Notes under the pieces: generated by a model
What the model saw: the letters and a program-made list of their open reading frames with translations, nothing else
Databases searched by the model: none
What the model was told of the DNA's origin: nothing
Part shown: positions 1 to 64,000 of the stretch, one piece after another
Numbering within the stretch: position 1 is the stretch's first letter
How the letters are laid out: every line of letters begins with the position of its first letter
Assembly: GCA_964653655.1 (NCBI GenBank)
Contig: CAZZHG010000009.1
Span: 11,301-75,300 of the forward strand
DNA: 64,000 nt
From: an uncultured Pseudobdellovibrionaceae bacterium
Lineage (GTDB): Bacteria; Bdellovibrionota; FAC87; UBA2466
Direction: 5' to 3'
Translations under genes and position numbers: made by a program

Positions 1-1
1 C

Positions 2-352
2 GTGCGCACTCTCTATTTCGATCCGAAGATGCGGTGGTGGCGGGCGAAGCCCCGTTACGAAACTCATATGCCGAGCCTCGTTCACTTGACGCAGGACTGG
101 CACTATCCCGTGCTTCGCAACATTTCCGAAGGCGGCTGTTTCGTCGAGACGGCCCATCTTCTCGACGTGAACTCCAAATGCAGCGTCGCCATTCCGCTTC
201 CGGTGCCTCTCAACGTCTCCGTGATACAGGCGGAAGGGGAGGTTCGCTGGGTTTCCACCAATCCGCTCCGCCACGGTATGGGGATTCAATTCAACAACCC
301 GAGCCCCGCCATCGCCAAAGCCCTTCGGGGTTTTGTCGCCCACCAGCTTTAG
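2..352 (+). CDS. PilZ domain protein; the ORF opens with GTG at position 2 and may be 5'-truncated by the window edge
   Basis: C-terminal part resembles PilZ c-di-GMP binding domains (hydrophobic beta strands, GMGIQF motif). The ORF starts at the window boundary. Confidence 0.4.
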   Translation: MRTLYFDPKMRWWRAKPRYETHMPSLVHLTQDWHYPVLRNISEGGCFVETAHLLDVNSKCSVAIPLPVPLNVSVIQAEGEVRWVSTNPLRHGMGIQFNNPSPAIAKALRGFVAHQL

Positions 353-359
353 TCCGCGT

Positions 360-692
360 CTACATGTGCGCTGACGCTTGTTCTTGTGCTTCGGCGTGTT
401 CGTGCGCGTAGACGTGAACGTGCACCTATACGCAAGTTGGGGTGGCAAGAAAGCGATCGCTGGAAAGGGTAGTGCCGCTAGGTTCGGGCGTGGGTGGGGT
501 TCGTAGGCATACGAAACCCATCCGCGACTAACTCTAATTTGTGGCGGTACCCGCGCGAAGCTTCTAGGGAATGGTTCTCCGTATAAGTTCACGTTCACGT
601 CTATGGATAGGCTAAAGCCGACGTCTACCTCAACGTGAGCGTCTAACCATAAGTGGAAGCCAAACGTCTTCGTAAACCTGGCCCCCAAGGGG
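360..692 (+). promoter_or_regulatory. Long (~330 nt) leader upstream of kamD with a distal 14-bp inverted repeat (TAGACGTGAACGTG at 409-422; reverse complement at 590-603) and a local hairpin (GGGTTCGTA..TACGAAACCC around 505-535). Candidate structured 5' UTR / cis-regulatory RNA
   Basis: Seen directly in the sequence. No ORF of 60 aa or more lies in this gap. High GC with repeated CGTG/ACGTGAACGTG motifs. Confidence 0.25.
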
Positions 693-2318
693 TTGAAAAC
701 CGAGCGAAGTTCCCGGATACTGCCCCGCAGAATGTCGTTTTCAAATGAGCTCCCGCTACCGGCGAAGCAAATCGCCCGGTGTCGGCAAATTGCGTCCTCC
801 ATCGGCGATACGGTGGTGAAGCTCGTCCAGGCCAATTCGACGGTCGGGATCGAGCGCGCGGCCTTGCGCCTTCTCGGTTTCGACGGCGCCCTCGCTCACG
901 AAGGGCTTCTCTTTCCGGCCAGCAACTTCATCGTCGACCAGCTGAAACGCGCCGACCGGCTTCACGAGGGAGCCATCTACGCCATTGCGAACGCGCTCGT
1001 CGCCAGCGGGGAAACCGTCGAAGGGCTCCAAAAGAGAGTCCTCGAGGATAAGTTCGACGTTGGCGCGGTCGGTTCCCAGGACGCGAAGAAAGTGAAGAAG
1101 AAGCTCGATCTTCTCACCCGCGGCGCCTTCGAGAACCTGAAGCGCTATCGGACCGGCCGCCAGAAACTGCGGATGAAGCAGGGTGATCCAAAAAAATCGG
1201 GACGTCCCCTGAAATACGTCATCGTCGCGACGGGAAACATTTTCGAGGACGTGACTCAGGCGAAGAGCGCGGCGCTGGACGGAGCGGACATCATCGCCGT
1301 CATCCGCAGCACCGCCCAGTCGCTGCTCGATTACGTGCCCCAGGGCACGACGACCGAAGGATTCGGGGGCACCTACGCGACCCAAGCCAACTTCCGCGTG
1401 ATGCGCCAGGCGCTCGACGAACTGGGCGCCCAGATGGGCAAGTACATCCGGCTCACCAACTACTGTTCGGGTCTCTGCATGTCGGAGATCGCCGCGCTCG
1501 CTTCCCTGGAAGGCCTCGACTGCCTTCTGAACGACGCCATGTACGGAATTCTCTTCCGCGACATCAACATGAAGCGGACTCTCGTCGATCAGCACTTTTC
1601 CCGCGTCATCTGCGGTTTCTCCGACATTTGGATCATGACGGGCGAAGACAACTACATGAAGACCACCGACGCCGTGGAAAGCGGCGACCAGGTGCTCGCC
1701 TCCGAGTTCATCAACGAGCGCTGCGCGCTGAACGCCGGCATGAAGCTCGACCAGATGTCCATCGGCCATGCGATGGAGATGAATCCGGATTACGAGAACG
1801 TGATCCTCATGGAAATCGCGCGCGCCCAGATGACCCGCCAGATTTTTCCGAAGAGCCCCCTCAAGTACATGTGCAACACCAAGTTCAAGACGGGCGACAT
1901 CTTCACGGGCCACGCGCTCGATACCATCTTCAATTTCATCGGCTCCTTCACCGACCAGGGAACGATTCTCCTTGGCATGCCGACGGAAGCGATTCACACC
2001 CCGTGGCTTCACGATCGCACCGTCGCCATCCGCAGCGCGAATTACGTCCTTAACGGCACGCGCTCGATGACGGGCGAGTTCGGGTACCGCTCGGACGGGT
2101 TCATCTCCAAGTTCGCGAAAAAAGTGCTCGGCGACTGCGTGGACCTACTCGAAAAAATCGACGACCAGGGGTTCCTGGACGCCATCGAGAAGAGGACGTT
2201 CGCGGGAGTGAGCCGCACGGAAAAGGGCGGCAAAGGTTTTGACGGCGTCTTCGCGATCGAAAAAGGGCGCTACCAGAATCCGTTCTATAAACTGATGGGG
2301 AGCAAGATTTCGGTATAA
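693..2318 (+). CDS. kamD: Lysine 5,6-aminomutase alpha subunit (KamD-like). The true start could be the downstream Met at 732
   Basis: 541 aa. Conserved KamD blocks: YVIVATGNIFED, AVIRSTAQSLLDYVP, TTEGFGGTYATQANFR, NYCSGLCMSEIA, LNDAMYGILFRDINM. Immediately followed by the B12-binding beta subunit. Confidence 0.8.
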   Translation: MKTERSSRILPRRMSFSNELPLPAKQIARCRQIASSIGDTVVKLVQANSTVGIERAALRLLGFDGALAHEGLLFPASNFIVDQLKRADRLHEGAIYAIANALVASGETVEGLQKRVLEDKFDVGAVGSQDAKKVKKKLDLLTRGAFENLKRYRTGRQKLRMKQGDPKKSGRPLKYVIVATGNIFEDVTQAKSAALDGADIIAVIRSTAQSLLDYVPQGTTTEGFGGTYATQANFRVMRQALDELGAQMGKYIRLTNYCSGLCMSEIAALASLEGLDCLLNDAMYGILFRDINMKRTLVDQHFSRVICGFSDIWIMTGEDNYMKTTDAVESGDQVLASEFINERCALNAGMKLDQMSIGHAMEMNPDYENVILMEIARAQMTRQIFPKSPLKYMCNTKFKTGDIFTGHALDTIFNFIGSFTDQGTILLGMPTEAIHTPWLHDRTVAIRSANYVLNGTRSMTGEFGYRSDGFISKFAKKVLGDCVDLLEKIDDQGFLDAIEKRTFAGVSRTEKGGKGFDGVFAIEKGRYQNPFYKLMGSKISV

Positions 2319-2320
2319 CC

Positions 2321-3079
2321 ATGGCGGAGATCGACCTCAAAAATCTGCTGCCGTACGGCGATACGACTCAGGACGGAGCCGTGCAGCTCTCCTTCACGCT
2401 TCCCGTGGAGCCGAGCCAGAAGGCCAAAGAGGCGGCGACCCAGCTCGTGAAGCTGTGGGGGTTCCACGACATCAAGGTCGCCCACATGTCGAAAGCCGGG
2501 GTAGGGTACTCGTTCTTCGTCTGCTTCGGCCGCATCGATAAAGGCATCGACATCACGAGCCTTCACGTGCCGGAAGTCAGCATCAGCACCCGCACCTACA
2601 AGGAAATCGACAAGCTGATCAAGGAAAAGGTCGGGCGCAAGATTGTCGTCGTCGGGGCCTGCACCGGGTACGACGCCCATACCGTCGGGCTCGACGCCAT
2701 CTTGAACATGAAGGGCTTCGACGGAGACATCGGCCTCGAGCGGTACCAGGGTTTCCGCTGTGTTAATATGGGAAGCCAGATACCGACCGATGAGCTCATC
2801 GATCGGGCGGTCAAGGAGAAGGCGGACGCGATTCTTCTCTCCAAGATCGTGACCCAGAAAGACATTCACATTCACGATATGCGGGAACTGATGACGAGGC
2901 TGAAAAAGCGGGGACTCGAGAACAAGTTCATCCTCGTCGTGGGCGGCCCGCGCGTGACCCACAAACTCGCCCTCGAGCTCGGCTTCGACGCCGGATTTTC
3001 CATCGGCACCAAACCCAGCGACGTCTCCAATTATCTTTTAGAAAAGATGATCGAGCGTAAGGACAAGGGCGAGTCATGA
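2321..3079 (+). CDS. kamE: Lysine 5,6-aminomutase beta subunit (KamE-like), B12-binding Rossmann domain
   Basis: 252 aa. Starts 3 nt after the kamD stop. B12-binding domain features (VVVGACTGYDAHTVGLDAI, glycine-rich segments). Size matches KamE (~260 aa). Confidence 0.8.
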   Translation: MAEIDLKNLLPYGDTTQDGAVQLSFTLPVEPSQKAKEAATQLVKLWGFHDIKVAHMSKAGVGYSFFVCFGRIDKGIDITSLHVPEVSISTRTYKEIDKLIKEKVGRKIVVVGACTGYDAHTVGLDAILNMKGFDGDIGLERYQGFRCVNMGSQIPTDELIDRAVKEKADAILLSKIVTQKDIHIHDMRELMTRLKKRGLENKFILVVGGPRVTHKLALELGFDAGFSIGTKPSDVSNYLLEKMIERKDKGES

Positions 3080-3912
3080 GCCCAAAAGAAAAAAGTCTCG
3101 TGGTCGGCCGCGGCACGGAGTCGGAACAGATCGCCTACGCTCTCGATCTCCAGAGAAACGTCCTCATCGAAGGTCCGGTCGGCGTCGGAAAGACTTTTCT
3201 CGTTCAAGAGATTTTGAAGTCCCGCAAGCAAGGCTACGAGCGTATCGACGGGGATTCCCGTTATACGGAACAGAAGCTCACCGGCTGGTTCGATCCGCCG
3301 CTCGTGCTCAAGAAGGGCTATTCGAAGGACACGTTTCTCGACGGGCCGCTAGTTACCGCCATGCGGGAAGGGAAGATTCTCTTCATCAACGAGCTGAACC
3401 GGATGCCGGAAGCCGTCCAGAATATTTTGCTGCCCGCGATGGACGAACGGCGCGTGACGCTTCCGAAAATCGGCGTCATCACGGCGAAAAAAGGTTTCTC
3501 CGTAGTCGCCACCCAGAATCCGCGGGAGTTCACGGCGACTCATTCGCTTTCGGAAGCGCTGCTCGATCGCTTCGAGATGATCCGTCTCGACTACCAAACG
3601 GAAGCCGAGGAGCGCGAGATTCTGGAAGAGCAGGCGGGAGACGTCGACAAAGCTTCTCTCGGCAGAGCGCTTTACCTGGTTCGCGCGACCCGAAGCCACC
3701 CGGCCATCAAGCGGGGGGCCAGCATCCGGGCGGCGCTCGCCGTGTGTCAGCTCGTTGGAGCGGGAGTGGAGTTCCGCGCGGCGGTTTTCATGGCGCTTCC
3801 GGGGCGCATCGAGATGGTCGCCTCCGATCAGGACGCGCGCCAGATCCTCGCCGAGATCCTCGATAAGGGCGCGCCTTCCTCCTCGGCTGAAAAAAAAACT
3901 CAAAAAGCCTGA
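3076..3912 (+). CDS. MoxR-family AAA+ ATPase (short CbbQ/NorQ-sized form)
   Basis: Walker A GPVGVGKT, Walker B FINELNRMP, sensor region ATQNP. 278 aa. The ATG overlaps the kamE stop (ATGA at 3076-3079), indicating translational coupling. Confidence 0.75.
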   Translation: MSPKEKSLVVGRGTESEQIAYALDLQRNVLIEGPVGVGKTFLVQEILKSRKQGYERIDGDSRYTEQKLTGWFDPPLVLKKGYSKDTFLDGPLVTAMREGKILFINELNRMPEAVQNILLPAMDERRVTLPKIGVITAKKGFSVVATQNPREFTATHSLSEALLDRFEMIRLDYQTEAEEREILEEQAGDVDKASLGRALYLVRATRSHPAIKRGASIRAALAVCQLVGAGVEFRAAVFMALPGRIEMVASDQDARQILAEILDKGAPSSSAEKKTQKA

Positions 3913-4022
3913 CCGATAGGCTCTTTCCCTCCAAATTAGGCGCCGTTTTCCTTCCTCCGGAACTTTCGCAGGCTATCGACGAGGACGCGGGGGAATCCGC
4001 TCTGGGCGGCAAGACCGATCTG

Positions 4023-4787
4023 ATGCGGGAGATGTATTTCCGCCGGGTTCAGGGGGCCGAGCGAAGCGAGGACGAGGATAAGCTTCTCGTGCGCCTCATT
4101 CTCGAGCACGCGCGCCAAATCGTCGCTCATCCGGCGAAACCGCTCGAGCGCAGGCTGGAAGAGTGGGCGCGGGCTCCTTTCGCGGAGCTCGCCCTCGACG
4201 AAACTCTCGAGGAAGATCCGATGCTGGTCGACGAGAAGAGCATATTCGTCGAAGAGCAGCGCGAAAAACGATTCACGTGCGCCGCCATGCTCGACGTCAG
4301 CTCCTCGATGTCGGGCGACAAGCACTTGCTCGCGAGCATCGCGGTCGCGGTGATGCTTCTCGAAGTTCCATCGGCTAGCAACGCGCTTTCCGTTTTCGCC
4401 TCCGACGCGAAAACCGTGAAGGGTTTGGAGACTAGAGAGCCGCCGGAAGCGACCGTGCTGAAGTTCTTGAGGGTGCGTCCGAAAGGCTTTACGAACATTC
4501 ACGCCGGGCTCGAGGAAGGGCTCGCCCAGTACCGCCGCGCCGGAGTCACTCGCCGAAAGGTCGGCCTTCTTGCGAGCGACGGCCGCTCGACCGAAGGTCC
4601 GGAGGCCGTGGACATCGCCAAGCTCTACGACTTTCTCGTCGTTTTGCACCTGCACGGACCAGGGAGTTTACTGGAAAGCAGCGAAGCCATTGCCCAAGCT
4701 GGCAACGGGATATGCCTGGAAGTCCGGGCCTTTGAAGAGCTTCCTCGCCGTCTTTACGATGCTCTGCGCCTCATAGCCCGCCGGTAA
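4023..4787 (+). CDS. von Willebrand factor A (VWA) domain protein, the typical partner of a MoxR ATPase
   Basis: MIDAS-like motif DVSSSMSGDK...ASD(GRST). 254 aa. Lies 110 nt downstream of the MoxR gene on the same strand. Confidence 0.6.
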   Translation: MREMYFRRVQGAERSEDEDKLLVRLILEHARQIVAHPAKPLERRLEEWARAPFAELALDETLEEDPMLVDEKSIFVEEQREKRFTCAAMLDVSSSMSGDKHLLASIAVAVMLLEVPSASNALSVFASDAKTVKGLETREPPEATVLKFLRVRPKGFTNIHAGLEEGLAQYRRAGVTRRKVGLLASDGRSTEGPEAVDIAKLYDFLVVLHLHGPGSLLESSEAIAQAGNGICLEVRAFEELPRRLYDALRLIARR

Positions 4788-4873
4788 GCCTACTTGTGTT
4801 GACGTGCTGCGGCAATTTCGGCATAAACCGCCCGGGCCGATTATTAACCCATTGGCTTAAAGAGGTATCTCTC

Positions 4874-5854
4874 ATGCGCTCCCTTCTCCTTGGTCTTCTC
4901 GCCTTCGCGGGCGTTGCCCGCGCCGGCACCTTGGTTCTCCCGGTCAACGTTCAGACGGACCTGCCCTCCTGTGAAGGCACCGTCGAAACGAACCGCAACG
5001 GAAACCAGATCAACATCGTTTTCCGCAAAGTGAAGTTCTGCTCGAACTTCGACATCGTCTCCACGGGCTTCGGGATTCTCGATGCTGGTTACAAGGCGAA
5101 AAAGATTCCGGAAACGTCGACCGGCCTTCGCGGCGGCAGCTTCACGATTCCCCAGGCCTACATCGACCGCGGCCTGAACATCATCACGGTGGAAGTCCGC
5201 TCGAATAAGGGCGCCCACAGCGACACGATCAAGCTCGTGTTTGCGACGAATCCGGTCCAGCCGATCGTCCCGGTGATTCCGCAGCCGGTTCACGGAACGC
5301 TGCGCGGTTTCTGTGCGGACCACGACTATTCTAATTTCAAGGCCGCCAAGGCGTTTGCTTATTCGGGCTCCGGTCTCGGCAAGTTCGACTCGGAAGCCAC
5401 GGCTTGGGCGAGCGAGTACAATCGCACGCACCGTTGCAACACGATCGGCGAGTACAAGGCTCGGTTCACGGCGCTCTTCGACTACGGCTACAACGGCAGC
5501 TACCTCGGCAAGTTCACGTCGGAAGCCCGCACCTTCGCTCTCGGCTACGTCGAGACGACCGAAGTTCCGACGGTGGAGGCCTGGAAGGCTCTTTTCAGCG
5601 TGGTGCAGCCGTTCTTCTACGACGGCAAGTACCTCGGGCTTTTCACTTCGTCCGCGAGACAGCGGACGGACGAATGGGTTCGCCGCGGCACTTGCGGCAA
5701 CGCCCGGCTAATCGCCGCGATCAAGTCCGAGTTCACCCGGCATTTCAATTTCGCTTCCAGCAGCGCCGGTTTGAACCAGTTCACGACGCAAGCCCGCGCT
5801 TATGCGGCCGCGAAAGTCCGTAACATGACGAGCTGTTCGGACCTCATTCACTAA
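4874..5854 (+). CDS. Secreted protein of unknown function with four ~40-aa internal repeats (Y.GS.LGKF.SEA...)
   Basis: Signal peptide MRSLLLGLLAFAGVARA after RBS AAGAGGT. Repeats: YSGSGLGKFDSEATAWASEY / YNGSYLGKFTSEARTFALGY / YDGKYLGLFTSSARQRTDEW / SSSAGLNQFTTQARAYAAAK. Confidence 0.55.
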   Translation: MRSLLLGLLAFAGVARAGTLVLPVNVQTDLPSCEGTVETNRNGNQINIVFRKVKFCSNFDIVSTGFGILDAGYKAKKIPETSTGLRGGSFTIPQAYIDRGLNIITVEVRSNKGAHSDTIKLVFATNPVQPIVPVIPQPVHGTLRGFCADHDYSNFKAAKAFAYSGSGLGKFDSEATAWASEYNRTHRCNTIGEYKARFTALFDYGYNGSYLGKFTSEARTFALGYVETTEVPTVEAWKALFSVVQPFFYDGKYLGLFTSSARQRTDEWVRRGTCGNARLIAAIKSEFTRHFNFASSSAGLNQFTTQARAYAAAKVRNMTSCSDLIH

Positions 5855-5866
5855 GTTCGCAATCAG

Positions 5867-5905
5867 AAAGGCCCGGTTTCCTAAGCGAAGCCGGGCCTTT
5901 TTTTT
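5867..5905 (+). terminator. Rho-independent terminator: 10-bp GC stem (AAAGGCCCGG / CCGGGCCTTT) followed by a T8 run
   Basis: aaaggcccggtttcctaagcgaagccgggccttttttttc, located directly after the stop at 5854. Confidence 0.75.
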
Positions 5906-6072
5906 CGATAAGTGATAACAAATTTATACTAATTCATTTTCATCAAATTACGTAATATATTAATATTATTAGAATTAATTATAATATGTGATAACAAATT
6001 AGCATCTTTATTGGTTGGTGTCCGTGCTTGGACCCCGTTAAACTGAAAGCAGATGGAAACAGGGAGGCCAAT
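5906..6072. promoter_or_regulatory. AT-rich (about 25% GC) intergenic island holding two identical 13-bp direct repeats GTGATAACAAATT (5912-5924 and 5988-6000). Probable promoter/operator for the downstream lipoprotein/TIGR02147 cassette
   Basis: The base composition departs sharply from the rest of the window. The two exact 13-mers sit 76 bp apart. RBS GGGAGG lies at 6061-6066, before the ATG at 6073. Confidence 0.4.
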
Positions 6073-6948
6073 ATGAAAACGAATCTCAATGGGTTAGTGA
6101 ATCTCTTGATCCTTGGTCTGCTGGTGGTCGGGTTGTTCTTTGGCTGCGGCAAGAAGTCGGCGCTGGAGCCGGGAATGACCGGCCTGACTTTTCAGGGAAC
6201 CAAGCCCGGAGCCTTTGCCGCCGTGGCATCGGCCTTTGGTGTCGTATCCGCAGCCAACACCATCTCCGTGCGCGATCGCAACGGCAGCGAAGCCGGGGTT
6301 CTGACTCTCACCGAGGCGCGGGTCGCCCTTAAGGAGATAAAGTTCAAGAAATCCGGAGAAGACGCAGGCGAGGCCAAGTACCAAGGGCCTTACATTGTCG
6401 ATTTGTTGAGCGGCGTGGTCACTCCGGAGTTGCCGGCTATCCGGCTCGGCGCGGGCGACTACGAGCGCATCGAGCTTAAGCTGGCGAAGCTGGAAGACGG
6501 ACAAGTGGCGGACGGCGATGTCATGGCTCACAAGAGCATTTACCTCGCGGGAACCTATACGGGTAACACCTCGGCCGGCGCCGTCACCGATGCTCCGTTT
6601 ACGCTCACGTTCGAGCTGGATGACGAGTTCTTTTTGAGCGGCGACGAGGCTCTCGTCATTTCCGATGTCGAGCCGAATCCGATCATCGTCGCCTTCCGGC
6701 TCAATCGTTGGGTGGCGTTCGACGACTCCGAGATCAACGACAAGAATGTGGACTTCTCTCAGGTGGCGGTTTCGGGCGGAGAGATTTCCCTTTCCGATCA
6801 GTCTGGCGCCACGGACCAAAAGATCTGGGAAGTCATCCGTAAGGGCATCAAGGAATCGGCGGATTTCGGCAAGGATGACGACGACAATGGCGTACTGGAA
6901 TGCGCCGAGGACGAAGATGACGATTCGAAAGACAGCCGAGATTACTGA
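6073..6948 (+). CDS. Lipoprotein of unknown function with an acidic C-terminal tail (paralog A)
   Basis: Lipobox LFFGCG. Paralogous to the 7793-8659 product (LTEARVALKEIKFKKSGE vs LTDARLALKEIKFKRSGE). Asp/Glu-rich C terminus. Confidence 0.6.
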   Translation: MKTNLNGLVNLLILGLLVVGLFFGCGKKSALEPGMTGLTFQGTKPGAFAAVASAFGVVSAANTISVRDRNGSEAGVLTLTEARVALKEIKFKKSGEDAGEAKYQGPYIVDLLSGVVTPELPAIRLGAGDYERIELKLAKLEDGQVADGDVMAHKSIYLAGTYTGNTSAGAVTDAPFTLTFELDDEFFLSGDEALVISDVEPNPIIVAFRLNRWVAFDDSEINDKNVDFSQVAVSGGEISLSDQSGATDQKIWEVIRKGIKESADFGKDDDDNGVLECAEDEDDDSKDSRDY

Positions 6949-6957
6949 GGAGGCCGC

Positions 6958-7779
6958 ATGAAGGACCGGCGACCCGACATTTACGAGTACCACGACTACC
7001 GGACGTTCCTGCGAGAGTGGACGCAGTGGCTGAAATCCCGGCGCCAGGGCTATTCGCTGAGGGCCCTGGCCCGGGAAGCCGGTCTATCGTGCGCTTACCT
7101 TCCTCAGGTGCTTTCGGGAAAGCGCAAGCTGACGCAGAAAGCCCTGGCGAAGGTGATGGGAGCTTTGAAGTTACCTTCCCGAGAGCGCCATTACCTCGAG
7201 CTGCTCGTGCAAGCGGCCGAAGGATCGGCGACCGAGAGAGCCGAAGCGATGGAGCAGACCCAGCGGCTTCGCGCCTACCGGAAGGCGAATCCGAAGGAGA
7301 GCGAAGTGTATCGATACCTCACGCGATGGTTTTACGTGGCGCTGAAAGAGCTCGCTTCGGTGCCGGGCTTTCAAGCGGATCCGAGTTGGATCCTGTCGCG
7401 GATAAGAGGGGGCCTCAATCATCAGCAAGTCGCGGACGCCGTGACGTTCTTGACGGAAAACGGATTTCTTCGCACGGACCCCAATGGGACTATTCGTCCC
7501 GCCGAAAAGGACATCCGGTGCGTCGGCGAGGTGTTTCGCGCGGCATTGAGGCAATTTCATCATCAGATGATGGGCATTTCGCTTCAATCGCTGGACGAAT
7601 CGCCCGCGGGTTCCCATATTATTCTCGGACATACGACGGCCATTTCCTCGAAGCAGTTCGGCCGGGTGCGTGAAATTTTGCAAAATGCCCTACGGCAGAT
7701 CGAGCGCCTGGGGCAGGAGGAAAAGGGTCTGGACGCCGTCTACCATATCGGTCTTCTGGCGGCTCCGCTGACCAAGTGA
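6958..7779 (+). CDS. TIGR02147-family (Fsuc_0455-like) HTH-containing putative regulator
   Basis: N-terminal YRTFLREW...GYSLRALAREAGLS..YLPQVLSGKRKLT signature. RBS GAGGAGG. The family is known from Fibrobacter and Bdellovibrio-like genomes. Confidence 0.55.
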   Translation: MKDRRPDIYEYHDYRTFLREWTQWLKSRRQGYSLRALAREAGLSCAYLPQVLSGKRKLTQKALAKVMGALKLPSRERHYLELLVQAAEGSATERAEAMEQTQRLRAYRKANPKESEVYRYLTRWFYVALKELASVPGFQADPSWILSRIRGGLNHQQVADAVTFLTENGFLRTDPNGTIRPAEKDIRCVGEVFRAALRQFHHQMMGISLQSLDESPAGSHIILGHTTAISSKQFGRVREILQNALRQIERLGQEEKGLDAVYHIGLLAAPLTK

Positions 7780-7792
7780 TATTGGAGGTTCT

Positions 7793-8659
7793 ATGCTCGC
7801 GAAACTTTTTCGAGTGATATTGGTCTCCGTTCTGCTGTGGCTGCTCGCCAGTTGCGGCACCACCACGGGAAACTACGGAGTCGCGCTCGTCGTTCAGGGA
7901 ACGAAGCCCGGCTCGCTGGTCTCTGCCGTGAGTCGATTTCTGGGATTCGCCGCCGTAAGAGCTCCCACTTCCATCACGGCCGTGGACAAGAACGGGTCCG
8001 CCGGAGGAACGGTGACCCTCACTGACGCGCGGCTCGCCCTCAAGGAAATCAAGTTCAAGCGTTCGGGGGAGGGCACCGGCGACGTCAAGTACGCGGGGCC
8101 GTTCGTGGTGGACTTGCTCACAGATACCGTCACTCCTTCCTTCGAGACCATCGCGCTGTCCGCCGGGACGTACACTGAGTTCGAGATGAAACTGGCCAAG
8201 ATCGAAACCGGGCTCGAAGCGTCCGACTCGCTTCTCGGCAAGAGCATCTACCTCGAAGGCACTTACAGCGGGCCCACGGGCAACAGCGGGACCGTCACCG
8301 GCATCCCCTTCACGCTAGCGCTCGAGATCGACGAGGAGTTCGAGCTGCCGGCCGGCGCCAAGGGTTTCGACGTCGCCGACAACACTCTTTCCACCGTCAT
8401 CATCGCCTTTCGAATGGCGAAATGGTTCGCCTTCGACTCGCCGGTAAACGACAAGTCCGAGGATCTCTCGGACGTATTGGTAAGCAGCGGGCGAATCGAT
8501 CTGTCGGACGCCTCGCCGACCACGAACAAGAACATCTGGGAGGTAGTCCGCAATCTCGTCAAGGCCTCCGCCGACTTTGGAAAGGACGAGGACGGCAGCG
8601 GCAAGCTCGAAAGCGATGAAGACGAAGACGACGACGGTGAGGACGGCGACGACAACTAG
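7793..8659 (+). CDS. Lipoprotein of unknown function with an acidic C-terminal tail (paralog B)
   Basis: Lipobox LLASCG. Paralog of the 6073-6948 product along its whole length. C-terminal DEDEDDDGEDGDDN. RBS GGAGG. Confidence 0.6.
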   Translation: MLAKLFRVILVSVLLWLLASCGTTTGNYGVALVVQGTKPGSLVSAVSRFLGFAAVRAPTSITAVDKNGSAGGTVTLTDARLALKEIKFKRSGEGTGDVKYAGPFVVDLLTDTVTPSFETIALSAGTYTEFEMKLAKIETGLEASDSLLGKSIYLEGTYSGPTGNSGTVTGIPFTLALEIDEEFELPAGAKGFDVADNTLSTVIIAFRMAKWFAFDSPVNDKSEDLSDVLVSSGRIDLSDASPTTNKNIWEVVRNLVKASADFGKDEDGSGKLESDEDEDDDGEDGDDN

Positions 8660-8825
8660 ACGCGCTTTGCCGGTCGACACTTTTCCTCGCGCCCGAAAGA
8701 CATTTAGATTTTCTCCGGGGCTCGTTCCGCCGTTCGCGCGGAATCCGCCCAGGCGCCGCCCTCGGCCACGGCATCCGTGTCCCGATGATTTCATCGTGAC
8801 GGGCGGAACCCTCTCCGGTTACGCT

Positions 8826-9386
8826 ATGAGTTCCACCATGAATCCGAGCACGAAGGGCCCTTATCCCCCGCGTTTGAATCTGGGCTGCGGAAGAAAAAAG
8901 ATGGAAGGCATGCTGAACGTCGATATCGCTCCGGAGTCCGGAGCCGACCTCGCCTTCGATCTAAATTCCCGCCCCTGGCCTTTGCCCCGAGACTATTTTG
9001 AGGAGATCCACGCCATGGATCTGATTGAGCACGTCGTTTCCGTGACGGATACCTTGGAGGAGATCCACGGGGTCGCGGCCGAAGACGCCCTCGTTCATAT
9101 CACCGTCCCGCACTTTTCGTCGGCGAATGCCTTCACGGACCCGACCCACCGCCACTTTTTCGGAGCGGGGTCATTCGACTACTTCACCAAGGGGCATTCC
9201 TTGGACTACTACTCCAAAGCGCGGTTTCGCATCGAGTCCGTCCGGATCTTTTTTGCTCCGACGCTGCTCAACAAGTTGGTTTGGCGTCTGGCCAATCGAT
9301 GGCCGGCGGAATATGAGCGCCGGTGGGCCTGGCTCTTTCCCGCCTGGTTTCTCGACGTGAGGCTGCGGGCACTCAAGGCCCAATAG
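8826..9386 (+). CDS. Class I SAM-dependent methyltransferase (Methyltransf_11/23-like). Start chosen at the first ATG after the upstream gene
   Basis: Motif I LNLGCGRKKMEGMLNVD. The acidic post-I motif places it in the small-molecule/protein MTase fold. The ORF-track start at 8577 overlaps the preceding gene. Confidence 0.5.
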   Translation: MSSTMNPSTKGPYPPRLNLGCGRKKMEGMLNVDIAPESGADLAFDLNSRPWPLPRDYFEEIHAMDLIEHVVSVTDTLEEIHGVAAEDALVHITVPHFSSANAFTDPTHRHFFGAGSFDYFTKGHSLDYYSKARFRIESVRIFFAPTLLNKLVWRLANRWPAEYERRWAWLFPAWFLDVRLRALKAQ

Positions 9387-9443
9387 TGGAATGGTTTTGG
9401 CTTTGCGAGAGTCCGCCTCCGCCCTTAGGGCTACGGCGCGACA

Positions 9444-9504
9444 AAATTCGCGAAGCGAATTTTGGAGTGGGCCGGGCTCAAACCTTTCGGCTGGAGCCCG
9501 GCCC
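9444..9504. terminator. Bidirectional terminator region: hairpin AAAATTCGCGAAGCGAATTTT (9444-9463) plus an 11-bp GC hairpin GGGCCGGGCTC...GAGCCCGGCCC (9469-9504), between convergent genes
   Basis: Stem-loops read directly. They lie between the + gene ending at 9386 and the - gene ending at 9520. Confidence 0.45.
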
Positions 9505-9519
9505 ACGGATACCTCGCGG

Positions 9520-11280
9520 TTATAGTACCCCGATGCCGGGGACCGCGAAGTTGAAGTTGAGGAACATCGGAACCAGGAACTGCCAGTTCCGGAAACCGTT
9601 TCCGATTTCGAAGCCGCTGCTTGTCGGAGCGCGCGGCCCCGCGAGCACGCAACCCAGTACATCCTGAGCGACGAGGACCTGGTAATCGGGGACTACCGCA
9701 GCGGTCGCTTGTCCGGTCTGGAAGTCCTTCGCCGCCGTGCCGTTCTTAGCAAGGCACGCGTTGATGTCGCCTACTTGAGCCGCGCGGGGCTGCTGCCAGG
9801 GAGTGCCGACCGGATCGAGAGCCATGTACTCATCTTCTTCGCGATCGGCGACTTTTTCGTCGTCGGTCGGATTCGGAGTGGACCAAGCTTGGAAGTCCGG
9901 GTAAACGCCTTCGACTTGATTCGTCCGGCCCGAGGGCAGGTAGAACCGGGCGATGGTCAGCCGAACGGCGAGTCTCGCGCTGAGCTGAGACTGCTGCTGC
10001 ACGGAACCCTTGCCGTAAGTGCGATCGCCGACGAGCCAGGCACGCTTGTGATCCTGGAGGGCGCCCGCGACGATTTCCGAAGCGCTGGCCGACCGGGAGT
10101 TGATGAGCGTTACGAGCGGAAGGCCCGTGAGCCGCGGCTCGGTCGTGTCGAGTCTGGTGTCCTTGCCGGTGGCAAGGGCCTTCGTCGAGACGACGGTCTG
10201 TCCCTTATCGAGAAAGAGGTTCGCGATGCAAACGGCCTGGTTGATGAGACCTCCGCCGTTGTCGCGCAAGTCGAACACGAGGGCCTTCGCGCCTTTGGTA
10301 ACCGAGTCCTTGATCGCCGAGCCGACTTCCTCGCAACCCTTGTCCTTCATGAACCCGGAGAGCTTTACGTAACCGACGGTGTCGCCGTTGGGGTTCGTGA
10401 GAAGCTTGTGGGCCACGTTGGGCTGGGTGATGAGGTCGCGCGCAACCAGGATCTGAAGGGACTTGCCCGCGCGATCCACCGTCAGAGTGACGGTCGTTCC
10501 TTGCTGTCCCTTAATCTTCTTAAGAGCCCCGGAGAGATCGTCGCCGCTCACTTCGACTCCGTCGACGTGGGTGAGCACATCCTGCGGGCGAAGGCCGGCT
10601 TTGAGGGCCGGGCTCCCTTCCAGAGGCGTCTCGAGGAGGATCAGGTTCTTGCCGCCCCGTTTGACGAGCTTGAAGCGGGCGCCGATGCCGACGAAATCGT
10701 CGCTTCCCGCCTGCATCTCGTCCTGGAGGTACTGCATGGGCAGCACCATCGTGTGCGGATCCTTCAGAACTCCGATGTACACGTTGTAGATGCGGGCCGT
10801 GAGGACGGCTTCCTTCTTGCTGAAGTCGGGAAGACCCTTGAACCAGGCGAGCAGCCGGGTGAAGTCCACTTCTCCCGCGACCGCGCGGTTCTGATAGAGG
10901 CGCGTCCAAAACTGATGAATCGCGTTTCGCTCGTCCCTCCGGGCTTTGTAAGCGACGGCCGGGCTTTCATCCTTCAGAGCCGCCGGTTCCACCGCGACGA
11001 TCTGGCCGAAGTCCGCTTTTACGGTACCAAAGCCAGGGTTCGCGTTTTGAATGCGGTCCTTGGTGGTGAGGGTCGCGCCGTCGAGGGCCGCGGCCTCGGT
11101 GAGGGCGTGGACGCAGGCGAGAAAGACTCTTTCCGCCTTATAGCAGGTGGAGTTTTCGAACGAAGGTTCGATCTCCGCGAAGGAAAGAGCGACGTCTTCC
11201 CAATACTCCGCCATCGTTTTCTGAGCGGAACTGGCCACACTGAGCGAGATGAAACACGTGAGCAAAAACAGTCGCTTCAT
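9520..11280 (-). CDS. S41-family C-terminal processing (tail-specific) peptidase, secreted
   Basis: Signal peptide, PDZ region, S41 catalytic blocks (FDLRDNGGG, TYGKGSVQ). 586 aa. Confidence 0.8.
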   Translation of the reverse strand: MKRLFLLTCFISLSVASSAQKTMAEYWEDVALSFAEIEPSFENSTCYKAERVFLACVHALTEAAALDGATLTTKDRIQNANPGFGTVKADFGQIVAVEPAALKDESPAVAYKARRDERNAIHQFWTRLYQNRAVAGEVDFTRLLAWFKGLPDFSKKEAVLTARIYNVYIGVLKDPHTMVLPMQYLQDEMQAGSDDFVGIGARFKLVKRGGKNLILLETPLEGSPALKAGLRPQDVLTHVDGVEVSGDDLSGALKKIKGQQGTTVTLTVDRAGKSLQILVARDLITQPNVAHKLLTNPNGDTVGYVKLSGFMKDKGCEEVGSAIKDSVTKGAKALVFDLRDNGGGLINQAVCIANLFLDKGQTVVSTKALATGKDTRLDTTEPRLTGLPLVTLINSRSASASEIVAGALQDHKRAWLVGDRTYGKGSVQQQSQLSARLAVRLTIARFYLPSGRTNQVEGVYPDFQAWSTPNPTDDEKVADREEDEYMALDPVGTPWQQPRAAQVGDINACLAKNGTAAKDFQTGQATAAVVPDYQVLVAQDVLGCVLAGPRAPTSSGFEIGNGFRNWQFLVPMFLNFNFAVPGIGVL

Positions 11281-11398
11281 GAACCCCCCTTAGGCTTCGC
11301 GATTGATTTGTCACAAGGTGTCAGGCTGCGGCGCAGCCCGTCAAAACGCGTGACTCGAAGTGTTAACTTTTGCTGTCAGCAAACGAAAAGGGGGGACT

Positions 11399-11635
11399 TT
11401 ACTTTCCGAGATCGGCGCTGAAGCAGGAGTTTCCGGAAGGGAGATCCGGGGCGCGGCCGCCCGGAGTGGTGCAGTCGGGGCACGCGATGGCTACCTGGAG
11501 AGCCATGCCGGTCCAGAGGCAGTAGATGGTCTGGTTCGGGTTTCGAATGACGACCGCCATGGTCACGGCGAGCATCACCACCATCAGTATGTATTCGAGG
11601 ATCGCTTGTCCGCGTTTGCCCCTCGGTTTGCCCAT
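11399..11635 (-). CDS. Flp/Fap-like type IVb prepilin-like small protein with a Cys-rich C terminus
   Basis: Basic leader MGKPRGKRG followed by QAILEYILMVVMLAV (Glu at +5 after Gly, hydrophobic helix). 78 aa. C terminus CLW..ACPDC. Confidence 0.45.
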   Translation of the reverse strand: MGKPRGKRGQAILEYILMVVMLAVTMAVVIRNPNQTIYCLWTGMALQVAIACPDCTTPGGRAPDLPSGNSCFSADLGK

Positions 11636-11669
11636 ATCCTTATTATAGCGGATCGCCTAAGTCGGCGCG

Positions 11670-12341
11670 TCACCACAAGTTGGACGCCACATTCAGAGAG
11701 AAATGCGCGATTACACAGGGCAAAAGCTTGCCGGTCGCAAAGCGCAGGTACGCGAGCCAAAGCCCCGTAAAGAAGGTGTACAGCATCTGAAAGGCGACGA
11801 AGGCGGAGGGCTCGACGGCGGCGTTTTGCGTATGCCACAGAGAAAACGCGAGAGCCGAAACCCAAACCGAAACCGGGATTGGGTTCGTCTCCGTGAGCCG
11901 GATGCCCGGGGCGAATCTTTCCGCGAGCGATTGCAGCCAGCCACGAAAGAGCCACTCTTCGCCGAGCGGAATGGCGATCGTGAACCACACGATCGCCTCT
12001 CTCCCGCTCGGAGTCCTGAACAATTCGAAGAGCGTCGGCGAGTCGTGGAAAAATCCGAATATCGCCGATATCGCGAACGGAACGGGGATTGTTTTCAGGG
12101 AATCGGCGAAAGAAAGAAGCGCCGGCTCTTTCGATTTCGGCGCCGGCGCCGAAAGGCAGAACAGGCCGGCGAGAAGCGGGAAGGAGAGGGTGCTGAACCA
12201 GTACCACTCGGTCATCGATTCCAGGGCGTCGGCGATGGATTTGGAGGTCGGAAGAAACCCGCCGGCGAGAATGACTCCGCTAAGGATGGCGAGAGCGAGC
12301 GCTTTCCAGCGGAAAGCCAGCGAGGCGACCGAAAAAGGCAT
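11670..12341 (-). CDS. CPBP-family (CAAX/Abi) intramembrane metalloprotease
   Basis: Multi-TM protein with EEWLFRG (EExxxR), FSLWH and HFSLN motifs. Confidence 0.7.
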   Translation of the reverse strand: MPFSVASLAFRWKALALAILSGVILAGGFLPTSKSIADALESMTEWYWFSTLSFPLLAGLFCLSAPAPKSKEPALLSFADSLKTIPVPFAISAIFGFFHDSPTLFELFRTPSGREAIVWFTIAIPLGEEWLFRGWLQSLAERFAPGIRLTETNPIPVSVWVSALAFSLWHTQNAAVEPSAFVAFQMLYTFFTGLWLAYLRFATGKLLPCVIAHFSLNVASNLW

Positions 12342-12403
12342 TTAGGGAGCCTCATGCAAAAACGGTTTCCAGGCAACCGCGCCCTTAGGGTATTTTCCTC
12401 CTG

Positions 12404-13393
12404 ATGAACAGTTTCTCCGATAGCCCCCGCCGCATCGTGGTGCGGGCGCCCAACTGGCTCGGCGACCACGTGATGGCCGGTAGCTTTTATCGCGGCCTGA
12501 AGGCCGCCTATCCTGGTGCTCACTTGGCGCTGCTCTGCCGGGAGGCCGCCGCCGGAGTCGACTACTCCGATGTTTTCGACGAAGTGATCGTGCGCTCGCG
12601 GGCGGAAACTTCGCTCGGCCGCAAAGTGCTCGGCACCGCCGCGGTTCTGAGAAAGGGCAAATTCGATTTGGCCATTTCGCTTCCGGCCTCTCTCTCCTCG
12701 GCGGTTCTGTTCGCGCTCGCCGGGATTCCCAATCGGGTCGGTTTCGCCGAAAGCACGGCCGAAGGATTTCTCACTCACGCGATTGCCTGGCCCGAGCGGG
12801 CGGCCGGACTGCACAAAAGTCAGCTCTATCTGAAGCTTCTCGAAGCGCTGGGCGGTAAGACGCTGCCTCCTCCGCTTCCTCGTTACGACGGAAAACGGGA
12901 GAATCTCATCGTCGTCGCGCCCGGCGCCGCGAACCCCTTACGGGAGTGGCCGGGTTACGTGGAATTAATCCCCGAGCTGCGCAAACGTTACTGGGCCTTC
13001 AAGATCGTTGTCGTGGGTGCCGCGACGGAAAGTAAATGGCATGGGATTTTGAAACGGATGAACCACCCGGGCGTCGTGGATTACGTCGAAAAGACGACTC
13101 TCCCGGAGCTCGTCGCGCTCTGCCGCCGGGCGAAGCTCGTGGTGTCGAACGATTCCGGCGCGGCTCACGTGGCCTCGACTCTCGCGGGAACACCCACGGT
13201 GGTCGTCTTCGGTCCGGGGGATCCAGCCTATGTGAAACCCATCGGGCCTTCCCATGTGGTGCGTAAGGCGGATCTTCCCTGCTCGCCCTGCGAGAGCGCC
13301 CAGTGCAAAGGCTCCTTCGGCTATCAGGCTTGCCTCAAGGAGTTGCCGGTGGAGCCGGTGCTCAACCAGGTGAGCCAAATCCTTTCTTTTTGA
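12404..13393 (+). CDS. Glycosyltransferase family 9 (LPS heptosyltransferase-like)
   Basis: NWLGDHVMA at the N terminus and SNDSGAAHVA...VVFGPGDP blocks typical of RfaF/WaaC-type GT9. Confidence 0.75.
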   Translation: MNSFSDSPRRIVVRAPNWLGDHVMAGSFYRGLKAAYPGAHLALLCREAAAGVDYSDVFDEVIVRSRAETSLGRKVLGTAAVLRKGKFDLAISLPASLSSAVLFALAGIPNRVGFAESTAEGFLTHAIAWPERAAGLHKSQLYLKLLEALGGKTLPPPLPRYDGKRENLIVVAPGAANPLREWPGYVELIPELRKRYWAFKIVVVGAATESKWHGILKRMNHPGVVDYVEKTTLPELVALCRRAKLVVSNDSGAAHVASTLAGTPTVVVFGPGDPAYVKPIGPSHVVRKADLPCSPCESAQCKGSFGYQACLKELPVEPVLNQVSQILSF

Positions 13394-13424
13394 CTTCGCC
13401 CCGCACGCAGGCATTATTTTCCCT

Positions 13425-14111
13425 ATGAAAATTCTCTTCTTGGCGACTTTGGTTTTGGGATTCGGCCTGTTTTCCCGCGCGGACGAGAAGGCCGCCGCAC
13501 CCGCGGAACCGGCGAAAGCCGAGGCTCCGAAAGCCGACGCGAAGGAAGCTCCGAAGTTCACCGGAGACGCCGCGAAGTTGAAGGATACGATGGTCGACCT
13601 CTTCGAAACTTCGAAGAAGGTGTCCGCGCCTGAAGCTTCGGAGAAGAAAAAAGCGCAGGTGCGCATCGAGAAGGCTCTCGACTGGGAACGCATCGCGAAG
13701 GATTGCCTCGGCACCAAGCGGTGGGGTGCTCAGTCGGCCGCGACCCGCAAACAATTCAAAGATCTTTTGCAGGAAGTGATCGTGCGGACCGCGTTCTCCC
13801 GCCTCGACAAGTTCTGGAGAGACACGAAGAAGTACGACATCGAGAAAATCGAAATGAAGGGCGCGAACGCCCACGTCTCCACCAAGTTTCTGGTCGACAA
13901 GGAAGATTTTCTTCTCGAGTACTTCCTCGCCAAGACGGGCGGCCAGTGGCTCATCTACGACGTCTCTTATGAGGATCTGAAATACAGCGAGAACATCGCC
14001 GAGCAGATCAGCGCCTTCATGAAGGACAACAACTTCAACACGCTCCTCGACAAGCTTCGTAAACGGCGGGACGAGCTCAAGGAAGACAAGCCCGAAGTCA
14101 AAAAGGGCTGA
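13425..14111 (+). CDS. MlaC/Ttg2D-like periplasmic phospholipid-binding protein
   Basis: Signal peptide. ~200-aa body whose pattern matches the Tgt2/MlaC family (..WERIAKDCLG..W.......F.DLL...). Confidence 0.6.
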   Translation: MKILFLATLVLGFGLFSRADEKAAAPAEPAKAEAPKADAKEAPKFTGDAAKLKDTMVDLFETSKKVSAPEASEKKKAQVRIEKALDWERIAKDCLGTKRWGAQSAATRKQFKDLLQEVIVRTAFSRLDKFWRDTKKYDIEKIEMKGANAHVSTKFLVDKEDFLLEYFLAKTGGQWLIYDVSYEDLKYSENIAEQISAFMKDNNFNTLLDKLRKRRDELKEDKPEVKKG

Positions 14112-14241
14112 GTCGCGTTACCTGAAAAGTCTGTAATAACGGGTATCTAACTGCGCCCCTTTCCGTTCCGACACTGCGCGAAAAAGTGCAGGTTTTTTTT
14201 CCTGGAAACTGCTATTAGAGACCTCCAAACGGAGGTTTCTC

Positions 14242-14748
14242 GTGAAGCAGTTCCTTATCGGTCTTTCCCTGTTGTTGTCCGTCGGGTTCTCGGCCCCCAA
14301 GGCCGAAGCCGTTATCATCGGCGGCACTTATTTCACCGGCATCGGCATCAACTACGCCGGCTGGGGCTGGTACCCGCTCGGCCTTAACGGCTGGTGGCCC
14401 TACTACGGTTACTCTTACTGGCCGTACTACGATTTCGCGGTTTACTACGCCACGTACGGCGCGATTTCGATTTCCAAGTCCACCGGCGCGGTGGGCGTGA
14501 GCTTCCGTCACGACTCGCGCGAGGGCGCCTTCAACGACGCCAACGGCTACTGCGGCTCGGAAGATTGCCGCCCGGTCGTTTGGGTGCAGGGCGGATGCGG
14601 AGCCATCGCCGCGACGGCCGACAAGGCCGCTTTTGGCTGGGGCGTTGCGACCTCCAAGTACGCCGCTCGTAGCCGCGCGATGCGCGGATGCAAAGCGTCC
14701 GGCGGAAAGAAGGATTGCCGGATCGCCGCTTGGGTTTGCTCCTGGTAG
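14242..14748 (+). CDS. Secreted DUF4189-like protein with a W/Y/G-rich N-terminal segment (tandem paralog 1)
   Basis: GTG start after GGAGG. Signal peptide. Aromatic stretch YAGWGWYPLG..YYGYSYWPYY, then the DUF4189 pattern YGAIS.S.STGAVG...A...C....C.PVVWVQGGCGAIA...FGWG...A..RA...C...C.I.AWVCSW. Confidence 0.55.
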   Translation: MKQFLIGLSLLLSVGFSAPKAEAVIIGGTYFTGIGINYAGWGWYPLGLNGWWPYYGYSYWPYYDFAVYYATYGAISISKSTGAVGVSFRHDSREGAFNDANGYCGSEDCRPVVWVQGGCGAIAATADKAAFGWGVATSKYAARSRAMRGCKASGGKKDCRIAAWVCSW

Positions 14749-14813
14749 TCCGGGACTGACCTGATTTCGGCACGGGATGTGCTTAGTCTCTTCCTGAAAG
14801 GGAGGGACATCTC

Positions 14814-15320
14814 GTGAAAAAATTCATCCTCGGTATTACGTTTCTATTCGGTGTCGGCCTCGGCGGTAAACCCGCCGAGGCCTATCCGTATTTCTTTCAT
14901 TCCGGTTACGGTGTGAACTACGCCGGCTGGGGCTGGTACCCGCTCGCGGGGATCGGCACGCTGCCTTACTACGGCTACTCCTACTGGCCCTACTACAACT
15001 ACTTCGTGTACTACGCCTCCTACGGCGCTATTTCTTATTCGCTGTCGACGGGCGCGGTGGGCTGGAGCTGGGGAAACGCCACGCAACAGGGCGCTTTCGA
15101 CAGGGCGAATGGGTATTGCGCTCAGTCGGATTGCCGGCCGGTCGTTTGGGTGCAAGGCGGCTGCGCGTCGGTGGCGACGAGCTCGGATCGCTCGCGCCTC
15201 GGCTGGGGCTACGACGGTTCCCGGCACTCGGCGCAAAGCCGCGCGCTACGTGCATGCCAAGCGGGCGCGGGAGCACCGGCCGATTGCGCGGTTCTCGCTT
15301 GGGTCTGTTCGTGGAACTGA
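14814..15320 (+). CDS. Secreted DUF4189-like protein with a W/Y/G-rich N-terminal segment (tandem paralog 2)
   Basis: Same architecture as 14242-14748, with near-identical blocks (YAGWGWYPL, YYGYSYWPYY, CRPVVWVQGGC, WVCSW). Confidence 0.55.
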   Translation: MKKFILGITFLFGVGLGGKPAEAYPYFFHSGYGVNYAGWGWYPLAGIGTLPYYGYSYWPYYNYFVYYASYGAISYSLSTGAVGWSWGNATQQGAFDRANGYCAQSDCRPVVWVQGGCASVATSSDRSRLGWGYDGSRHSAQSRALRACQAGAGAPADCAVLAWVCSWN

Positions 15321-15342
15321 GAATCTAACCGGATGTCTTGAA

Positions 15343-15693
15343 TCAGCGCTGAGCGTTGACTTCGTAAGAGCGAAGCTTGCCGCTGCCGTCGAATACCGCG
15401 ACGACCTCGTCGAACATCTCGAGGTTCTTTTTGTCGCGGCCTTCGTCGCCGATCCACTTCATGCCGATCTTCTTGTAGAAGCGGCAGGTTTCGCCGCTCG
15501 GCTCTTTCACGCGGCACCAGTTGGCCGAGCCGAAGTACTCGACGAAGTCCGTCTTCGTCGCGCTTCCGACCTTTTCCTTATATTCCTCGTCGAGTTTCTT
15601 TCTGGCTTCCGAAGAGGTGAGGCCGTCGCCCGTCTGTTTGGAAGAGCAGGCGGCGAGGGTGAGGAGCATTGCGATCGCGAGTACACGTTTCAT
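15343..15693 (-). CDS. Small lipoprotein of unknown function
   Basis: Signal peptide with lipobox LAACS. 116 aa. Confidence 0.45.
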   Translation of the reverse strand: MKRVLAIAMLLTLAACSSKQTGDGLTSSEARKKLDEEYKEKVGSATKTDFVEYFGSANWCRVKEPSGETCRFYKKIGMKWIGDEGRDKKNLEMFDEVVAVFDGSGKLRSYEVNAQR

Positions 15694-15708
15694 GGCATTG
15701 TCCTTTCA

Positions 15709-17037
15709 TTAACGGCTGCAAAGAGACTCGACTTCCTCGATCTCCTTGGGAGCCTTCACGGTCAGCACTTTGCAACCGTTTGCGGTAATCAAGACGTCGT
15801 CCTCGATGCGCACGCCGATGCCCTTGTAACGGGCAGGACCGGGGGAATCGGGGCTGAAATAGAGACCCGGCTCGACGGTGAATACGTGGCCGGGCTCGAA
15901 CTTGCGGTGGTTTCCGTAGCGCTCGACGTAATAGGTGCCGATGTCGTGGACGTCCATGCCGAGCCAGTGGCCCGTGCCGTGGGGATAGAACGGCGAGTAG
16001 GCGCGGGTCTCGATGAGCTTCTTCGTCGGGCCTTTCAAAACTTTGAGCCGTTTCAGCTCTTCCACGAGCACTTCCACCGTCGTCTGGTGAATGGCCTGCA
16101 CCGTTTTTCCGGGGCGGGCGAGGCGGATTCCTTCCTTCTGGGCGGTCAGAACCGCTTCGTAAATTTCGCGCTGAGGTTCGGAGAAAGTTCCGCCGACCGG
16201 ACACACTCGGGTGATGTCGGCCGTGTAGTAGTCGAACTCGGCGCCCGCGTCGATGAGCAGCAAATCTTTCCCGCTCATGCGCCGGTCGTTCTGCACGTAA
16301 TGGAGCACGCAGGCATTCGGGCCGGAGGCGACAATCGACGAGTATCCGGCGCGCCCCGCGCCGTGTACGCGGAAGGCGTGATGCAAGATCGCCTCGAGCT
16401 CGTACTCGAACATGTGAGGCTTCGCCGTTCTCATCGCGGCGACATGGCCTTCCGCGGTGATGTCGGCGGCGATTTGCAGACGTTGTTGCTCGGCGGCGTT
16501 CTTCACGAGACGCATTTCTCCGAGAACGTTTTCCGGGTCGACGATGGGCCACAGCGCGCGCCCCGTTCTGCCGAGCTTGTGGCAAGCGGTCGCGAGGAGC
16601 CGGAACACTCGGGCGTCCATCTCCGGCTGAAGGCCGACCCGGTAGTAGACGGTTTCCGCTTCCTTGAGCGCTTCGATGAGAGCGTCGTCGAAAAAGTTTC
16701 CCGGCGTCGAAGCGAAAGCGGCGTCCGCTCCGAGACGTTGCTTGGCTCCTTCGGGGCCCAGGATCTTTCCTTCCCAAAGTTCCTTCGTCTTGTTGCGCGG
16801 CTCGACGAACATCTGAAACGGCGTCTTGCTCTCGGGCGAAAGCAGGCACAACGCGTTCGGTTCCTCGAATCCGGTGAGATAGAAGAAATTGCTGTCCTGG
16901 CGGTACGGGTGGTGGACGTCGTTGTTTCGGAGCGCGCTCTGAGCCGCGGGAAAAATCGCGACCCCGCCCTTTATCTTGCGGAGGAAATTCTTCCGGCGGG
17001 CGGCAAAATCAATCGACTGAATTTCCGTTGGCCACAT
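15709..17037 (-). CDS. pepP: Xaa-Pro aminopeptidase (M24B, PepP)
   Basis: N-terminal AMP_N domain. M24 metal-binding blocks HGTGHWLGMDVHD, VFTVEPGLY, IGVRIEDDV. Confidence 0.8.
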   Translation of the reverse strand: MWPTEIQSIDFAARRKNFLRKIKGGVAIFPAAQSALRNNDVHHPYRQDSNFFYLTGFEEPNALCLLSPESKTPFQMFVEPRNKTKELWEGKILGPEGAKQRLGADAAFASTPGNFFDDALIEALKEAETVYYRVGLQPEMDARVFRLLATACHKLGRTGRALWPIVDPENVLGEMRLVKNAAEQQRLQIAADITAEGHVAAMRTAKPHMFEYELEAILHHAFRVHGAGRAGYSSIVASGPNACVLHYVQNDRRMSGKDLLLIDAGAEFDYYTADITRVCPVGGTFSEPQREIYEAVLTAQKEGIRLARPGKTVQAIHQTTVEVLVEELKRLKVLKGPTKKLIETRAYSPFYPHGTGHWLGMDVHDIGTYYVERYGNHRKFEPGHVFTVEPGLYFSPDSPGPARYKGIGVRIEDDVLITANGCKVLTVKAPKEIEEVESLCSR

Positions 17038-17082
17038 GGGGCATCATCCTAAGGGTGGGGTTCGGCTAATTCAACCTGACCT

Positions 17083-17424
17083 TCAGGGATCTTTGCGGAA
17101 ATCGAGCCGGATGGATCGAATGCCCAGGGCTTTGGCTTGGGGTAGCAGCATCCGGGTGACCCGGCCGAGGAGTTTCAGCGAGCCCGGCTCGTAAAACTGA
17201 TCCTGCTGGGTGGGGCAGCGGTAGCCGATGCTCAGCTCCGTCTCCGTTCCGAAGTCTTCGACCTGAATTTCGTAGGGGAGGCTGCTCATCATTTCGAAGC
17301 GCGACTTCACGGTCTGCGCATTCTCGCTAACGATCCGAACCAGCGTCGGGGTCTCGGGGCATCGCTTGGGGGTGGGGGCGGCTTGGGCGACGGACGCGAA
17401 TAGGGGAAGCAGTAACCAGCGCAT
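17083..17424 (-). CDS. Small secreted protein of unknown function
   Basis: Signal peptide MRWLLLPLFASVAQA. 113 aa. Confidence 0.4.
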   Translation of the reverse strand: MRWLLLPLFASVAQAAPTPKRCPETPTLVRIVSENAQTVKSRFEMMSSLPYEIQVEDFGTETELSIGYRCPTQQDQFYEPGSLKLLGRVTRMLLPQAKALGIRSIRLDFRKDP

Positions 17425-17522
17425 GTGGAGTCTCCTCGGTTGTCTGGTAGACGAATGTACCGCACTTTTGTGATGCCGCTGGGCGACAAGACTGGAGGCA
17501 CCGCGACCATTACTCTGCCGCC

Positions 17523-18122
17523 ATGATTAAGCTCTATGATTTCGGTCTTTCCGGAAATTGCTACAAGGTTCGGCTCGTGCTCAACCAGCTGGGCATCCGC
17601 TACGAGAAAATCGCGGTGGATAGAGCGAACGGAGGGACGCGCACGCCCCAGTTTCTGGAGCGCTTTCCCGTCGGAAAAGTTCCCGCGATGGAGCTCGAGG
17701 ACGGAACGACGCTCACCGAATCGAACGCGATGCTTTGCTACTTCGCCGAGGGTACGCCGCTTCTCCCGGCCGATCGTCTTAAGAAAGCCCGCGTGATGCA
17801 GTGGCTCTTCTGGGAACAGTACTCGCACCAGCCCAACGTCGCGGTCCTTCGCGCGTGGAGGAAACTTTTCGGAATTCCGAAAGGGCAGGAAGCGGAAGTG
17901 CCTTTGCGCGAAGCGCTCGGTTACACCGCCCTCGGAATCCTGGAAAAGCAGCTCGCCGAAAACGATTTCCTGGTGGGGAGTTATTCCATCGCTGACATCT
18001 CCCTTTACGCCTACACCCACATGGCGGAGGAGGGTGGATTCGACATGAAACGATTTCCGTCGATCGGCGCCTGGTGCGCCCGAGTCCGCTCCCAGAAGGG
18101 GCACATTCCGCTCCTAGGGTGA
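17523..18122 (+). CDS. Glutathione S-transferase
   Basis: N-terminal thioredoxin-like GST fold (KLYDFGLSGNCYKVRL), C-terminal helical domain. 199 aa. Confidence 0.7.
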   Translation: MIKLYDFGLSGNCYKVRLVLNQLGIRYEKIAVDRANGGTRTPQFLERFPVGKVPAMELEDGTTLTESNAMLCYFAEGTPLLPADRLKKARVMQWLFWEQYSHQPNVAVLRAWRKLFGIPKGQEAEVPLREALGYTALGILEKQLAENDFLVGSYSIADISLYAYTHMAEEGGFDMKRFPSIGAWCARVRSQKGHIPLLG

Positions 18123-18131
18123 TCGGGTAGA

Positions 18132-18755
18132 ATGGATCCAATGACACCTCTCAAGACGTTTGCCTTGGGGCTCCTCCTTCAACAGGTTGCGTTGGCCGCG
18201 CCGGCGCGGGAGGACATCGTTCTCCCGATGGGCAAGGTCTATCATCAGGTCGGTCTCAGCTCCTGCTGGGCCTATTCGACCTTTCATACGCTTCGAACTT
18301 TCTATGCGTCCCAGGTTTCCTCTCCGTGGAAGCAAGCCATCGAGGAGCTCGACGATTCGGCGGCCATCCGCGAGTTTCTCGTCGCCGACGGCTCCCTCAA
18401 GGTCAAACACAACCCTCTCTATTTCGTGATGCTCCTGGAAAAAGAATGGGGCCTGACGGACCGGCCGTGGAAGGCCTATTTCACCAATCCCCGTTGCCGC
18501 AAGGATCTCGGGCCGGGCGGAGAAGAGGGCTCAGTCGCGACGGGCGATCAGATCCCCGATCGCATCGTGGCTTCCCTGCGCAAGGGCTCGCCCAGCGTTT
18601 TCTGCAACCGCGTCCACTGCGTTTCGCTTTACGGTGTTACCTTGGAAAACGGGGCGCCCAAGCAGTACTGGGTCGCCAACAGTCTCGGCGGACTGGAAAA
18701 GCGCGCGGCCGACGCGATCCCGAATTCCTTCTGCTATCTTCTGACTCACGACTGA
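18132..18755 (+). CDS. Secreted papain-like (C1-like) cysteine peptidase, short form
   Basis: Signal peptide. Q..G.SSCWAYS (papain QxxCGSCWAFS block), VHCVSLYGV (active-site His), YWVANSLG (papain NSWG block). Confidence 0.5.
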   Translation: MDPMTPLKTFALGLLLQQVALAAPAREDIVLPMGKVYHQVGLSSCWAYSTFHTLRTFYASQVSSPWKQAIEELDDSAAIREFLVADGSLKVKHNPLYFVMLLEKEWGLTDRPWKAYFTNPRCRKDLGPGGEEGSVATGDQIPDRIVASLRKGSPSVFCNRVHCVSLYGVTLENGAPKQYWVANSLGGLEKRAADAIPNSFCYLLTHD

Positions 18756-18839
18756 CCTGCCACACTTTTGTCAGGATTGCCTTCTAACCTGAGTCTAAGG
18801 CGCGGATTCCGCGCCGGAACGACAACAGGGGATGGCAAC

Positions 18840-19313
18840 ATGAAAGACAACCAGGGCAGGTTCCTTCAAACTTTACGTTGGAGTCTAGCGGCGATCGCGC
18901 TGCTTTCGCTCGTAGCTTGCGGCCGCGAGCCGCTCGCCGAGACGGAAGAGGATGCGCTGTCGGATCACTATCTCGCCGAGGAGTTTCACTCGGCTCCCGC
19001 CGTTCGCGGAGCGGTTTCGACGTCCAACGTGAATGTGGATCAAATCAAACAGCGGGTTTCCCAGTTCGCTCAGACGGCGAAAGCGGGATTTCAAGCCTGC
19101 CGCTCGGACATCCAGACCCAGGCTCCGCAGCTCGTGCAGACGAAGCCGCAGAACCGGGAACAGGGAAAGCAGCAGCTTCAGGCGATTCTGAACTTCTTCA
19201 AGACGGCTTCGCTCTCCGCGCCGTGCTCTCAGCTGGTGAATCAGCTGAAGGCATTCCGGGAAAAAGTGCGGCAAAGGGTTCAGCCTCAAACCACGGGCAC
19301 ACCGTCGTATTGA
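18840..19313 (+). CDS. Lipoprotein of unknown function (Gln-rich). Start set at Met-25 of the ORF, after RBS AGGGGA
   Basis: Signal/lipobox LSLVACG. No recognisable domain. Confidence 0.4.
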   Translation: MKDNQGRFLQTLRWSLAAIALLSLVACGREPLAETEEDALSDHYLAEEFHSAPAVRGAVSTSNVNVDQIKQRVSQFAQTAKAGFQACRSDIQTQAPQLVQTKPQNREQGKQQLQAILNFFKTASLSAPCSQLVNQLKAFREKVRQRVQPQTTGTPSY

Positions 19314-19333
19314 GGGGAAGGGGCCGGGATCGG

Positions 19334-19385
19334 AGATGGAAAACCCAAGGCAAGCCCATTTCCGATCCCGGCCTACTCTGGTTCC
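19334..19385. terminator. Hairpin with a 13-bp stem (GGCCGGGATCGGA / TCCGATCCCGGCC) between convergent genes. Putative bidirectional terminator
   Basis: Read directly from the sequence. Lies between the + gene ending at 19313 and the - gene ending at 19395. Confidence 0.4.
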
Positions 19386-19394
19386 CTTCAACGC

Positions 19395-20657
19395 TTAGAG
19401 CGCTTTTTCGGCGAGAGCCAGCCCCTTGCGGACGTAATCGATCAGCACCCACTGGTTCACGCCCTTCGCTTCATCGTGCCACGCGACGGATAAGCAGCCC
19501 CATTTGCCCCGAGGGCCCTGGAGCAGATAAGCCATCGTCATCACGCCGGGTTCGGAGCCGCCTTTGTAGCCGGCGTAGGTGAACTTCGCCGTGTCGACGA
19601 GCGGCTGATTGATCGAGAGAATCGAGTCCACTTCCTTGCTCGCCCGGCCGTGGAGACTCTCCATCGCCGCGCACTGACCTTCCGTCGAGCCGAACCACTC
19701 GAGCTCGTTGATTCGCGCCGGTTTGTCGAAGGGCACTCCGTTGGTGCCCACCTTGGAAAGCGGGAAGGTGCCCACTTGCGCGTGCAGGATCTGGCGCCGG
19801 TCCACCTCGGCGGCGTCGACGAAACTCTGCGTGAGGGCGGCGTCCACGCCCCATTTCAGCTTGAAGAACTCCGCCGTCGTGAGAAAGGGCTGATTGGCTT
19901 GCGGGAAAGGATTTCCCATCGGCGTGAGCTCGGCCTCGACGTGAATCCGGCCGAGGTGCTGAATCAAATGATCGGTGGCCGTGTTGTCGCTGATCGAAAT
20001 CATCTTCGCTGCGTACTCGGCGAGCGTCGCTTCGGTTCCGGCGGGAAGGTTCTGCATGTCGCCGGAGGGGAGGCTCTTCCAGTCGTCCTTTACGGCAAGC
20101 TTATCGGTCCACTTCACCTTGCCGTTTTTGACCGCGGTCTCGAGGGCTCCGAGGACGTATAGCTTGAAGCCCGAGCCGAGGGGCTGGCGCTCGCCACCCT
20201 TCGCGGACTGAGGAGGCTCGCCGAAAACGGAAAGCGTCGAGGAGGCGGTGCCCCGCCAGGAAGCGAGGTACTTTCTCACGTCGTCGAAATTCGTGAGGGG
20301 AGCGTTGAGGTCGATCTCCGTGAAGCGAAGGGCGGTGAACTTACCGTCGGCGCCGACTTGAAAGACGACGCGCAACCGGTGGCCCGGCGCCGAGAAGAGA
20401 TCGTAAGTGCCCGCGTCCGCCGTTTCGCTGACCAGGACTCTTCGGGCGCAATCGCCCGTGGCCTCGTGAAGCTCGTCGAGCACCGCTTGGAAACTGTCCG
20501 ACGGCAACGCCTTTACGAAGGCGGGGTCGAAATGTTCGGTGTAAACGAACGCCTTCGAGTTCACGACGTAGTCGCAGAGAAATTCCGCTCCCTTGTCGAC
20601 GGTTCCCGCCACGGCCGCAAGCGACCAGCCCAATCCCAACACCCATGCGAATTTCAT
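19395..20657 (-). CDS. Secreted serine hydrolase related to class A beta-lactamases / transpeptidases, with an N-terminal extension
   Basis: Signal peptide. SISDNTATD (SDN loop) and YAGYKGGSEPG (KTG-like) motifs. 420 aa. Confidence 0.45.
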   Translation of the reverse strand: MKFAWVLGLGWSLAAVAGTVDKGAEFLCDYVVNSKAFVYTEHFDPAFVKALPSDSFQAVLDELHEATGDCARRVLVSETADAGTYDLFSAPGHRLRVVFQVGADGKFTALRFTEIDLNAPLTNFDDVRKYLASWRGTASSTLSVFGEPPQSAKGGERQPLGSGFKLYVLGALETAVKNGKVKWTDKLAVKDDWKSLPSGDMQNLPAGTEATLAEYAAKMISISDNTATDHLIQHLGRIHVEAELTPMGNPFPQANQPFLTTAEFFKLKWGVDAALTQSFVDAAEVDRRQILHAQVGTFPLSKVGTNGVPFDKPARINELEWFGSTEGQCAAMESLHGRASKEVDSILSINQPLVDTAKFTYAGYKGGSEPGVMTMAYLLQGPRGKWGCLSVAWHDEAKGVNQWVLIDYVRKGLALAEKAL

Positions 20658-20745
20658 GGGGCAACGCTAACCACGCGCCCGGAAATTGCCAAGCCAGTTT
20701 TGATCTCAGGTGATTGATATTCCTGCAAATCTTAACCGCGTCCGC

Positions 20746-21288
20746 TCATCGGGCCGCGGCAATGATGGCTGGAACCGAGCGCTTCATTAGATCTTGGAGC
20801 GCCTTATAGAGCGAATCGGTGAACTCGCTTTCGGAAGCGGCATGGGAAGTCTGGGACGAGTTCCCCGCGAATGACTGGGTCGACTCTTCCCCGCCTCCGC
20901 TCAACTTAACTTCGACTCGGATAGTGGAATCGACATTCCAGGACTCGGCTTGCACCACTTCCTTTACCGTACCGGCAACTACAAGCGGGTTGGGTGAAGT
21001 CTCGCATTCTTGCGCGCCCGCCTTGAGCAGCTCCCGCTTGTAGGCCGCCCGGATCCACTCCGGTACATCGCCGTAGGTTTTAACGTCGCTCGTCTTGATG
21101 CCCAGGAGGAAAGTGTGTCCGAGAAGCTGCGGGTTCTCACGGGCATCCGTGAACTCGGCGACTTTCACGCAAACGGGCTTTGCGAATCTGGCTTCGCTAC
21201 CGGTCGGCAGAGGGTCGAGGTGGACGACTTTCGGGGCGAGGGCGCAACCGAACAGGGTGAAAACAATCAGAGGAAAAATTAGGCGCAT
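20746..21288 (-). CDS. Lipoprotein of unknown function
   Basis: Lipobox LFGCA. 180 aa. Confidence 0.4.
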   Translation of the reverse strand: MRLIFPLIVFTLFGCALAPKVVHLDPLPTGSEARFAKPVCVKVAEFTDARENPQLLGHTFLLGIKTSDVKTYGDVPEWIRAAYKRELLKAGAQECETSPNPLVVAGTVKEVVQAESWNVDSTIRVEVKLSGGGEESTQSFAGNSSQTSHAASESEFTDSLYKALQDLMKRSVPAIIAAAR

Positions 21289-21347
21289 GGGCGAGGCTCC
21301 TTCCGTTGGTCAGGATTAGACGGAGGAGGCGCCTGATCCGTTACGGA

Positions 21348-22433
21348 TTAGCGAAAGGATTTTCCCATGCGCTGAAAGGCGAGCTCGATGAGCTTGGTGA
21401 CGAGGGCCTGGTACGAGAGCCCCGACGTCTGCCACATCTTCGGGTACATGCTGATCGGCGTGAACCCGGGCAGCGTGTTCACTTCGTTGAGGTAGATTTT
21501 TCCCGTCTTTTTCTCGAGGAATAGATCGACGCGGGCAAGCCCGTCGCACTCGAGCAGGCGGAAAACTTTGAGGGCGAACTCCTGCACCTCTTTCGTCTTC
21601 GCCGGATCGAGGGGAGCGGGGGTGAGGGCGTCCGCTCCATCCGACATGAGGTACTTCGCTTCGTAGCTGTACCAGCCGACTTTGGGGGAGGGGACGATTT
21701 CGCCGGGCAGCGCGACGGTGGCGGTCTTATTGAGACCCAGCACGGCGCATTCGATTTCGCGTCCGTCGATTCCCTTTTCGACGAGGACCTTAGTGTCGTA
21801 CTTGAAACCGAAGTCGACGGCCTTCTGAAGCTCCGCCTTGTTGCTGACTTTCGAGACGCCCACCGACGATCCCTGGCGCGAGGGTTTCACGAAGAGCGGG
21901 TAGCCGAGCTTCTCGATGGCCGCCATCTTTCCCGGTAGTTCCTCGGCCGCCGACAGCCAAACGTAGTCGCAGACCGCGATGCCGGCGTTCACGCAGATGT
22001 TCTTCGTGAGCACCTTGTCCATGCAGATCCACGAAGCTCCGCAGTTGGAGCCCACGTAGGGAACCGAAACCAAATCGAGCATGCCCTGGAGCGTACCGTC
22101 CTCGCCGAACTGTCCGTGGAGAATCGGAAATACGGCGTCGAAGGTAATGGTCTTGCCGCCGGAGAAGAGACGGCCCTTGCCGTCGGTGCCGCTGTAGGGC
22201 GCGATGGATACCTCGGGGGCGTCCTCGTTCAGCTTGATCTTGTCGGCGCGGAACTCACCGAGAAAGAAGTTCTTCTCGTTACAGAGATGCCAGACGCCCT
22301 TTCGCGAAATGCCGACGACTATCGGGCGGAAGAGGGTTCGGTCGAGAGCGTCGAGCGCGCATTTGGCCGAGATGAGCGAAATCTCGTGCTCGTCGGAACG
22401 GCCGCCACAGAGGAACAGGATGTCTTTTGCCAT
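21348..22433 (-). CDS. ddl: D-alanine--D-alanine ligase
   Basis: ATP-grasp. N terminus LCGGRSDEHEISLISA. C-terminal EVNTLPGFT block. 361 aa. Confidence 0.85.
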   Translation of the reverse strand: MAKDILFLCGGRSDEHEISLISAKCALDALDRTLFRPIVVGISRKGVWHLCNEKNFFLGEFRADKIKLNEDAPEVSIAPYSGTDGKGRLFSGGKTITFDAVFPILHGQFGEDGTLQGMLDLVSVPYVGSNCGASWICMDKVLTKNICVNAGIAVCDYVWLSAAEELPGKMAAIEKLGYPLFVKPSRQGSSVGVSKVSNKAELQKAVDFGFKYDTKVLVEKGIDGREIECAVLGLNKTATVALPGEIVPSPKVGWYSYEAKYLMSDGADALTPAPLDPAKTKEVQEFALKVFRLLECDGLARVDLFLEKKTGKIYLNEVNTLPGFTPISMYPKMWQTSGLSYQALVTKLIELAFQRMGKSFR

Positions 22434-22439
22434 GAGGTT

Positions 22440-23483
22440 TTAAACCACCGAACGGATCGGAGGGGAGGAACTTAGAATGGAGCTCCGGACCTGGACTCGT
22501 TTTTCCAGATCCTTGATTACCGCTTCCCCCACGTTGATTCCGTATAGCTCGTTGATGTTGTGGATTCCGCCGGGACAGAAAGAGTTTATCTCGAGCACCT
22601 TGTCGCCGACGATGTCGATGCCGACGAAATACAGGCCGTCGGCGATCAGTTTCGGCTGGACCACCTCGGCGATGCGCGCCTCGATGCGGGAGAATTTCAC
22701 GGTCTTTCGTACGCCGCCGATGTGCATGTTGCTGCGGATCTCCCCCTTGGGGGACATGCGGCGGTACATGGCGGCCTGCTTGCCGACGAAGATTGGCTCG
22801 CCGTTGAGAAGAAGCAGCCGCTTGTCCCCTTGTTTCACGGCCGGCAAAAATTCCTGCGCGATCACGTAGCCGTTCTTCGAGACGGTCGCGATGATCTGAT
22901 TGATGTTGATGTCGCGCCAATCCTTGATGAAGAAAACGTCCTGGCCGCCGAAGCCCGTGAGCGGTTTCAGGATGACGGGCTTACGGAGCTTTTTGACGAA
23001 ATCCTTGATCTTGGTCGCGCTCCTCGTGATGAGCGTCTGCGCGCGGATCTCCTCGGGGAACGAGGAGAGATACATTTTACTCGACGCTTTCGCGAGGCCG
23101 CTCGGGTCGTTCAATACTAGTACGCCCGAAAGTTTGAGCAGGCGGCCGAACTCGAGGCCGGGGTTGCTCTTCGCGGTGTCGTTCTCCGTGTCTCCGTGAG
23201 GATTGTAGCGGAGCATGACGACGTCGAAATCGTTCAGCGTAACTTCGAAGCGGCGGTTTTCCTCCGCCTGAAGAGCTTCCAGGTATTCCGTCGTGTTTCG
23301 GAAGTGGCCAGGGCCCGCGGCCGTCACCATCGCGGTGATTTTTCCCGGATCGCGGAACGTAAGGCTATTGATGTTGGCGAAAACGACCGTGTGGCCGCGC
23401 TTCCAGGCTTCGAAGGCGAGATGGGAGGTCGTGTAGGCGGGCTTCTGATAGAAGGCCGACCGGACGAGGAAACAAATCTTCAT
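22440..23483 (-). CDS. Glutathione synthetase-like ATP-grasp enzyme (GshB-like; a RimK-like alternative is not excluded)
   Basis: Blocks matching bacterial GshB: ILKPLTGFGGQDVF, FLPAVKQGDKRLLLLNGEP, GLYFVGIDIVGDKVLEINSFCP. Confidence 0.55.
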   Translation of the reverse strand: MKICFLVRSAFYQKPAYTTSHLAFEAWKRGHTVVFANINSLTFRDPGKITAMVTAAGPGHFRNTTEYLEALQAEENRRFEVTLNDFDVVMLRYNPHGDTENDTAKSNPGLEFGRLLKLSGVLVLNDPSGLAKASSKMYLSSFPEEIRAQTLITRSATKIKDFVKKLRKPVILKPLTGFGGQDVFFIKDWRDININQIIATVSKNGYVIAQEFLPAVKQGDKRLLLLNGEPIFVGKQAAMYRRMSPKGEIRSNMHIGGVRKTVKFSRIEARIAEVVQPKLIADGLYFVGIDIVGDKVLEINSFCPGGIHNINELYGINVGEAVIKDLEKRVQVRSSILSSSPPIRSVV

Positions 23484-23546
23484 GGCTTTTCCCAGTGTAT
23501 CCCCAGGGGCGCTTTGGCCGTAAAGACAATTTGGGACGACGAGGTA

Positions 23547-24605
23547 TCAGCCTACGTGGCTGCGCACCAGGGCGGCTAGGACGCTGCGGGCCCGGTTGTC
23601 GATTTTGAGGAACTCCACGCCCACGCCCGCGGTCGGGCCCTTGGGGTCGAGGCTTGCGATGCGGAACTCCTCGATCTCCACGGCTTGTCCGTCGAAGTAG
23701 AAAATCTTCAACGATCCCTTCAGGTTGGGTTTAATGAGGCGGTTTTCCTCTGAGCGGGGGAACACCAGATAGGCGCCCCGTTCGCTCAGGATGCAAACTT
23801 CCATGGCGAGCGGCGGGTGGCCCGAGAAGATCGTCTCCCCGCTGAACTTCACGCGCACGCGCCGGTTCTGGCGGCGGTTTTCGAAGTTTTCCGGAGCGGG
23901 AAGCTTCGGGTCGTAGGGAAGCGAAAGCGTGACGAGCGGGTATCCCTCGGGCGTATGGGCCGTGTTGAGGGTTCCGCCCTGGGCTTCGAGCAGGCTGCGC
24001 GCGATCGTGTAAGGCGAAGCGGGGCCCTGGCCGCGGCCGCTGATCTGCATCGGGGGCTGGGACAGCACGCCGATGGGTTTACCGACGAGAGTTAGCTCGT
24101 ACACGGCGTCCGAGCGTTTCAGCGTGAGGCTGATCTCTCCGCCGCCGACGAGAGACTCCGCCATTTTCAAAATCAAATTCGTGAGCAAGTGCCGCAAGGT
24201 CGCGGCGTCGAGGGCCGCGGTGGCCGGCGTTTCGGCGAGCGCGGTGAGGCGCAGTCCGCGCAGCTGAAGCTCCGGTTCGAGAAGCTCGACTGTGTCGAGC
24301 AGGAGCTGTGCGAGATCGGTCGGCTTCGCGTCCATGCCCCCCGGGCCGCTGTAGTAGCGAAGGTTCGCCGAAAGATGGAGTGCCTTTTCCGCCGCCGAGA
24401 GTGCTATCGCCATCGAGCGGTCCCGAACCGAGGGGTTCGCGGTGGAGAGCGCGTAGTTCAGCTCCCCAAGAATCGCTCCCAGCAGTTGTCCGAGCTCCTG
24501 TCCCGCCTGAAAACAAAACTGGCGCAAATCGCGCTCGGCGAGGAACGGATCCTTCGGAAGTTCCGGACTTTCCATCAAATTCGACTGAGTCTTTTTGGGT
24601 TGCAT
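23547..24605 (-). CDS. Histidine-kinase-like (HATPase-like) protein fused to a C-terminal PilZ domain
   Basis: The central region resembles the HK ATP-binding lid. The C terminus carries RRQNRRVRV...D.S.GG-type PilZ signatures. Confidence 0.4.
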   Translation of the reverse strand: MQPKKTQSNLMESPELPKDPFLAERDLRQFCFQAGQELGQLLGAILGELNYALSTANPSVRDRSMAIALSAAEKALHLSANLRYYSGPGGMDAKPTDLAQLLLDTVELLEPELQLRGLRLTALAETPATAALDAATLRHLLTNLILKMAESLVGGGEISLTLKRSDAVYELTLVGKPIGVLSQPPMQISGRGQGPASPYTIARSLLEAQGGTLNTAHTPEGYPLVTLSLPYDPKLPAPENFENRRQNRRVRVKFSGETIFSGHPPLAMEVCILSERGAYLVFPRSEENRLIKPNLKGSLKIFYFDGQAVEIEEFRIASLDPKGPTAGVGVEFLKIDNRARSVLAALVRSHVG

Positions 24606-24639
24606 GTTCGAATTACTATCGGCTTAATGAAGCCCGCGT

Positions 24640-25326
24640 TTGAGGGCTATCGTGCCTATTTTTCGACGAATCCGGGAATCGCTGGCGGTCTTCTTGCTGC
24701 ATCGGGCCTACAGGCTTTTGAGCGCCACGTATCGCTACGCCCACGTGCGCCGTCCGACGGTGCGTCCTTCCGTTTACGCCCATTGGCACGGGGATGAGCT
24801 GCTTCTCCTCGGCGCTTTCCGGGACTCGGGGATGGCGGTCATGGCGAGCCGCAGCCGGGACGGGGAGCTGATGAAACGGCTTCTCGAAAAGCTCGGCTTT
24901 TTCGTGTCGCGGGGATCTTCGAGCCGGGGCGGGGCGGCGGGCCTCAAGGGGCTCATCGACGCGGTTTCCGGCGGCGGCCGGGAGGCGTCGCTTGCGGTCG
25001 ATGGACCGCGCGGGCCCATCTACGAAGTGAAGCCGGGGATTTTGAAATTGTCGCAGGAGACGGGCCTTCCGATCGTCCCGGGCGCCGCGGCGGCAAGCCG
25101 AAGATTTGTCTTTAAAAGGGCTTGGAATCGGTGTTACCTTCCGACTCCGTTCGCTAAGTGCGTGATTGTCTATGGGGTTCCGGTAACGGTCCCGAAAGAC
25201 GTAGCGCCCGAAGCGTTCGAGTCGATTCGGCTGGAGTTGGAAGCGTCTCTCAAGGCGCTCAAGGTCGAAGCGGAGGCGAGCTTCACTCGCGCCGCGGACA
25301 AACTTCTAATGGCCGAAGCCACATAA
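24640..25326 (+). CDS. DUF374-family protein (lysophospholipid acyltransferase-like)
   Basis: Motifs AHWHGDELLL and AVDGPRGP characteristic of DUF374. Confidence 0.55.
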   Translation: MRAIVPIFRRIRESLAVFLLHRAYRLLSATYRYAHVRRPTVRPSVYAHWHGDELLLLGAFRDSGMAVMASRSRDGELMKRLLEKLGFFVSRGSSSRGGAAGLKGLIDAVSGGGREASLAVDGPRGPIYEVKPGILKLSQETGLPIVPGAAAASRRFVFKRAWNRCYLPTPFAKCVIVYGVPVTVPKDVAPEAFESIRLELEASLKALKVEAEASFTRAADKLLMAEAT

Positions 25327-25430
25327 GACGGGCTTCCCCCTTCGCCCCTTGGGCTACGGGGGACGAGAAAGCCGTCGAGTTTTTCCCGGCCGTTGAGAGG
25401 CACCTGGCTTCGAACGGTAAGTTCTCATGA

Positions 25431-25507
25431 CGGGCTGTAGCGCAGGTGGCTAGCGCGCTTCGTTCGGGACGAAGAGGTCGTCGGTTCAAATCCGACCAGC
25501 CCGACCA
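25431..25507 (+). tRNA. tRNA-Pro (anticodon CGG)
   Basis: 77-nt cloverleaf folded by hand. Acceptor stem CGGGCTG/CAGCCCG, anticodon stem CTTCG/CGAAG with loop TTCGGGA, T-loop GGTTCAAATCC, encoded 3' CCA. Confidence 0.85.
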
Positions 25508-25756
25508 GTTTTCCCCGACTTTCTAAGTTCGAGACGCGCCCCTGTCCCCCTCTTTTCAGACTGGGCTTACACAAAGTGACGCCATACTCTCTTGGTTAGC
25601 AATTCTTCTCCGTAACCAACGTGCTCCATCACTTTTCGCGTGCGGGACAAAATGTCGTCGGTGGCATTGTGTTGAAAGCGGATGCTGGCGGGCCTCTTTG
25701 TTAGAACAATTTCGGGCTAATTTTGATGAAAGCAAAACTCCGCCCCGGGGGCCCGC

Positions 25757-27211
25757 ATGTTTCATCCCAGACACTTTTTGAAACTCCAGTTGTTCGTTGT
25801 CCTGGCGCTGACATCCCAATTCGATCCTGGAGCTGCATGGGGCGCGGCTCCGGTGCCCTCTTGTCCATATAGTCCTTCGATTGCCGCCTGCGATGGTCTC
25901 GGGGTGCAGAAGAGTCTGTCGGCCATATGGGAGGGGTGTACTACCTTGGCCCGTAGCTACGGACTAAACAATGTGGAAACCAATCAGTGCCTTTATCAAT
26001 GCGTGGATAGAACACAGAAGGTTTCGACTTCCTGTCTTGTCGTGGCACCGAATGGAATTCCGCAGTATTGCTATCTCGACGGGACGATGCCGAACCACTG
26101 CGACCCCGCCGCGGATAATCGGTACGATATTCTCCAGGCGAATTGTCATTCGGCCGCCAACAGCTGCGTTGTAGCTGACCCAACACATAGCGGAATCATT
26201 ATTTGCAATTGGTTCGGCCACGTTTCGAACATTTCGGGGCACACCTTCAACTATCGAATGAACGATGACTTCACCTCGACTACTTACTGGAACTGGGGGA
26301 CGCCGTGCGGACCGTGTGCGGGCAAACCGCCAGTGGACTTCGTCGAGGCCGACGCCTGCCATGGAACTTGCGTGGCCGAAGCGTGCGGGTCCCAGGTCGA
26401 AACCAGAAATGCTCTTTCCGAGGGGACGACGATTGCCATTCCTGGCCCCACCAAATGCGTGAATAGGTACCACTTCTGGATGAATGATCCGTCCATGGTG
26501 GATTCTTGCATGAGTTGTTGTGACGATGAGGCGGACACCTTTCCAAATACCGCGGGTACGGACTATCAACGCAATTGCAATCGAGAGAGTTTTCGAACCC
26601 TTTGCAAGAGTAAGTGTGATTCCTTCTTTAAAGCGGCGACCGAGCCCGTTGCCTGTCCTTTTAGTCCCTCGGTCCGAGCCTGCACCTCCAAGGGGCTGCC
26701 CCGGCCGCCCAGTGAAATCGTAAGCGACTGTACCGTCGTGCTGGCGCGACCGGACTACGCGGCCCTGCCGGCGGCGGAACGGCGCAGTTGCATGGGGCTT
26801 TGCTTGAACCGAAGCCTGTCGAAATCATCCCTCTGCTCGACTCCCACGCCGGTTCCCGATCCGTCGCCGACCTCCTCACCAGAGGAGGAGTCGTCTTCGA
26901 CTCCCACGCCCGCTCCAACTGCGACTCCTGGGGAAGGGGGTAGTCCGATCCCGGACGCTTCCGAGGAGCCGATTTCCTCCCCGGACCCCGGCCCCACGAT
27001 CGAGCAGGAGGAGTCCTGGTTCGAGTGGTTCATCAACTACATTTGGGAACTCCTATTTGGCGCCGGGGAAGCCAATCCCTCTCCGTCGCCGACTCCCGTG
27101 CCGTCGGAACCTCCGGCGGAGCAGCCGACCCCAACCCCGATACCGGAGTCCACTTCGGAGCCCACGCCCGAACCAACGGTGGAGCCCTCTCCGGAACCTG
27201 ATCCGCAATGA
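25757..27211 (+). CDS. Secreted Cys-rich protein with a Pro/Thr/Ser-rich low-complexity C-terminal region
   Basis: Putative signal peptide. The Cys-rich domain of ~330 aa has more than 30 Cys. The P/T/S/E-rich tail contains an embedded hydrophobic segment WFEWFINYIWELLFGAG. Local GC is visibly lower than the surroundings. Confidence 0.5.
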   Translation: MFHPRHFLKLQLFVVLALTSQFDPGAAWGAAPVPSCPYSPSIAACDGLGVQKSLSAIWEGCTTLARSYGLNNVETNQCLYQCVDRTQKVSTSCLVVAPNGIPQYCYLDGTMPNHCDPAADNRYDILQANCHSAANSCVVADPTHSGIIICNWFGHVSNISGHTFNYRMNDDFTSTTYWNWGTPCGPCAGKPPVDFVEADACHGTCVAEACGSQVETRNALSEGTTIAIPGPTKCVNRYHFWMNDPSMVDSCMSCCDDEADTFPNTAGTDYQRNCNRESFRTLCKSKCDSFFKAATEPVACPFSPSVRACTSKGLPRPPSEIVSDCTVVLARPDYAALPAAERRSCMGLCLNRSLSKSSLCSTPTPVPDPSPTSSPEEESSSTPTPAPTATPGEGGSPIPDASEEPISSPDPGPTIEQEESWFEWFINYIWELLFGAGEANPSPSPTPVPSEPPAEQPTPTPIPESTSEPTPEPTVEPSPEPDPQ

Positions 27212-27263
27212 ATTCGGGCATCGGAGCAGCTGTTGGACATGCGTTAGTTTCGTCTTTGACGCC

Positions 27264-28631
27264 TTAACGAGGCCGGGCCGGCTTCGGGCTTTTCAAAATC
27301 TCCTCCGCCGCCGCAATTCCGGTAAGGTAGGCCCCGTGCACGGTGGCGTTGGTGGTGCGGTGGACCGCCTCTCCGGCGAAAAACACCTTTCCATCGACGG
27401 AACTTCCTAGAGCGGCTCGATCGGAGGCTTTCGCGCCGACGGCGCCTACCGAGTAGGAACCGAGTGCGAACGGATCGGTGCTCCAGCGGCTCACCAGCGA
27501 ACCCGTCGGCTCCGGCGCTTTCCGTTTGAACATGGCGCCTAGAATCTTCACTACCCGCGCCGTGTTCTCGGCGTCGGAGCGCGTTTCCATCTCCCGGCCC
27601 GCGTCGCCCGCGACGTGACCGGCGAGCATCGGTTTTTTCGCAATGCCAGTGAGATCCAGGAAGAAGGGAAATTCCGAATCCGCGCAGCCGAACGTTTCGC
27701 CGCCAGGCGGCCACCAGACCTTCTCGAACGTCAGGAATACTTTGTTGAAGCAGCCCACGCCCAGACGACGAATGGCATCGCTTTTTTCGGACGGCAGGTC
27801 AGGGGTAAAAACCACACTGCCGCTTTTCAAAACCCCAAGGGGCAGCGTCACGATAATTTTTTTGGCGGTAAACTCTCCCCGCGACGTTTTTACGACGATA
27901 GCGGCACCGGAATAGTCGACGGCGGATACCCGGTGCCCCAAACGGATGTCCAGGTTCCGGCTCATCGCTTGGGCAAGGCCCGCGTATCCGCTCTTCGTCA
28001 GCAAAAGATCGTCGCCCACGAAGGCGACGTCCTCGGCCTGCATGTGCGGCGACACCCGATCGAGATCTTCACTGTAAAGGGTGGTTAGACCAGCCCTCCG
28101 CCACTGAACGATTTGCGGATGTTTTTGCGCGAGCGGGTCTTTCGCCAAGGCCTCTTTGAGCAAATCCCCCAGGGGGCGCGCTTCGGCCTTTTTATAGATT
28201 TGCCCCAGCGCCGCTTTCACGACGGCTCTTACGGCCAGCACTTCTTTCGGGTCGAAGTGTTTTCCCTCGAGATTGTAGAGCGCACCCAAGTCCCACTCGG
28301 TCGCCCGAACGGGAAGACCGAATTTTTTTGCGATCGGAACGAGGGGATTGCGTTCGGCGTCGTGAAGCCAGGCAGCGCCTAAATCCACGGGGTGCCCGAG
28401 CGAGGCGTTGGTCCACATACGGCCGCCGATCCGATCGCGCCCCTCCAAAACGAGGACGGAACTACCCTGCCGCCGGAGCTCGCTCGCCGCGGCGATGCCG
28501 GCCATGCCGGCGCCGATGACGATCACGTCACTCGACCGATTGGTCTGCGCGAGAGTGATTTTTCCAAAGGGAGAAGTGGCGACGAAAGCACCAATTCCGG
28601 AACGAAGAAAACTGCGGCGGCTGATCGGCAT
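27264..28631 (-). CDS. Tat-exported flavin-containing amine oxidase (polyamine/monoamine oxidase family)
   Basis: Twin-arginine motif MPISRRSFLRSGIGAFVA. FAD dinucleotide fold VIVIGAGMAGIAAA...EGRDRIGGR. The start is set at the Met preceding the Tat signal; the ORF track extends further, to 28859. Confidence 0.7.
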   Translation of the reverse strand: MPISRRSFLRSGIGAFVATSPFGKITLAQTNRSSDVIVIGAGMAGIAAASELRRQGSSVLVLEGRDRIGGRMWTNASLGHPVDLGAAWLHDAERNPLVPIAKKFGLPVRATEWDLGALYNLEGKHFDPKEVLAVRAVVKAALGQIYKKAEARPLGDLLKEALAKDPLAQKHPQIVQWRRAGLTTLYSEDLDRVSPHMQAEDVAFVGDDLLLTKSGYAGLAQAMSRNLDIRLGHRVSAVDYSGAAIVVKTSRGEFTAKKIIVTLPLGVLKSGSVVFTPDLPSEKSDAIRRLGVGCFNKVFLTFEKVWWPPGGETFGCADSEFPFFLDLTGIAKKPMLAGHVAGDAGREMETRSDAENTARVVKILGAMFKRKAPEPTGSLVSRWSTDPFALGSYSVGAVGAKASDRAALGSSVDGKVFFAGEAVHRTTNATVHGAYLTGIAAAEEILKSPKPARPR

Positions 28632-28748
28632 GCGAGGTCCTGAAAAGGCGAAGCTATTTGGGCTTTTAACAGGGTAGGGATTCGGCCCGCGGGGGTCAAC
28701 CAGGTCCTGTTTCGGGGCCCTTGCGGCGGCATCCGGCTTTCGACTAAG

Positions 28749-29189
28749 TTGCGGCCCATGGATGCGAACCAGCGCGCGGAATTCGAGCTTACCTTCCTCG
28801 AGCCCATCAAAGCCGGGCATGTCTTTTTCTACGATACGGAGACCGACGAAGTCGTCCACATGCGCCGGGACATCTTCGAAGCGGCCCGGCTGAACAGCGA
28901 AGGGATGGACCTCGAGCTTACCGAATCCGAACAGCTCGATGCGGAAGATGCGTGGGAGATTTTAGCCGACGGAGAAGGCCGCTATCTCAAAATGCCGCCT
29001 CCCCCTCGGAAAGAGCTTCATGAGTGGGATCGCAAATTCCAGGCCTCCGGCGCCGAAGACCGGGACGACTATTTCGCCAGCCGAATGATTCAGTATCTGT
29101 CCAGCTGGCTGGATAGTCTGAAGGTCGAACCCGTGAAACCCGCCACCTCGGACTTGGGGCTTCGCAGCCGATCCCGGCCGACCGCTTAA
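28749..29189 (+). CDS. Hypothetical acidic protein
   Basis: 146-aa ORF in the divergent position from the amine oxidase gene. No recognisable domain. Confidence 0.3.
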   Translation: MRPMDANQRAEFELTFLEPIKAGHVFFYDTETDEVVHMRRDIFEAARLNSEGMDLELTESEQLDAEDAWEILADGEGRYLKMPPPPRKELHEWDRKFQASGAEDRDDYFASRMIQYLSSWLDSLKVEPVKPATSDLGLRSRSRPTA

Positions 29190-29300
29190 AAACCAGCAAC
29201 GCCTATTCTCCCCGACTCTTTCCGGACAAAACTGTAACTGCCTCGGGCGGCCCCTCCCCGGCATGATGACTACAGTTCGAATACACTCTTTGGAGGCCCC

Positions 29301-30059
29301 ATGAAGTACCGCATCGCTTTGACCGTGGCCCTTCTGTCGCTGGCGCTTTGCGCGTGTTCCAAGCGCGTCGCCGTTCCGCTCGTTCAGGCGAGGGACCCAA
29401 ACGCCGCCCCCGAAAGGCCGGCGCTCGGTTTCGGAGAAGAGAGCGACATCGGCGTCGGCTTCCGTAGCGTTTCGGTAGCGGTGCCTCCGCCGGGCATGGT
29501 CTTTAACGTCGCCGACGAATTCGATCCGTTCTTCTACCTGACCATCTACCCGGATGTGGATCGGGCGATCGCGCTCGGTACCTATCAGGGAACGCCCTAT
29601 TCTCATTATCTGGAGTACGGGCAGTTCGAGGGCAGAAGCCCCAACGGAAGTTTCGACGAGACTTGGTACCGGCGTGCCAATCCCGACGTCGTGGAGGCCA
29701 TTCGGGCAGGTCAGTTCGTCTCGGGCTTCTCGCACTTCTTGCAGAGCGGAATCTTCGAGGCACGCAGGCCCAATTCGGGCTGGCTCGTGCCCCTCGAGGC
29801 CTTCGACCCCGACTTCTATTTCCAAACGAACCCCGACGTGGCCGACGCCATCCGCGCGGGCACGATGCGCTCCCCGCTCATTCACTACGTGCTCTACGGG
29901 CAATACGAGCGCCGCAGTCCCTCGCCGGCCTTTAACGAACGCGCTTACCTGGAGGCGAATCCGGACGTCGCGGCCGCCGTGGAGGCGGGCCGGCTGGTGT
30001 CGGGCCTGCAGCACTGGGTGACGTATGGCCGCGCCGAAGGCCGCCCGGCGATTCGGTAA
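29301..30059 (+). CDS. Lipoprotein with four ~45-aa repeats (F/Y..NPDV..AI.AG...SG..H....G..EGR.P)
   Basis: Lipobox LALCACS. RBS GGAGG. Four clear repeats, each containing NPDV and EGRSP / ERRSP / EGRPA. Confidence 0.55.
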   Translation: MKYRIALTVALLSLALCACSKRVAVPLVQARDPNAAPERPALGFGEESDIGVGFRSVSVAVPPPGMVFNVADEFDPFFYLTIYPDVDRAIALGTYQGTPYSHYLEYGQFEGRSPNGSFDETWYRRANPDVVEAIRAGQFVSGFSHFLQSGIFEARRPNSGWLVPLEAFDPDFYFQTNPDVADAIRAGTMRSPLIHYVLYGQYERRSPSPAFNERAYLEANPDVAAAVEAGRLVSGLQHWVTYGRAEGRPAIR

Positions 30060-30099
30060 GTGCCGGAGGGTTTCCATTCGACGGTAAACGGACTATACG

Positions 30100-30609
30100 G
30101 TGTCTCTAATGGAGAATCAGCCGTGCCCCACGATACGAACGCTGGCCGCAAAGAAGCTGGTGGGCTTCAGGCGGAAGATGTCCTTGGCGGACAATAAGAC
30201 ATCCGAGCTTTGGCGAAGCTTTCTGACGAGAAGGCACGAAATTCCCGGTGCGGTGGGAACGGATCTTTATTCGCTTCAGATCTACGACGACAAGTACTTC
30301 GCCCCGTTCAGCCCGATGAAGGAATTCGAAAAGTGGGCGGCCGTCGAAGTCGCGGACTTCGATCGGATTCCGGACGGGATGGAGAGGCTTTCCTTGGGCG
30401 GCGGTTTGTACGCCGTCTTTCCTCATAAGGGGGCCGCCGCCACGGCTCCGAAAGCATTTCAGTACATTCTTGGAACCTGGCTGCCCAGCTCTCCGTATGT
30501 TCTAGATAGCCGTCCCCACTTCGAGCAGCTCGGGGATCGCTACAAGAACGACGATCCCGATTCGGAAGAGGAGATTTGGATCCCCGTCAGGAAGAAGGGT
30601 TCGCCTTGA
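30100..30609 (+). CDS. GyrI-like small-molecule-binding domain protein
   Basis: 169 aa with the GyrI-like pattern (..LYAVFPHKG... EIWIPV). Confidence 0.5.
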   Translation: MSLMENQPCPTIRTLAAKKLVGFRRKMSLADNKTSELWRSFLTRRHEIPGAVGTDLYSLQIYDDKYFAPFSPMKEFEKWAAVEVADFDRIPDGMERLSLGGGLYAVFPHKGAAATAPKAFQYILGTWLPSSPYVLDSRPHFEQLGDRYKNDDPDSEEEIWIPVRKKGSP

Positions 30610-30824
30610 ACCCGGCCGAATATCTGCGGCGGTTCGCGGCTGCGCGCATGCCCTTCGGGAAATACAAAGGCACTCGTCTCGTCGATTTGCCCGAATCATA
30701 CGTGGTGTGGTTTTCGCGGGAAGGTTTTCCCGAGGGAGAGCTAGGCGAAATGCTGAAGCTCGTCTACGAGATCAAAGTGAACGGCCTGGAATATCTCTTT
30801 CCCGAAGCGCCGCAACACCCCTGA
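30576..30824 (+). CDS. DUF3820-family small protein. Start ambiguous: the ATG at 30576 overlaps the upstream gene, and TTG at 30606 is an alternative
   Basis: RMPFGKYKGTRLVDLPESYVVWFSREGFPEGELGEMLKLVYEIKVNGL matches the DUF3820 signature. Confidence 0.5.
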   Translation: MDPRQEEGFALNPAEYLRRFAAARMPFGKYKGTRLVDLPESYVVWFSREGFPEGELGEMLKLVYEIKVNGLEYLFPEAPQHP

Positions 30825-30828
30825 GCCT

Positions 30829-31659
30829 CTATTTTCGGTGAGTCTCTGGAGTCTTCGGCGAAGCCGCTCCGTGGACTGGCATCTCGCCGGACGGAATCTG
30901 GGCGCACGCCATCGCGTAATCCCGCTCGTCGCGTAAGCTCAGTTTTCCGTCGCGCGAGTTGAGACAAGCGAAGGCCTGTTCTCCCGTGCGCCCGCCGGCG
31001 CAGGCCCACGTCATCGAGGGGAGGTAGGTGAGGATGCCGAGCTGGCTGCGGATATGCTTGATGCAGGGAATGGCGGAAGCGCCCCCGTTGCCGCCGCCGC
31101 AAGCGCCCGCCAGAAACGGTGAAGTCAATTTGGCCGCGCGAAGCGCGGTGAAGCACGCCGTCGCTTGAGCTGCCGTGCTTCCGCCCTGACAAGCCGATAG
31201 GTGAAGCGGTTCGTAACCGGGTAACGCCATCATGGCTTCGGCGCAGCTCCAGGCCTCCTCGAAGGATCGGTCTCCGCCGCACGCGTAGGCCAGATCTTTT
31301 TCGTACCGGACGCGCGGATTTTTTTCCTTCCACTTCGCTTCCATGAAGTCGATGCAGGCGGCCGCGCGCTTGCCGGTCGCGCCTCCCGCGCAAGCACCGG
31401 CGAGCGTCCAGAAACCAGAGGCGATCACCGGCCGTCCGCTGGCTCCCTCGGTTTTGCCGCGGCCGTCGCGGAGGGCCTCCAAGCACGGGATGGCCCGCTC
31501 CGCGGTGTTGTCGCCGCCGCAGGCGGCCGCCATGTTCGGATAAAAATTGGGGAGGAAGTGCGCCCGGACGCCCTGAACGCAGCTCGCGGGAGTTGCCGCG
31601 GCCGCCCCCGCGAAGACGGGAAACCAAACGAGTGCGATCCGATTGATGAGGTGATGCAT
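30829..31659 (-). CDS. Secreted Cys-rich protein with about seven repeats of an A(C)GG..(x6-8)..A..C motif
   Basis: Signal peptide. RBS GGAGG. Repeats such as AACGGDNTAERAIPC, AGACAGGATGKRAAAC, AYACGGDRSFEEAWSC, SACQGGSTAAQATAC, AGACGGGNGGASAIPC, TWACAGGRTGEQAFAC. Confidence 0.5.
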   Translation of the reverse strand: MHHLINRIALVWFPVFAGAAAATPASCVQGVRAHFLPNFYPNMAAACGGDNTAERAIPCLEALRDGRGKTEGASGRPVIASGFWTLAGACAGGATGKRAAACIDFMEAKWKEKNPRVRYEKDLAYACGGDRSFEEAWSCAEAMMALPGYEPLHLSACQGGSTAAQATACFTALRAAKLTSPFLAGACGGGNGGASAIPCIKHIRSQLGILTYLPSMTWACAGGRTGEQAFACLNSRDGKLSLRDERDYAMACAQIPSGEMPVHGAASPKTPETHRK

Positions 31660-31756
31660 CTCAAACCTCCGAATGCCCCAATTCTACCACCGGGTCGTCG
31701 TTTAAGTTCGGAATGCTCGGTGGACGTCACTCGGGCGGGTTGCTAACCTGTCCCCC

Positions 31757-32113
31757 ATGCCGAACGAAAGCGCCTGTCCGAAATGCCAATCCGAAAGCAT
31801 CTACGAGAACGCCGGGCTATGGACCTGCCTGGAGTGCTCCCACGAGTGGAACCAGTGGGAGACGGCAAAGACCGCCGAGCCTGAGGCAACGGAACAAGGC
31901 GTTCGCGACGCTTACGGAAATGCTTTGAGCACCGGAGACTCGATCACCGTCATAAAGGATCTGAAGGTGAAGGGGTCCAGCTCGGTCGTGAAGGTGGGCA
32001 CCAAAGTGAAGAACATCCGCATCGTCGACAGTACCGACGGCCACAACATCGCTTGCCGCATTGAGGGAATCGGGGCGATGAATCTGAAATCAGAGTTCGT
32101 GAAGAAGGCCTGA
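31757..32113 (+). CDS. phnA: PhnA-family protein (N-terminal zinc ribbon plus C-terminal PhnA domain)
   Basis: CPKC...CLEC zinc ribbon and the conserved [29 protein letters not shown]...[16 protein letters not shown] block. Confidence 0.8.
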
Positions 32114-32118
32114 CCGGA

Positions 32119-32343
32119 ATGAAGATCGAGATTCAGGTCAAGCCGAACTCCCGCGTGGAGGGCGTGGAGAAAACCGGGGAAAACTCTTACAAGGTCTCCG
32201 TAAACGCTCCCCCTGTCGAAGGGCGCGCGAACACCGCCGTCATCGAGCTGCTGTCGGAGTATTTCAACGTGGCGAAAAGCGCCATCACGATATTGCGCGG
32301 CCAATCCGGCAAACGGAAGCTCGTTGAAATCCGGGAGGACTGA
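32119..32343 (+). CDS. DUF167 (YggU-family) protein
   Basis: 74 aa. The pattern V.V.A.P.EG.AN.A...LL matches YggU/DUF167. Confidence 0.65.
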
Positions 32344-32403
32344 GCCGGCGCGTCCCATTATTTACTGACGGCCCGAATTCGTTCGGGTAAAAGATCGGCT
32401 TCC

Positions 32404-32853
32404 ATGAAAAAGCACCAGGATCTCTTAACCGTTCTGCGATCGCACAAGATGCGGATCACGCCGGCACGCAGAGCGCTGCTGCAATTCATTCTGGACAATG
32501 AGTCCCGTCAGCTATCGTTAAAAGATTTCCATAACTTCATGGATAGGACACTTGCGGGCGTGGACAGGTCCAGCATCTACCGCAACATAGAGATGTTCAA
32601 AAAACTGGACATCATTCAGGAGCTAAATCTCCCAAGTCACGGAAAGCGCTTTCAGTACGTTTTCGACAAGAAAGTGCATCACTACTACATCTGTAAATGG
32701 TGCGGAAAACTGAACCGCGGCAATCAGGCTCTGTTCGAAAAAATCAATCGGGCCCTCAAAGGCATAAGCGGCTTTTCGAAGGCGAACCTTTCCCTCATTT
32801 TCTACGGTTACTGCAGCGGTTGCGCGAAGGGCTTTGCGGACTCCAAACGTTAG
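32404..32853 (+). CDS. Fur-family metalloregulator (Fur/Zur/PerR-like)
   Basis: N-terminal winged helix (R.T..R..LL..L), metal-site His-rich region (HHYYICKWCG), C-terminal CSGC. Confidence 0.7.
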   Translation: MKKHQDLLTVLRSHKMRITPARRALLQFILDNESRQLSLKDFHNFMDRTLAGVDRSSIYRNIEMFKKLDIIQELNLPSHGKRFQYVFDKKVHHYYICKWCGKLNRGNQALFEKINRALKGISGFSKANLSLIFYGYCSGCAKGFADSKR

Positions 32854-33440
32854 TGCAGCTCTTTCACCCAGAGGCAAAGCGCGTCGCTCCCAATTTTTTC
32901 CCGGCGGGCCAGGCGAAAGTGGGCGCTTCGGAGGTCGACGCCCGATCCGTGATACGTAACGACACGCGTCCCCTCTTTCAGAGGGCGAAGCCGCTCGAGC
33001 GCTTGCGCGGTGTATTTGAGAAACTTTTCCTCACCGAGGCTGACGTTTGCGTCGATAGGGGAGGAATCGTCGAGGTTCTCGTGGAACGGATTGAAGAAGT
33101 AGAAGGCGTCGAAGCCGCTCCAATCCACCTCCTGGAAGTTGCCCGCCAGAAACCGTACCCGGGGGACTTTCAGCAGCCGGACGAGAGCCGAGGCCTCCCT
33201 GACCAGCCAGGGGCGCTGCTCCACCCCGACGAACTCGGCGGAACTCGTCAATGCTCCGACAAGGCATAGCTTGCCTGCGCCAGCCCCCACATCGAGGACC
33301 CTGACGGGTCGGCCGCCGGTAAGCAATTGGGCGGCTCGGATGGCCACGCAAACCGGGGTCCAATGCCGCCCGGCAAGCTTTCTCGCGCGGGGGGAGAGGA
33401 TTTCGTCGAAATAGAAGTCGCTGACGACGTCTCCGCTCAT
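32850..33440 (-). CDS. Putative class I SAM-dependent methyltransferase (tandem paralog 1). The start is uncertain and could lie further upstream at a non-ATG codon
   Basis: VLDVGAGAGKL glycine-rich motif I. Paralogous over its full length to the 33569-34261 product (HWTPV...VLDVG.G.GK.C.VG.LT.......VGVEQRP). Confidence 0.45.
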   Translation of the reverse strand: MSGDVVSDFYFDEILSPRARKLAGRHWTPVCVAIRAAQLLTGGRPVRVLDVGAGAGKLCLVGALTSSAEFVGVEQRPWLVREASALVRLLKVPRVRFLAGNFQEVDWSGFDAFYFFNPFHENLDDSSPIDANVSLGEEKFLKYTAQALERLRPLKEGTRVVTYHGSGVDLRSAHFRLARREKIGSDALCLWVKELH

Positions 33441-33568
33441 CAGGGCGGCCGCTACACTTGCGCCGAAGCCCAGATCGAATCGCCATTTCTCGCCTGCGTC
33501 GGGCCGGGTACCCCTATCCCGTGAATCGGAAGCAAAGCGGTCGCAACGTCTTTCTCGTACCGGCACGG

Positions 33569-34261
33569 CTAGATTACCTTCTCCCAGCAGGCTAGATAGT
33601 CCGCTCCCCATTTTTCGCGGCAAACCAAGTCATAGTTCGGCGGCATGTCTCCGCCGAAGCCATGAAAGGTCACCACCCTGGTGCCCGGCTCGAGGCGGCT
33701 TAAGGCTATTTGAACGAACCGGACGAGCCCGACGTAGCGCTCTCCGCCGGCCTCGATGGTGTCGTCGATGCGATGATCCGCCTGGTAGAGAAGTTCCACG
33801 AAGGGGTTGTATAGATAGAATCCGGTGAACTGAGACCAGTCCATTTGCTCCATCTGGCAATTCAGGAAACTCACGCGGGGAAGGCCGTGCCTTCGAACCA
33901 ATGCGCTGGCAAAGTCGGCTAAGTGCGGTCTCTGTTCGACGCCGACGTAGGTGGCTTCCGTGGTCAGGGAGCCGACGATGCAGAATTTGCCCGGCCCGGA
34001 GCCTACGTCGAGAATTCTCGAGCTATCATCGACCGAGAGCATTTCGGCGGCGCGCCGGGCGACGCCGACGGGCGTCCAGTGTATGAAGGACTTGTCCCTT
34101 ATCCGATTGATGAAAACGCGATCGAACTCCCTATCCGAGACCATCTCGCCTTCGGATAGACGGCGGAGGACTTCGGGGAAATCGGGCAGGCCGGAGTCCA
34201 GGTAAACGATTTGGGTCTGTGAGTCCATCGGTTCGCCCCGAATTGTACACAGACGCAACAT
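33569..34261 (-). CDS. Putative class I SAM-dependent methyltransferase (tandem paralog 2)
   Basis: ILDVGSGPGKF motif I. Paralog of the upstream neighbour. Confidence 0.5.
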   Translation of the reverse strand: MLRLCTIRGEPMDSQTQIVYLDSGLPDFPEVLRRLSEGEMVSDREFDRVFINRIRDKSFIHWTPVGVARRAAEMLSVDDSSRILDVGSGPGKFCIVGSLTTEATYVGVEQRPHLADFASALVRRHGLPRVSFLNCQMEQMDWSQFTGFYLYNPFVELLYQADHRIDDTIEAGGERYVGLVRFVQIALSRLEPGTRVVTFHGFGGDMPPNYDLVCREKWGADYLACWEKVI

Positions 34262-34286
34262 GATGCAATAGCAAAAAGGAGCGTTA

Positions 34287-34652
34287 ATGGATTGGCTACC
34301 GGAGGCTGCGGGCCGTCCTGAAGTGTTTTCTCCGAAGGGTCTCGCCTCCGGACTTTCGATTTACCTCATGACCCAGAAGCTGGGCAGCTCCGCCGCCGCC
34401 CATTGCGATATGAGCTTGGAGACGGGCATGAAGTTGGAAGTGAAACCTGGACGTCAGACTTTCGATCTCGCCCCGTTCGTGCTCGAGCGCGAACGGCAAT
34501 CGCCGAAGCTCGTAGTACTTTGCGCGGTGAACCCTGCCGTTCGGCAGGACAAGCCCAACCTCCAAGCGGGCTTCCCGTTGCGTTCGTACGCCATTATCGA
34601 CGACCTGACCGCGCCCAGGCACTTGGGCGAAAAGCTCAACTTGGTACCTTAG
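34287..34652 (+). CDS. Hypothetical protein
   Basis: 121-aa ORF with no recognisable domain. Weak call. Confidence 0.25.
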   Translation: MDWLPEAAGRPEVFSPKGLASGLSIYLMTQKLGSSAAAHCDMSLETGMKLEVKPGRQTFDLAPFVLERERQSPKLVVLCAVNPAVRQDKPNLQAGFPLRSYAIIDDLTAPRHLGEKLNLVP

Positions 34653-34810
34653 CCCTCACTCCCCGCCGGTTACGGACAGTAACCATAAGACAAAAAACAT
34701 GTAGTTACAGATGGTTACCGAGATTCCCCTCACTCTGTCGAGAAGGGGTCATTTTCCACTACGCCACGCGTCACAATTGTGGTTATTCTCCCCCATCCTC
34801 TGGAGATGGT

Positions 34811-36445
34811 GTGCAACAGACCAAGCTCGCTTTGGTTCTCATAGCTTTGGGACTCGTCTGCCCGGTGGCCGTAAACGCCGCCGATGGTCCCGTGCGCTCC
34901 TTTGTGACCAATACCGTTCTCTCGCGCCTCAGTCAGATGGGGCAAAGCATTGCGGCCCCAATCAAGCAGGCGCTTTGCCTTAAACCGGAAGAAGAATCCT
35001 CCATTCTCCGTCCCGACGGCATGGTCCTTTCGGGTGAGCTGGATTTCGCGAAACTATTGCCGGCGACCCGCGCGACGGGCCTTTCGACTTCCCTCGGAGG
35101 ATTCCTCTGGATGACCTATGCGAGGGGCGAGGAAGACGTCCACGTACAGGCGTACATCGTCCCCAGCGCGGGGATGGGAGTTCCGGGCGCTTCCGCGAAG
35201 GAAGTCCCGGGCAACGCGTACGTCGGTCTCGCGTTCAATTGCGCCACGAACCCGCACCAGTCCGATTACTTTCTCGAAGTGGGAGCCGGCGGTCCGTTGG
35301 GATTCAATTTCTTTTTCGACATGAACGTCCAGAATTTGATGGAGAAGGCGATGCTCGCCGGCGATCCGTCGAACACGCCGCGGACGTTCGAGAAGATCAT
35401 GAGTACCGCGCGCACGGCCGAGCCCGAGCTGCGCGAAGCGGTCGATGAGCTCGACCGGCGCAGCCGCTCCGTCGAGGGTGAGTTGGGCAACAGGCTTCTG
35501 TCGGCGTACGTACCACGCTGGCACGACGACGATCCCGCCGAGGGGCGCCCGATTTCCCATTGGATCGACGAAACGGCGAAGGCCGCTCAGGCCACCGCCC
35601 GTCTTTCGTCTTCCGCCGACAATCTCACCCGCCGGGTCGAGGATTTCTTGGCCCGCCTGAAGGGAGCCTCCGAAGATCCCCTCGAAAGGGTTCAGCTCGA
35701 AGTCGACGTCCAGCAGCTGTATCTGGATTTGGGTGGTGCGATTCGGACGCTCGCGCTCGCGACGTTCCCGCTCACCATCGGCCGAAGCCGCCGCGAGCTC
35801 TTCGCGAAGATGACGGACGAGGGCGTGAGGGATTTCTGGATCAAGCGGCCCTCCGGGAATTACCGGCACTACTGCTTTCCGACGGATCGTTTCATCGCGG
35901 TGAATAGCCGCGCCGAGGGCGGCTGGACCAAGAAGTATTACGATTGCCACTCGGGCTCGCTGCTCAGGCAGGCGCCGTACGATTCCGCGCGGGCGTGGCT
36001 GCGCGCGAGCCGTACTCTCGTCGAGCGGGCCGACAACTACCGAGCGGCTCTCTGGGATTTGACTCACGTCGTGAATAACACGTACGCGCAGTACCTCACC
36101 GGACAGAAGGTGCGGCCCGAGTCGGTACGCGTGGGCGGCACTTATACGGGACCCGTCTTCACGGGCTGTTTCGGCATCGAAGTTTCGCTGGTCTCTCTGG
36201 CGAAAACCGGAGCGGCTCTCTTTCGCCAGGCGAGCGCGCTCGCCCGAAACGCCTTGTCGACGACTCCGGCTTCGGCGACTGAGCTCGTGGCGACGATGGG
36301 AACTCAGGTGGCCGATCTCGGGTATCCGCCGTGGAGTCCCTCGGCGAGCCTTTCCTACCCCTACGCGGTAGGGAAAGAGGTCAAGATTCCCCTGACCTCC
36401 ATGCCGAAGCTGTGGCGGATGGTATTCGCCGGCGAATGCGAATAG
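34811..36445 (+). CDS. Large secreted protein of unknown function. Start set at the GTG preceding the signal peptide
   Basis: Signal peptide VQQTKLALVLIALGLVCPVAVNA. 544 aa. The long ORF upstream of 34811 has no in-frame ATG. Confidence 0.45.
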   Translation: MQQTKLALVLIALGLVCPVAVNAADGPVRSFVTNTVLSRLSQMGQSIAAPIKQALCLKPEEESSILRPDGMVLSGELDFAKLLPATRATGLSTSLGGFLWMTYARGEEDVHVQAYIVPSAGMGVPGASAKEVPGNAYVGLAFNCATNPHQSDYFLEVGAGGPLGFNFFFDMNVQNLMEKAMLAGDPSNTPRTFEKIMSTARTAEPELREAVDELDRRSRSVEGELGNRLLSAYVPRWHDDDPAEGRPISHWIDETAKAAQATARLSSSADNLTRRVEDFLARLKGASEDPLERVQLEVDVQQLYLDLGGAIRTLALATFPLTIGRSRRELFAKMTDEGVRDFWIKRPSGNYRHYCFPTDRFIAVNSRAEGGWTKKYYDCHSGSLLRQAPYDSARAWLRASRTLVERADNYRAALWDLTHVVNNTYAQYLTGQKVRPESVRVGGTYTGPVFTGCFGIEVSLVSLAKTGAALFRQASALARNALSTTPASATELVATMGTQVADLGYPPWSPSASLSYPYAVGKEVKIPLTSMPKLWRMVFAGECE

Positions 36446-37045
36446 CTACTCTTTCCGCGGTAAGGGCAGCAGCTCTACTTGCAGGTCGGGAATTGGCTTC
36501 AAGTCCATGGTCGAAAGAATCCGCTGAGCTTCCGCGAGCGGATCCTTGAAGACCCGAGGCTCCGAAGCGAGCGGAGTCTTTCTCACCTTCATCAGATCGA
36601 CGACGAGAAGGGACTTGCCCGGGTTCTTGTAATCCCAGTTTCCCTCCCGAACCGCGCCGATGCGGCCGGATATCATGTCGGCCCGCTCGATGTAGGGATG
36701 AACGATGTAGTAGGACTCAGCCTTCAGAGAGCGGCGCACGAGCGTCAGCACTTCCTGAATCTGATATTCCGATTCCGCCGAGCCCTCGATGACGAGGGCG
36801 TTTCCTTCGATTCCGAAATCGAGAGCAGGCCAGTTCAGCTCGGCCTTCATTTGACCGAAAGTTCCCTGCGCTTCGGCGAGACTTAGAATGTCGTTGGGTG
36901 TGGGCCGGTGAACGGGCCCGCTCCGCGCGAGCAGATAAGTAGTGAGACCGGCCGTCGCGAAAGAAACGGCGGACATAAGCCCCAACAGGATGAGCCAGGC
37001 GCGCCGCGGGTTATACGTATTTCCTGTGACTTTGTTTCTCCCCAT
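36446..37045 (-). CDS. Membrane-anchored protein of unknown function
   Basis: Strong RBS GGGAGGGGG before the Met of MGRNKV. One TM segment (AWLILLGLMSAVSFATAGL). Confidence 0.45.
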   Translation of the reverse strand: MGRNKVTGNTYNPRRAWLILLGLMSAVSFATAGLTTYLLARSGPVHRPTPNDILSLAEAQGTFGQMKAELNWPALDFGIEGNALVIEGSAESEYQIQEVLTLVRRSLKAESYYIVHPYIERADMISGRIGAVREGNWDYKNPGKSLLVVDLMKVRKTPLASEPRVFKDPLAEAQRILSTMDLKPIPDLQVELLPLPRKE

Positions 37046-37142
37046 AAATCCCCCTCCCTTCGATCCTACGCCCGTTGAAACGGGAGGGGGGCCGTATACC
37101 AATTGAGTACGGCCAGATTTCACAATTGGGGAGCTGGAGCAG

Positions 37143-37946
37143 CTACGGATCGAAACGGATCGGAGCCAGATGTTGCAATGACGTAGGAGCAGGGATTTTC
37201 TCCACTCGCATGAGCGATCGGAACGTTCCGACCCGTTCGACGCACGTGTTCATCTGGCCATAAGTGCTGAAATCCAAAAAACTCCGATAAGGTCTGCTCT
37301 GATCGACCCACTCTTCGCCCCGAAAAAAGACCTCTGGCGACCCCGAATTTCCGGGCCCGACATAAATTCGACCAACAACATGAGGTCCAGGGGAGTCGTT
37401 CCTTCCCGCGTGCGCGACCCCAGTGCATCCCGGATCGTCGAAATATACCTGCCACGGTTTACCTGTGAACTTGCCGGAGCCCACGTCGATGTGAATCAGG
37501 TCCTTATTCGGAATCATCATCAGTGCGGCGCCAACGTGCTCCTTCGAGAATTCGATAAGTACGCCCCGAACCACGCCATTGTCCATTAGTGCCATGCGCA
37601 CTCCACTTCCGTCGATGCCGTTTCGCCCATTCGTTCCATTCAAGCCTGGTTCACCCTGTGGACCAACATCACCTTTCGGTCCCGGCTCGCCCGCTTCTCC
37701 TCGCTCCCCTTTATCTCCTTTGAGGTTGATGGCGATCCATGTTTTGCCATCGCACGCATAAAGAGTTTTTTCGTGTGAATCGAATCGGACGGTGCCTTCT
37801 TTGCCCGGATTGCAATTGTCCGAAGAAGAGAGGCTGGAGATGCTTTGGGGATTAGGGCCGGACTCACGTTCGTCCGCAGTATTTAGGCACCCCGCAAGGC
37901 TAAGAGCGATTAGGGAAGTGGAGCAAAAAAGGTGACGGTGGCTCAT
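37143..37946 (-). CDS. Lipoprotein with a collagen-like triple-helix repeat (12 consecutive G-X-Y triplets)
   Basis: Lipobox LSLAGC. GDKGERGEAGEPGPKGDVGPQGEPGLNGTNGRNGIDG in the middle of the protein. Confidence 0.6.
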   Translation of the reverse strand: MSHRHLFCSTSLIALSLAGCLNTADERESGPNPQSISSLSSSDNCNPGKEGTVRFDSHEKTLYACDGKTWIAINLKGDKGERGEAGEPGPKGDVGPQGEPGLNGTNGRNGIDGSGVRMALMDNGVVRGVLIEFSKEHVGAALMMIPNKDLIHIDVGSGKFTGKPWQVYFDDPGCTGVAHAGRNDSPGPHVVGRIYVGPGNSGSPEVFFRGEEWVDQSRPYRSFLDFSTYGQMNTCVERVGTFRSLMRVEKIPAPTSLQHLAPIRFDP

Positions 37947-38125
37947 GTAACCTCCAGAAACGTCCTGTCGAGTAGGTTATTGAGACGGGGGCAGCCAGGT
38001 CAGAGGCTGTTTAGAGAGAGACGTAAGGGATATCTCCTTATGATACTAGAATTATTGAAAATAGTACACCGCGTCGAGGGTAAGTCGTCGAAAGTCCGAG
38101 GGAAATTTTCAGGTATGTAAATGAG

Positions 38126-38671
38126 TTAGTGAGTCGACTTTGGGCGAGGGCTCGAGGAAGACGAGGGCGCCACTTTCACGTCCCCGTCGGTCACTTCGAA
38201 GCACCGCTTATTGTCGGTGAGATTCTTGAAGTACATTTCGTTATTCTTGTCCTCGCAGAGGCTTCCGATTTTCAAGTGAGTCAGCTCGCCCGAAGGGAGC
38301 TTGAAGACCAGAACGAGATTCGCCTGGTGGGGCAAAATCTTCTGGGCGTCGCCATCGCTCAAGCGGGCCTGAAAGACTTCTCCGGCGTTGAGCGCCGGCT
38401 TCCAGCTCGTGAACGCATAAGCGTCCGAGTCCTTGCGGAAGAGATTCCACGTGGTGCCTTGGGGAAGGGCGCCTTTCTTCGTGAGGTTGAGCATCCAGTG
38501 GCTGCCGTCCGGATCAGTCGCGCCGAGGGAGAAGATGACTCCGAAGGAAAGCTTTCCGGAAGCCGTAGTCTTCAACTCGATTTCTTTTCCGAAGCCCGAG
38601 TAGTCGAACTTGTCGGCCGCAAACGCCGAGAGGGAAACCAGAGCCAAACCGAGGAAGAAGGTGAACTTCAT
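38126..38671 (-). CDS. Secreted protein of unknown function
   Basis: Signal peptide MKFTFFLGLALVSLSAFA. 181 aa. Confidence 0.45.
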   Translation of the reverse strand: MKFTFFLGLALVSLSAFAADKFDYSGFGKEIELKTTASGKLSFGVIFSLGATDPDGSHWMLNLTKKGALPQGTTWNLFRKDSDAYAFTSWKPALNAGEVFQARLSDGDAQKILPHQANLVLVFKLPSGELTHLKIGSLCEDKNNEMYFKNLTDNKRCFEVTDGDVKVAPSSSSSPRPKSTH

Positions 38672-38815
38672 TTTCAAACTCTCCAAAGGAACGGACCAAA
38701 AGCCGAGGAATTCGGTGCAAATGTGGCGCCACGGGCCTCGGGCGCCGGCCCTGCGTTGCAGTACCAGTTGTCTGTAGAACCTGTGATCGGTGGGACGAAG
38801 ATCGTCCCCTATTTT

Positions 38816-39193
38816 TTACTCGCGGGACTCGCGTCCCAGCTCCTCGATCTTGCCGATACGCCGGCCGTCGGCCGCGAATCGAACGAGAACGTCCACGTAC
38901 TCAGCGTCTTCCGTGTAAGAAAGGCGCACTTCGTTCAGGTAACCGAGAACGCGGCCATCCACGGTGCTGCGGATCCGATACCAGCGTTCGCTAACGAGGT
39001 CGTAGTACCCGTCGCCCATTTCGAACGGAACGTCGACCGAGCCGAGCGTCCGCTTGAGGGCGGGGGGCAAAGCCTGGAATTGAGCATTGGTCATTTTCGT
39101 GACCCCGCGGTCTCCGGGATAAACCCGGTTTAGCGGCTTGGCGAAGGCCGAGACACCGGCCAACAGAGCGAGACTCAAGAGTACACGTTTCAT
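38816..39193 (-). CDS. Small secreted protein of unknown function
   Basis: Signal peptide MKRVLLSLALLAGVSAFA. 125 aa. Confidence 0.45.
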   Translation of the reverse strand: MKRVLLSLALLAGVSAFAKPLNRVYPGDRGVTKMTNAQFQALPPALKRTLGSVDVPFEMGDGYYDLVSERWYRIRSTVDGRVLGYLNEVRLSYTEDAEYVDVLVRFAADGRRIGKIEELGRESRE

Positions 39194-39295
39194 GGGCTAC
39201 CTCCGTTTAGACAACGGCCCGTAACCTAGCGAGACGCGACTAGGCACGTCATGTGGCGACTGGAGATCGCGAGATCAACTCGATAACACCTTGGA

Positions 39296-39877
39296 TTACG
39301 GCCGCACCGACGCCGCAATGGTGAGGTCGGAGGCAAATCTCAAGAAGCCCGGCGCGCGCATTTCCTTGAGCGTGAACCAGCCGACTTGCTGAATCTCCGC
39401 GGGATCGTGGGATTGCAGCGGCTCTTTTAGCTGATCCGGGAAGAGGACGTGGCAACGAAAGGCCGCGACCGTCACGGTCGTCTTGATCAGATCACCCACG
39501 ACCACGTCGACGCCCGTCTCCTCTTTCGTCTCCCGGCCGGCCGCGCAGAAGGCCGGCTCCGCGTAGTCGTAAGGGATGTTTTTCGCGGCCTCGAAGCTCT
39601 CCGGAGAAAACGGCTTTCCCGTTTTGGGATTGAGATTGGAGTCGAAATCCGTCGTCAGGGCTTTGCCCCCGGGAAATCCCCAGCCCACTTGTTTCGAATT
39701 TCCAGCGTACCCAAGAAGAAACTGCAGCTCGCCGCCAACTTCGCGCGTAAGCACGCAAGTGCCGTTGTGAGTGAGCGAGCCGTGCTTCACCAGGGTGTCC
39801 GCCTTCACCCGGCAGCCGGGAACGAAGTCGGAACCGAACGCGGGCAAAGCCAGCAATCCGGCGAGCATGAGCTTCAT
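39296..39877 (-). CDS. Secreted NUDIX-family hydrolase
   Basis: Signal peptide MKLMLAGLLALPAFG. FPGGK plus Nudix box E(x7)RETKEETGV. The ATG overlaps the stop of the upstream gene (ATGA at 39874-39877). Confidence 0.55.
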   Translation of the reverse strand: MKLMLAGLLALPAFGSDFVPGCRVKADTLVKHGSLTHNGTCVLTREVGGELQFLLGYAGNSKQVGWGFPGGKALTTDFDSNLNPKTGKPFSPESFEAAKNIPYDYAEPAFCAAGRETKEETGVDVVVGDLIKTTVTVAAFRCHVLFPDQLKEPLQSHDPAEIQQVGWFTLKEMRAPGFLRFASDLTIAASVRP

Positions 39878-40584
39878 GTGCCCGCGACGATCTTGTTGAT
39901 CGAGCGCCCGCCCATGGAACGAACGTGGAGGAGAAACACCCCACGCGGCAGCGTCTGAGTAATGGGAACGGTCTTCGTGAACGGGAAATTTCCCTTGCGG
40001 CAGCTGCTCTCGAGGCGCGCCATCCTCGGGCGCACAATGGCGGCGTCCGGCTGGACTTGAACGTCGACGCTGTCGATGGTCAGACAATCCATGGGCATGA
40101 AACCTTTGAGCACCAGAACGTCTTTGCCTTCCTGCTTCAGCAAATACGCGTCCGTGAGAGGCGGATAGGGGAGGCTGTCGACGCCGCTGCCGGAGACGGG
40201 GGCGCGGCCGACGCCGAGAGTTCCGATGGCCCGGCGGGTGGGATTGTCCTGAATGGCGTAGATTCCGGGGTTTCGGATCGGACCGACGTACACCGGAAGG
40301 TAGAAGGGGATGTCCGCCTTCACGCAATTGCCCGAATACTCATAGGCGGTGAGGTTGATGGTCAAAATCTTCCGGGCTTCGTCGAGGTCTCCGGAGACTC
40401 TTCCCACTTGAGTGCAGGAGTCTCTGAGAATCCCCATCACGACGATCTCAACGCTATCGTCGGTATCGAACCCGTTCGGAACGTAGACTTTGACTATGGG
40501 CTGGGAAACCTCTCGCAAGTAGTTGCCCGCGACGGCGGAAGCCGAGAGAAAACAAGCCAGCAATATCCCCAATCCAACCTTCAT
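39874..40584 (-). CDS. Secreted protein of unknown function, co-transcribed with the NUDIX gene
   Basis: Signal peptide MKVGLGILLACFLSASAVAG. 236 aa. Confidence 0.5.
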   Translation of the reverse strand: MKVGLGILLACFLSASAVAGNYLREVSQPIVKVYVPNGFDTDDSVEIVVMGILRDSCTQVGRVSGDLDEARKILTINLTAYEYSGNCVKADIPFYLPVYVGPIRNPGIYAIQDNPTRRAIGTLGVGRAPVSGSGVDSLPYPPLTDAYLLKQEGKDVLVLKGFMPMDCLTIDSVDVQVQPDAAIVRPRMARLESSCRKGNFPFTKTVPITQTLPRGVFLLHVRSMGGRSINKIVAGT

Positions 40585-40738
40585 GTACTTCTCCTAACTA
40601 GAGTCCCAGTTTCGTGAGCGATCGATAGCAAGGCGGGGGTGATTGGTAAACTGCCTATATCAGAGACCTTTAACGGACCGGGTTGAGCCGGAACCGTGGC
40701 TTTTGGTATCCCTGGGGCCTCAATTTTTGGAGGTCCGG

Positions 40739-41260
40739 ATGGGACGTTTCTCTCTCGTGGCTCTTTTGCTTTCGTTGTCTGCACTCGCCGCCCCTCAGGG
40801 GCTCGAAAAGTTCCGTGGGGACTGGGTGCTCGATCCGTGCGGGCGCCAGATAGTGGAAGGCCGCGAATGCCCGAATCCCCTCTATGTCCGGCACTTTTAT
40901 CGGGAGAATAAATACGAAGGTTTGGAACTCTTGAACTACGACGAAGGCCGTAAAGAGAGCATGTATTCGGCTTTCGACCGGGCCAACTTCTCTTTCTTCG
41001 GAAATTTCGCGACCTGCTCGTGGGTCGGGACGCTGCGCATTTGCCACCACACCTCGCAGCCCAGGGCGAATTCGATAGTCCACCGCCGTAGCATCCGCCA
41101 GTTCGGCCTGCTGGGCTCCGTAGACGGACAGGTCATCCGGCTCGAAAAATCGCAGGCCTGCACGAGGACGCCCGTCGATCAGCTCATCTACACCTACAAA
41201 CTCGACGGGGAGCTCATCCAGCAGTGCGTTTACGTCCGTCCCGGATCGTCCGAAAAATAA
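40739..41260 (+). CDS. Secreted Cys-containing protein of unknown function
   Basis: RBS GGAGG. Signal peptide MGRFSLVALLLSLSALAAP. Confidence 0.45.
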   Translation: MGRFSLVALLLSLSALAAPQGLEKFRGDWVLDPCGRQIVEGRECPNPLYVRHFYRENKYEGLELLNYDEGRKESMYSAFDRANFSFFGNFATCSWVGTLRICHHTSQPRANSIVHRRSIRQFGLLGSVDGQVIRLEKSQACTRTPVDQLIYTYKLDGELIQQCVYVRPGSSEK

Positions 41261-42344
41261 GGACGCCGAGATAGAGCCAGGCGAGAAAGCCGACGATGGG
41301 CCCGGGCATCGGGAACATGCGGTTGAAGTAGGACGACGCCGGGAAGGTGCCCGTCCAGAAAGCCAAATACACCAGCCCTATGAAAACTCCGGCGATGGTT
41401 CCGTAGCGAATCCCTGCTCGAGGTGAGTAAGCCGCGAGTAGCGGAGCCGCGTAAACCGTGTATTGAACGCCGAATCCCGGCGCGAAAAACAGAAACAGCA
41501 TCGGCACGAGGCTCGCCGCCGCGAGAGTGTGCTTGCGCTGCCGGCGCGCCCAGTAGGCCACGGCGAAGATCGCGGCGAACACCACCCACCGGCCGTGGTT
41601 GAAATAGAAATCCGAGAACCGCGCGGCCATCGGCCCGAGGACGGCTCCGCCGTCCCGCGCGTATAGCGCGAGAAACTCGATGCCCCACAATTCCAGATTC
41701 GATTTATAGGCGAGGGCGTTCCGGTAGAACTGCGGGCCCGAGCTCCACAGAAAGGGCAGAAACGGAATCACTCCCAGCGACAGGCCGCCGAGAAAGCGAA
41801 AGCAGCGCTTCCAGTCTCGGTACGGGGCGAGCATCACCGGGATCGCGAGCACGGGAACGAGCTTCACGTTGATGGCCGCGGCGAGGGCGAGACCCGCCGC
41901 AAAATCTTTCGAGCGCGTGAGAAGCCAGGCGCTGATCAGCCAAAGCCCCGCGCAATAAGTGTCGGTATTGCCGTGGTAGGCCGTCACCAGAATGGCCGTC
42001 AGGTTTAAGGCGTAAAGCGCTCCCGCAAGTTGGGCGTCGCGCAGAGAATCGAGCGGCTTTCGAATCGAATAGATGAGGTACATCAGCCCGACGTCGAAGA
42101 GAACCAAAGGCAGCTTGAAGAAATAGGGGAAGGGAATGTTCAACAGGCCGCTGTAGTAAAGCACCGTGGTGGCCCACTTGCCCATGAGCGGCGGGTGGTT
42201 GAAGAAGACCTCGGTGCGGTACATGTGATCGAGGCCGTGTGCTTGGATGCGGGTGGCGAAGTTCACCCAGCTGGCCATGTCGTTCGAGCCGCCGGAGCAA
42301 AACATCACCACAAGTCGAAGAAGCGTGCCGACGACGGCAAGCAA
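41214..42344 (-). CDS. Polytopic membrane protein, DUF2029 / GT87-like putative glycosyltransferase
   Basis: About 10 TM helices. The overall pattern resembles the DUF2029 mannosyltransferase-like family. Confidence 0.45.
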   Translation of the reverse strand: MLAVVGTLLRLVVMFCSGGSNDMASWVNFATRIQAHGLDHMYRTEVFFNHPPLMGKWATTVLYYSGLLNIPFPYFFKLPLVLFDVGLMYLIYSIRKPLDSLRDAQLAGALYALNLTAILVTAYHGNTDTYCAGLWLISAWLLTRSKDFAAGLALAAAINVKLVPVLAIPVMLAPYRDWKRCFRFLGGLSLGVIPFLPFLWSSGPQFYRNALAYKSNLELWGIEFLALYARDGGAVLGPMAARFSDFYFNHGRWVVFAAIFAVAYWARRQRKHTLAAASLVPMLFLFFAPGFGVQYTVYAAPLLAAYSPRAGIRYGTIAGVFIGLVYLAFWTGTFPASSYFNRMFPMPGPIVGFLAWLYLGVLIFRTIRDGRKRTAG

Positions 42345-42474
42345 AAGGCAGCTGCGGCCCCACGGAGTCAGGGACTCGAATCGGGATCGCCAAGTTCGAG
42401 ATGTCTTTCGCTTCGGGATGAGAGCCTCGCTGCCTTACCTGGTTAGGCCCAGGATAACACAGCCGGACTCATTC

Positions 42475-43521
42475 CTATTTACAGGCGGAAAACGTCTTGC
42501 TGCTTTCCTGTTCCACCGACCATACGCCCGTGACGGCGCCGGCATGCTCGGGACGCCAGTACGCGCGCAGAAAGACCCGGCCGGTCGCCGGATCGACGTC
42601 CATCACGCGCAGGTTCTTCACGTCTTCGCCCAGCTCCGACAAGTCCCAGGTATCCACCGCGACGGCGGTGGCGCCGCTCACGTCGTGGACGTGAAGCGTT
42701 TTGGCGAAGTAGGACAGAGTCAGAACGCATTTCCCAAGGCCTGCTACCGCCGCGGGGCCGTCGGCGACGGTAATCTCGTGGCGCGCTTTTCCGGTGGCCG
42801 CGTCGAAAACATGCACGCGATCCGCGCCCGTTTCGGTGACGGCTACTTGCTTCGTGCCGGAGAGGACCGCGAGGTTGCTCAGCATGTTGCGGTTACCCGC
42901 GAAGAGCCGCTCTCCCGTGTTCGTTTTCAAATCGAAGCGCACGAGATTCTCGTCGCCCTGGTAGAAACTTTTTCTCTCCACGATGAAGAGGGAGTCTCCG
43001 GCGAGGGCCATCTTGCCCGGGCCCGAGATCTCGAAGGGCAACGCCTTCGCGCCGAATCCGCCCAACCGGTACACCGCCCGGCTTCCCGCTTCATTGAAGA
43101 AGAGGGCGCCTTCGCGTCCGGCGAAATACTCCGTCTGGATACCGTCCGGAAGCGTCGCTGTCTTGGAGACGAGCTTTCCGTTTTTCATTTCCAGCGTCGT
43201 GTAATAGGTGAACCAGCCGCCCTGGTCCTGATAGGCCTTCCCCACGGCGACCGCTTTCTTGCCGAGGGGCGCGAGCTGATTGATCGTGTGGGTGAGCTTC
43301 GCGGTGCCGAGCAGCTTCGTGCCGTCCGCGGAGTAGGCTTCGACTCTATAAAGGTTCACCGCTTGCGGGCCGCGGTTTCGGCCGACCCAAAGGGTGTTTT
43401 CGTGGAAGAGATGACCCTCATAGGGGTCGCTGTCTTCCAGAGGAACGAGTGAGCGGACCTTTATGCCAGGAGCGGCGAAAGCCGTGGCGCTAAGGAACAA
43501 AACCAGAAAAAACTTACCCAT
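42475..43521 (-). CDS. Secreted protein of unknown function (beta-rich, possibly a propeller)
   Basis: Signal peptide MGKFFLVLFLSATAFAAP. The Met lies inside the longer ORF listed in the track. 348 aa. Confidence 0.45.
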   Translation of the reverse strand: MGKFFLVLFLSATAFAAPGIKVRSLVPLEDSDPYEGHLFHENTLWVGRNRGPQAVNLYRVEAYSADGTKLLGTAKLTHTINQLAPLGKKAVAVGKAYQDQGGWFTYYTTLEMKNGKLVSKTATLPDGIQTEYFAGREGALFFNEAGSRAVYRLGGFGAKALPFEISGPGKMALAGDSLFIVERKSFYQGDENLVRFDLKTNTGERLFAGNRNMLSNLAVLSGTKQVAVTETGADRVHVFDAATGKARHEITVADGPAAVAGLGKCVLTLSYFAKTLHVHDVSGATAVAVDTWDLSELGEDVKNLRVMDVDPATGRVFLRAYWRPEHAGAVTGVWSVEQESSKTFSACK

Positions 43522-43731
43522 ATGACCCCCTAATGGAGAGAGGCTCGTACGCAAAAAGAGCGGGGTCAAACGGGCGGAGCTTCTTCGAAGACAAAGGATT
43601 CGATCCCTCTTTTTCCCAGTGGCAATCGGGGTTTCCCAACAGGAGTCCCAGGTGACGAAAAGCGCGTCTTGTTTTGGTAGCCGCGTTTCCCGCAATATCC
43701 GGCCTCCAAAACTTTTTTCGGGGGTTATCGA

Positions 43732-44502
43732 ATGCGCCAGTTCCAGTCGTCGCTGTGGGCTCTTTGTTTCGCGGTGGTCTCCTCGCAGGCTTTCGCCCAG
43801 CAGGCGACTCCCCAGCCCCCGAAGCCGGGTCTGCAACCCGCGCCGCAAACGCAGCAGCAAGGGGTCGACCCTCTCGCCGGCACCACGCAGCCCGGTTACC
43901 CCGTGGACCCCGCGCAGCCGGCCACTCCCGCGACCCCGGCTCAGCCGGCCCCGGTGACGCCCGGTCAGCAGCCCGCGCCCGTGACGCCTGGACAACAACC
44001 GGCTCCGGTCGTCGGCGGTCAGCCCGCTCCGGTGGTTGGCGTTCAGCCGGCTCCCGTAGTTGGTGGACAACCCGCTCCCGTTGTCGGCGTTCAGCCGGCT
44101 CCCGTGCTTTTGCTTCCGGCCGCCCCCGAAATGCGGCGTATCTATAATTTGATGATGGCCACCCGCCGTTTCGCGAACGGCGTCGGCCACACCGTTGCGG
44201 CCAGTCAGCTCGCCATCTGTCTCCCGGGCCTCACGCCGGAGCAGAAGGTGCAGACTTTGATGGCGACGATGTCCGCGCTCGCCCGCAGCAACATTCCGGT
44301 CATCAACGAAGCCTTCGCGTTCGGCATCTACGACGACGCTCAGGTCAGCGTCATCGCGTCTCTGCTCGCTTGCAAAGCCGGCGCGCGCACGCCGGTCCAG
44401 ATGGTGCAGTCGCTCGGCGCCGCCTATCGCGAGCTGCTCATCAACTACAACCTTCTCGACTCGCTCTATCAGGTGGAAGTGGCCGTTCGTTTGATGCCGT
44501 AA
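43732..44502 (+). CDS. Secreted protein with a Pro-rich tandem-repeat linker (QPAPVVGG/QPAPVVGV x4, GQQPAPVTP x2) and a C-terminal globular domain
   Basis: Signal peptide. Nucleotide-level imperfect tandem repeats around 43950-44110. Confidence 0.55.
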   Translation: MRQFQSSLWALCFAVVSSQAFAQQATPQPPKPGLQPAPQTQQQGVDPLAGTTQPGYPVDPAQPATPATPAQPAPVTPGQQPAPVTPGQQPAPVVGGQPAPVVGVQPAPVVGGQPAPVVGVQPAPVLLLPAAPEMRRIYNLMMATRRFANGVGHTVAASQLAICLPGLTPEQKVQTLMATMSALARSNIPVINEAFAFGIYDDAQVSVIASLLACKAGARTPVQMVQSLGAAYRELLINYNLLDSLYQVEVAVRLMP

Positions 44503-44503
44503 C

Positions 44504-45862
44504 CTACTTGGCCCAGGGGCAGGACTCGTTCAGCCAGTCGGCGAGAATGCCCGTTTCCTTCGCGCTCTTGTCGATGGTGGGATAGCCGCCGTAGTACTCC
44601 ACGTTGATGAGCTCCGACAGGAGCTTGGCGTCCTCCTTGGAGAGGTTCGCTTTGGGCGGCATGTGCCCGTGCACTACGTAGTTCTCGAAAAGTCCCGGAA
44701 AAAGCAGCTGCTCCCCGATCGTGTTCGCGATGGACGAGCCGTCGTGGCATTTCACGCAGTTCATATGGGGCGCGACCCGTTTTAGGGCGGCGTCGTCGGC
44801 CGCGGGCGTCGAGGTTTTCGTCGCAAGCCTTCTCAAATACTCGATGGGCCGCTTCTTCGCCGGACCGCGGGCGGGACCGAGCGGGGCGAGGTTCAGCTTT
44901 TCTGGCAGAGCGAGAGCCACTTCGGCGATGTGCTCGTTCATCTCCGCCATCACCTTCAATCCATCCTTCTCCCCTTCCGGGAGCGACACTTGAATTTGCT
45001 TGGGGTCCTTCGAGACCAGCGAGATAGGCGAGGTGCGATGGCACTGCAGGCAAGTGATCACGTCGACGGTCCTTCGCTCTAGATCGCCCGAGTGTCCGAG
45101 GGCGTGCATCTGGAACGTGGACTTCCCTTCGTGGTTGCCCGCCGGAGTCACCCGGATGGAAAGAAAGTCTTCGGGTTTGCTGCTTCCCAGGGAGAAGTGC
45201 GTCCAAAATTGCGTGCCGTCGGGGCGGACGTCGAGGATCACGAGCGAGTCGAGCCCCTTGATGACCGCCGAGTCGAAACGGATGGCCCGCGCCTGCTTGG
45301 CTCCGTCCGTGAGGGTCTTGAGGGCCGCGAGCAGCTTTTCCTTTTGCTCGGGCTTTTCCGTGTTGGCGGCTACCGCCCGTAGATTCGCGGCCGTATAGGA
45401 CGGCGGGAATCCGTCGACGGAAGGCGTCTTTTCCTTCTTCTTTTCGAAGATAGACGAAATGAATTCGCCGGAAATCTTTTCCATCTCGACGATGCGCTGG
45501 AAGCAGGCCTGGAACTCCGGCCGATCGTGAATCGTCTCCTGGCCGGGGCGGCAACGCCTGATGAAATCCCCGACCGAACCGGCTCCGATGGTGAGCTCCC
45601 CTTCGCCGTTCTCTTTGAGCAGCTTGAAACTCTGGTTCTGCACCGTCGGCAGGAATTTTTCCCGGCGCCAGGTTTTCCATTCCTCGAGGGTCTTCGGACA
45701 CTCGCCCATGGCCTCGGAAGTAAACCGGAAGAGCGACGTGCTTTCGCCGGAGGACTCCTCGTGATCTCCCGGGACGTTCAGGGGAAGACCCATCATGGTC
45801 CGGGTTTCCTGGGAGAAAGCCGCCGGGGAAAAGAAGGCGAGCAAGACCATCCAAAGAGGCAT
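44504..45862 (-). CDS. Secreted protein with two CxxCH haem-binding motifs (putative di-haem c-type cytochrome-like protein)
   Basis: Signal peptide. CLQCHR and CVKCHD motifs. Confidence 0.45.
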   Translation of the reverse strand: MPLWMVLLAFFSPAAFSQETRTMMGLPLNVPGDHEESSGESTSLFRFTSEAMGECPKTLEEWKTWRREKFLPTVQNQSFKLLKENGEGELTIGAGSVGDFIRRCRPGQETIHDRPEFQACFQRIVEMEKISGEFISSIFEKKKEKTPSVDGFPPSYTAANLRAVAANTEKPEQKEKLLAALKTLTDGAKQARAIRFDSAVIKGLDSLVILDVRPDGTQFWTHFSLGSSKPEDFLSIRVTPAGNHEGKSTFQMHALGHSGDLERRTVDVITCLQCHRTSPISLVSKDPKQIQVSLPEGEKDGLKVMAEMNEHIAEVALALPEKLNLAPLGPARGPAKKRPIEYLRRLATKTSTPAADDAALKRVAPHMNCVKCHDGSSIANTIGEQLLFPGLFENYVVHGHMPPKANLSKEDAKLLSELINVEYYGGYPTIDKSAKETGILADWLNESCPWAK

Positions 45863-46030
45863 GAAATAAATGATACCGCAGGCTTTCTTTACGGAAGTTT
45901 TGATTGCAGGGGTTGCAATGGGCCGCTAGTAACTCGATGCGTCAATTTCTTTTGGTGGCCTTAAGGATTACATCGTGAAACCGCAACACAGTTGCCGCCG
46001 CTTTGGGGGGCGGGCCGGAAACGCCCCCAT

Positions 46031-48430
46031 CTATTCGTTCGAAATCGAGAGGATCAGAAACGCTTCCAGCACGTCGGGACCCTTTGCCGTCGAGGTCGGA
46101 AGTGTGTCGGCGAGTCTCGCGATCATGTTCAGGGGATAATCCACCCGGCCCCTCCACAGGTCGGTGAACCGCGAAAGGATGCTCGCGCGCTGAGACCGTT
46201 TTACGCGGGCGTCGTCGAGAGTTTCTATCGCGTGCCCCCGGACGGATTCCACTTTCCGATTACCGATCAAAATGCGCTTCAGCTCGGGCTTTTCATAAAG
46301 GCCGTACATCTGAAACAGAGCGTGCCGGGCCACCAGCGGATCTTTGTCGGCGACGAGCGGCATGAAGATCTGCCTGAGCGCCTCTGCGCGGGTGAGTCCA
46401 GGGAGTTCAATCTTAGCGTCCAGCACCATTCGCATCGTCAGCGCAACCTTCATTCGGGTCGAGGCCTGCTCGGAGTTCAGTTCTTTCTTTAGCTGGGCCG
46501 CGACGCTCGATCCCCACGCCGAGTAGTCCAGCCCATCCACCCGATTGTTCACCATATCGTCCCACAGCGCCTGGCTGCCGTAAGGCGAGGGCTCCTTGTA
46601 ATCGCCCGCAAGCCGATCGGAGACTTCCGCCATCCATTCCAGAACCGCCGTGGGATTGACGTGGATGCCGAGCTGCTCGCGGTGTGAGGACCAGCGGCGC
46701 ATCATCGCCTCGATCTCGCTGATCAGAATCGTGTGGATTCGTCCCCGGCGCAGATCAGCCTCCGCCTTCCTTCGCATCCCCGAGGTATTTTTGAGCGCGG
46801 AGAGGGCGGTGGCTACTTCGGCGGGCGTGAAATGCATCTGCAAATGGGCGAGGGACGTGGCCCTGACGGCGAGAGAACTGTTGCCGAGGGTGGGGATCAA
46901 ATATTTGTTCAGGAGGTTGTTGCGATCCAGAGGGGGCTGGCTTATCCCGAGCTCGAGCATCTGGCCCACCATCGCGAGGACCACTACCTTCTTGTTGCCG
47001 CTTTGATTCTTCTTCAGGAACGCCTGCATCACAGCGTCGATACGTTGAGGAATGTCGGAGCGATCCTCGGCGCGGCCGGCGATCTGCCACTTCCGGGAGG
47101 GGTCGGCCTCGGCTTCCGCGCGTTTCTTCTCGAGCAGATCCTGACGGTGAGCCAGGCGGATTAGCCCCACGGCGGAAGCGGCCACGACGTCTCCGTGTTC
47201 CGAGTTGAAGCCTCTGATTAGCGCTTCGAACGACTCGACGACTTCCGCCCCGCCGAGAGTCTGACCGAGGTCCCTTTGCCGGCTTCCCAAGTCGACGTTT
47301 TCCGACCGCGGCAGGGTCCCTCGGACGAATCGGTTGTGGTAGTCCTCCATCCTTTCAGGATGGAAAATGATGGGGACCCACTTGGTTCCTTCCTTTTCGA
47401 TTTCCGGGGCGTCCTTGTCCCTAAGGAAGGTCATCTGGTGACCACCCATGTGATACCCGTTCAGAAGTTCCCAGCCCCAGTTCAGATCGTTCAGGTACAT
47501 CTTGCGGGAAACGGGATCGGCGTAAGCGTGGAAGGAGATGCCCTTGTAGTTGACGAGATCGTCTTTCCCGTCGAACGCCATTCGCAGATCCTGCAGGTGA
47601 AGGTCGGCCCAGATTTTTCCGCGTAAGTCTTTGGGAAGGGTTTCCTCCACGACGAGCGCCCCGATCTCGACTTGCATTCCGGTCTTGATCCCGCGGGTTT
47701 CGCCTTCCGGAAGGACTGAACCGCGTGGCAGATCGATGCCGAGGTAATCCGCTTCGGGTAGCGTTTTCGGCGGTTTCGGAAGCGATTGGTCGTTGGGGTC
47801 GATCTTCGCTCCGGGTTCGCGGAATCCGGCGACGGGACCATAGTGTTTTTCCACGAGCATTCCGTCGGCGACGAGCTGCCCGTTCTTGAAACCATACGGA
47901 GCGAGAATATACCGCTTGCCGCCGACGACGGTGTTGGTGGCTTTGTCGGTGATGACTACGTAGACCGAGTCGTTGAGATACTCCTCCGCCATGTTCGTCA
48001 GTTTTTTGCGGAACTCCGGCCCCCAGTTGCGGCGTTTTTCGTATTTGTCGACGGTGAGGTTCACGACCGACTTCGCCAGATCGAGATGCCACTTCCTGAG
48101 CTCGTTATAGAAGCTGTTGGAAACCTTGCCGGAGCCGTTGTTTCCGGAAAGCCCCGGAGTCGGAGGGCCCTTTCGGACTTCGCGCCGAACCACACGAGTC
48201 ACGACGGATCCCTCTAGCGGATACTCCTCGACGACCAGTACTTCGTGCCACGCCTGTCCGTTGATGACGTGGCTTCGGTAGAGAAACTCGTCTTTGTAGT
48301 AGTCGAGCGTGGGACTTCCCACGCGCGCGATCGCGCCCCCGCACGAGGGTAGCCAGAAGGGCGGCTGAAACGCGTAGCTAGGCCCCTGGACGAAAAGAAA
48401 AAGGAGGATGAGGACGCGTAGCAGCATCAA
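46031..48430 (-). CDS. Large (799 aa) secreted protein of unknown function with a possibly alpha-helical repeat C-terminal half
   Basis: Signal peptide MMLLRVLILLFLFVQGPSYA. No recognisable catalytic motif. Confidence 0.45.
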   Translation of the reverse strand: MMLLRVLILLFLFVQGPSYAFQPPFWLPSCGGAIARVGSPTLDYYKDEFLYRSHVINGQAWHEVLVVEEYPLEGSVVTRVVRREVRKGPPTPGLSGNNGSGKVSNSFYNELRKWHLDLAKSVVNLTVDKYEKRRNWGPEFRKKLTNMAEEYLNDSVYVVITDKATNTVVGGKRYILAPYGFKNGQLVADGMLVEKHYGPVAGFREPGAKIDPNDQSLPKPPKTLPEADYLGIDLPRGSVLPEGETRGIKTGMQVEIGALVVEETLPKDLRGKIWADLHLQDLRMAFDGKDDLVNYKGISFHAYADPVSRKMYLNDLNWGWELLNGYHMGGHQMTFLRDKDAPEIEKEGTKWVPIIFHPERMEDYHNRFVRGTLPRSENVDLGSRQRDLGQTLGGAEVVESFEALIRGFNSEHGDVVAASAVGLIRLAHRQDLLEKKRAEAEADPSRKWQIAGRAEDRSDIPQRIDAVMQAFLKKNQSGNKKVVVLAMVGQMLELGISQPPLDRNNLLNKYLIPTLGNSSLAVRATSLAHLQMHFTPAEVATALSALKNTSGMRRKAEADLRRGRIHTILISEIEAMMRRWSSHREQLGIHVNPTAVLEWMAEVSDRLAGDYKEPSPYGSQALWDDMVNNRVDGLDYSAWGSSVAAQLKKELNSEQASTRMKVALTMRMVLDAKIELPGLTRAEALRQIFMPLVADKDPLVARHALFQMYGLYEKPELKRILIGNRKVESVRGHAIETLDDARVKRSQRASILSRFTDLWRGRVDYPLNMIARLADTLPTSTAKGPDVLEAFLILSISNE

Positions 48431-48463
48431 TAGGCTAAGGGTTCTTAACTTTATCGGCAGGCT

Positions 48464-49123
48464 CTAGGCTCGACGGGAGGGGTTTACGGCCAGGCCTATA
48501 CAGCCCTGGACCATCTGCAGGCGAAACTCGTCATGCTCCGCGTAAAGAGTCTCGGTCGTGGCGGTGACTATGCATCCGGTGATGAGCACTTGGATTTGTT
48601 TCGCGCGGCCTTTTAGATTGTCGGCCGCGAACACGCCGGCTTCGGCTCCTTGCTGAAGCAGCGCCGTGATGCGCTCGTGCCCCATGGTCACGAGCTCGGT
48701 GTTCAGCGCGCGCATCTTCGGATCCACTCCGCAGTAGTAGTAGAAAAGGTTCCATACGCGCTGGTGGGAGGGATACTCCTTCACCCACGCGATGGCGGAG
48801 TCGACGTAAGCGATGAGCCGCTCCATCGGCTCGTTCTTATCTTTAAAAGCTTGGATGGTGTACTGCTGATAGTTGAGGCGGATGTACTTCACCGCCATCT
48901 CGAACACTTCGTCTTTGTCTTTGAAGTAATGCTGAATGAGAGGGCGGCTGATCTTGCACGTCTTCGCGATGCTTTCGTACGTCGTGTTCTCGACCCCGAG
49001 GGAAATGTAATTCTTGATCGCGCCTTCGATGATCTGAATCATGCGTCTTTGCGCGCGGGACGGCAGCAGAGTGAAGAGCTGCGAGTAGACCGCGGCCTGG
49101 CGCTGATTAAGGCTCCGCTGCAT
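48464..49123 (-). CDS. TetR/AcrR-family transcriptional regulator
   Basis: N-terminal HTH (TTYESIAKTCKISRPLIQHYFKDKDEVF) typical of TetR. 219 aa. Confidence 0.7.
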   Translation of the reverse strand: MQRSLNQRQAAVYSQLFTLLPSRAQRRMIQIIEGAIKNYISLGVENTTYESIAKTCKISRPLIQHYFKDKDEVFEMAVKYIRLNYQQYTIQAFKDKNEPMERLIAYVDSAIAWVKEYPSHQRVWNLFYYYCGVDPKMRALNTELVTMGHERITALLQQGAEAGVFAADNLKGRAKQIQVLITGCIVTATTETLYAEHDEFRLQMVQGCIGLAVNPSRRA

Positions 49124-49205
49124 GTATTCAGTTTAATTCATCCGCCACCCACTTGAATACAAGTATCTGTTTTAATCGTTTAATTTCATATTCTTATCAA
49201 GATTA

Positions 49206-49223
49206 ATTTGCATTAATGCAAAT
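49206..49223. promoter_or_regulatory. Perfect 18-bp palindrome ATTTGCATTAATGCAAAT in an AT-rich divergent region. Candidate TetR operator
   Basis: Read directly. About 83 bp upstream of the tetR start, in a long (~630 bp) intergenic region. Confidence 0.45.
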
Positions 49224-49756
49224 GGTAATTTACACTTTTGAATATAGGGAATTGAGTTCGTAGCTGACCCGCAAGCGGGCCCTGAAGCGGAAGTTGACGT
49301 AAGTGGAAGCGGCAAAAAGGGGCGCGGGAAGTGACGATTGCTCGGGAGCTGTCGATTGAAAACGTGGAAGCGGAACGTTGGTTAATCGAAGGTCGGTCGA
49401 TAGCTCTCGAGCCACTGTCTTCTGAGAACGGGAAGGTTATCCGGCGGTACTGTGGAGTTTCTGACTCTCCTACCCCCCAAGGCATTCCAGAGTGCCGCCG
49501 GATAACCGGTCCTGAAATACCGGGGAAAAATGGGCTTTGAATTCGGAAATCCAAAGAAGACCACGCGATCCGCTGAAGAGATCGACGAGTTGAAGAACGA
49601 AGCTCTCGCCGACGAGCCCGTGCGCCGCCGGCGCGAAGAGTCCGCCAAAACGGACGGCAGGCCCCAGACGCCAAAGTCCGATGTAACCGAGCCGGAATCC
49701 AAGTAACCTCCTCTCAAGCCAAGCCCCTTAAAAGCCGATCCTGTAGGGGGGGATCC

Positions 49757-50878
49757 ATGAAGCTTTTCACTCTTTCCGTTTCCATTCTTTTCACCACGAG
49801 CCTCTTTGCCGCCGATTCGGTACTGTCGTTGTGCAACCACAACACGGACCGCGCGGTTTACTCCGCGCACCTCAAACCCAAAACGGGCGCCGGTTGGCAA
49901 TCGTCCGGCTGGTACAAAGTGGAAGCGGGAAAGTGCACGGATCTCAACCTCGGTACCTACGTCGGAAAAGTCTTTCTATACGCGCAAGACGAGCTGAACG
50001 AAGCGACGTGGGGAGGAGGCCCGGTGAAGTTTTGCGTGAAGCAGGGCGCCGCTTTCTCCTTCAATAACGCCGACACGATCCCCTGCACCGAAGCCGGTCA
50101 GCTGAAAGTCGCTTCCGACGAAGTGAGCGTGGCTCCGGGAAAGACCACTTGGGATATCCGGCCCAACTTTTCGCAGCTGAGCCTTTGCAACCGAAACCTC
50201 GATTACTCCGTCTACGCCTCTATCGCGAGGCCGGTGAACGGAAAGATGAAATCCAAAGGCTGGTACGAAGTCGCCGCGGGGGCGTGCAAGACGCTCACCT
50301 TCGGAAACTACTCCGGCCCCGTTTCCTACTTCGCTTCCCACAATCAGCTCGTGTGGGATGGCCCGGCAAAACCGGTCTGCGTGAACCGCACTCTCGCTTT
50401 TGAAATCGACGACGCCGACGATGCCACGAAATGCACTGGCACCGGGCTTCAGATGATCCATCCCCGCGAGGTGAACGTCGTGACGGGTCTCACTTCCGTG
50501 GACCTGGAAGCGAAAACGGCGGAAGCCGTCCTTTCGGTCTGTAACGAAACGGACAAGGAACTTTTTTCGAGCCGGGCTATTTCCTCCGGAGACGGCCTCT
50601 GGGCTTCCTCCGGCTGGCTGAAGCTCGCGCCGAAGCAGTGCGTGGCCTCCAACCTCGGCGGCTACCGCGGTCCACTCCATCTTTACGCGGAATGGAACCT
50701 CGGCGAGGTTTACTGGGGCTCGGGCCCATTCAACTTCTGCGTCCACCGAACCCAGAGCTTCCAGTTCTCCGACGGAGCGAACGAGGCCATGTGCAACTCC
50801 GACATCGCCTATAAGATGGTGCCGTCGTTCCCGATGGACGTAAAAGAGGGAAATAATACCTTCACGTTCCACCCCTGA
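49757..50878 (+). CDS. Secreted protein made of three tandem DUF1036 domains
   Basis: Signal peptide. Three ~115-aa repeats, each with LS.CN.....V.S..........S.GW......C........G....YA.....W.G....C.......F......C. Confidence 0.55.
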   Translation: MKLFTLSVSILFTTSLFAADSVLSLCNHNTDRAVYSAHLKPKTGAGWQSSGWYKVEAGKCTDLNLGTYVGKVFLYAQDELNEATWGGGPVKFCVKQGAAFSFNNADTIPCTEAGQLKVASDEVSVAPGKTTWDIRPNFSQLSLCNRNLDYSVYASIARPVNGKMKSKGWYEVAAGACKTLTFGNYSGPVSYFASHNQLVWDGPAKPVCVNRTLAFEIDDADDATKCTGTGLQMIHPREVNVVTGLTSVDLEAKTAEAVLSVCNETDKELFSSRAISSGDGLWASSGWLKLAPKQCVASNLGGYRGPLHLYAEWNLGEVYWGSGPFNFCVHRTQSFQFSDGANEAMCNSDIAYKMVPSFPMDVKEGNNTFTFHP

Positions 50879-50966
50879 TGCCTTTTCCGGCCACAGGGAA
50901 GGCCTCTACTCTCTTTACGCCTTCCGTGAATTTATTGTAAAAGTCCCCCAATCATCAGGGGGATCC

Positions 50967-51872
50967 ATGAAGCTTTGCCTAACGCTCGCGTTTGCCGCCG
51001 TCGTCGTCTGCGCCTCCAGTCGGGGGACCGAAGCAACGGGAAAATACAAGGACGTCGTCGATCGTCTGACGGCCCTCCAAAACCGTTTCGCCCGGGTGTC
51101 TCGGATTTTTTCCCTGGGCGCGAACGATGAAGGCGTCGAAATCCGCGCCATCCGCGTGAGCCTCACCCCGGCGGTGATGGATCGCAACAAGGTCGGCCAC
51201 GTTTTGGTCTCCACTCACCACGGCAACGAGCCCGACACTCCGGAGTTCACTCTCGGCTTTCTGGAAAATCTACTCGAGCGCTACGACGCTCCTGACGCCG
51301 CGAAGAACGAGCTGGCGGCCACGGAATATTACGTCATTCCGGTGCTCAACATCTCCGGCTACAACGCCGGCGAGCGCCACGAGCACGGAAAAGATCCGAA
51401 CCGCATTTACCCCGGTCCTTGCACCCCCACCCCCGCCGAAAGCCTGAAGAGCACGGACAACCTCATGAAGTTTCTCGCCACCCGCCCGTTCGCGGGCAGC
51501 GTGACGATTCACGGTTATCTGACCTCGCTGACTTATCCTTGGGGAATGTTCGCCGACGACTACAAGACTAAGGACGACGCGGCCTACGACCGTCTCATTC
51601 AGGATGCGGCGAAATACAACGGGTATCCAGCGGGCAACGGCGCGCTCATCCTCTATCCGGCCAACGGCTGTTACGAGGATTACGTGTATTGGAAGTACGG
51701 CTCGTGGTCGATGCTCGTGGAGATTGACTCGGGCAGCCCGGACGATATCCGGCAGACGATTCCCGCCGTCGCGAGTTTCTTTTCCAACATCAACCGCTCA
51801 CCGAGCGGGATGAATCAGTTCACCGCGAAGTGCGTGCCCGCGGTTCGTTCCGAAACGCGTACCCATGACTGA
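50967..51872 (+). CDS. Secreted M14-family zinc carboxypeptidase
   Basis: Signal peptide. Zinc ligands HHGNE and TIHGY. DPNRIYPG block. Confidence 0.7.
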   Translation: MKLCLTLAFAAVVVCASSRGTEATGKYKDVVDRLTALQNRFARVSRIFSLGANDEGVEIRAIRVSLTPAVMDRNKVGHVLVSTHHGNEPDTPEFTLGFLENLLERYDAPDAAKNELAATEYYVIPVLNISGYNAGERHEHGKDPNRIYPGPCTPTPAESLKSTDNLMKFLATRPFAGSVTIHGYLTSLTYPWGMFADDYKTKDDAAYDRLIQDAAKYNGYPAGNGALILYPANGCYEDYVYWKYGSWSMLVEIDSGSPDDIRQTIPAVASFFSNINRSPSGMNQFTAKCVPAVRSETRTHD

Positions 51873-52223
51873 TTAACGGGGCTCGCAGAAGAGCTCGATT
51901 TGTTGTGTCACGCTGTTTTCGAAGAAAGTCGCTTCCTCGACCGTCGGGTCGTAGCGGAGCTCGAAGTCTTTTCCGAAGTAATAAATCTCGGGGCCGTTCT
52001 CGTCGATGCGGGTGATTTCCGTCTCGAGGGGCTCCGCCGTGTCGGCGTAGCTGTGAGGGTAGACGGCGCCGAACTTCTTGCCGTCTTTCTCAAAAATATT
52101 CACGACCGCCGGATAGCCGTGGCCCGGCTCCTGCTCCGTGCACTGGAGCGTGATCTTCGCGTCGGCCGCGAAAGAGGGGGAGACGATCAGGGCCGCGAGG
52201 GCGGCGAAAAGAAAACGAGTCAT
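51873..52223 (-). CDS. Small secreted protein of unknown function
   Basis: Signal peptide MTRFLFAALAALIVSPSFA. 116 aa. Confidence 0.4.
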   Translation of the reverse strand: MTRFLFAALAALIVSPSFAADAKITLQCTEQEPGHGYPAVVNIFEKDGKKFGAVYPHSYADTAEPLETEITRIDENGPEIYYFGKDFELRYDPTVEEATFFENSVTQQIELFCEPR

Positions 52224-52330
52224 GGGACCTCCGTAGAAGTAGAGGCACCTTACCTCCTTTAGTGCGACGTCCCAAAGAAAAGGCGGCTTCCAGGCTGGGG
52301 GAGGGGAAAAGGCGTGAATTTCAGAGGGGA

Positions 52331-52369
52331 TAAAGAAAACCCCGCTGTGACCTATGTCACAGCGGGGTT
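52331..52369 (-). terminator. Rho-independent terminator: 14-bp stem (AACCCCGCTGTGAC / GTCACAGCGGGGTT) with a T-run on the minus strand
   Basis: Located immediately after the minus-strand OMP gene stop at 52389. Confidence 0.7.
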
Positions 52370-52388
52370 CCTTAAGAACAAGCGGACC

Positions 52389-52931
52389 TTAGATCGCGAA
52401 CGCCAGGCCGACCTGGGGGATCACGACGAAGGTGGAGCTGATGACGCCGAGGCGGAACTTCACATCGAGCTCGCTGTTCTGGCCGATGTCGAAGCGCGCG
52501 CCCGGGTTCGCGAGGAACGTGAAGCTCGCCGTGCTGCCGCCGCCCGTGAGGAACGACACGCCGACGCTCGCCCCGATCGTGGGGTGGAAGGTCGGGGTGG
52601 TGTCGAACTCCATCGTGTAGTTCGCGAGCACGGGGATGATCAGGTTGGTTCCGCCGCTGGTCTGCAGAAACAAGCCGACTTCGCCGCCGAGAAACATGCG
52701 GATGTCCGTGTTCAAGCGGGCGTGGATCATCATGTCGATTCCGGGAGCGGTGATGCCGCTGCCGAGCATTACGCCGGCATCGAGATCCATGATCCAAGGC
52801 GCGCTCGGACGGAAGAATCCTTCCGTGCTGCTCTTGCCGTCACGGGGAAGCCCCGCGGCGCTGGCGCTTTGCGCAATCACGAGGGTCAGGGCTGCGATCA
52901 GAGTGCTGAGGCGGTACATATTGCGAAACAT
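52389..52931 (-). CDS. Small outer-membrane beta-barrel protein (OmpW/OmpA-barrel-like)
   Basis: RBS AGGAGG. Signal peptide. Alternating amphipathic beta strands. C-terminal aromatic/hydrophobic GLAFAI. Confidence 0.5.
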   Translation of the reverse strand: MFRNMYRLSTLIAALTLVIAQSASAAGLPRDGKSSTEGFFRPSAPWIMDLDAGVMLGSGITAPGIDMMIHARLNTDIRMFLGGEVGLFLQTSGGTNLIIPVLANYTMEFDTTPTFHPTIGASVGVSFLTGGGSTASFTFLANPGARFDIGQNSELDVKFRLGVISSTFVVIPQVGLAFAI

Positions 52932-53024
52932 AGATCCTCCTAAGGATGCATCCAATTACTGGAGGGAAATGCTCCCTTAGACGGCTTCACTATTCAACAG
53001 GAAGGTGGGCGGGTATACCGGGGC

Positions 53025-53573
53025 ATGGCTCAGCCCTCCACGGTCTATCGTTTCAAAGTTGCGCTCTCCGACGTCGATCGGGGCTGCTACGAGGAGCTCG
53101 AGCTTCGGCTGGCGATGCACCCGTCGGAGTCGGTTCCCTATCTGCTGACTCGCGTGATTGCGTACGGGCTCAACTATCAGGAGGGCCTGAAGCTGACTCA
53201 GGGGATAGGAAACCCCGACGAGCCCGCTTTGGAGGTGAGAGATCTCACGGGCGCCGTGAAAGTCTGGATCGAGGTGGGCAACCCTTCCGCCCGCCGGCTT
53301 CACAAGGCCTCGAAAGCTTCGGACCTCGTTCGCATTTATACCTACCGAGATCCCGAGCTCATTCTGAAAGAGGCGCGCACGGAGACCATTCACAAGGTGG
53401 AGACCATCGAAATGTTTTCGCTGGCGCCAAAGTTTCTCACTGAGCTCGGCGAAACGCTGGAGCGGGACAATGCTTGGCAGCTGCTTCACACCGACGGAGA
53501 GCTGTCGGTCACCGTCGGCGGGAAAATCGTCCACGGCGAGCTCACGCGCCATACTCTGGGAAATCCCTCCTGA
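53025..53573 (+). CDS. yaeQ: YaeQ-family protein
   Basis: Conserved YaeQ N terminus (TVYRFKVALSDVDRGCYEELELRLAMHPSES) and matching length. Confidence 0.75.
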   Translation: MAQPSTVYRFKVALSDVDRGCYEELELRLAMHPSESVPYLLTRVIAYGLNYQEGLKLTQGIGNPDEPALEVRDLTGAVKVWIEVGNPSARRLHKASKASDLVRIYTYRDPELILKEARTETIHKVETIEMFSLAPKFLTELGETLERDNAWQLLHTDGELSVTVGGKIVHGELTRHTLGNPS

Positions 53574-53693
53574 CCGACGGAATACGGTAAGTCACTTCCG
53601 CAGCGTCAAATGTTTCGTCGAAAGGTGAGGCGCCCTCAAGGCAAGAATTTCGGCATCGACGTTGCAAATGGGATCTCACGCTTTGGGGTGCCT

Positions 53694-54644
53694 ATGAAAC
53701 GTTTTCTGCCTGTCTTCACTATAGCCGTACTTTGTTTCGCCTTGCGCTTGCCCGCCGACTCCGTCGACGGGCAAGGGCACGAGAACTCGCTTACCGCCGA
53801 GGGACGCGCCGCCATGGACTCCGGCGAATGGCAGGAGTGGTACAAGAAAAACGCGGCCCAGGCCCGGGGTGTGATGCAGAAGGCGGTGGAAAAATGCATT
53901 TCCGCCGGCCTCTCGTATCCGGACAGCAGGGTTCGCACGGCCCTGAAGGCGGACCCGTCCCTCGATATCGACACCCTCCCGAAGCGCCTTCTGCTCAGGG
54001 ATTTCTTCAAGAAGGCCCGTCACGGGATTTCGGAAGAGATGGCTGAGCTTCTGGTTCAGGCGGAAGAGGGAACCGTTCCCGAGAAACTTCCCGAGGGGTT
54101 TCTGGAGTCCACGCCCGACCTGCTGGGCGATGTGGCTTACGTCGCGGGCGCTTCTCACATCACACGTGGGTTCGATCTCGTCACCTGCATCGAGAACGGC
54201 ATGGTGGCGACGCTCAGTCTCTGGTACGAGACGATCGGACGCAAGATCGAGAGGCAGAATCGGATCGCCACGGACGCTCTCTCCCGCGATCGGGGAGCCG
54301 GCGGAAACCGGGCGGTACTTGCTTCGGAGTGCGCCGAGAATCTCGATAAGCCTTGCAAGGTCGACGTGAGCATTCAGTGCAATACCTACGTTCCGTTTCT
54401 TCAGCCCGATCCGATCGTAGTCCCCGCCGAGGGAATCTGCGTGGCCGCTACCCGAGTGAACATCTGCCAGCTCGACTCGACGAGACCGATTCACTGCACT
54501 TCCCGTTTCGGCTGGAAGTACCGCGTGGAAGTCCATTCCTACTCTGGCCTCGACAACGTCATGAACGTAAAGTGCCCGGGGACCTCGGGCTTCGCGAGAG
54601 ACTCCGTCTTTCGCAACAAGTGGAAATGCGAGCTTGAAAACTGA
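53694..54644 (+). CDS. Secreted Cys-rich protein of unknown function
   Basis: Signal peptide MKRFLPVFTIAVLCFALRLPA. C-terminal region with 8 Cys. Confidence 0.45.
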   Translation: MKRFLPVFTIAVLCFALRLPADSVDGQGHENSLTAEGRAAMDSGEWQEWYKKNAAQARGVMQKAVEKCISAGLSYPDSRVRTALKADPSLDIDTLPKRLLLRDFFKKARHGISEEMAELLVQAEEGTVPEKLPEGFLESTPDLLGDVAYVAGASHITRGFDLVTCIENGMVATLSLWYETIGRKIERQNRIATDALSRDRGAGGNRAVLASECAENLDKPCKVDVSIQCNTYVPFLQPDPIVVPAEGICVAATRVNICQLDSTRPIHCTSRFGWKYRVEVHSYSGLDNVMNVKCPGTSGFARDSVFRNKWKCELEN

Positions 54645-54662
54645 TCGTGCTATTCTAGGGCC

Positions 54663-55091
54663 ATGAAGTCTCGCAAGCTGTGGCTCGCGGTTTCGGCCGT
54701 CGCGGTCGCTTTGGTGATTTGGGCCTCTCTCGGCGTCCGCCGTCTGCGCAGCGAAAAGGTGATCGAGTACGGAGCCGGCCGCTTTCTCGTTTCCTCCGAC
54801 TACCTCAAGGACGCGTTCAACGAAGTTCCCCGCATGCAAAAGACCATTCAGGTGGGCCCCGGTACTCCGGCTGGGGAGGGGATGGCCTTTCAACTTCTGG
54901 ATCCGGCATCGCCGCTCTTCCGGCTCGGGCTTCGCAGTGGGGATGTCGTGCTCACCGTGAACGGCAACGGTCTCGACAAGGCCGCCGAAATTTTCGCCAC
55001 TCTCGAGAAGTTCGCCGACACCGGGGGAGCTCTCAAAGTTGAGATTCTGCGTTTCAACAAACCGCTCACTCTCTCCTACCGCGTTTTCTAG
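54663..55091 (+). CDS. Membrane-anchored PDZ-like protein (GspC/PilP-like)
   Basis: N-terminal TM. C-terminal GLRSGDVVLTVNGNGL PDZ-like segment. Confidence 0.4.
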   Translation: MKSRKLWLAVSAVAVALVIWASLGVRRLRSEKVIEYGAGRFLVSSDYLKDAFNEVPRMQKTIQVGPGTPAGEGMAFQLLDPASPLFRLGLRSGDVVLTVNGNGLDKAAEIFATLEKFADTGGALKVEILRFNKPLTLSYRVF

Positions 55092-55215
55092 AGCGATATC
55101 GTCGATAAATGACACGTTGAGTCGTGAGATCGGCTTTGACAGTGCGATGAGTCACTGCAAATGATGCGTCGTGATGATGGGGAATGATTTCCCGTCTTGT
55201 TGGAGGTTAGCTGAA

Positions 55216-55560
55216 ATGTCGAAAGTACTTTTCTCCCTGTTCTTCGTTGGCACGAGCGCCTTTGCCGCTCCGATTTTCTGCGGAAGCAAGTCTTCCGCGT
55301 ACCGCGTTGTGGTCTCTAACGACAACCGTAGCGCGAAGCTCGAGCACAACGGCAAGGTGACCGAGTTCGGCAAGCTCGAATGCCGTTACGCCAAGCAGCT
55401 GGTTTGCAGCTCTCCCCACGTGGCGGACGCCGGTTACCAGGCGACCTTCACCCGGAAGCCGCGCAGCAATGATTTGCTCGTGAAAGTCGACGAGATCTGG
55501 TTCGGCGGAACCCGTCCGCTCGTGACGCTGCCTTGTGTGGCGGCCCTGAACCATAACTGA
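55216..55560 (+). CDS. Small secreted protein of unknown function
   Basis: RBS GGAGG. Signal peptide MSKVLFSLFFVGTSAFA. Confidence 0.4.
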   Translation: MSKVLFSLFFVGTSAFAAPIFCGSKSSAYRVVVSNDNRSAKLEHNGKVTEFGKLECRYAKQLVCSSPHVADAGYQATFTRKPRSNDLLVKVDEIWFGGTRPLVTLPCVAALNHN

Positions 55561-55670
55561 GAAAGTTCGCGCGCCCGCCGGTGGCAACACCGGCGGGCGT
55601 TTCTTTTTTCCTCTGTACGAACGCTTACGCGTCCCTCATCTTGCTTACGGGTAATTGCAAAGGGGGGTTC

Positions 55671-57341
55671 GTGAATCGTACGTTGTTTGCTTTCCTGGTT
55701 CTCTTTTCCGGCGCGCTTTCCGCCGCCGAGCCGACCGTTTTCCGCGCGAGATACGTAGAGGACGCTCGCGGCACGAAGACGCTGATCGATCTCAAGGAAA
55801 TTCCGGCTTATAACATCCGGCCTCTTCGCTCCGTCGAAGAGGTTCAGTACCCGCGCTACATCGCCGAGCACACCGGCATGGGCGGCGGAAGAGTGGTCGA
55901 GCTGACGGCGGTGAAACGCGAAGATCTCGCGCGTCTATTGAAGTCGCGCGGAGTGGGGCGGGCGGCGGTGAGCCGGGGAGGAAGCGACGAAGTCGTCACG
56001 CTGATCAACTCGGGTCCCTCGAAGAACCGTATCGATCTTGTTTTCATGGGCGACGGCTATACGGCCGCCGAGCGCCAAAAGTTTTTCGACGACATCAAGC
56101 GCATGGTGACGGAGCTTTTCGCCGGCGACACGCTTCGCTCTTACCTTCCCGTCTTCAACGTCCACGCGGTTTTCCGCGCCTCGGCGGAGTCGGGTATCGG
56201 AAAGAACAACCGGCCGAAGAATACCGCGTACAGGCTCTACCGCGAAGGCGATACGCTTCGGGCGATTTTCCCGGGCGACAGCTCCGCCGCTCACGATTCG
56301 TGCAGCCAAGCTCCCGATTGCGATTATCCCATCGTCGTCGCGAACGATCCCTTCTACGGCGGTCTAGGCGGCGAGCTCGCCATCACGACCTCGTCGGTGA
56401 CGAGCGGAACCATGGTGCTTCGCCACGAGCTTGGCCACAACTTCGGGCGCGTGGGCGAAGAGTACGACGGCCAGGAAGCCACGTTCTTCGGCGCGAATTT
56501 CAGCTCTTCGCTTTCGGGCATTAAATGGAGCGAATGGCTGTCGGGTCCCGCGAAGGCGGAGCCGGTGAACGCGCTCTTTCTGGACTGGCCTTGGCATCGT
56601 TTGTCCTCGGGCCCATATAAGTCGCGCTTTGCCGCTTCGGGCAGCGCCGCGGCGACCACCGTGACGTTCAGCTCTTCGGGAACGGCGCGCGATGCCGATC
56701 TCGCCGTCACCATTGACGGCAAGGTGTTGCCGTTCAAAGGGCCGGGGCACCCGGACCGCACGTTCCATATCCTTACGTGGAACCAGGGTTTCCCCGACGG
56801 CCCGCACGAGCTGCACTTCGTGGAGGGCGCGAAAGACGGAGACAACGTCTTGTCGTCGATTGCGGTCCACGAGTACGCGAAGGACTATCACTTCGATTCC
56901 CGTTACGTCGGCGCTTACCCGATGTTCGCGAAAAGCGGCCGCGCCGTCGGCTTCCGCCCGACCCACGAGACGTGCCTCATGAGAAACATGAGCTCCACTC
57001 GCTTCTGCCCGGTCTGTCAGGAAAATAACTGGATGCAGTTCTTCTCGCGCATCCGGGTCATCGACGAAGTGAAAGCGGAGCGCGCGGGCACGAACTTGAA
57101 AGTGCGCGTGTACACGCCGGCGTTGGGCCAGCTCGCCCGCGTTCGGGACGGCAGAAGCCGTCTCGACGTGAAGTGGTTCCGCGACGGAAAAGAGGAGACG
57201 TCGCTCGCCGGGCAGTTCGCCTGGGAACGGGACGCGGCTTCCTCTAAAGGCAAATGGGCGGTGAACGTCGTGTTTCAAACCGACGAAGTCCGCCGCGATC
57301 CGAACAGCCGCCTTGCGGCCCGCTGGACGTTTGACCTCTAA
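55671..57341 (+). CDS. Secreted M64-family (IgA-peptidase-like) zinc metallopeptidase. GTG start after RBS GGGGGG
   Basis: Signal peptide. DLVFMGDGYT block and HELGHNFG (HExxH). Confidence 0.65.
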   Translation: MNRTLFAFLVLFSGALSAAEPTVFRARYVEDARGTKTLIDLKEIPAYNIRPLRSVEEVQYPRYIAEHTGMGGGRVVELTAVKREDLARLLKSRGVGRAAVSRGGSDEVVTLINSGPSKNRIDLVFMGDGYTAAERQKFFDDIKRMVTELFAGDTLRSYLPVFNVHAVFRASAESGIGKNNRPKNTAYRLYREGDTLRAIFPGDSSAAHDSCSQAPDCDYPIVVANDPFYGGLGGELAITTSSVTSGTMVLRHELGHNFGRVGEEYDGQEATFFGANFSSSLSGIKWSEWLSGPAKAEPVNALFLDWPWHRLSSGPYKSRFAASGSAAATTVTFSSSGTARDADLAVTIDGKVLPFKGPGHPDRTFHILTWNQGFPDGPHELHFVEGAKDGDNVLSSIAVHEYAKDYHFDSRYVGAYPMFAKSGRAVGFRPTHETCLMRNMSSTRFCPVCQENNWMQFFSRIRVIDEVKAERAGTNLKVRVYTPALGQLARVRDGRSRLDVKWFRDGKEETSLAGQFAWERDAASSKGKWAVNVVFQTDEVRRDPNSRLAARWTFDL

Positions 57342-57348
57342 AAAGAAT

Positions 57349-57375
57349 GGGGCCGCCGGCCGACGCCGGCGGCCC
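57349..57375. terminator. Bidirectional terminator hairpin (11-bp GC stem GGGCCGCCGGC / GCCGGCGGCCC) between convergent genes
   Basis: Flanked by an A-run on one side and a T-rich segment on the other. Confidence 0.55.
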
Positions 57376-57384
57376 GTATCCTTC

Positions 57385-57816
57385 TCAGGGTCCGAGGCGC
57401 GTCACCACGAAGCAACCGGTGTTGCCCGGGTTGTACACCTGGAACGTCTGGAAATTTGAGCCCTGAATCAAGTTGCGCATCCAAGCTGCGTTGGTGCTCG
57501 AGATGTAGGCCTGTTGCATCCGGCCGGGAAAGAGCCAGGCCGCCGATACGACGCCCGTCTGCCGGAGGCAGGTGGGTTCGTTCTGGCCGATCGCCCGATC
57601 CACCCAGGAGCACTGGCCGAGACCAAGACCCGCGCCCGCCGGGCCCGAGGCTTTCTGGAAATAGAAGAGACCCGCTCCGCCGTCGGTCGTCAGACCGAGA
57701 GTGCCGCCGCCGCCGCGGCAGACGAGGGGATAGGATTTGGGGGCGGCCAAGGCCGCGTCCGCGCCGAAGATCGCGCTGAGGGCGATAGCCCCGAGCGCCA
57801 AGAGTTTCAGATTCAT
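57385..57816 (-). CDS. Small secreted Gly-rich protein of unknown function
   Basis: Signal peptide MNLKLLALGAIALSAIFGADAALA. 143 aa. Confidence 0.45.
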   Translation of the reverse strand: MNLKLLALGAIALSAIFGADAALAAPKSYPLVCRGGGGTLGLTTDGGAGLFYFQKASGPAGAGLGLGQCSWVDRAIGQNEPTCLRQTGVVSAAWLFPGRMQQAYISSTNAAWMRNLIQGSNFQTFQVYNPGNTGCFVVTRLGP

Positions 57817-57907
57817 GGGAGAAGTCCTTTCGGAAAGTGAGGCCGTCAGTGGCCGTCACAGGAACACGCGTGGTGAGTGGGCAAACCGGCTCACCAGGGG
57901 AAAAATA

Positions 57908-58033
57908 CAGAGCGACAGCGAGAGCGAGCGCAAGGAAGGCATTTTGATCTCGTGAGGGCGTAAGTGCGGTCTTACGTTCTGGGCACGTGCGCTCCAAGGA
58001 ACGGTACCTTGCGCTCGCTCTCGCTGTCGCTCT
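57908..58033. repeat. 27-bp perfect inverted repeat (AGAGCGACAGCGAGAGCGAGCGCAAGG at 57908-57934; its reverse complement at 58007-58033) separated by a 72-bp spacer. MITE-like element or large RNA hairpin
   Basis: Read directly from the sequence. Intergenic, in the upstream region of the minus-strand gene starting at 57816. Confidence 0.5.
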
Positions 58034-58041
58034 TCCCCCTC

Positions 58042-59055
58042 TTAGTGGCGGGGGATGCTGAGCGCCGCTTCCTTCAACGCTTTCAGGATGAATTGCACGA
58101 AGGATGTGCCGGGCTCCCGCTCGATAGAAGCCGTTTGGGTTCGGTCGAACCATTCCTGATCCCGGTTGTCCGTGCGGGTGACGAAAGAAGATAGGAGATT
58201 GGTAAAAAAAGCGGACAGGGCGCTTCGGTCCTCGGTTTTTTTGATGTCGAAGCCGAGGTCCCGGTACTTCACGTAAACCCAGGAGTCGGCGTGGGTGCCG
58301 CGGATCGTGACCTTGCCGTGACCCTCTTCGAGCGTGCCCTTCAATTCCACTCCTTCACCCGGAATGAAGTAACGGTTCACGTCGGCCAGATTCTGATGCG
58401 TGATGAGCAAATCGAGGTCGAGGTTCTGCTCGAACGCGAAAAGAAAAGATTCCACGGACAGCTCGAAATGGCCGGTGCTTTCCAGGCGGCCCTTGGCCCA
58501 GGCGGTTGCCTTGATCTGCCTCATTTCGAAAGTGGAACCGACGGGGCCCGCCTGAGCGGAAATTCCGTGGAGCGCGAGGCTCGCGTCCGTGCCGTTGTGG
58601 CGGCGGAGGTAGGTGAAAGAGCCGTTCTGGATTTCGATTCCGTCCACCTCCACGTCGACACCCGCTCCCGATTTTCCCGTGTCGGCGCCTTCGTCTCTGT
58701 CTCCTTCGATGACTATCACTTCGGCGGCGACGACTTTGATCTCGCCGAGCCGGACCACGCTGCGAAGAAGTCTCCACGGCGAGACCGAAGCCTGGATGGA
58801 CTCGGCGCGGACGGTGACCTGAAGGGACTCGGCGGTGCCCACTTCGAAGGTCACGTTCGAAATCGAAACGGAAGAGGGAACTAGGCGAAGGCGAAGCGAA
58901 TCCAGTTCAACCCGGCAGCTGGGGCACTGCTTCGCCACAAAGGCGCGCACTACGTGTTTCGCGGCGAAGGGCGCGACGACTTCCTGGAAGAGGACGAACG
59001 CACAGGCGAGCAAGACTATCGTCAGCAGAATTCGCCGTCGGGTCGCCGGGAGCAT
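58042..59055 (-). CDS. Membrane-anchored protein of unknown function (AsmA/DUF748-like possible)
   Basis: N-terminal TM. 337 aa. Beta-rich. Confidence 0.4.
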   Translation of the reverse strand: MLPATRRRILLTIVLLACAFVLFQEVVAPFAAKHVVRAFVAKQCPSCRVELDSLRLRLVPSSVSISNVTFEVGTAESLQVTVRAESIQASVSPWRLLRSVVRLGEIKVVAAEVIVIEGDRDEGADTGKSGAGVDVEVDGIEIQNGSFTYLRRHNGTDASLALHGISAQAGPVGSTFEMRQIKATAWAKGRLESTGHFELSVESFLFAFEQNLDLDLLITHQNLADVNRYFIPGEGVELKGTLEEGHGKVTIRGTHADSWVYVKYRDLGFDIKKTEDRSALSAFFTNLLSSFVTRTDNRDQEWFDRTQTASIEREPGTSFVQFILKALKEAALSIPRH

Positions 59056-59092
59056 GGGGAGAGTTCTACCACAGAGATTAGTTCGGGGTTAC

Positions 59093-60379
59093 CTAGGGCA
59101 AGGAGCTCGGCCCCAGGTTCTCCGCCCGTACTTCGAAGGGCCAACGGTCTTGCTGTCTCGGATGGACGAGGAGGTGGCCGGTAGCGAGCTTGAGTATCGG
59201 TTTTTCCGCAGTTCCTCCGTCCAATTCCAAGCAGAAAAATACGAGCCATTTCTTGGCCGGGTCCACCGCGGTCATTCTCGCGAAGAGATCCAGGTTGATG
59301 TCTTGCAATTCTGTGTTTCTCGCCATGGGCCGGCCGACTCCGTTGCGGGGGCAGCCGGTGGGCGCAAGGTTGGAATCGTATCTGTAGTGGACCCAAATCC
59401 TTCCGGCGCTTACCGTCTGCTGCAGCAATTGGGCCCTGATCCGGATGTTCGCGGCGTCGCCGCCGGCGACGGAAATCGACTTCAGATAGCCCCGGGTTCC
59501 GGAGTGAAACACGGAACGCCGGCGGCCGCTTGAGTCCATGGCATCGATTTGGGCGAAATTTTGGGATCGGTAGACTGCCCCTTCGGGCGTTTTCACGCAG
59601 AAGTGGATTCGGTAAGGCAACCTGGGATCGAGCCCGGTGATGAGCCAGGTAAAGGAATCGCGGAGGGCGAAACCAGCCTCTCCTCCCGCCGGGCATTGGA
59701 AATCCGGGACCGAGGAAGAATCGGCCTTTTGTACGACGTAGCCCAGAACTAAGTTCGGGTATGGTTCTATCCCATCGATTATCTGCCCCCGGACTTGGAA
59801 TTGAGTGCCCGCGAAGATACGAGGATTGGGTTGCGCCATCACCGCCTCTAGCTCGAGGGTCTGGAAAATTCCGACGCCCGTATCCACGTCGGTCGTGTAA
59901 GGCACCGGTTGGCTCTGCCGGCTGTCCTTCACGAGCACGTCCACGCGCAAAAGCGACGGAACGAAATCGTATTGGCAGATGAGGGTGGAGGGGAGCTCGC
60001 CGGCTACGCAACCCGGATCGCGGTTTTCCTCGCCCGGAAGGTTCACTCTCCAGTCGAAGGAAATCTCCGGCGCCACCGCCACGGGCTCCTTCGGAACTCC
60101 GTTTACCACGACCAGAAACCGGCAACCGAGGCTTCCGGATTCCGCCCGCTGATCGAACTCGCAGCTCAACGCGAGATTTTCGGCGCTGTGCAAAATGGAT
60201 CTGGAACTGGAGCCGCCGGAAATGGGAACGGGCTGGCTTGCCACCGTTTCCTCGGTGGTTTCCTGCGCTCCGTTCGAATTGATGATCCGGGAAGTGCCGT
60301 CCTTGCCCGGGGTCACCAGGCATCCGGACAAGGCTAGGAGGGAGAAAGCGGCTATCAGGTCACGTGCAGCAATCCGCAT
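59093..60379 (-). CDS. Lipoprotein of unknown function
   Basis: Lipobox LALSGC. About 428 aa. Confidence 0.45.
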   Translation of the reverse strand: MRIAARDLIAAFSLLALSGCLVTPGKDGTSRIINSNGAQETTEETVASQPVPISGGSSSRSILHSAENLALSCEFDQRAESGSLGCRFLVVVNGVPKEPVAVAPEISFDWRVNLPGEENRDPGCVAGELPSTLICQYDFVPSLLRVDVLVKDSRQSQPVPYTTDVDTGVGIFQTLELEAVMAQPNPRIFAGTQFQVRGQIIDGIEPYPNLVLGYVVQKADSSSVPDFQCPAGGEAGFALRDSFTWLITGLDPRLPYRIHFCVKTPEGAVYRSQNFAQIDAMDSSGRRRSVFHSGTRGYLKSISVAGGDAANIRIRAQLLQQTVSAGRIWVHYRYDSNLAPTGCPRNGVGRPMARNTELQDINLDLFARMTAVDPAKKWLVFFCLELDGGTAEKPILKLATGHLLVHPRQQDRWPFEVRAENLGPSSLP

Positions 60380-60505
60380 AGAACCCAAGGATATCGCAAG
60401 ATTATGTGGTCATTGTGAGGTTGTTTTCATGATTGGATTCAAGTAGTTAGTCTGGAAAGGAAAAGTGTCTCAGAGGGGGCTTCCCGCGCGTCGATAAAGT
60501 ATAAG

Positions 60506-62719
60506 GTGAAATCCGGGAAGCTGAAATTAGCCGCCGACCCGCGTTCGCGCCGGGATGCGCTCGCCGTCGCGGCCTCAGTCTGGCTGGTGGGAGTGCTCGT
60601 TTTCTTCGCTTCCCCCCTCGGCCGGGACCTCGAAGAGCGCATCGCTCTGCCGGTCTCCTTTCAGTTCCGCCACTGGGCAGGCAAGTCTCCGAGTCTCGAC
60701 TCGCGGATCAAGATTTACGCGGTCGACGATGCGACCGTGCAGTTTCTAAAGCGCGAAGATCTGACCCTTCAGGAATGGTTGAAAGTTTTGAACGAGCTCG
60801 TGCCGACCCGGCCGAAGGCCGTCGTGTTCGATCGCGTGTTCAGCAATCCTCTCGGTGTGGAGCACGCGGACGAATTCGTCACGGGAGTCAAAGCGCTGCC
60901 TTTTCCCGTTTACGCCGGAGCTTTTTCCTCCGGTGCCCCCATCAACGGTTTGAAAGCGCTTGAAACGGATAGAAGCGAATGGGATTTGCGTGAGGCTCCG
61001 GGCGGAGGAGATCTCGCCGCGTGGGACTGGCTGTCGATTTCACCCGGAACTCCCTACGGCCCGAACCCGGCCATCTTGGGCGCTTTCCGCGGGCTCGGTC
61101 ACCTTCACCACGAAGGCCCGTACTTCACGCCGTGGGTTCGCTTCAGCCAGAAAGGAGCGATTCCGTTTCTCGCGCTTCTTCCCACCGGCGGGGATCCGGG
61201 CAAAGTTCGCCGGGCGGTGGTCGATTTCATGCACCCCGCGCGGTACTACGAGCGAACGGCTGCGTTGAAGAGTCTTCTAAAAGGTAAAACTCCGCAGGTC
61301 GAGGAGGGCTCCATCGTTTTGTTTCTCACTCACATGCACACGGGGGGAACGGATTTTCACGATAGCCCCTTCGGCCGCATTCCCGGCGGGTACTGGATAG
61401 CAAGCGTATTGAATAGCTCGCTGTCGCATCGGTGGCTGCGGCCAGTTCCCTGGCCCGCCGTCAGCCTGTTTACCGCCTGCGCTTTCGGCGCTGCCGTCGG
61501 GCTCGTCGTCCACACGCTTTCTTTCTGGTCGTTGATGGTCACGGGCCTTCTCGGATTTCTCACCTTCGGCCTCGCCGGCTTCTCCTGGCTCGGTCTCGCG
61601 ACTCCCTGGCTCGCCTGCGTTACGGGTTTCGGTACGGCGGGGTTGTTGACGTTCTTTCTCGGACACCGCCGCCGGGAAGCGGAGTGGGAGCTCCTGCAAG
61701 TTTGTCTCGAAGGCGCGCTGCCCTCCGGCGAGCTGAGAAAGTGGATCGGCCGCGGCGAACGGCTCATGAAGCCGAGCGGGCAGGTTCTGTCGATTCTGTT
61801 TCTCGACATCGTCGGCTTCTCCCGTGTGGCCGAGCGCCAGAGCCCCGAGGAGGCCTTCGCGCACCTGCGCGATCTGATCACCTGGATTACGAATCTCGTG
61901 CACGAGCACGGGGGAATCGTCGATAAAACGCTTGGCGACGGCTTACTTTGCTTCTTCGGGCTCTCGGGCGAGGAGAAGGCCGTGCGCCACGCCGACCAGG
62001 CCCTTCGCTGCGCGGTCCGCATCCAGCGCGAAAGCGCGAAGCGCATGATCGAGCGGGGCCGGGCCAACCAGCCGGTCTTCCCGCTCCGCATCGGCATCAA
62101 CACGGCGGGTGTGTTTCTCGGAAACCTCGGCAGCGGCAAGCGCATCGATCTGACGGTCATCGGGCAGGGGGTGAATCTCGCCCGCCGTTACGAAGAAGCG
62201 TGCGAAACGGGCCGCATTCTCATCGGCAGGAGCACTTCCGATTTGCTTTTAGGCGGAGTCGAGTCGGGCGTTTCCCTCGTCGATCGGTGGATCTCCATCA
62301 AGCACGTCACCGAATTGCAGAAGGTGATCGAAGTGGATCCCTTCGAGCAGGACCCGAGGCTTCTCTCGGAGGCCATCGCCGCCCACCGCAAGTTCCTCGG
62401 AGTCGAGCGGGTGGACGAGCGCTGGACCATCCCGGCGGGCGTGAATCTTTCCCTTCAGTCTCCCCTCGGCCAAGGGGTCGTGGTGAACTTCTCCCAGTCC
62501 GGTCTCGGTATCCGGTTCTCCCGTTTCCTCGGCAAGTCGAGCATGATCCCGCTGCAGGTTGCGGACACGGATCTCATCTGCGAGGTCCGCTGGGGAACGG
62601 CGATGAAGGCCCCTCAAGGCGCTTACTACCTGGGGCTCGAGATCAAGAATCTCACCTTCGAACAGCGCAAGGTCTGGGTCGAGGCGATGCGCAGGACGCT
62701 CACGAAAAGCGCCGCTTAG
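60506..62719 (+). CDS. CHASE2 sensor domain-containing class III adenylate/guanylate cyclase with a C-terminal extension
   Basis: N-terminal extracytoplasmic CHASE2-like region, a cluster of TM helices, and a cyclase core (ILFLDIVGFSRV, TLGDGLLCFFG). Confidence 0.65.
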   Translation: MKSGKLKLAADPRSRRDALAVAASVWLVGVLVFFASPLGRDLEERIALPVSFQFRHWAGKSPSLDSRIKIYAVDDATVQFLKREDLTLQEWLKVLNELVPTRPKAVVFDRVFSNPLGVEHADEFVTGVKALPFPVYAGAFSSGAPINGLKALETDRSEWDLREAPGGGDLAAWDWLSISPGTPYGPNPAILGAFRGLGHLHHEGPYFTPWVRFSQKGAIPFLALLPTGGDPGKVRRAVVDFMHPARYYERTAALKSLLKGKTPQVEEGSIVLFLTHMHTGGTDFHDSPFGRIPGGYWIASVLNSSLSHRWLRPVPWPAVSLFTACAFGAAVGLVVHTLSFWSLMVTGLLGFLTFGLAGFSWLGLATPWLACVTGFGTAGLLTFFLGHRRREAEWELLQVCLEGALPSGELRKWIGRGERLMKPSGQVLSILFLDIVGFSRVAERQSPEEAFAHLRDLITWITNLVHEHGGIVDKTLGDGLLCFFGLSGEEKAVRHADQALRCAVRIQRESAKRMIERGRANQPVFPLRIGINTAGVFLGNLGSGKRIDLTVIGQGVNLARRYEEACETGRILIGRSTSDLLLGGVESGVSLVDRWISIKHVTELQKVIEVDPFEQDPRLLSEAIAAHRKFLGVERVDERWTIPAGVNLSLQSPLGQGVVVNFSQSGLGIRFSRFLGKSSMIPLQVADTDLICEVRWGTAMKAPQGAYYLGLEIKNLTFEQRKVWVEAMRRTLTKSAA

Positions 62720-63912
62720 TGCCCTGTCTCCTGGGCCGCCTTCTCGATTCTTTCCTTCCGTAACTTGTCCAGCCGGGCTTTCAGCTCGCAATAGACGTTT
62801 TCGAACTGCTCGCGGCGCATGTGGCGATCCGACCACGACACCGTCTCGACGGTATACTCCGGAAAAGTATCGATCCTTCCCGACGGCGGAATGATCTGCT
62901 CGAGCTCCTCGGTGGTGGCGCCAAGCTCTCTTGCGGCCGACGAGAACGTCAGGTTGCCGTTGTAGTGGCGGAAGTAATCCGGGAGCAGCGTCACGGCCGA
63001 GGCTTTGTCCGAGGCCTCCGCGACGAATGCCTTGGATTCCTTCAGGGCGGAAAGGTAGCCTTCCCGGGTTTTCTCGGCTCTATCGACGAACGATTTCGCG
63101 GGGCCGTAGTACTCGTCGACCTTGTCCTTGTAGGCCTTATAGGTCGGAAAATCCTTCTTCAGCTCGGCGTCGGCGTCATATTCCTTCTCGGTCAGCGCCC
63201 AGTCCGCGGGATCCTGAAAAGTTCCTTCTTCCGGAGAGCGCATCATTTCCCGGTGGCAGTGAAGGCAGCTGGCGGGGTTTCGGATGAAGGGACCGAGCTT
63301 CGACTCCGAATCGTTCACCAGGGAGTCCGGGGCGGCGGCAAGCGATCCTCCGTCGCTCTTGTAGAGAGCGAAGACGGGATAGCGGTTCTTCTTCGCCCAG
63401 ATGAACTCTCCGCCCGTGTAATTGAAGTCGTGGGGGTTTTTTCGATAGTCTCCCTTTTTTACTTTCAGCTTGTTCGCTTCATCGACGGCGAAGTCGTAGG
63501 TCCCGAAGAACTCGAGGCCCGCCTTCTTTTTTTGCGGCTGGACGCTTCCGACCCGGCCCACGTGGGCGACGCCCGAAATGGGGGCCACCGAATTGGCTCT
63601 CTCCTTACTTTTCGGCCGCATGGTTAGGTCGATTCCGAGCTGCTTTTCGAGCTCCGCCGTCGTATCCGGCATTCCGACGAGCTCCCGGTAAAACGTGTCG
63701 TTGAGCACGGTGGAGATTAGCCAGTCGAGCCGGATCTCGGCTTTGTCGTCGAATCCGCACTGGTACGGATTGCGGGCCATCAGGCGGGCGAGGTTTTCCA
63801 CCGGAAGAAACGGCGCGAGATCGTAGCGGCCCTGCCCGCTTTCCCTCGCGGGCTTCGGGGTTTCGTTCGTGCCGATGAAATTGAGGACGTAGTTCAGAAG
63901 CCGCTTTTTCAC
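62716..63912 (-). CDS. Protein with one CxxCH haem-binding motif (CLHCH). Unknown function; it may extend N-terminally
   Basis: 398-aa ORF. No signal peptide recognised in the listed frame. Confidence 0.4.
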   Translation of the reverse strand: MKKRLLNYVLNFIGTNETPKPARESGQGRYDLAPFLPVENLARLMARNPYQCGFDDKAEIRLDWLISTVLNDTFYRELVGMPDTTAELEKQLGIDLTMRPKSKERANSVAPISGVAHVGRVGSVQPQKKKAGLEFFGTYDFAVDEANKLKVKKGDYRKNPHDFNYTGGEFIWAKKNRYPVFALYKSDGGSLAAAPDSLVNDSESKLGPFIRNPASCLHCHREMMRSPEEGTFQDPADWALTEKEYDADAELKKDFPTYKAYKDKVDEYYGPAKSFVDRAEKTREGYLSALKESKAFVAEASDKASAVTLLPDYFRHYNGNLTFSSAARELGATTEELEQIIPPSGRIDTFPEYTVETVSWSDRHMRREQFENVYCELKARLDKLRKERIEKAAQETGH

Positions 63913-64000
63913 GTCCGTTTCGGATAGAGGCTTTCCGTTCTCGTCGACGAAGGGACGATCTCGGAAGGAGTCGGGATAGACGATATCGTCGAGGCGGACC

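What the first reader, a model, noticed from the sequence alone, without database searches (positions are those of the whole stretch)
693..4787. kamD-kamE is translationally coupled to a MoxR AAA+ ATPase and followed by a VWA protein: candidate new reactivase for a B12 aminomutase
Lysine 5,6-aminomutase is known to undergo suicide inactivation and to need an ATP-dependent reactivating component. The classically associated reactivases are ASKHA/MutL-like, not MoxR. Here the MoxR ATG overlaps the kamE stop (ATGA), and a MIDAS-containing VWA protein follows 110 nt downstream. MoxR/VWA pairs are established activases or remodelers of metalloenzymes (CbbQ/CbbO for Rubisco, NorQ/NorD, CoxD/CoxE). 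This module would therefore be an undescribed type of B12-enzyme chaperone or reactivase.
Basis: partly seen in the sequence, partly recalled or inferred. Interest (0 to 1): 0.7.

Follow-up and report, generated by a model that had tools for sequence, protein, structure and literature searches.

The report
Frameshifted MoxR–VWA chaperone beside lysine aminomutase
In one bacterial phylum the vitamin-B12-dependent enzyme lysine 5,6-aminomutase has, next to it, an unrelated ATPase and adhesion-domain pair instead of its usual repair proteins, and that pair looks like a single gene split by a conserved run of nine or ten A's that ribosomes or RNA polymerase must slip on.

Summary
kamD (732-2318), kamE (2321-3079), a MoxR-type AAA+ ATPase (3076-3912, ATGA overlap with kamE) and a MIDAS-bearing VWA protein are all present.

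Two corrections:
- The canonical KamDE reactivase is KamB/KamC (MutS-like ATPase), not an ASKHA/MutL protein.
- The VWA gene does not start 110 nt downstream. Its frame is the -1 frame of moxR and opens at an A9 run (3890-3898) 14 nt before the moxR stop. Its conserved N-terminal motif has no canonical start codon upstream.

Comparative results:
- In 38 non-identical related loci the same A8-A10 run, phase and -1 relation recur.
- Relatives away from kamDE are mostly single fused MoxR-VWA ORFs.
- Among 80 KamD loci from GTDB species genomes, MoxR-VWA follows kamDE only in Bdellovibrionota, which show no kamB/kamC in the sequence examined. All other phyla show no MoxR-VWA.
- In one clade the pair sits between kamE and kce.
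- Fused relatives lie beside corrinoid methyltransferase and cobalamin genes.

Best reading: a MoxR-VWA remodelling chaperone replaces KamBC and is made as short and long forms by -1 recoding, as in chlD. The function is untested. Novelty: new variant of known kinds.

The parts
732..2318 (+). [quoted passage not shown]
   Evidence: Pfam Lys-AminoMut_A, 1.6e-205. NCBIfam equivalog NF052384, 690 bits against a cut-off of 600. Homologues are 526 aa.
2321..3079 (+). [quoted passage not shown]
   Evidence: NCBIfam NF052385, 338 bits against a cut-off of 280. Pfam OAM_dimer plus B12-binding. Matches solved KamE chains 9q1a, 8t0v and 1xrs at E = 6e-73, with DAHTVG and NMKG conserved.
3076..3912 (+). 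moxR-like AAA+ ATPase, zero-frame product of 278 aa. The start ATG overlaps the kamE stop (ATGA).
   Evidence: Pfam AAA_5 5.5e-25 and AAA_3 5e-18. A profile of the family hits Midasin AAA domains, MoxR 2R44, NorQ, CbbQ and CobS in the PDB. Walker A GPVGVGKT lies at 3172-3195. Walker B reads FINE (Asn-Glu) at 3382-3393 and is invariant in 87 relatives.
3890..3898 (+). A9 run. It contains the in-phase slippery heptamer A_AAA_AAA (3891-3897) and is the proposed -1 recoding site.
   Evidence: - It is the only homopolymer of 9 or more bases in the window.
- An A8-A10 run in the same phase occurs in all 38 non-identical split loci.
- The first two Lys codons of the run are AAA in 76 of 76 cases, against an AAA fraction of 0.59 elsewhere in the same ORFs.
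- The preceding codon varies (GAA, CTA, GTA, TCA, TTA, AAA) but always ends in A.
3891..4787 (+). VWA/MIDAS module in the -1 frame of moxR. It is open from the A-run, and its first canonical start is ATG 4023. The proposed long product joins 3076-3897 to 3897-4787, about 570 aa.
   Evidence: - Frame analysis.
- The conserved F-[FL]-PPEL motif lies upstream of ATG 4023.
- Fused single-ORF homologues of 588-649 aa (median about 600) carry AAA_5 plus VWA.
- The junction is colinear with those fused proteins.
- The VWA fold is confirmed by AF2 (pLDDT 89) and Foldseek hits to MDN1-MIDAS and NorD.
4293..4307 (+). MIDAS motif D-V-S-S-S. Further MIDAS residues: T at 4491-4493 and D at 4578-4580.
   Evidence: D127, S129, S131, T193 and D222 are invariant in 13 homologues that span split and fused groups, and in the 45-sequence alignment.

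Best explanation
The region is a four-cistron unit, kamD-kamE-moxR/vwa.

KamDE is an ordinary adenosylcobalamin- and PLP-dependent lysine 5,6-aminomutase. This is shown by family scores and conserved catalytic motifs.

The MoxR ATPase and the VWA/MIDAS module are parts of one recoded gene.
- Ribosomes that read moxR normally stop at 3912 and make a 278-aa ATPase.
- A fraction shift into the -1 frame at the A9 run (3890-3898). The route is either tandem tRNA-Lys slippage on A_AAA_AAA or an extra A added by RNA polymerase.
- The shifted product is a MoxR-linker-VWA protein of about 570 aa.
- This step is strongly inferred from conservation, not observed.

By analogy with NorQ/NorD, CbbQ/CbbO and ChlI/ChlD, mixed hexamers would carry one or a few VWA arms.
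- The MIDAS site would dock on KamDE.
- ATP hydrolysis would pry the B12-binding subunit open, so that damaged cobalamin leaves and fresh adenosylcobalamin is loaded.
- This would take over the job done by KamB/KamC in fermenters.
- This step is inferred from gene-neighbourhood complementarity and family precedent.
For: Linkage
- kamD-kamE-moxR-vwa occurs in the window and in about 35 further loci. They fall into three deep clades, with MoxR about 50-65% and VWA 28-60% identical to the window proteins.
- The flanking genes differ between clades.
- The kamE and moxR reading frames overlap or lie within 25 nt in almost all loci. In 14 of 33 the overlap is RTGA.

Displacement
- Of the 80 KamD loci from GTDB species genomes, 7 are Bdellovibrionota-type.
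- Six of these carry MoxR downstream. One of the six is cut before the VWA gene.
- The seventh contig ends about 260 nt after the kamE match, where a weak, partial MoxR-like hit begins.
- None of the seven has kamB or kamC in its flanks.
- The other 73 loci (Bacteroidales, Clostridia, Thermotogota, Fusobacteria, Asgard archaea and others) have no MoxR or VWA. About 55 of them show kamB and/or kamC, most in the order kdd-kamA-kamB-kamC-kamD-kamE.
- NCBIfam names KamB and KamC as the reactivase.

Pathway embedding
- Several clade-B loci (L007, L009, L152) read amino-acid dehydrogenase - kdd - kamD - kamE - moxR - vwa, with kce downstream.
- kce follows vwa directly in L007 and L009. Kce scores 397 bits against a cut-off of 382.

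B12 theme in relatives
- Fused MoxR-VWA relatives lie beside MttB, a corrinoid protein and MtrH in about 13 loci.
- One lies beside cobQ plus RACo plus MttB.

Recoding
- The VWA is in the -1 frame in all 38 non-identical split loci, and every split locus has an in-phase A8-A10 run.
- The run is under nucleotide-level selection.
- The -1 frame opens within 2 nt of the run in 12 of the 38 loci.
- The conserved motif lies upstream of any canonical start in about half of the loci.
- Third-codon-position variability exceeds that of positions 1 and 2 in that frame: 0.69 against 0.53 and 0.46.
- About 120 database homologues are all called as separate ORFs with scattered N-termini, and none is fused.
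- About 45 non-Kam relatives are single fused ORFs without an A-run.
- The -1 frame of L109 aligns residue for residue with the zero frame of L121.

Precedent
- chlD genes use an A_AAA_AAR -1 shift between an AAA+ module and a VWA module, measured at up to 63% in E. coli reporters (PMC3711429, PMC5009743, PMC9227772).
- The NorQD structures show a VWA finger inside the AAA+ pore (PMC13036017).
Against: - There is no transcript, protein or activity data.
- Absence of kamBC was tested only in the 64-kb window and in 5-10-kb flanks.
- All taxonomically labelled MoxR-linked loci belong to one phylum, so shared ancestry inflates the counts.
- One fused subgroup (about 20 loci) sits next to a sensor histidine kinase and archaeal-type genes, with no B12 link. 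L138 is split but has no kamDE within 5 kb. The family is therefore not exclusively B12-associated.
- No conserved downstream RNA structure stimulates the shift (mean z = -0.15), so the efficiency is unknown.
- Some loci (for example L001 and L086) have a GTG soon after the run that could start an independent VWA protein.
- The Walker B aspartate is replaced by asparagine throughout the family, so the ATPase mechanism may be atypical.
Confidence: 0.6

Rival explanations
1. MoxR and VWA are two separately translated proteins, as in NorQ/NorD. The VWA would start at a non-canonical codon, such as CTG 3909 overlapping the moxR TGA, or by termination-reinitiation. The A-run would then simply encode a conserved Lys-rich tail.
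For: - Classical MoxR/VWA pairs are separate genes.
- In the window CTG 3909 overlaps the moxR stop (CTGA).
- L001 and L086 have a GTG 21 nt after the run.
- Gene callers annotate two ORFs in every case.
Against: - The codon before the run changes its amino acid (Glu, Leu, Val, Ser, Lys) but always ends in A, and the Lys codons are AAA in 76 of 76 cases. Selection is therefore on nucleotides, not residues.
- The zero-frame tail after the run is short and unconserved.
- The frame relation is -1 in 38 of 38 loci.
- The nearest relatives are fused ORFs that are colinear through the junction.
- The moxR stop lies 4-148 nt from the run, so no fixed reinitiation geometry is conserved.
Confidence: 0.15
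2. The MoxR-VWA unit is a general remodelling or stress chaperone, or serves another client. Its position next to kamDE would be inherited synteny within Bdellovibrionota with no functional tie to the aminomutase.
For: - All taxonomically labelled linked loci are in one phylum.
- A large fused subgroup sits next to a histidine kinase, GNATs, arginine decarboxylase and deoxyhypusine synthase, with no B12 gene.
- L138 lacks kamDE.
Against: - The linkage survives divergence to about 50% MoxR and 28% VWA identity while the flanks change completely.
- moxR overlaps or lies close to kamE in almost all loci.
- In several clade-B loci the pair lies inside the kdd-kamDE-kce operon.
- The distribution is strictly complementary to kamBC within the sequence examined.
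- Corrinoid and cobalamin contexts arise independently in fused relatives.
Confidence: 0.15
3. The pair acts in cofactor supply or assembly rather than reactivation. It might act as a CobS/CobT- or ChlI/ChlD-like chelatase motor, or as a loader that delivers cobalamin to apo-KamE and to corrinoid proteins.
For: - CobS is among the PDB hits.
- The fused proteins give weak hits to the putative cobaltochelatase and BchD-ChlD models.
- JGI labels the VWA proteins 'Mg-chelatase subunit ChlD'.
- L115 places the gene beside cobQ.
- The same recoding trick is used by chlD (PMC9227772).
Against: - Scores are far below the family cut-offs: TIGR02031 24-40 bits against 499, TIGR02442 25-56 bits against 779.
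- The best NCBIfam match is GvpN-like.
- No ORF the size of a CobN/ChlH large subunit (about 1,200-1,400 aa, my own knowledge) exists in the window. The longest ORF is 799 aa.
- No such gene turned up among the ORFs scanned in the related loci.
Confidence: 0.1

Closest known systems
KamB/KamC, the lysine 5,6-aminomutase reactivase (NCBIfam NF052386 / NF052383)
   Same: It occupies the equivalent operon slot directly next to kamDE. It includes an ATPase. Its distribution is mutually exclusive with the MoxR-VWA unit across 80 genome loci.
   Different: - The folds are unrelated. KamC is a MutS domain V ABC-type ATPase, and KamB has no solved relative.
- kamBC lie upstream of kamD, whereas moxR-vwa lie downstream of kamE.
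- kamBC show no recoding.
NorQ/NorD, CbbQ/CbbO and CoxD/CoxE: MoxR AAA+ ATPases with VWA partners
   Same: - An AAA_5/MoxR-type hexameric ATPase works with a MIDAS-bearing VWA partner encoded next to a cofactor-dependent client enzyme.
- The profile hits NorQ and CbbQ, and the model hits the NorD VWA domain.
- The published mechanism is a VWA finger in the pore and MIDAS docking on the client (PMC13036017, PMC9976466, PMC4660213).
   Different: - The client would be a B12/PLP radical enzyme rather than NOR, Rubisco or CODH.
- Walker B is Asn-Glu.
- The VWA module is short (about 290 aa), whereas NorD is 69 kDa according to PMC13036017.
- The VWA module is joined to the ATPase by a frameshift instead of being a separate gene.
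chlD / 'magnesium chelatase' genes with a programmed -1 frameshift (Antonov et al. 2013; Kuznetsov et al. 2022)
   Same: - An A_AAA_AAR shift site lies between an AAA+ module and a VWA module.
- They are annotated as two adjacent genes.
- Fused homologues exist.
- One gene gives a short ATPase and a long ATPase-VWA subunit (PMC3711429, PMC5009743, PMC9227772).
   Different: - The AAA+ clade differs. The chlD genes belong to the ChlI/BchD family, and this gene fails those models.
- No CobN/ChlH partner is present.
- The context is a B12-dependent enzyme, not B12 or chlorophyll synthesis.
Reactivases and chaperones of other B12 enzymes: DdrAB/GdrAB, EutA, GlmL(MutL), MeaB and RACo (their roles stated from my own knowledge)
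   Same: The proposed role is the same: ATP-driven release of damaged cobalamin, or maintenance of the corrinoid, for an adjacent enzyme. A RACo gene sits next to a fused relative in L115.
   Different: Those proteins are ASKHA-fold or G3E GTPase proteins. None is a MoxR/VWA pair.
Midasin (Rea1/Mdn1)
   Same: It gives the best PDB sequence match for the ATPase (1.5e-56, summed over three AAA domains) and the best structural match for the VWA domain. Its AAA ring and MIDAS domain lie in one polypeptide.
   Different: It is a eukaryotic ribosome-assembly factor of about 4,700-4,900 residues that carries several tandem AAA domains (three matched stretches). There is no relation to B12 enzymes.

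Membership tests
Lysine 5,6-aminomutase KamD/KamE | Scores above the curated equivalog cut-offs for both subunits | tested here: met
   KamD 690 bits against 600. KamE 338 bits against 280.
Lysine 5,6-aminomutase KamD/KamE | Base-off/His-on B12 motif DxHxxG, and the PLP-binding lysine in the beta subunit | tested here: met
   DAHTVG and NMKG align with solved KamE chains 9q1a, 8t0v and 1xrs. The residue roles come from my own knowledge of 1XRS.
Lysine 5,6-aminomutase KamD/KamE | Association with other lysine-fermentation genes (kamA, kdd, kce) | tested here: inconclusive
   None occurs in the 64-kb window or in the clade-A flanks. Clade-B relatives have kdd, and several have kce adjacent, but no kamA.
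MoxR-class AAA+ ATPase | AAA_5/AAA_3 domain with Walker A, sensor and arginine residues, and similarity to MoxR, NorQ and CbbQ | tested here: met
   AAA_5 5.5e-25 and AAA_3 5e-18. PDB profile hits 2R44, NorQ and CbbQ. GPVGVGKT, ATQNP, LDRF and GASIRA are invariant.
MoxR-class AAA+ ATPase | Canonical Walker B hhhhDE | tested here: not met
   The motif reads FINE (Asn-Glu) in all 87 relatives. The catalytic Glu is kept. The consequence is unknown.
VWA domain with MIDAS | VWA fold and the DxSxS...T...D motif | tested here: met
   The MIDAS residues are invariant. AF2 pLDDT is 89, with Foldseek hits to MDN1-MIDAS, NorD and BatB. A profile of the family hits VWA structures. The window protein alone is below the Pfam cut-off (19.9 bits against 26.4).
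KamB/KamC reactivase | Sequence membership in NF052386 or NF052383 | tested here: not met
   No NCBIfam hit to either model for the MoxR or VWA proteins. No tblastn hit to KamB or KamC in the window or in any MoxR-linked locus.
KamB/KamC reactivase | ATP-dependent reactivation of inactivated KamDE | not testable with these tools
   This needs enzymology.
ChlD/BchD or CobS/CobT chelatase subunits | Scores above the TIGR02031 or TIGR02442 cut-offs, and a CobN/ChlH large subunit | tested here: not met
   24-56 bits against cut-offs of 499 and 779. No ORF longer than 799 aa occurs in the window.
Programmed -1 frameshift / transcriptional slippage gene | In-phase slippery heptamer or an A/T run of 9 or more at the ORF overlap | tested here: met
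   A_AAA_AAA in the window. A_AAA_AAG or A_AAA_AAA in 38 of 38 non-identical loci.
Programmed -1 frameshift / transcriptional slippage gene | The downstream ORF lacks its own conserved start, is conserved as protein, and relatives are fused in frame | tested here: met
Programmed -1 frameshift / transcriptional slippage gene | Conserved stimulatory element (downstream hairpin or pseudoknot) | tested here: not met
   MFE z-scores of the 50 nt downstream average -0.15. Such an element is not required for transcriptional slippage. An upstream Shine-Dalgarno-like element was not tested.
Programmed -1 frameshift / transcriptional slippage gene | Detection of the trans-frame product | not testable with these tools
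   This needs proteomics, a reporter assay or RNA-seq.

The most novel reading that the evidence does not exclude
A previously unrecognised class of corrinoid-enzyme maintenance chaperone.
- It would be a MoxR-VWA machine whose subunit ratio is set by a conserved -1 slip on lysine codons.
- It would reactivate lysine 5,6-aminomutase in Bdellovibrionota in place of KamBC.
- Its fused relatives would service corrinoid methyltransferase systems.
- Because the slip site consists of Lys codons inside a lysine-catabolic operon, the shift efficiency might also respond to lysyl-tRNA supply. That would tie chaperone composition to substrate availability. This last point is pure speculation.
Probability: 0.4. 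Interest if true: 0.85.

Novelty: new variant of a known kind. Interest (0 to 1): 0.72.

Why it matters
**A new kind of B12 helper.** The known helpers of B12-dependent radical enzymes are, to my knowledge, ASKHA-type reactivases, G3E GTPases and, for KamDE, KamBC. A MoxR/VWA machine doing this job would add a mechanistically different class, based on ring ATPase pulling and MIDAS docking. It would also extend the MoxR/VWA paradigm from metal-centre insertion to an organometallic cofactor.

**Clean comparative signal.** The clear non-orthologous displacement gives a testable pairing of client and chaperone.

**A second case of recoding between these modules.** The recoding site is a second, independent case of a frameshift placed exactly between an AAA+ module and a VWA module; chlD is the first. 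This suggests a general way of fixing the ratio of bare to arm-bearing subunits in a hexamer.

**Annotation.** Annotation pipelines currently truncate the VWA protein at arbitrary start codons in well over a hundred database entries.

Tried and rejected
- **Riboswitch upstream of kamD.** An Rfam scan of 1-6200 at E <= 1 found nothing relevant.
- **Downstream frameshift-stimulating hairpin.** The window has a possible stem at 3902-3926. Across 38 loci the folding energies are no better than shuffles, so I dropped it.
- **Chelatase membership.** Rejected on family scores and on the lack of a large subunit.
- **Assembly or homopolymer error as the cause of the split.** Rejected for three reasons. 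All split loci, from many independent projects, show the same -1 relation. About 120 database homologues include no fused ORF. The run length differs between lineages (9 or 10) while the frame relation stays the same.
- **Literature searches.** Searches for aminomutase+MoxR, kamD/kamE, KamB/KamC and MoxR+frameshifting found no description of this module. One search was wasted on word-start matching.
- **Source organism.** I could not identify it. The exact-protein look-up gave no names and no contig on record.
- **Other lysine-pathway or B12 genes in the window.** A Pfam survey of 30 further window ORFs found none.

Full report
**1. What is in the window**

Four co-directional ORFs fill 693-4787.
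- **KamD** (ATG 732 or TTG 693 to 2318) and **KamE** (2321-3079) pass the NCBIfam equivalog cut-offs for the two subunits of lysine 5,6-aminomutase: 690 bits against 600, and 338 against 280.
- KamE aligns over its full length with solved KamE chains. It keeps the DAHTVG cobalamin motif and the NMKG lysine.
- **The third ORF** (3076-3912) is an AAA_5/AAA_3 ATPase. Its ATG overlaps the kamE TGA as ATGA.
- A profile of this ATPase and its relatives finds Midasin AAA domains, the MoxR protein 2R44, NorQ, CbbQ and CobS in the PDB.
- **The fourth ORF** ends at 4787 and carries a complete MIDAS motif (DVSSS...T...D).
- It is a VWA domain by three tests: profile search, a confident AF2 model (pLDDT 89), and Foldseek, where the MDN1 MIDAS domain and the NorD VWA domain rank near the top.

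**2. The VWA gene is not an ordinary downstream gene**

- The first ATG/GTG/TTG of the VWA frame is at 4023, but the frame is open from 3891.
- The translated stretch before 4023 is homologous to the N-termini of relatives, including an invariant F-[FL]-PPEL motif.
- The frame opens at an A9 run (3890-3898), the only homopolymer of 9 or more bases in the 64 kb. The run lies 14 nt before the moxR stop.
- The VWA frame is the -1 frame of moxR.
- In the moxR frame the run reads GAA AAA AAA ACT, which contains the in-phase slippery heptamer A_AAA_AAA.

**3. The arrangement is conserved**

I collected relatives in three ways: exact-protein look-ups, a KamD-centred scan of GTDB species genomes, and a MoxR-centred scan of metagenomes.
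- In every kamE-linked locus that holds both genes, the VWA lies in the -1 frame.
- In each, an A9 or A10 run sits 4-43 nt before the moxR stop, always phased as xxA AAA AAA followed by AAG or Axx.
- Counting a few split loci on short contigs or without kamDE, there are 38 non-identical split loci. One of these has an A8 run, and in one the stop lies 148 nt from the run.

Selection acts on the nucleotides rather than on the peptide.
- The first two Lys codons of the run are AAA in 76 of 76 cases.
- Lys codons elsewhere in the same ORFs are AAA only 59% of the time.
- The invariant Walker A lysine uses AAA 22 times and AAG 16 times.
- The codon before the run encodes Glu, Leu, Val, Ser or Lys but always ends in A.
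- After the run, the zero-frame tail is short and unconserved, whereas the -1 frame carries the conserved motif.
- In that -1 frame, third codon positions vary most: 0.69 against 0.53 and 0.46.

Start codons are not conserved.
- In about half of the clade-A loci the motif lies upstream of any canonical start.
- About 120 database homologues are called with N-termini scattered over nearly 100 residues.
- Only 24 of them include the motif, and none is fused.

**4. Relatives are single fused proteins**

- About 45 MoxR-VWA relatives found away from kamDE are single ORFs of 588-649 aa (median about 600), with AAA_5 at the N-terminus and VWA at the C-terminus. They have no A-run.
- The hypothetical trans-frame products of the split genes align colinearly with them through the junction.
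- In one closely related pair, the -1 frame of L109 matches the zero frame of L121 residue for residue.
- Fused homologues, a slippery site at the join, a constant -1 relation and no conserved start together form the signature used to define programmed frameshift genes.
- The published chlD / 'magnesium chelatase' case is a direct precedent. It has an A_AAA_AAR site between an AAA+ module and a VWA module, shifts at up to 63% in E. coli reporters, and has fused homologues (PMC3711429, PMC5009743, PMC9227772).
- The present ATPase is not a ChlI/ChlD family member, so this is an independent occurrence.
- I found no conserved downstream RNA structure. The shift could therefore be unstimulated ribosomal slippage or transcriptional slippage on the A9-A10 tract (background: PMC1088944). 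The data cannot separate these two.

**5. Is it tied to KamDE?**

In the 80 KamD loci from GTDB species genomes:
- Seven are labelled Bdellovibrionota, Bdellovibrio, Bacteriovoracaceae, Oligoflexia or 'Deltaproteobacteria'.
- Six of these have MoxR downstream, and five of the six also show the VWA gene. L011 ends before it.
- L008 ends about 260 nt after the kamE match, where a weak MoxR-like hit begins.
- None of the 73 loci from other phyla has MoxR or VWA within 10 kb.
- Most of those other loci read kdd-kamA-kamB-kamC-kamD-kamE.
- NCBIfam names KamB and KamC the lysine 5,6-aminomutase reactivase subunit and reactivase ATPase. KamC is a MutS-like ABC ATPase.
- No MoxR-linked locus, and not the 64-kb window, contains kamB or kamC.

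Further points:
- The linked loci fall into three deep clades on a MoxR tree.
- Clade A, which holds the window, has the four genes alone between unrelated flanks.
- Several clade-B loci read amino-acid dehydrogenase - kdd - kamD - kamE - moxR - vwa, with kce downstream. kce follows vwa directly in L007 and L009. There the pair sits inside the lysine-degradation operon.
- kamE and moxR overlap or lie within 25 nt in almost all loci.

This is the pattern expected for non-orthologous displacement of KamBC by MoxR-VWA.

**6. A wider B12 theme**

- One subclade of the fused relatives lies next to MttB-family methyltransferases, a B12-binding corrinoid protein and an MtrH-type methyltransferase. 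This holds in about 13 loci.
- In L115 the fused gene sits between cobQ and the corrinoid activator RACo.
- Another subclade (about 20 loci) follows a sensor histidine kinase and shows no B12 link. L138 is split but has no kamDE. The family is therefore not exclusively corrinoid-associated.

**7. Mechanism proposed**

- Shown: the gene content, the motifs, and the conservation of the slip site and of the linkage.
- Inferred: two products, a 278-aa ATPase and an ATPase-linker-VWA protein of about 570 aa, co-assemble into hexamers that carry one or a few VWA arms.
- The first 27 or so residues after the junction are predicted to be disordered, as expected for a linker.
- By analogy with NorQD, where a VWA finger enters the AAA+ pore and the MIDAS site is thought to bind the client (PMC13036017), the arm would dock on KamDE.
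- ATP-driven movement would then open the B12-binding subunit, so that inactive cobalamin is exchanged.
- The universal Asn-Glu Walker B is unexplained.

**8. Limits**

- There is no expression or activity data.
- The taxonomic breadth is one phylum.
- Absence of kamBC was checked only locally.
- Clade A shows no other lysine-pathway gene nearby, so the physiological substrate there is open.

**9. Verdict**

- I found no description of either feature in the searchable literature.

Noticed in passing
window 3382-3393; all 87 MoxR domains of alignment /scratch moxr_dom: The Walker B motif reads hhhh-Asn-Glu (FINELNR or FMNEMNR) instead of the usual Asp-Glu. This holds in every member of the family, split or fused. 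The effect on Mg binding or ATPase rate is unknown.
   Followed up: partly
window 5868-6010: - A terminator-like hairpin (ggcccggtttcctaagcgaagccgggcc followed by a T-run) is followed by a stretch of about 110 bp that looks to be roughly 85% A+T, in a 59% GC genome.
- That stretch contains two direct copies of GTGATAACAAATT (5913-5925 and 5988-6000).
- It could be a regulatory region or an integration scar.
   Followed up: no
window 4874-5854 (+): An ORF with a signal-peptide-like N-terminus (MRSLLLGLLAFAGVARA) and four or five internal repeats of the type G.(Y)LGKFTSEAR...(Y/W). It has no Pfam or NCBIfam match and is not conserved downstream of the module in the relatives examined.
   Followed up: no
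L026, L059, L067, L078 (Promethearchaeota and 'uncultured archaeon' MAG contigs): These Asgard-archaeal kamDE loci have kdd, kamA and kamB but no detectable kamC within 10 kb (tblastn at 1e-6). Two Promethearchaeum loci (L049, L061) have both. This may be a third reactivase arrangement.
   Followed up: no
L121:1247-1255 compared with L109, L138 and L150: Within one small clade without kamDE evidence, three members are split at an A8-A9 run with the VWA in the -1 frame. One member (L121) has an A9 run but is in frame. This is either an evolutionary switch between the fused and recoded states or a homopolymer miscall.
   Followed up: partly
L108:3615-4649 and neighbours; L115:1456-4229: Fused MoxR-VWA genes also sit next to a 2,4-diaminopentanoate dehydrogenase-like gene (ornithine fermentation, downstream of the B12-dependent ornithine aminomutase step) and next to cobQ plus a class I/II aminotransferase. 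These are further hints of a cobalamin theme.
   Followed up: partly
window 2-352 (+), and upstream of kamD in L001 and L003: A PilZ/TIGR02266-type domain gene lies directly upstream of kamD in the window and in two clade-A relatives. Response-regulator and cNMP-binding genes lie further upstream in those relatives. This could hint at cyclic-di-GMP-linked regulation of the module.
   Followed up: no
database proteins P0272-P0393: Gene callers truncate the VWA protein at arbitrary internal start codons (206-299 aa). JGI often labels it 'Mg-chelatase subunit ChlD'. Both are annotation artefacts of the unrecognised recoding site.
   Followed up: yes

Follow-up and report, generated by a model that had tools for sequence, protein, structure and literature searches.

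Organisation of the cassette

At the locus described here, within a 64-kb stretch of DNA (hereafter the window), a gene for a 273-aa TIGR02147/DUF4423 protein (6958-7779, forward strand) sits between genes for two lipoproteins read in the same direction, namely the 291-aa LP1 (6073-6948) and its 288-aa paralogue LP2 (7793-8659). The packing is operon-like, with gaps of 9 bp between LP1 and the regulator gene and 13 bp between the regulator gene and LP2. The upstream gene for a secreted protein (4868-5854) is followed by an intrinsic terminator on the forward strand at 5865-5907, consisting of a 16-bp GC-rich hairpin and then T8; the hairpin folds at -27 kcal/mol (z = -6.4), and an equally stable fold arose in 0 of 200 shuffles. 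This terminator sets the cassette apart as a transcription unit of its own. A ribosome-binding site, GGGAGG (6062-6067, forward strand), lies 5 nt upstream of the LP1 ATG, and AGGAGG or GGGAGG stands ahead of the ATG in all orthologues.

The flanking lipoproteins

An earlier note on this DNA had described two paralogous lipoproteins around a TIGR02147 gene, and the description holds, with LP1 and LP2 being 48% identical over 271 aa (E = 6e-78). LP1, for which an identical protein exists in public data (P0001), begins with a signal peptide and a lipobox (Cys25); a beta-sandwich body follows, then a C-terminal helix, and an EF-hand-type loop (DDDDNGVLECAE, residues 268-279) precedes an acidic tail. 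LP2 carries a canonical lipobox, LASC, and an EF-hand loop (DEDGSGKLESDE, residues 265-276). The lipobox region reads LFFGC in LP1 and LLASC in LP2, and its cysteine is invariant across the alignment (34/34 relatives). With an N-terminal signal peptide, a lipobox, and this invariant cysteine, both proteins have the sequence hallmarks of bacterial lipoproteins and are assigned to them on that basis. Their C termini had been called poly-acidic; acidic they are, but the word falls short, as the canonical 12-residue EF-hand loop pattern occurs there in 34/34 members (PROSITE PS00018 minus its final hydrophobic position, which is absent from LP1 and LP2). In the AlphaFold model of LP1 (pLDDT 84.5), the loop lies between helices at residues 246-262 and 284-289. 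LP1 and LP2 are probably calcium-binding envelope lipoproteins.

LP1 itself has no match in Pfam or NCBIfam. DUF4382 (PF14321) gave no match to LP1 or LP2 at E <= 1, and weak matches in 22 of the 34 relatives (best E = 1e-5); the lipoprotein orthologue in Bdellovibrio bacteriovorus HD100 is likewise flagged "DUF4382 (weak)". The best match of the lipoprotein model to folds in the PDB, itself weak (TM 0.28-0.32, E = 4e-3), is the copper-binding periplasmic protein MbnP, and no metal site of His, Cys, or Met is conserved in the family alignment. DUF4382 lipoproteins and MbnP-like proteins are also secreted or lipid-anchored two-sheet beta-sandwiches of similar size, but the family of LP1 and LP2 differs from them in its invariant C-terminal EF-hand-type loop and in having no MbnH partner. 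The proteins flanking the regulator can be recast as part of a family of about 1,400 clusters of uncharacterised lipoproteins with this loop in common. In the clade of the window, the LP2 orthologues group together as a separate subclade.

The TIGR02147/DUF4423 regulator

Assignment of the middle gene to TIGR02147 was upheld by a full-length NCBIfam match (153.3 bits against a cut-off of 50, E = 8.4e-45; residues 6-272 on model positions 2-270 of 272), and residues 114-266 match DUF4423 (PF14394) at 92.7 bits (gathering score 30). The predicted structure (pLDDT 90.7) begins with an N-terminal XRE/Cro-type helix-turn-helix (HTH) at approximately residues 26-80, followed by a helical linker and, at approximately 142-181, a winged-helix-like element; two long helices make up the C-terminal end. 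With 21.3 bits, the match to Pfam HTH_3 stays slightly below the cut-off of 23. The family profile compared with the PDB retrieved a phage immunity repressor, ClgR, SinR, and C.BclI (E = 1.5e-4 to 2e-3), and Foldseek matched the N-terminal domain only, to C.AhdI, ClgR, and HigA (probability 0.96-1.0). These matches mark the regulator's HTH as genuinely XRE-type. TIGR02147 proteins had been said to lack an established function, and none is described for TIGR02147/DUF4423 in the literature searched, where one paper names DUF4423, in a table only. The family is present in multiple copies in predatory Bdellovibrio and relatives. At one locus, L002, we noted GGTGACTTTAGGTCACC for the TIGR02147 paralogue.

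Repeats in the AT-rich intergenic tract

Two exact copies of GTGATAACAAATT lie upstream of LP1 on the forward strand, the distal at 5912-5924 (core TGATAAC, 5913-5919) and the proximal at 5988-6000 (core TGATAAC, 5989-5995), 76 bp apart from start to start as the earlier note had reported. They are the only matches in the 64 kb even when two mismatches are allowed, and the repeat can be extended to a 17-mer, ATAWGTGATAACAAATT. The gap at 5906-6072 is AT-rich and stands out from its surroundings, as had been claimed, but the figures given needed correction, the gap having 29.9% GC (not about 25%) and the whole window 59.6% (not above 60%). The AT-rich core of the tract, 5906-6000, has 15.8% GC, and the 63-bp spacer between the repeats (5925-5987) has 11.1%; coding GC beside the tract is normal.

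A structured RNA or riboswitch in the gap was rejected, as an Rfam search of 5700-6300 returned nothing at gathering score and its matches fell far below threshold (best 21.3 bits, where the gathering score is 100). On inspection, the motif does not fit a DnaA box, an IHF site, or a sigma-54 -24/-12 element, and none of these is conserved in the clade whose sites read GATCAC. A link to the window's other AT-rich island, at 49122-49268, was rejected, as that island is a TetR-type promoter, unrelated to this one and with a palindrome of its own.

Conservation of the cassette, motif, and geometry

Comparison across loci confirms the cassette and its conservation, and shows the repeats to be a conserved cis-element that goes with it. 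The lipoprotein-regulator-lipoprotein order occurs in loci from Pseudobdellovibrionaceae, Bdellovibrionales, Bdellovibrio sp. HCB-162, B. bacteriovorus, and Oligoflexia. An unbiased k-mer enrichment was swamped by AT-only words, and a degenerate-core test was therefore used instead. Of 16 Bdellovibrionota cassettes, 13 have at least two TGATNA[CT] cores in the 280 bp upstream of LP1, read on the coding strand; across 2000 shuffles preserving local composition, the mean was 0.43 such cassettes and the highest count 5. Core density upstream of LP1 is 7.1 per kb, and in the remainder of these loci it is 0.45 per kb. What is conserved is the 7-bp core, TGATNAC, and not the whole 13-mer on which the earlier note had focused.

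The geometry is kept as well. The upstream cores of a cassette share one orientation and are spaced 74-77 bp apart in 7 loci of the window clade and 94-96 bp apart in 5 loci of the Bdellovibrio clade, and the spacers between orthologous cores have 9-22% GC across genomes of 35-60% GC. Relative to the ATG, the distal core lies at -156 to -163 in 7/7 window-clade loci and the proximal core at -81 to -87 in that clade; the centres of the proximal sites of the two clades differ by about 5 bp, i.e., half a helical turn. Judged on these comparisons, the repeats are not a product of chance.

The sites read GTGATCAC in half of the loci (Bdellovibrio and Oligoflexia) and TGATAAC in the window clade, where some cores are followed by TTTATC. 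Among 21 loci with lipoprotein homologues but no adjacent TIGR02147 gene, two core matches occur in one, where they overlap and abut the start of the lipoprotein match, and an AT island comparable relative to the genome's own GC occurs in none. At locus L046, the regulator and motif are kept with an unrelated lipoprotein pair. The motif thus appears to track the regulator and not its cargo, a co-occurrence confounded by phylogeny. The recognition helix varies with the centre of the core, S[CA][AG]YLP accompanying GAT[A/T]AC and A[ST]GYLP accompanying GATCAC; this covariation is confounded by phylogeny in the same way, and both it and the co-occurrence of motif and regulator come down to essentially two clades, hence to roughly one evolutionary event. 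Two cassettes, at loci L014 and L016, contain no TGATNAC; their regulators are 28-30% identical, and they have other repeats, TTCACAGCTGTGAA and TTTACAAAAGTAAA.

Promoter placement and the HD100 orthologue

The AT-rich island had been proposed as the promoter, which the data do not support. A sigma-70 scan of the forward strand from 5700 to 6200 (TTGACA-16/18-TATAAT, at least 9/12 matches) found no match. A core promoter is predicted at 6039-6051, with a -10-like TAAACT (6039-6044; 4/6 consensus positions), no convincing -35 (the best, TTGGTG, matches 3/6), and an inferred start near A6051. A TAWWCT hexamer recurs at a fixed distance past the proximal TGAT, 49-50 nt in 7/7 window-clade loci and 45-46 nt in 5/5 Bdellovibrio-clade loci.

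The orthologous cassette in HD100 is Bd3721-Bd3720-Bd3719, with the same gene order and a regulator 41% identical to that of the window. Bd3720 is taken as the regulator's orthologue because of synteny with the isocitrate dehydrogenase gene Bd3723 and genome coordinates. Bd3700, the one DUF4423 protein that a paper in the literature searched mentions by name, was rejected as a paralogue with a growth-phase profile, and the literature searched contains no discussion of Bd3719, Bd3720, or Bd3721. The attack-phase transcript of Bd3721 has a mapped transcription start site (TSS) at 3,597,991 (337 reads, FliA site "no"; PMC3627812 Table S2), which places the cores at -57 to -51 and -152 to -146 and the hexamer, TATCCT, at -12 to -7. 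The transcript was scored as monocistronic (Bd3721 only) with a single TSS by Karunker et al. (PMC3627812). The Bd3720 protein is of low abundance and drops about five-fold by 4-5 h into growth phase. As in the window, HD100 has paired cores (ATGATCAC, with a third core, TTGATCAT, between them) and a spacer that is mostly AT-rich; it differs in its core (GATCAC instead of GATAAC), its spacing (95 bp instead of 76 bp), and its 5' UTR (76 nt instead of about 22 nt).

Because the Bd3721 TSS and the fixed-distance -10 hexamer both fall beyond the proximal core on its downstream side, we read the AT island as an upstream regulatory region and probably not as the core promoter. The window's own start most likely lies about 22 nt upstream of the LP1 ATG, served by TAAACT as a -10 without a good -35. 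On that start, the repeats are predicted to occupy -139 to -127 (distal) and -63 to -51 (proximal).

A proposed explanation and its alternatives

We think it reasonably probable, taking the reading as a whole, that a conserved regulatory region with two TGATNAC sites controls the presumed LP1-regulator-LP2 operon and is bound by the operon's own regulator. The earlier proposal of a regulator plus duplicated lipoproteins under a repeat-containing control region is partly supported: the cassette and its repeats are borne out and prove to be conserved, and the AT tract is probably not the promoter. With its XRE-type HTH, the cassette's TIGR02147 protein is the most likely candidate to bind the cores. 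It would bind both of them through this HTH, probably as an oligomer, at repeats centred near -57 and -133, and the flexible AT-rich spacer may let the two bound sites cooperate through bending or looping. Binding would set expression of the operon, and the regulator would hence be autoregulated. Sites placed upstream of a promoter lacking a -35 point to activation, or to the lifting of silencing, more than to simple repression. The 7-bp core is palindromic only as GTGATCAC and is short for a dimeric HTH operator.

A wider version, which we put forward as speculation and think unlikely, holds that TIGR02147/DUF4423 proteins are dedicated activators of a Bdellovibrionota and Fibrobacter type, each wired to a neighbouring pair of envelope lipoproteins. 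Such an activator would bind two distant TGATNAC-type sites, wrap or loop the AT tract, and switch on the -35-less promoter; in predators, such a module would schedule calcium-binding surface lipoproteins to appear in attack phase. From the lipoproteins beside it, the regulator might in turn receive an envelope or calcium signal, and the cargo pair would be swappable, as at L046, with regulator and operator fixed.

The cores might instead be bound by a factor encoded in trans, such as a Fur-like metalloregulator, another global regulator, or a nucleoid protein drawn to AT-rich DNA, which we hold to be improbable. Several features would suit Fur: GATAAC resembles the Fur hexamer GATAAT, the window-clade TGATAAC cores (some with TTTATC) are like Fur-box half-sites, a FUR gene lies within 5 kb at L002, and the lipoprotein model's best structural match binds copper. 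That match is weak (TM about 0.3), however, and no metal-site residues are conserved; the Bdellovibrio and Oligoflexia sites are unlike GATAAT; and the pair of sites consists of direct copies separated by 75-95 bp and not of an array of adjacent hexamers. Neither a GATAAT hexamer array nor the TGATAATNATTATCA palindrome is conserved in the orthologues. Against any trans-encoded factor, the motif accompanies the regulator gene even with different cargo, and it is missing elsewhere in the window and at the remaining HD100 attack-phase promoters that have been mapped (TGATCAC between -50 and +1 in 0/139, or 0/140 with Bd3721 counted). The same counts suggest that the motif is local and not the signal of a secretome regulon that the earlier note had envisaged.

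A further reading, in our estimate quite doubtful, dispenses with a dedicated regulator and sees the repeats as tandem promoters from a duplicated module or as alternative-sigma elements, with the AT tract as an UP-element or easily melted DNA. TATAAT does occur at 5981-5986, just upstream of the proximal repeat, with similar hexamers at L039 and L040, but such words are expected by chance in DNA of 11% GC, and the forward-strand sigma-70 scan yielded no promoter. The conserved -10 block includes a TCTGA-like sequence, presumably reminiscent of RpoE-type promoters; to our knowledge, the TGATNAC core fits no known sigma -35 or -10 consensus. There is a resemblance to FliA (sigma-28) attack-phase promoters: the LP1 orthologue is attack-phase specific, and the proximal site in the Bdellovibrio clade is followed by GTGAA-N15-17-CCGATA, like the FliA consensus TTAAG-N16-CCGATA, for which we required an end about 7-9 nt upstream of the TSS. 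A FliA promoter of the form GTGAA-N16-CCGATA was nevertheless rejected, as the single published Bd3721 TSS lies about 10 nt too far downstream, Karunker et al. scored the site "no", and CCGATA is missing at the corresponding place in the window clade, including the stretch from proximal repeat to -10 in the window itself.

That the repeat has no function and arose by chance or as low-complexity sequence in some AT-rich remnant (of a decayed insertion, for example, or of DNA gained horizontally), which the earlier note had named as its own counter-case, is scarcely credible: AT-rich DNA is repeat-prone, and an exact direct repeat of at least 13 nt does arise in 0.3% of composition-matched shuffles (15/5000), but the comparative data contradict this reading, with core, orientation, spacing, and distances to the -10 and ATG kept in at least 13 independent loci whose proteins are 37-74% identical, normal coding GC on the flanks, and no Rfam family at gathering score.

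Relation to known regulatory systems

In kind, the locus is an ordinary local module of regulator, operator, and target. Its value lies in offering TIGR02147/DUF4423 the first candidate binding site that can be put to the test, a pair of TGATNAC cores with defined geometry. The target operon is defined too, and the genetically tractable HD100 has an orthologous locus (Bd3719-Bd3721) whose attack-phase TSS has been mapped. Local regulators of the XRE/Cro-CI type (phage immunity repressors, SinR, ClgR, C.AhdI, C.Esp1396I) share the N-terminal HTH fold, and as in those systems the regulator gene adjoins its presumed target and two candidate operator copies lie near or upstream of the promoter, which suggests cooperative binding and autoregulation. 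Unlike those proteins, the TIGR02147 protein has a DUF4423 extension of about 190 residues without a solved full-length analogue. The cassette sites are direct repeats 75-95 bp apart across extremely AT-rich DNA, whereas XRE/Cro-CI operators are adjacent palindromes, and both cassette sites lie upstream of the -35 position.

Conservation of the regulator-lipoprotein cassette

The gene at 6958-7779, which matches the TIGR02147 and DUF4423 models (153 and 93 bits, respectively), sits in the middle of a plus-strand cassette between the genes for two lipoproteins, LP1 (6073-6948) and LP2 (7793-8659). With intergenic gaps of 9 and 13 bp and no internal plus-strand terminators found, the arrangement suggests that the three genes form an operon. 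The predicted structure of the regulator (pLDDT 90.7) contains an XRE/Cro-type HTH domain matching C.AhdI, ClgR, SinR, and HigA, and beyond it lie a helical region, an element resembling a winged helix, and a pair of long helices; no solved structure analogous over the full length was found. In a literature search, DUF4423 turned up in one table only.

The closest relatives are Bdellovibrionota MAGs (Pseudobdellovibrionaceae and Oligoflexia). The lipoprotein-TIGR02147-lipoprotein order is kept in the homologous loci L002/L004, L041, L043, and L044, and two further loci, L039 and L040, hold LP1 and then the regulator, after which the contig ends. Together with the window these make up the window clade, seven loci with regulators 53-74% identical. 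The cassette is also present in L045 and L046 (regulators 43-46% identical) and in L009, L010, L012, L023, and Bdellovibrio bacteriovorus (37-41%), with remoter versions in L008, L014, L016, and L022. An NJ tree separates LP1 orthologues from LP2 orthologues within each major clade. In L046 (1700-4950), an orthologous regulator (43% identical) with 3-4 GTGATCA cores upstream is flanked by two lipoproteins of 346 and 341 aa. The pair is paralogous (54% identity between its members), but no homology could be detected to the LP family, i.e., the homologues of LP1 and LP2. The layout of a regulator between two paralogous lipoproteins thus persists with swapped cargo.

Paired cores upstream of the cassette

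Upstream of the cassette, the gene at 4868-5854 encodes a secreted 328 aa protein matching no Pfam or NCBIfam model. Within this protein, a repeat of the form G(K/S)(F/Y)LG.F(T/D)S.A...C occurs about four times, and its gene is not kept beside the cassette in other genomes. It ends at a strong intrinsic terminator (hairpin 5865-5902, then T8; fold energy -27 kcal/mol, z = -6.4) lying between its stop at 5854 and the LP1 ATG at 6073. The DNA past the terminator is extremely AT-rich, with a GC content of 15.8% at 5906-6000 and 11.1% at 5925-5987, as against 59.6% for the entire window, and two exact direct repeats of GTGATAACAAATT, extendable to ATAWGTGATAACAAATT, lie at 5912-5924 and 5988-6000, 76 bp apart. 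An exact 13-mer repeat is reached in 0.3% of composition-matched shuffles. The only other comparable AT island in the window (49122-49268, 30% GC), with a minus-strand TetR-family gene downstream (48464-49123), contains the palindrome AATTTGCATTAATGCAAAT, which is unrelated to TGATNAC and is a likely TetR operator.

Across genomes, the conserved unit proved to be the 7-bp core TGATNAC, not the full 13-mer that the earlier note had treated as functional. Of 16 cassettes, 13 have at least two TGATNA[CT] cores in coding-strand orientation ahead of LP1 (shuffle control: mean 0.43, maximum 5 in 2000 trials), and the density of cores there is 16-fold higher than in the remainder of the same loci. 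The positions T, G, A, and T are nearly invariant and are followed by a clade-specific base, AC, and an A-rich flank; outside the window clade the clade-specific base is C, which gives the palindrome GTGATCAC, and within it the base is A or T. The distance between the two sites is 74-77 bp in the window clade (seven loci) and 94-96 bp in the Bdellovibrio clade (five loci), with the proximal core at -81 to -87 and -128 to -133 from the ATG, respectively, and the spacer has 9-22% GC in 35% as in 60% GC genomes. When LP homologues lack an adjoining TIGR02147 gene (Eisenbacteria, Neomarinimicrobiota, and others), two core matches occur in 1 of 21 loci, where they overlap each other at the beginning of the LP match, and in none of these 21 loci does an AT island stand out comparably against the GC content of the genome.

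Two remoter cassettes (regulators 28-30% identical) have no TGATNAC; their AT-rich upstream DNA contains different repeats, followed by TATTCT: TTCACAGCTGTGAA in L014 (3890-3920), and in L016 (3735-3850) TTTACAAAAAT / TTTACAAAAGT, separated by about 94 bp. The 60% GC MAG locus L008 (1520-1760), a lipoprotein-regulator-lipoprotein cassette with a 24% identical regulator, has AT-rich upstream blocks with repeated (T/C)GATAAA and a TTTCTGA block similar to the conserved -10 region.

Promoter geometry

The orthologous cassette of B. bacteriovorus HD100, reached via cluster member CAE81086 and genome CP160490, consists of Bd3721 (LP1), Bd3720 (regulator), and Bd3719 (LP2), as identified by coordinates and synteny with isocitrate dehydrogenase Bd3723; on the same grounds, Bd3700 was rejected as the regulator orthologue and is a paralogue. 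Our literature search found no mention of Bd3719-3721. Table S2 of Karunker et al. 2013 (PMC3627812) lists an attack-phase TSS for Bd3721 at 3,597,991, with 337 supporting 5' reads, "FliA site: no", and a -50 to +1 sequence of ACTTGTGAACTTTTTGTGGAGAATGGCGATAAGTAAAGTATCCTGATTTCA. Mapped onto the homologous locus L048, this TSS places TATCCT at -12 to -7, the proximal TGATCAC at -57 to -51, and the distal core at -152 to -146, with a 5' UTR of 76 nt. A TAWWCT hexamer follows the proximal TGAT by 45-46 nt in 5/5 Bdellovibrio-clade loci and by 49-50 nt in 7/7 window-clade loci, and the sequence between them is unconserved. In the window, the predicted -10-like hexamer TAAACT (6039-6044) puts the predicted start near 6051 and the repeats at about -63 to -51 and -139 to -127; no acceptable -35 was found there. 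The earlier description of the AT tract as a promoter island is not supported: the tract is a conserved regulatory region upstream of the core promoter, whose predicted place, from the hexamer and HD100 TSS geometry, is downstream of the tract.

Candidate binder of the cores

The cassette's own TIGR02147 regulator is the best candidate to bind the cores, on four grounds: its HTH is of the XRE type, the motif tracks the regulator gene and not the cargo, the motif is local, and recognition helix and core covary. The recognition-helix region S[CA][AG]YLP goes with GAT[A/T]AC and A[ST]GYLP with GATCAC, a suggestive sequence covariation that comes essentially from one phylogenetic split. Two sites at a clade-fixed distance, with very AT-rich DNA between them and a -35-less promoter downstream, suggest that the sites could be bound cooperatively with the intervening DNA bent or looped. 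Their position upstream of such a promoter leads us to lean towards activation or anti-silencing, with repression a conceivable alternative. That a trans-acting factor, e.g., a Fur-like protein, reads the motif seems unlikely, and tandem or alternative-sigma promoters are a still weaker prospect. A chance origin of the repeats is highly improbable. The repeats and cassette are confirmed and go well beyond chance.

The earlier interpretation is thus supported in part. The proposal of a regulator and duplicated lipoproteins under a repeat-containing control region stands, with cassette and cores conserved across loci. Its extension to a wider secretome regulon is not supported: the motif looks local, and no further GTGATAACAAATT copy occurs in the 64 kb with up to two mismatches allowed. 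Modules of this kind are familiar, and the locus adds a new and well-defined case; its main value is that it opens up an uncharacterised regulator family to experiments in B. bacteriovorus.

The lipoproteins and paralogous regulators

LP1 (291 aa) and LP2 (288 aa) are 48% identical, and both signal peptides end in a lipobox cysteine that is invariant in 34 aligned relatives. Neither matches a Pfam or NCBIfam model, and 22 of the 34 relatives give weak matches to DUF4382; the family spans about 1,447 clusters at 50% identity (E <= 1e-3). AlphaFold predicts a beta-sandwich that carries a helix-loop-helix at its C terminus (pLDDT 84.5). Among PDB structures, MbnP comes closest to this model, with marginal similarity (E 4e-3, TM ~0.3), and no solved structure was found among the sequence relatives. 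The C termini are acidic, as had been noted, but not merely so: a canonical 12-residue EF-hand loop pattern opens the tail at the same position in 34/34 family members (DDDDNGVLECAE in LP1, residues 268-279, 6874-6909; DEDGSGKLESDE in LP2, residues 265-276, 8585-8620). This pattern suggests calcium binding.

Proteome data for HD100 (PMC12546842, Supplementary Data 1) show opposite time-courses for two DUF4423 paralogues. Bd3720 is of low abundance and at its highest in the attack and early phase, and by 4-5 h of the growth phase it has dropped about five-fold, whereas growth-phase Bd3700 rises about 400-fold (log10 3.9 to 6.6) at 3-4 h. It appears that the paralogues act at different points of the predatory cycle. 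The Pseudobdellovibrionaceae MAG locus L002 also has a second TIGR02147 paralogue (1457-2460), about 2.7 kb upstream of the cassette and divergent from the gene for a 399 aa secreted protein; the 17-bp palindrome between the two genes, GGTGACTTTAGGTCACC, has related GTGAC half-sites and may be the operator of this paralogue.

Follow-up and report, generated by a model that had tools for sequence, protein, structure and literature searches.

The window (the whole 64,000-nucleotide stretch of DNA analysed here) contains five consecutive genes for small proteins between positions 38,126 and 41,260, among them a Nudix gene and its immediate upstream neighbour, hereafter the partner gene (Table 1). 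Four of these genes lie on the minus strand and one on the plus strand, so the five do not form a single operon. The 3' end of g5 overlaps a convergent gene for a GT87-like polytopic membrane glycosyltransferase by 47 bp, and the g5 N-terminus was recovered on a second locus, L013, which comes from an independent assembly and is identical in sequence over the shared region. We regard the GT87-like gene as a neighbour of the Nudix gene only. Searches of Pfam, NCBIfam, PADLOC and PHROG gave no above-threshold family for g1, g2, g5 or the partner. PDB sequence searches returned no match for g1 and g5 and only an insignificant one (E 0.046) for g2, a gene that is not kept beside the Nudix gene in other loci of the family. 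Sites found in a promoter and terminator scan were no more frequent than in shuffled sequence. A tblastn match of the Nudix protein elsewhere in the window (16429-16803, E 0.006) was rejected as spurious, being an antisense shadow ORF of junk composition.

Table 1. Genes and sequence features of the locus; positions are those of the window.
Feature	Position	Strand	Description
g1	38126-38671	minus	181 aa; exported orphan by heuristic; start set at ATG 38671
g2	38816-39193	minus	125 aa; exported orphan by heuristic; downstream of the Nudix gene; own GGAGG ribosome-binding site
Nudix gene	39296-39877	minus	193 aa; stop codon 39296-39298
Nudix box catalytic core, E107-x7-R115-E116-T-K-E119-E120-T-G-V	39509-39559	minus	from sequence and alignment
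Insertion of 35 residues, K72-A106	39560-39664	minus	from sequence; splits the box between G71 (FPGG) and E107
Predicted Sec/SPase I signal peptide of the Nudix protein, MKLMLAGLLALPAFG	39833-39877	minus	by heuristic; predicted cleavage between AFG and SDF
ATGA stop/start overlap	39874-39877	minus	from sequence; partner TGA and Nudix ATG
Partner gene	39874-40584	minus	236 aa; exported by heuristic; immediately upstream of the Nudix gene
g5	40739-41260	plus	173 aa; Cys-rich exported orphan by heuristic
GT87-like polytopic membrane glycosyltransferase	41214-42344	minus	Pfam GT87, 48.1 bits

Signal peptides were called by a heuristic for the n-, h- and c-regions together with conservation. By this heuristic all five proteins carry a K/R-containing n-region, an uncharged hydrophobic run of 14–21 residues (h- plus c-region) and an A-x-A/G site, which bears out the earlier observation of five adjacent genes with signal peptides, of the Sec type. 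The idea that they constitute a special secreted cluster fared less well. Its limits are arbitrary, since the flanking genes (34403-36445, 37143-37946, 42475-43521, 43732-44502 and 44504-45862) carry export signals too, and a crude gene call gave a signal-peptide-like N-terminus in 31 of the 69 ORFs of the window (~45%), with other runs of 4–6 among them. A run of five is thus about what chance would produce in this genome.

The assignment of the 193-aa protein to the Nudix hydrolases was confirmed by Pfam NUDIX (PF00293; 34.5 bits against a gathering cut-off of 21.1, E 2.3e-8; aligned over residues 111–175 only) and by an intact box core. The sole PHROG match is the generic PHROG 1198 'MutT/NUDIX hydrolase' (E 1.3e-6), and the one PADLOC match in the proteins searched is a weak, sub-threshold similarity of the Nudix protein to PDC-S07 (E 0.0016, 16 bits). 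The box reads E107-PAFCAAG-RETKEETGV and follows the consensus E-x7-R-E-U-x-E-E-x-G-U, with T at the first U position. The insertion of about 35 aa described earlier is exactly 35 residues long (G71-x35-E107 against the canonical G-x5-E), and because of this departure from the canonical spacing we file the protein as a Nudix variant and not as a canonical member. Within the insertion, two short helices are predicted by AF2 at residues 76–79 and 92–99 (pLDDT ~95). Several Nudix subfamilies have characteristic motifs, namely a Pro 15–16 residues after the box (ADPRase), a Tyr 16–18 residues after it (Ap4A), SQPWPFPxS (NADH) and LLTxR[SA]x3[RK]x3Gx3FPGG (NuCoA). None of the motifs of ADP-ribose pyrophosphatase, Ap4A hydrolase, NADH pyrophosphatase or CoA pyrophosphatase was found in the Nudix protein, whose residues +15 to +18 past the box are A-A-F-R; F140, invariant in the family, is aromatic but not Tyr. 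As no specificity motif was recognised, the substrate class is a guess.

The AF2 model of the Nudix protein (pLDDT 92.1, pTM 0.84) is confident over residues 21–190, with pLDDT of 58–64 over residues 1–20 and 96 from residue 21. Foldseek comparison of the model revealed the alpha/beta/alpha Nudix fold, with many Nudix structures matched at probability 1.0 (best E 3e-6, TMq 0.51). The best matches were 3fjy (MutT1), 9cxx (Rv2985 ApnA hydrolase), 5zro (MutT2) and 1ktg (Ap4A hydrolase). Similarity to solved Nudix structures is limited to TM ~0.5 at 14–20% identity, with no close solved relative, and Pfam and PDB sequence profiles cover just the C-terminal half of the protein.

Relatives of the Nudix protein constitute a small clade with a clear boundary, of ~14 clusters (50% identity) among 1.84 billion representative proteins. 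In the profile search, 14 representatives scored at E<1e-10 (at least 81 bits), followed by a drop to 55 bits or less, below which generic Nudix proteins were matched mainly over the box and the C-terminal half. A search of genome contigs with the family alignment gave, among the matches listed, generic Nudix loci only, and the members of the clade are each known from one to a few contigs. All 19 relatives with a complete N-terminus carry a hydrophobic leader of varying sequence, behind which comes the conserved mature N-terminus D-P-V-x-G-C-R-V-K; 17 of the 19 have exactly four Cys behind the leader. Across the 16 N-terminally complete rows of the alignment, C22, R23, C41, G70, G71, Y105, E107, R115, E116, E119 and E120 never vary, and conservation of C111 and C142 is at least 90%; E107, R115, E116, E119 and E120 are invariant in all 17 aligned members. 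Every member has the box insertion, with a G-to-E spacing of ~23–36 residues against the canonical 5 and a nearly invariant D79. The comparison with the orthologue at L001 gave a dN/dS of 0.116, indicative of purifying selection. Judged from this conservation, export looks like a family trait and not an annotation accident. The earlier description of the 193-aa protein as a Nudix enzyme that has a signal peptide and keeps its catalytic motif is borne out.

With canonical bacterial Nudix enzymes (MutT/MutT1/MutT2, Ap4A hydrolases, RppH; PF00293) the clade shares the alpha/beta/alpha fold and the catalytic helix E-x7-REUxEExGU, all acidic residues being kept. The canonical enzymes stay in the cytoplasm, lack a leader and carry a G-x5-E loop of 5 residues. 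Members of the exported clade combine a signal peptide with an additional N-terminal segment that begins at the invariant C-R; they further have four conserved Cys, and 23–36 residues stand where the x5 would be. We put at roughly 0.6 the probability that the 193-aa protein is one of a small group of extracytoplasmic Nudix pyrophosphohydrolases, a clade that had not been described before. On the conserved features, it is most likely an active, exported and disulfide-stabilised pyrophosphohydrolase, and the combination of export signal, four conserved Cys and box loop suggests that it probably works outside the cytoplasm. Activity is not guaranteed, since a few proteins of the Nudix clan with altered boxes are not hydrolases (PMC5389931) and the G-x5-E spacing is broken here. 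Some proteins of the Nudix clan, human IDI1 among them, also carry an insertion in the region of the box (PMC5389931); IDI is however an isomerase with a degenerate box, whereas the exported clade keeps a fully canonical REUxEExGU core.

The leader of the Nudix protein can be parsed by the heuristic into MK, LMLAGLLALP and AFG followed by S, that is, a positive n-region, an h-region shorter than a membrane span and small residues at -3 and -1, as expected of a Sec/SPase I substrate. The same pattern holds in the relatives examined despite the variable leader sequence. A transmembrane anchor with a cytoplasmic catalytic domain, the alternative named in the preliminary description, is unlikely, as most of the uncharged runs span 14–19 residues and finish with small residues at -3 and -1. 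The protein might instead be cleaved by SPase II and lipidated at C22, as a lipoprotein, or keep its hydrophobic segment as a membrane anchor, and we regard either as improbable. C22 is indeed invariant and lies 5–8 residues past the hydrophobic core, with G, A or S at -1 in 18 of 19 members; at -2, however, most members carry H, N, D, K, F or P, and an Asp usually stands between the h-region and the Cys, neither of which fits a lipobox. The window protein itself has V-P-G-C behind S-D-F and not [LVI][ASTVI][GAS]C after an uncharged h-region. Given this misfit of the residues before C22, SPase I is likelier than SPase II. Furthermore, the members examined have a good A-x-A/G site upstream of C22, the chain from C22 onward is inside the compact modelled fold (pLDDT 96) with no linker, and lipidation of C22 would leave an odd number (three) of conserved Cys. 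Even an uncleaved anchor, with its positive n-region, would keep the domain out of the cytoplasm.

The majority of Nudix enzymes reside in the cytoplasm, one relative is named 'MutT' by one source, and one homologue has two N-terminally shortened entries, P0005 (106 aa) and P0007 (169 aa). These observations would fit an ordinary cytoplasmic housecleaning enzyme, with the hydrophobic N-terminus an artefact of start choice or functionless. The shortened entries, however, reflect a GTG start missed by gene callers: the frame at L005 continues upstream through the conserved N-terminus and a leader. A cytoplasmic location is very improbable, as the leader is found in every full-length member, no in-frame downstream start retains the invariant C22-R23, and a set of four Cys that vary little or not at all is what proteins of oxidising compartments typically show.

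The partner is predicted to consist of two tandem all-beta modules of ~100 aa each (AF2 pLDDT 74), with a conserved Cys pair per module and a weak internal repeat that places the Cys in register. Its homologues number five in 5.8 billion clusters, with a faint precomputed match to PF27154 'ORF11_beta' only, and neither fold nor sequence searches of the PDB gave a match. The partner and its L001 orthologue have a dN/dS of 0.126. The overlap of the Nudix start with the stop of the upstream gene, described earlier, was seen in the minus-strand sequence. No Shine-Dalgarno sequence precedes the Nudix ATG in the window or at L001, where the stop is followed by 3 nt and the ATG, while stand-alone homologues of the family have GGAGG or AGGAG 5–8 nt upstream of the start. 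Lacking a ribosome-binding site of its own, the Nudix gene is probably translated by coupling or re-initiation, and the proposed translational coupling is therefore plausible.

Adjacency of partner and Nudix gene was observed only in the window (L013 being the same sequence) and at L001, where the Nudix protein is ~78% identical. In seven other Nudix lineages (L002-4, L005, L006, L014, L019, L020) the neighbours are unrelated, and no Nudix gene follows the partner homologues at L011 and L012. A 151-aa gene upstream of the Nudix gene at L002 was considered as a diverged partner and rejected (hhalign probability 0.2%). The pairing is a local operon arrangement and not a conserved two-gene system, and the synteny expected of the effector pair suggested in the preliminary description failed to appear outside this one sub-lineage. 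In such a pair, directed at prey or host, the two proteins would be co-delivered, or the partner would act as a chaperone or immunity protein, and a nucleotide signal would be hydrolysed in the prey or host. The heuristic export of both proteins, their tight coupling, their equal rate of evolution between the window and L001 (dN 0.139 each, dS 1.1–1.2) and the richness of the region in exported proteins are compatible with this proposal, and Nudix effectors that leave the producer's cytoplasm are known from plant pathogens (Phytophthora Avr3b, Colletotrichum CtNUDIX, Magnaporthe MoNUDIX, Ralstonia Hpx26/RipN and Xanthomonas XCV0537). In those of oomycetes and fungi the Nudix domain is preceded by a signal peptide at the N-terminus, and the bacterial ones depend on type III secretion (PMC4981494), in contrast to the Sec leader of the exported clade. 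Sequence searches with the Nudix protein gave only its own clade and generic Nudix proteins, with no specific relation to effectors; PADLOC and PHROG offered only the weak PDC-S07 and generic Nudix matches. Specialised secretion-system or toxin genes were not seen among the neighbouring genes scanned, which cover part of the window. To our knowledge, no effector Nudix protein with a split box has been reported. Together with the narrow distribution of the pairing, these results make a prey- or host-directed effector pair unlikely. The analysis gave no evidence of predation or of a target in prey or host.

Neighbouring genes in several loci raise a further possibility, that the enzyme serves envelope glycan assembly by cleaving, on the outer side of the inner membrane, a diphosphate attached to a lipid or glycan, such as a polyprenyl-diphosphate-linked intermediate or lipid A 1-diphosphate; we consider this unlikely. 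Envelope-glycan genes lie one to three genes from the Nudix gene in these loci, namely the GT87-like GT-C gene in the window, a PMT_2 GT-C gene at L001, YfhO and BlaR1/transpeptidase genes at L005, YceG/MltG at L006 and a GT4 gene at L019. Prenyl diphosphates are moreover substrates of some Nudix enzymes, and one Foldseek match, 5gp0, is NUDX1 with geraniol. However, the glycosyltransferases are mutually non-homologous and differ in orientation, no such neighbour is present at L002-4, L014 or L020, and envelope genes are common, so their proximity may be due to chance. Conserved synteny between the GT87-like gene of the window and the PMT_2 gene of L001 was rejected, the two being non-homologous (BLASTP E 0.4). 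GT-C enzymes of the GT87-like and PMT_2 types generally use polyprenyl-monophosphate sugars and not diphosphates, which also counts against an envelope role, as does a soluble 19-kDa domain with no obvious membrane-binding element. The neighbourhoods of the Nudix family genes give no consistent functional hint.

For an extracytoplasmic pyrophosphohydrolase, we propose that the Nudix protein would be synthesised with its Sec signal peptide, cleaved by signal peptidase I around the AFG and SDF junction and folded into the Nudix alpha/beta/alpha domain in the periplasm, or released further out. Two disulfides probably lock the fold: in a pairing proposed from secondary-structure positions in the model alone, the first, C22-C41, would hold the N-terminal extension in place, and the second, C111-C142, would link the catalytic helix with the sheet. 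A diphosphate bond would be hydrolysed via the invariant metal-binding cluster E107/R115/E116/E119/E120, and the 23–36-residue insertion in the G..E loop beside the active site is most likely a lid that sets substrate specificity. Our best guess for the substrate is an extracytoplasmic nucleotide-diphosphate-X, for example an NDP-sugar, NAD/ADP-ribose or ApnA. In the periplasm, UshA of E. coli and NadN of Haemophilus break down UDP-sugars or NAD into products that can then be taken up; they belong to the metallophosphoesterase/5'-nucleotidase family, with a fold unrelated to Nudix. By analogy they may be functional counterparts of the exported Nudix protein, which could have a parallel role in scavenging. 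The placement of the Nudix gene behind a gene for a putative tandem beta-sandwich exported protein is particular to the lineage of the window and L001. A more far-reaching and tentative reading is that the clade represents a distinct class of bacterial extracytoplasmic Nudix enzymes, in which the inserted lid suits the active site to a compound that occurs only beyond the cytoplasm. This compound might be a nucleotide signal in the periplasm or outside the cell (eATP/ApnA/NAD/ADP-ribose), or else a diphosphate intermediate bound to the envelope. If true, it would amount to a periplasmic Nudix activity in bacteria, so far undescribed.

Nudix hydrolases are usually seen as cytoplasmic housecleaning or regulatory enzymes, and the exported ones in the literature surveyed are pathogen effectors only, either eukaryotic with a signal peptide or bacterial with type III secretion. 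The phrase 'periplasmic Nudix' occurred in no paper in our literature search, and signal peptides, the periplasm and secreted or extracellular proteins go unmentioned in a 2017 review of the Nudix clan (PMC5389931). A conserved, exported, disulfide-bonded and catalytically intact clade would, if real, take Nudix chemistry into the periplasm or out of the cell. The rarity of the family means that its biological reach is probably narrow. The Nudix family is nevertheless the part of this locus to keep, while the effector pair and the secreted cluster carry less weight. Since the protein is compact (~175 residues) and confidently modelled, the contribution of the inserted loop to substrate choice is directly testable.

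The window carries five ORFs with good coding signal at 38126-41260, each with an N-terminal leader, named in coordinate order g1, g2, Nudix, partner and g5, and split over both strands. The gene models, leaders, Nudix box, insertion and ATGA overlap recorded in the preliminary description were all correct. Homologues of g1, g2 and g5 were not detected in any of the loci compared, and these three gave no significant family or structure match.

Features of the five-gene stretch, its flanking genes and other regions of the window
Feature	Coordinates	Strand	Description
D-lysine 5,6-aminomutase alpha subunit	693-2318	+	context, unrelated to the Nudix finding
Exported protein	34403-36445
TM-anchored protein	36446-37123
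Predicted lipoprotein (MSHRHLFCSTSLIALSLAGC...)	37143-37946	-	collagen-like G-x-y repeat block; Pfam Collagen 27.6 bits, barely over cut-off
g1	38126-38671	-	181 aa; leader MKFTFFLGLALVSLSAFA, predicted cut before A
Hairpin	38792-38808		7 bp, GC-rich, directly after g2 stop; T-run on plus strand only, so reads as opposite-direction terminator
g2	38816-39193	-	125 aa; leader MKRVLLSLALLAGVSAFA, predicted cut before K
Nudix	39296-39877	-	193 aa; leader MKLMLAGLLALPAFG, predicted cut before S
Partner	39874-40584	-	236 aa; leader MKVGLGILLACFLSASAVA, predicted cut before G
g5	40739-41260	+	173 aa; leader MGRFSLVALLLSLSALA, predicted cut before A
Convergent 3' overlap	41214-41260		g5 (+) and GT87-like gene (-), 47 bp
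GT87-like membrane glycosyltransferase	41214-42344	-
Exported protein	42475-43521
Exported protein	43732-44502	+	proline-rich tandem repeat (…QPAPVVGGQPAPVVGVQPAPVVGG…); no family match
Exported 452-aa protein	44504-45862	-	two CxxCH haem-binding motifs (residues 271, 369); weak Cytochrome_CBB3 match only; perhaps a new dihaem protein of the periplasm
CHASE2-sensor adenylate/guanylate cyclase	60506-62719	+	context, unrelated to the Nudix finding

The 193-aa Nudix protein scored 34.5 bits against the Pfam NUDIX profile (cut-off 21.1), over residues 111-175 only, and its box core reads E107-PAFCAAG-R-E-T-K-E-E-T-G-V. The insertion of about 35 residues reported after FPGGK proved to be exactly 35 residues long (K72-A106, between G71 of FPGG and E107), in contrast to the five of a canonical box. 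The protein and its relatives share profile, fold and box core with the canonical Nudix superfamily but differ in the G-x5-E spacing, the G-to-E distance being about 23-36 in all members. Six proteins of this family were recovered from 5.8 billion clusters by a word-indexed search and nine by its profile version, while HMMER, run exhaustively with the profile against 1.84 billion representatives, gave 14 at E<1e-10. Beyond the family, HMMER scores drop from 81 bits to 55, and the matches that follow are generic Nudix proteins, aligned for the most part over the box and the C-terminal half. The Nudix protein therefore defines a small, sharply bounded family, every member of which is found on one to a few contigs only. 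Conservation was assessed in 17 sequences, comprising 16 N-terminally complete relatives and the re-derived protein of locus L005 (GCA_023250715.1). Invariant residues were C22, R23, C41, G70, G71, Y105, E107, A113, R115, E116, E119, E120 and F140, with at least 90% conservation of N38, P69, D79, P108, C111, T112, V125, V127 and C142. Existing annotation gives the L005 homologue as two truncated proteins, 106 and 169 aa long; these short forms are gene-calling artefacts, since the frame runs upstream to a GTG at 9713 and encodes, at 9713-10321, a full 202-aa protein with leader and conserved N-terminus.

AlphaFold2 modelled the Nudix protein from the 17-sequence alignment with a mean pLDDT of 92.1 and a pTM of 0.84. 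Residues 1-20 reached only 58-64, as expected of a leader, and values were 95-97 from residue 21 onward, including the insertion, which was modelled with short helices at 76-79 and 92-99. At probability 1.0, Foldseek matched the model to Nudix enzymes only among PDB structures, including MutT1, the Rv2985 ApnA hydrolase, MutT2, Ap4A hydrolase, NUDT7, DIPP and NUDX1; a BFVD search agreed with this picture. The likeness was modest (best E 3e-6, TMq 0.51, 14-20% identity), and in a profile search of PDB sequences the alignment was limited to the catalytic helix and the region after it. On these predictions the Nudix fold is certain, with no solved relative near enough to hint at the substrate. 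None of the classical Nudix specificity motifs occurs in the window protein.

A hydrophobic leader is present in all 19 members with an intact N-terminus, with an uncharged run mostly of 14-19 residues, and is conserved in form, not in sequence. It ends with small -3/-1 residues, followed by a conserved mature N-terminus, typically D-P-V-x-G-C-R-V-K; an SPase I-type site lies upstream in every family member, and in the family comparison the residues around C22 do not match a lipobox. Exactly four cysteines follow the leader in 17/19 members. These invariant or nearly invariant residues lie at the start of the N-terminal extension, in strand 1, in the catalytic helix and in a later strand, and these positions suggest the disulfide pairs C22-C41 and C111-C142. 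In the AlphaFold2 model the leader abuts the fold without a linker. Together, leader form, predicted cleavage sites, cysteines and missing linker provide indirect but consistent support for export, with the periplasm as the default destination in a diderm bacterium. If the leader were not cleaved, its positive n-region would most likely still place the domain outside the cytoplasm.

Given invariant catalytic residues and purifying selection on the gene, we expect the protein to be an active pyrophosphohydrolase. The insertion occupies the loop that in Nudix enzymes borders the substrate pocket; the nearly invariant D79 lies within it and the invariant Y105 comes after. It is the natural candidate to act as a lid setting specificity. 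Of about nine loci, five have envelope-glycan genes (GT87-like, PMT_2, YfhO, MltG, GT4) close to the Nudix gene, a weak hint that the enzyme acts on an envelope diphosphate, although these genes are mutually unrelated and of a common type; we consider such a substrate improbable. Signal peptides, periplasm and secretion go unmentioned in a 2017 survey of the Nudix clan (PMC5389931). In a review of Nudix effectors, the bacterial examples are only type III substrates and the signal-peptide examples come from oomycetes and fungi only (PMC4981494); the window protein instead has a predicted signal peptide. A full-text literature search, incomplete in coverage and thus giving absence of evidence, found the phrase "periplasmic Nudix" in none of the papers.

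The stretch had been described as a cluster of secreted proteins. Five adjacent genes do have leaders, but a crude, GC3-based gene call placed a signal-peptide-like N-terminus on 31 of the 69 ORFs of the window (~45%), at which frequency about one run of five would be expected in a window of such length; the grouping is no more than chance. Further runs of four to six exported-looking ORFs occur elsewhere in the window, and the genes flanking the stretch likewise encode exported or membrane proteins. Many window ORFs have no Pfam match, and the source is secretome-rich, ~60% GC and poorly characterised.

The Nudix gene and its upstream neighbour had also been proposed as an exported effector pair. 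In the family loci other than L001, the Nudix gene has unrelated neighbours: an unrelated 151-aa exported protein upstream and a lipoprotein downstream (L002-L004), divergent BlaI/BlaR1 with YfhO close by (L005), YceG upstream and convergent MiaB (L006), Fic/Doc-like and GH3-like genes on either side, both on the opposite strand (L014), GT4 upstream and Oxidored_q6 downstream (L019), or orphan genes (L020). Conversely, the partner homologue is followed by a PAS sensor protein in L011 and by a small membrane protein and a porin-like protein in L012, with no Nudix gene after either (labels in L011, L012 and L014 were read from translations). Hence the two genes do not form an obligate pair. The earlier reading is supported in part: the exported Nudix protein stands, but no evidence emerged for an effector pair or a weapon used in predation. 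The point worth keeping is the split-box Nudix clade itself, with its predicted export and disulfides.

In the window, the Nudix start overlaps the partner stop in an ATGA (39874-39877, minus strand). Among the five genes inspected, g1, g2, partner and g5 have GGAG, GGAGG or AGGAG 5-8 nt ahead of the start, and no ribosome-binding motif precedes the Nudix start. In L001 the partner stop and Nudix ATG are separated by 3 nt, again without an SD, whereas the stand-alone Nudix genes of L002, L006, L014 and L019 have their own GGAGG/AGGAG. From this difference, translational coupling is a reasonable inference for the window/L001 lineage, to which it would be specific. Between the two loci, identity is about 76-77% for the partner and about 78-79% for the Nudix protein, with a nearly equal dN (0.139 for both) and dN/dS of 0.126 and 0.116, respectively.

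The partner has five homologues in total in the cluster search, and its only annotation is a faint precomputed match to PF27154 'ORF11_beta'. It was modelled as two all-beta modules (pLDDT 74) with no match in the PDB, and a weak internal repeat aligns the cysteine pairs C57/C87 and C167/C195 in register. L011 carries two adjacent, divergent partner-family paralogues, at 2-376 (-) and 604-1317 (+), the second copy having 32% identity over 133 aa, which indicates that this beta-sandwich family expands locally and independently of the Nudix gene.
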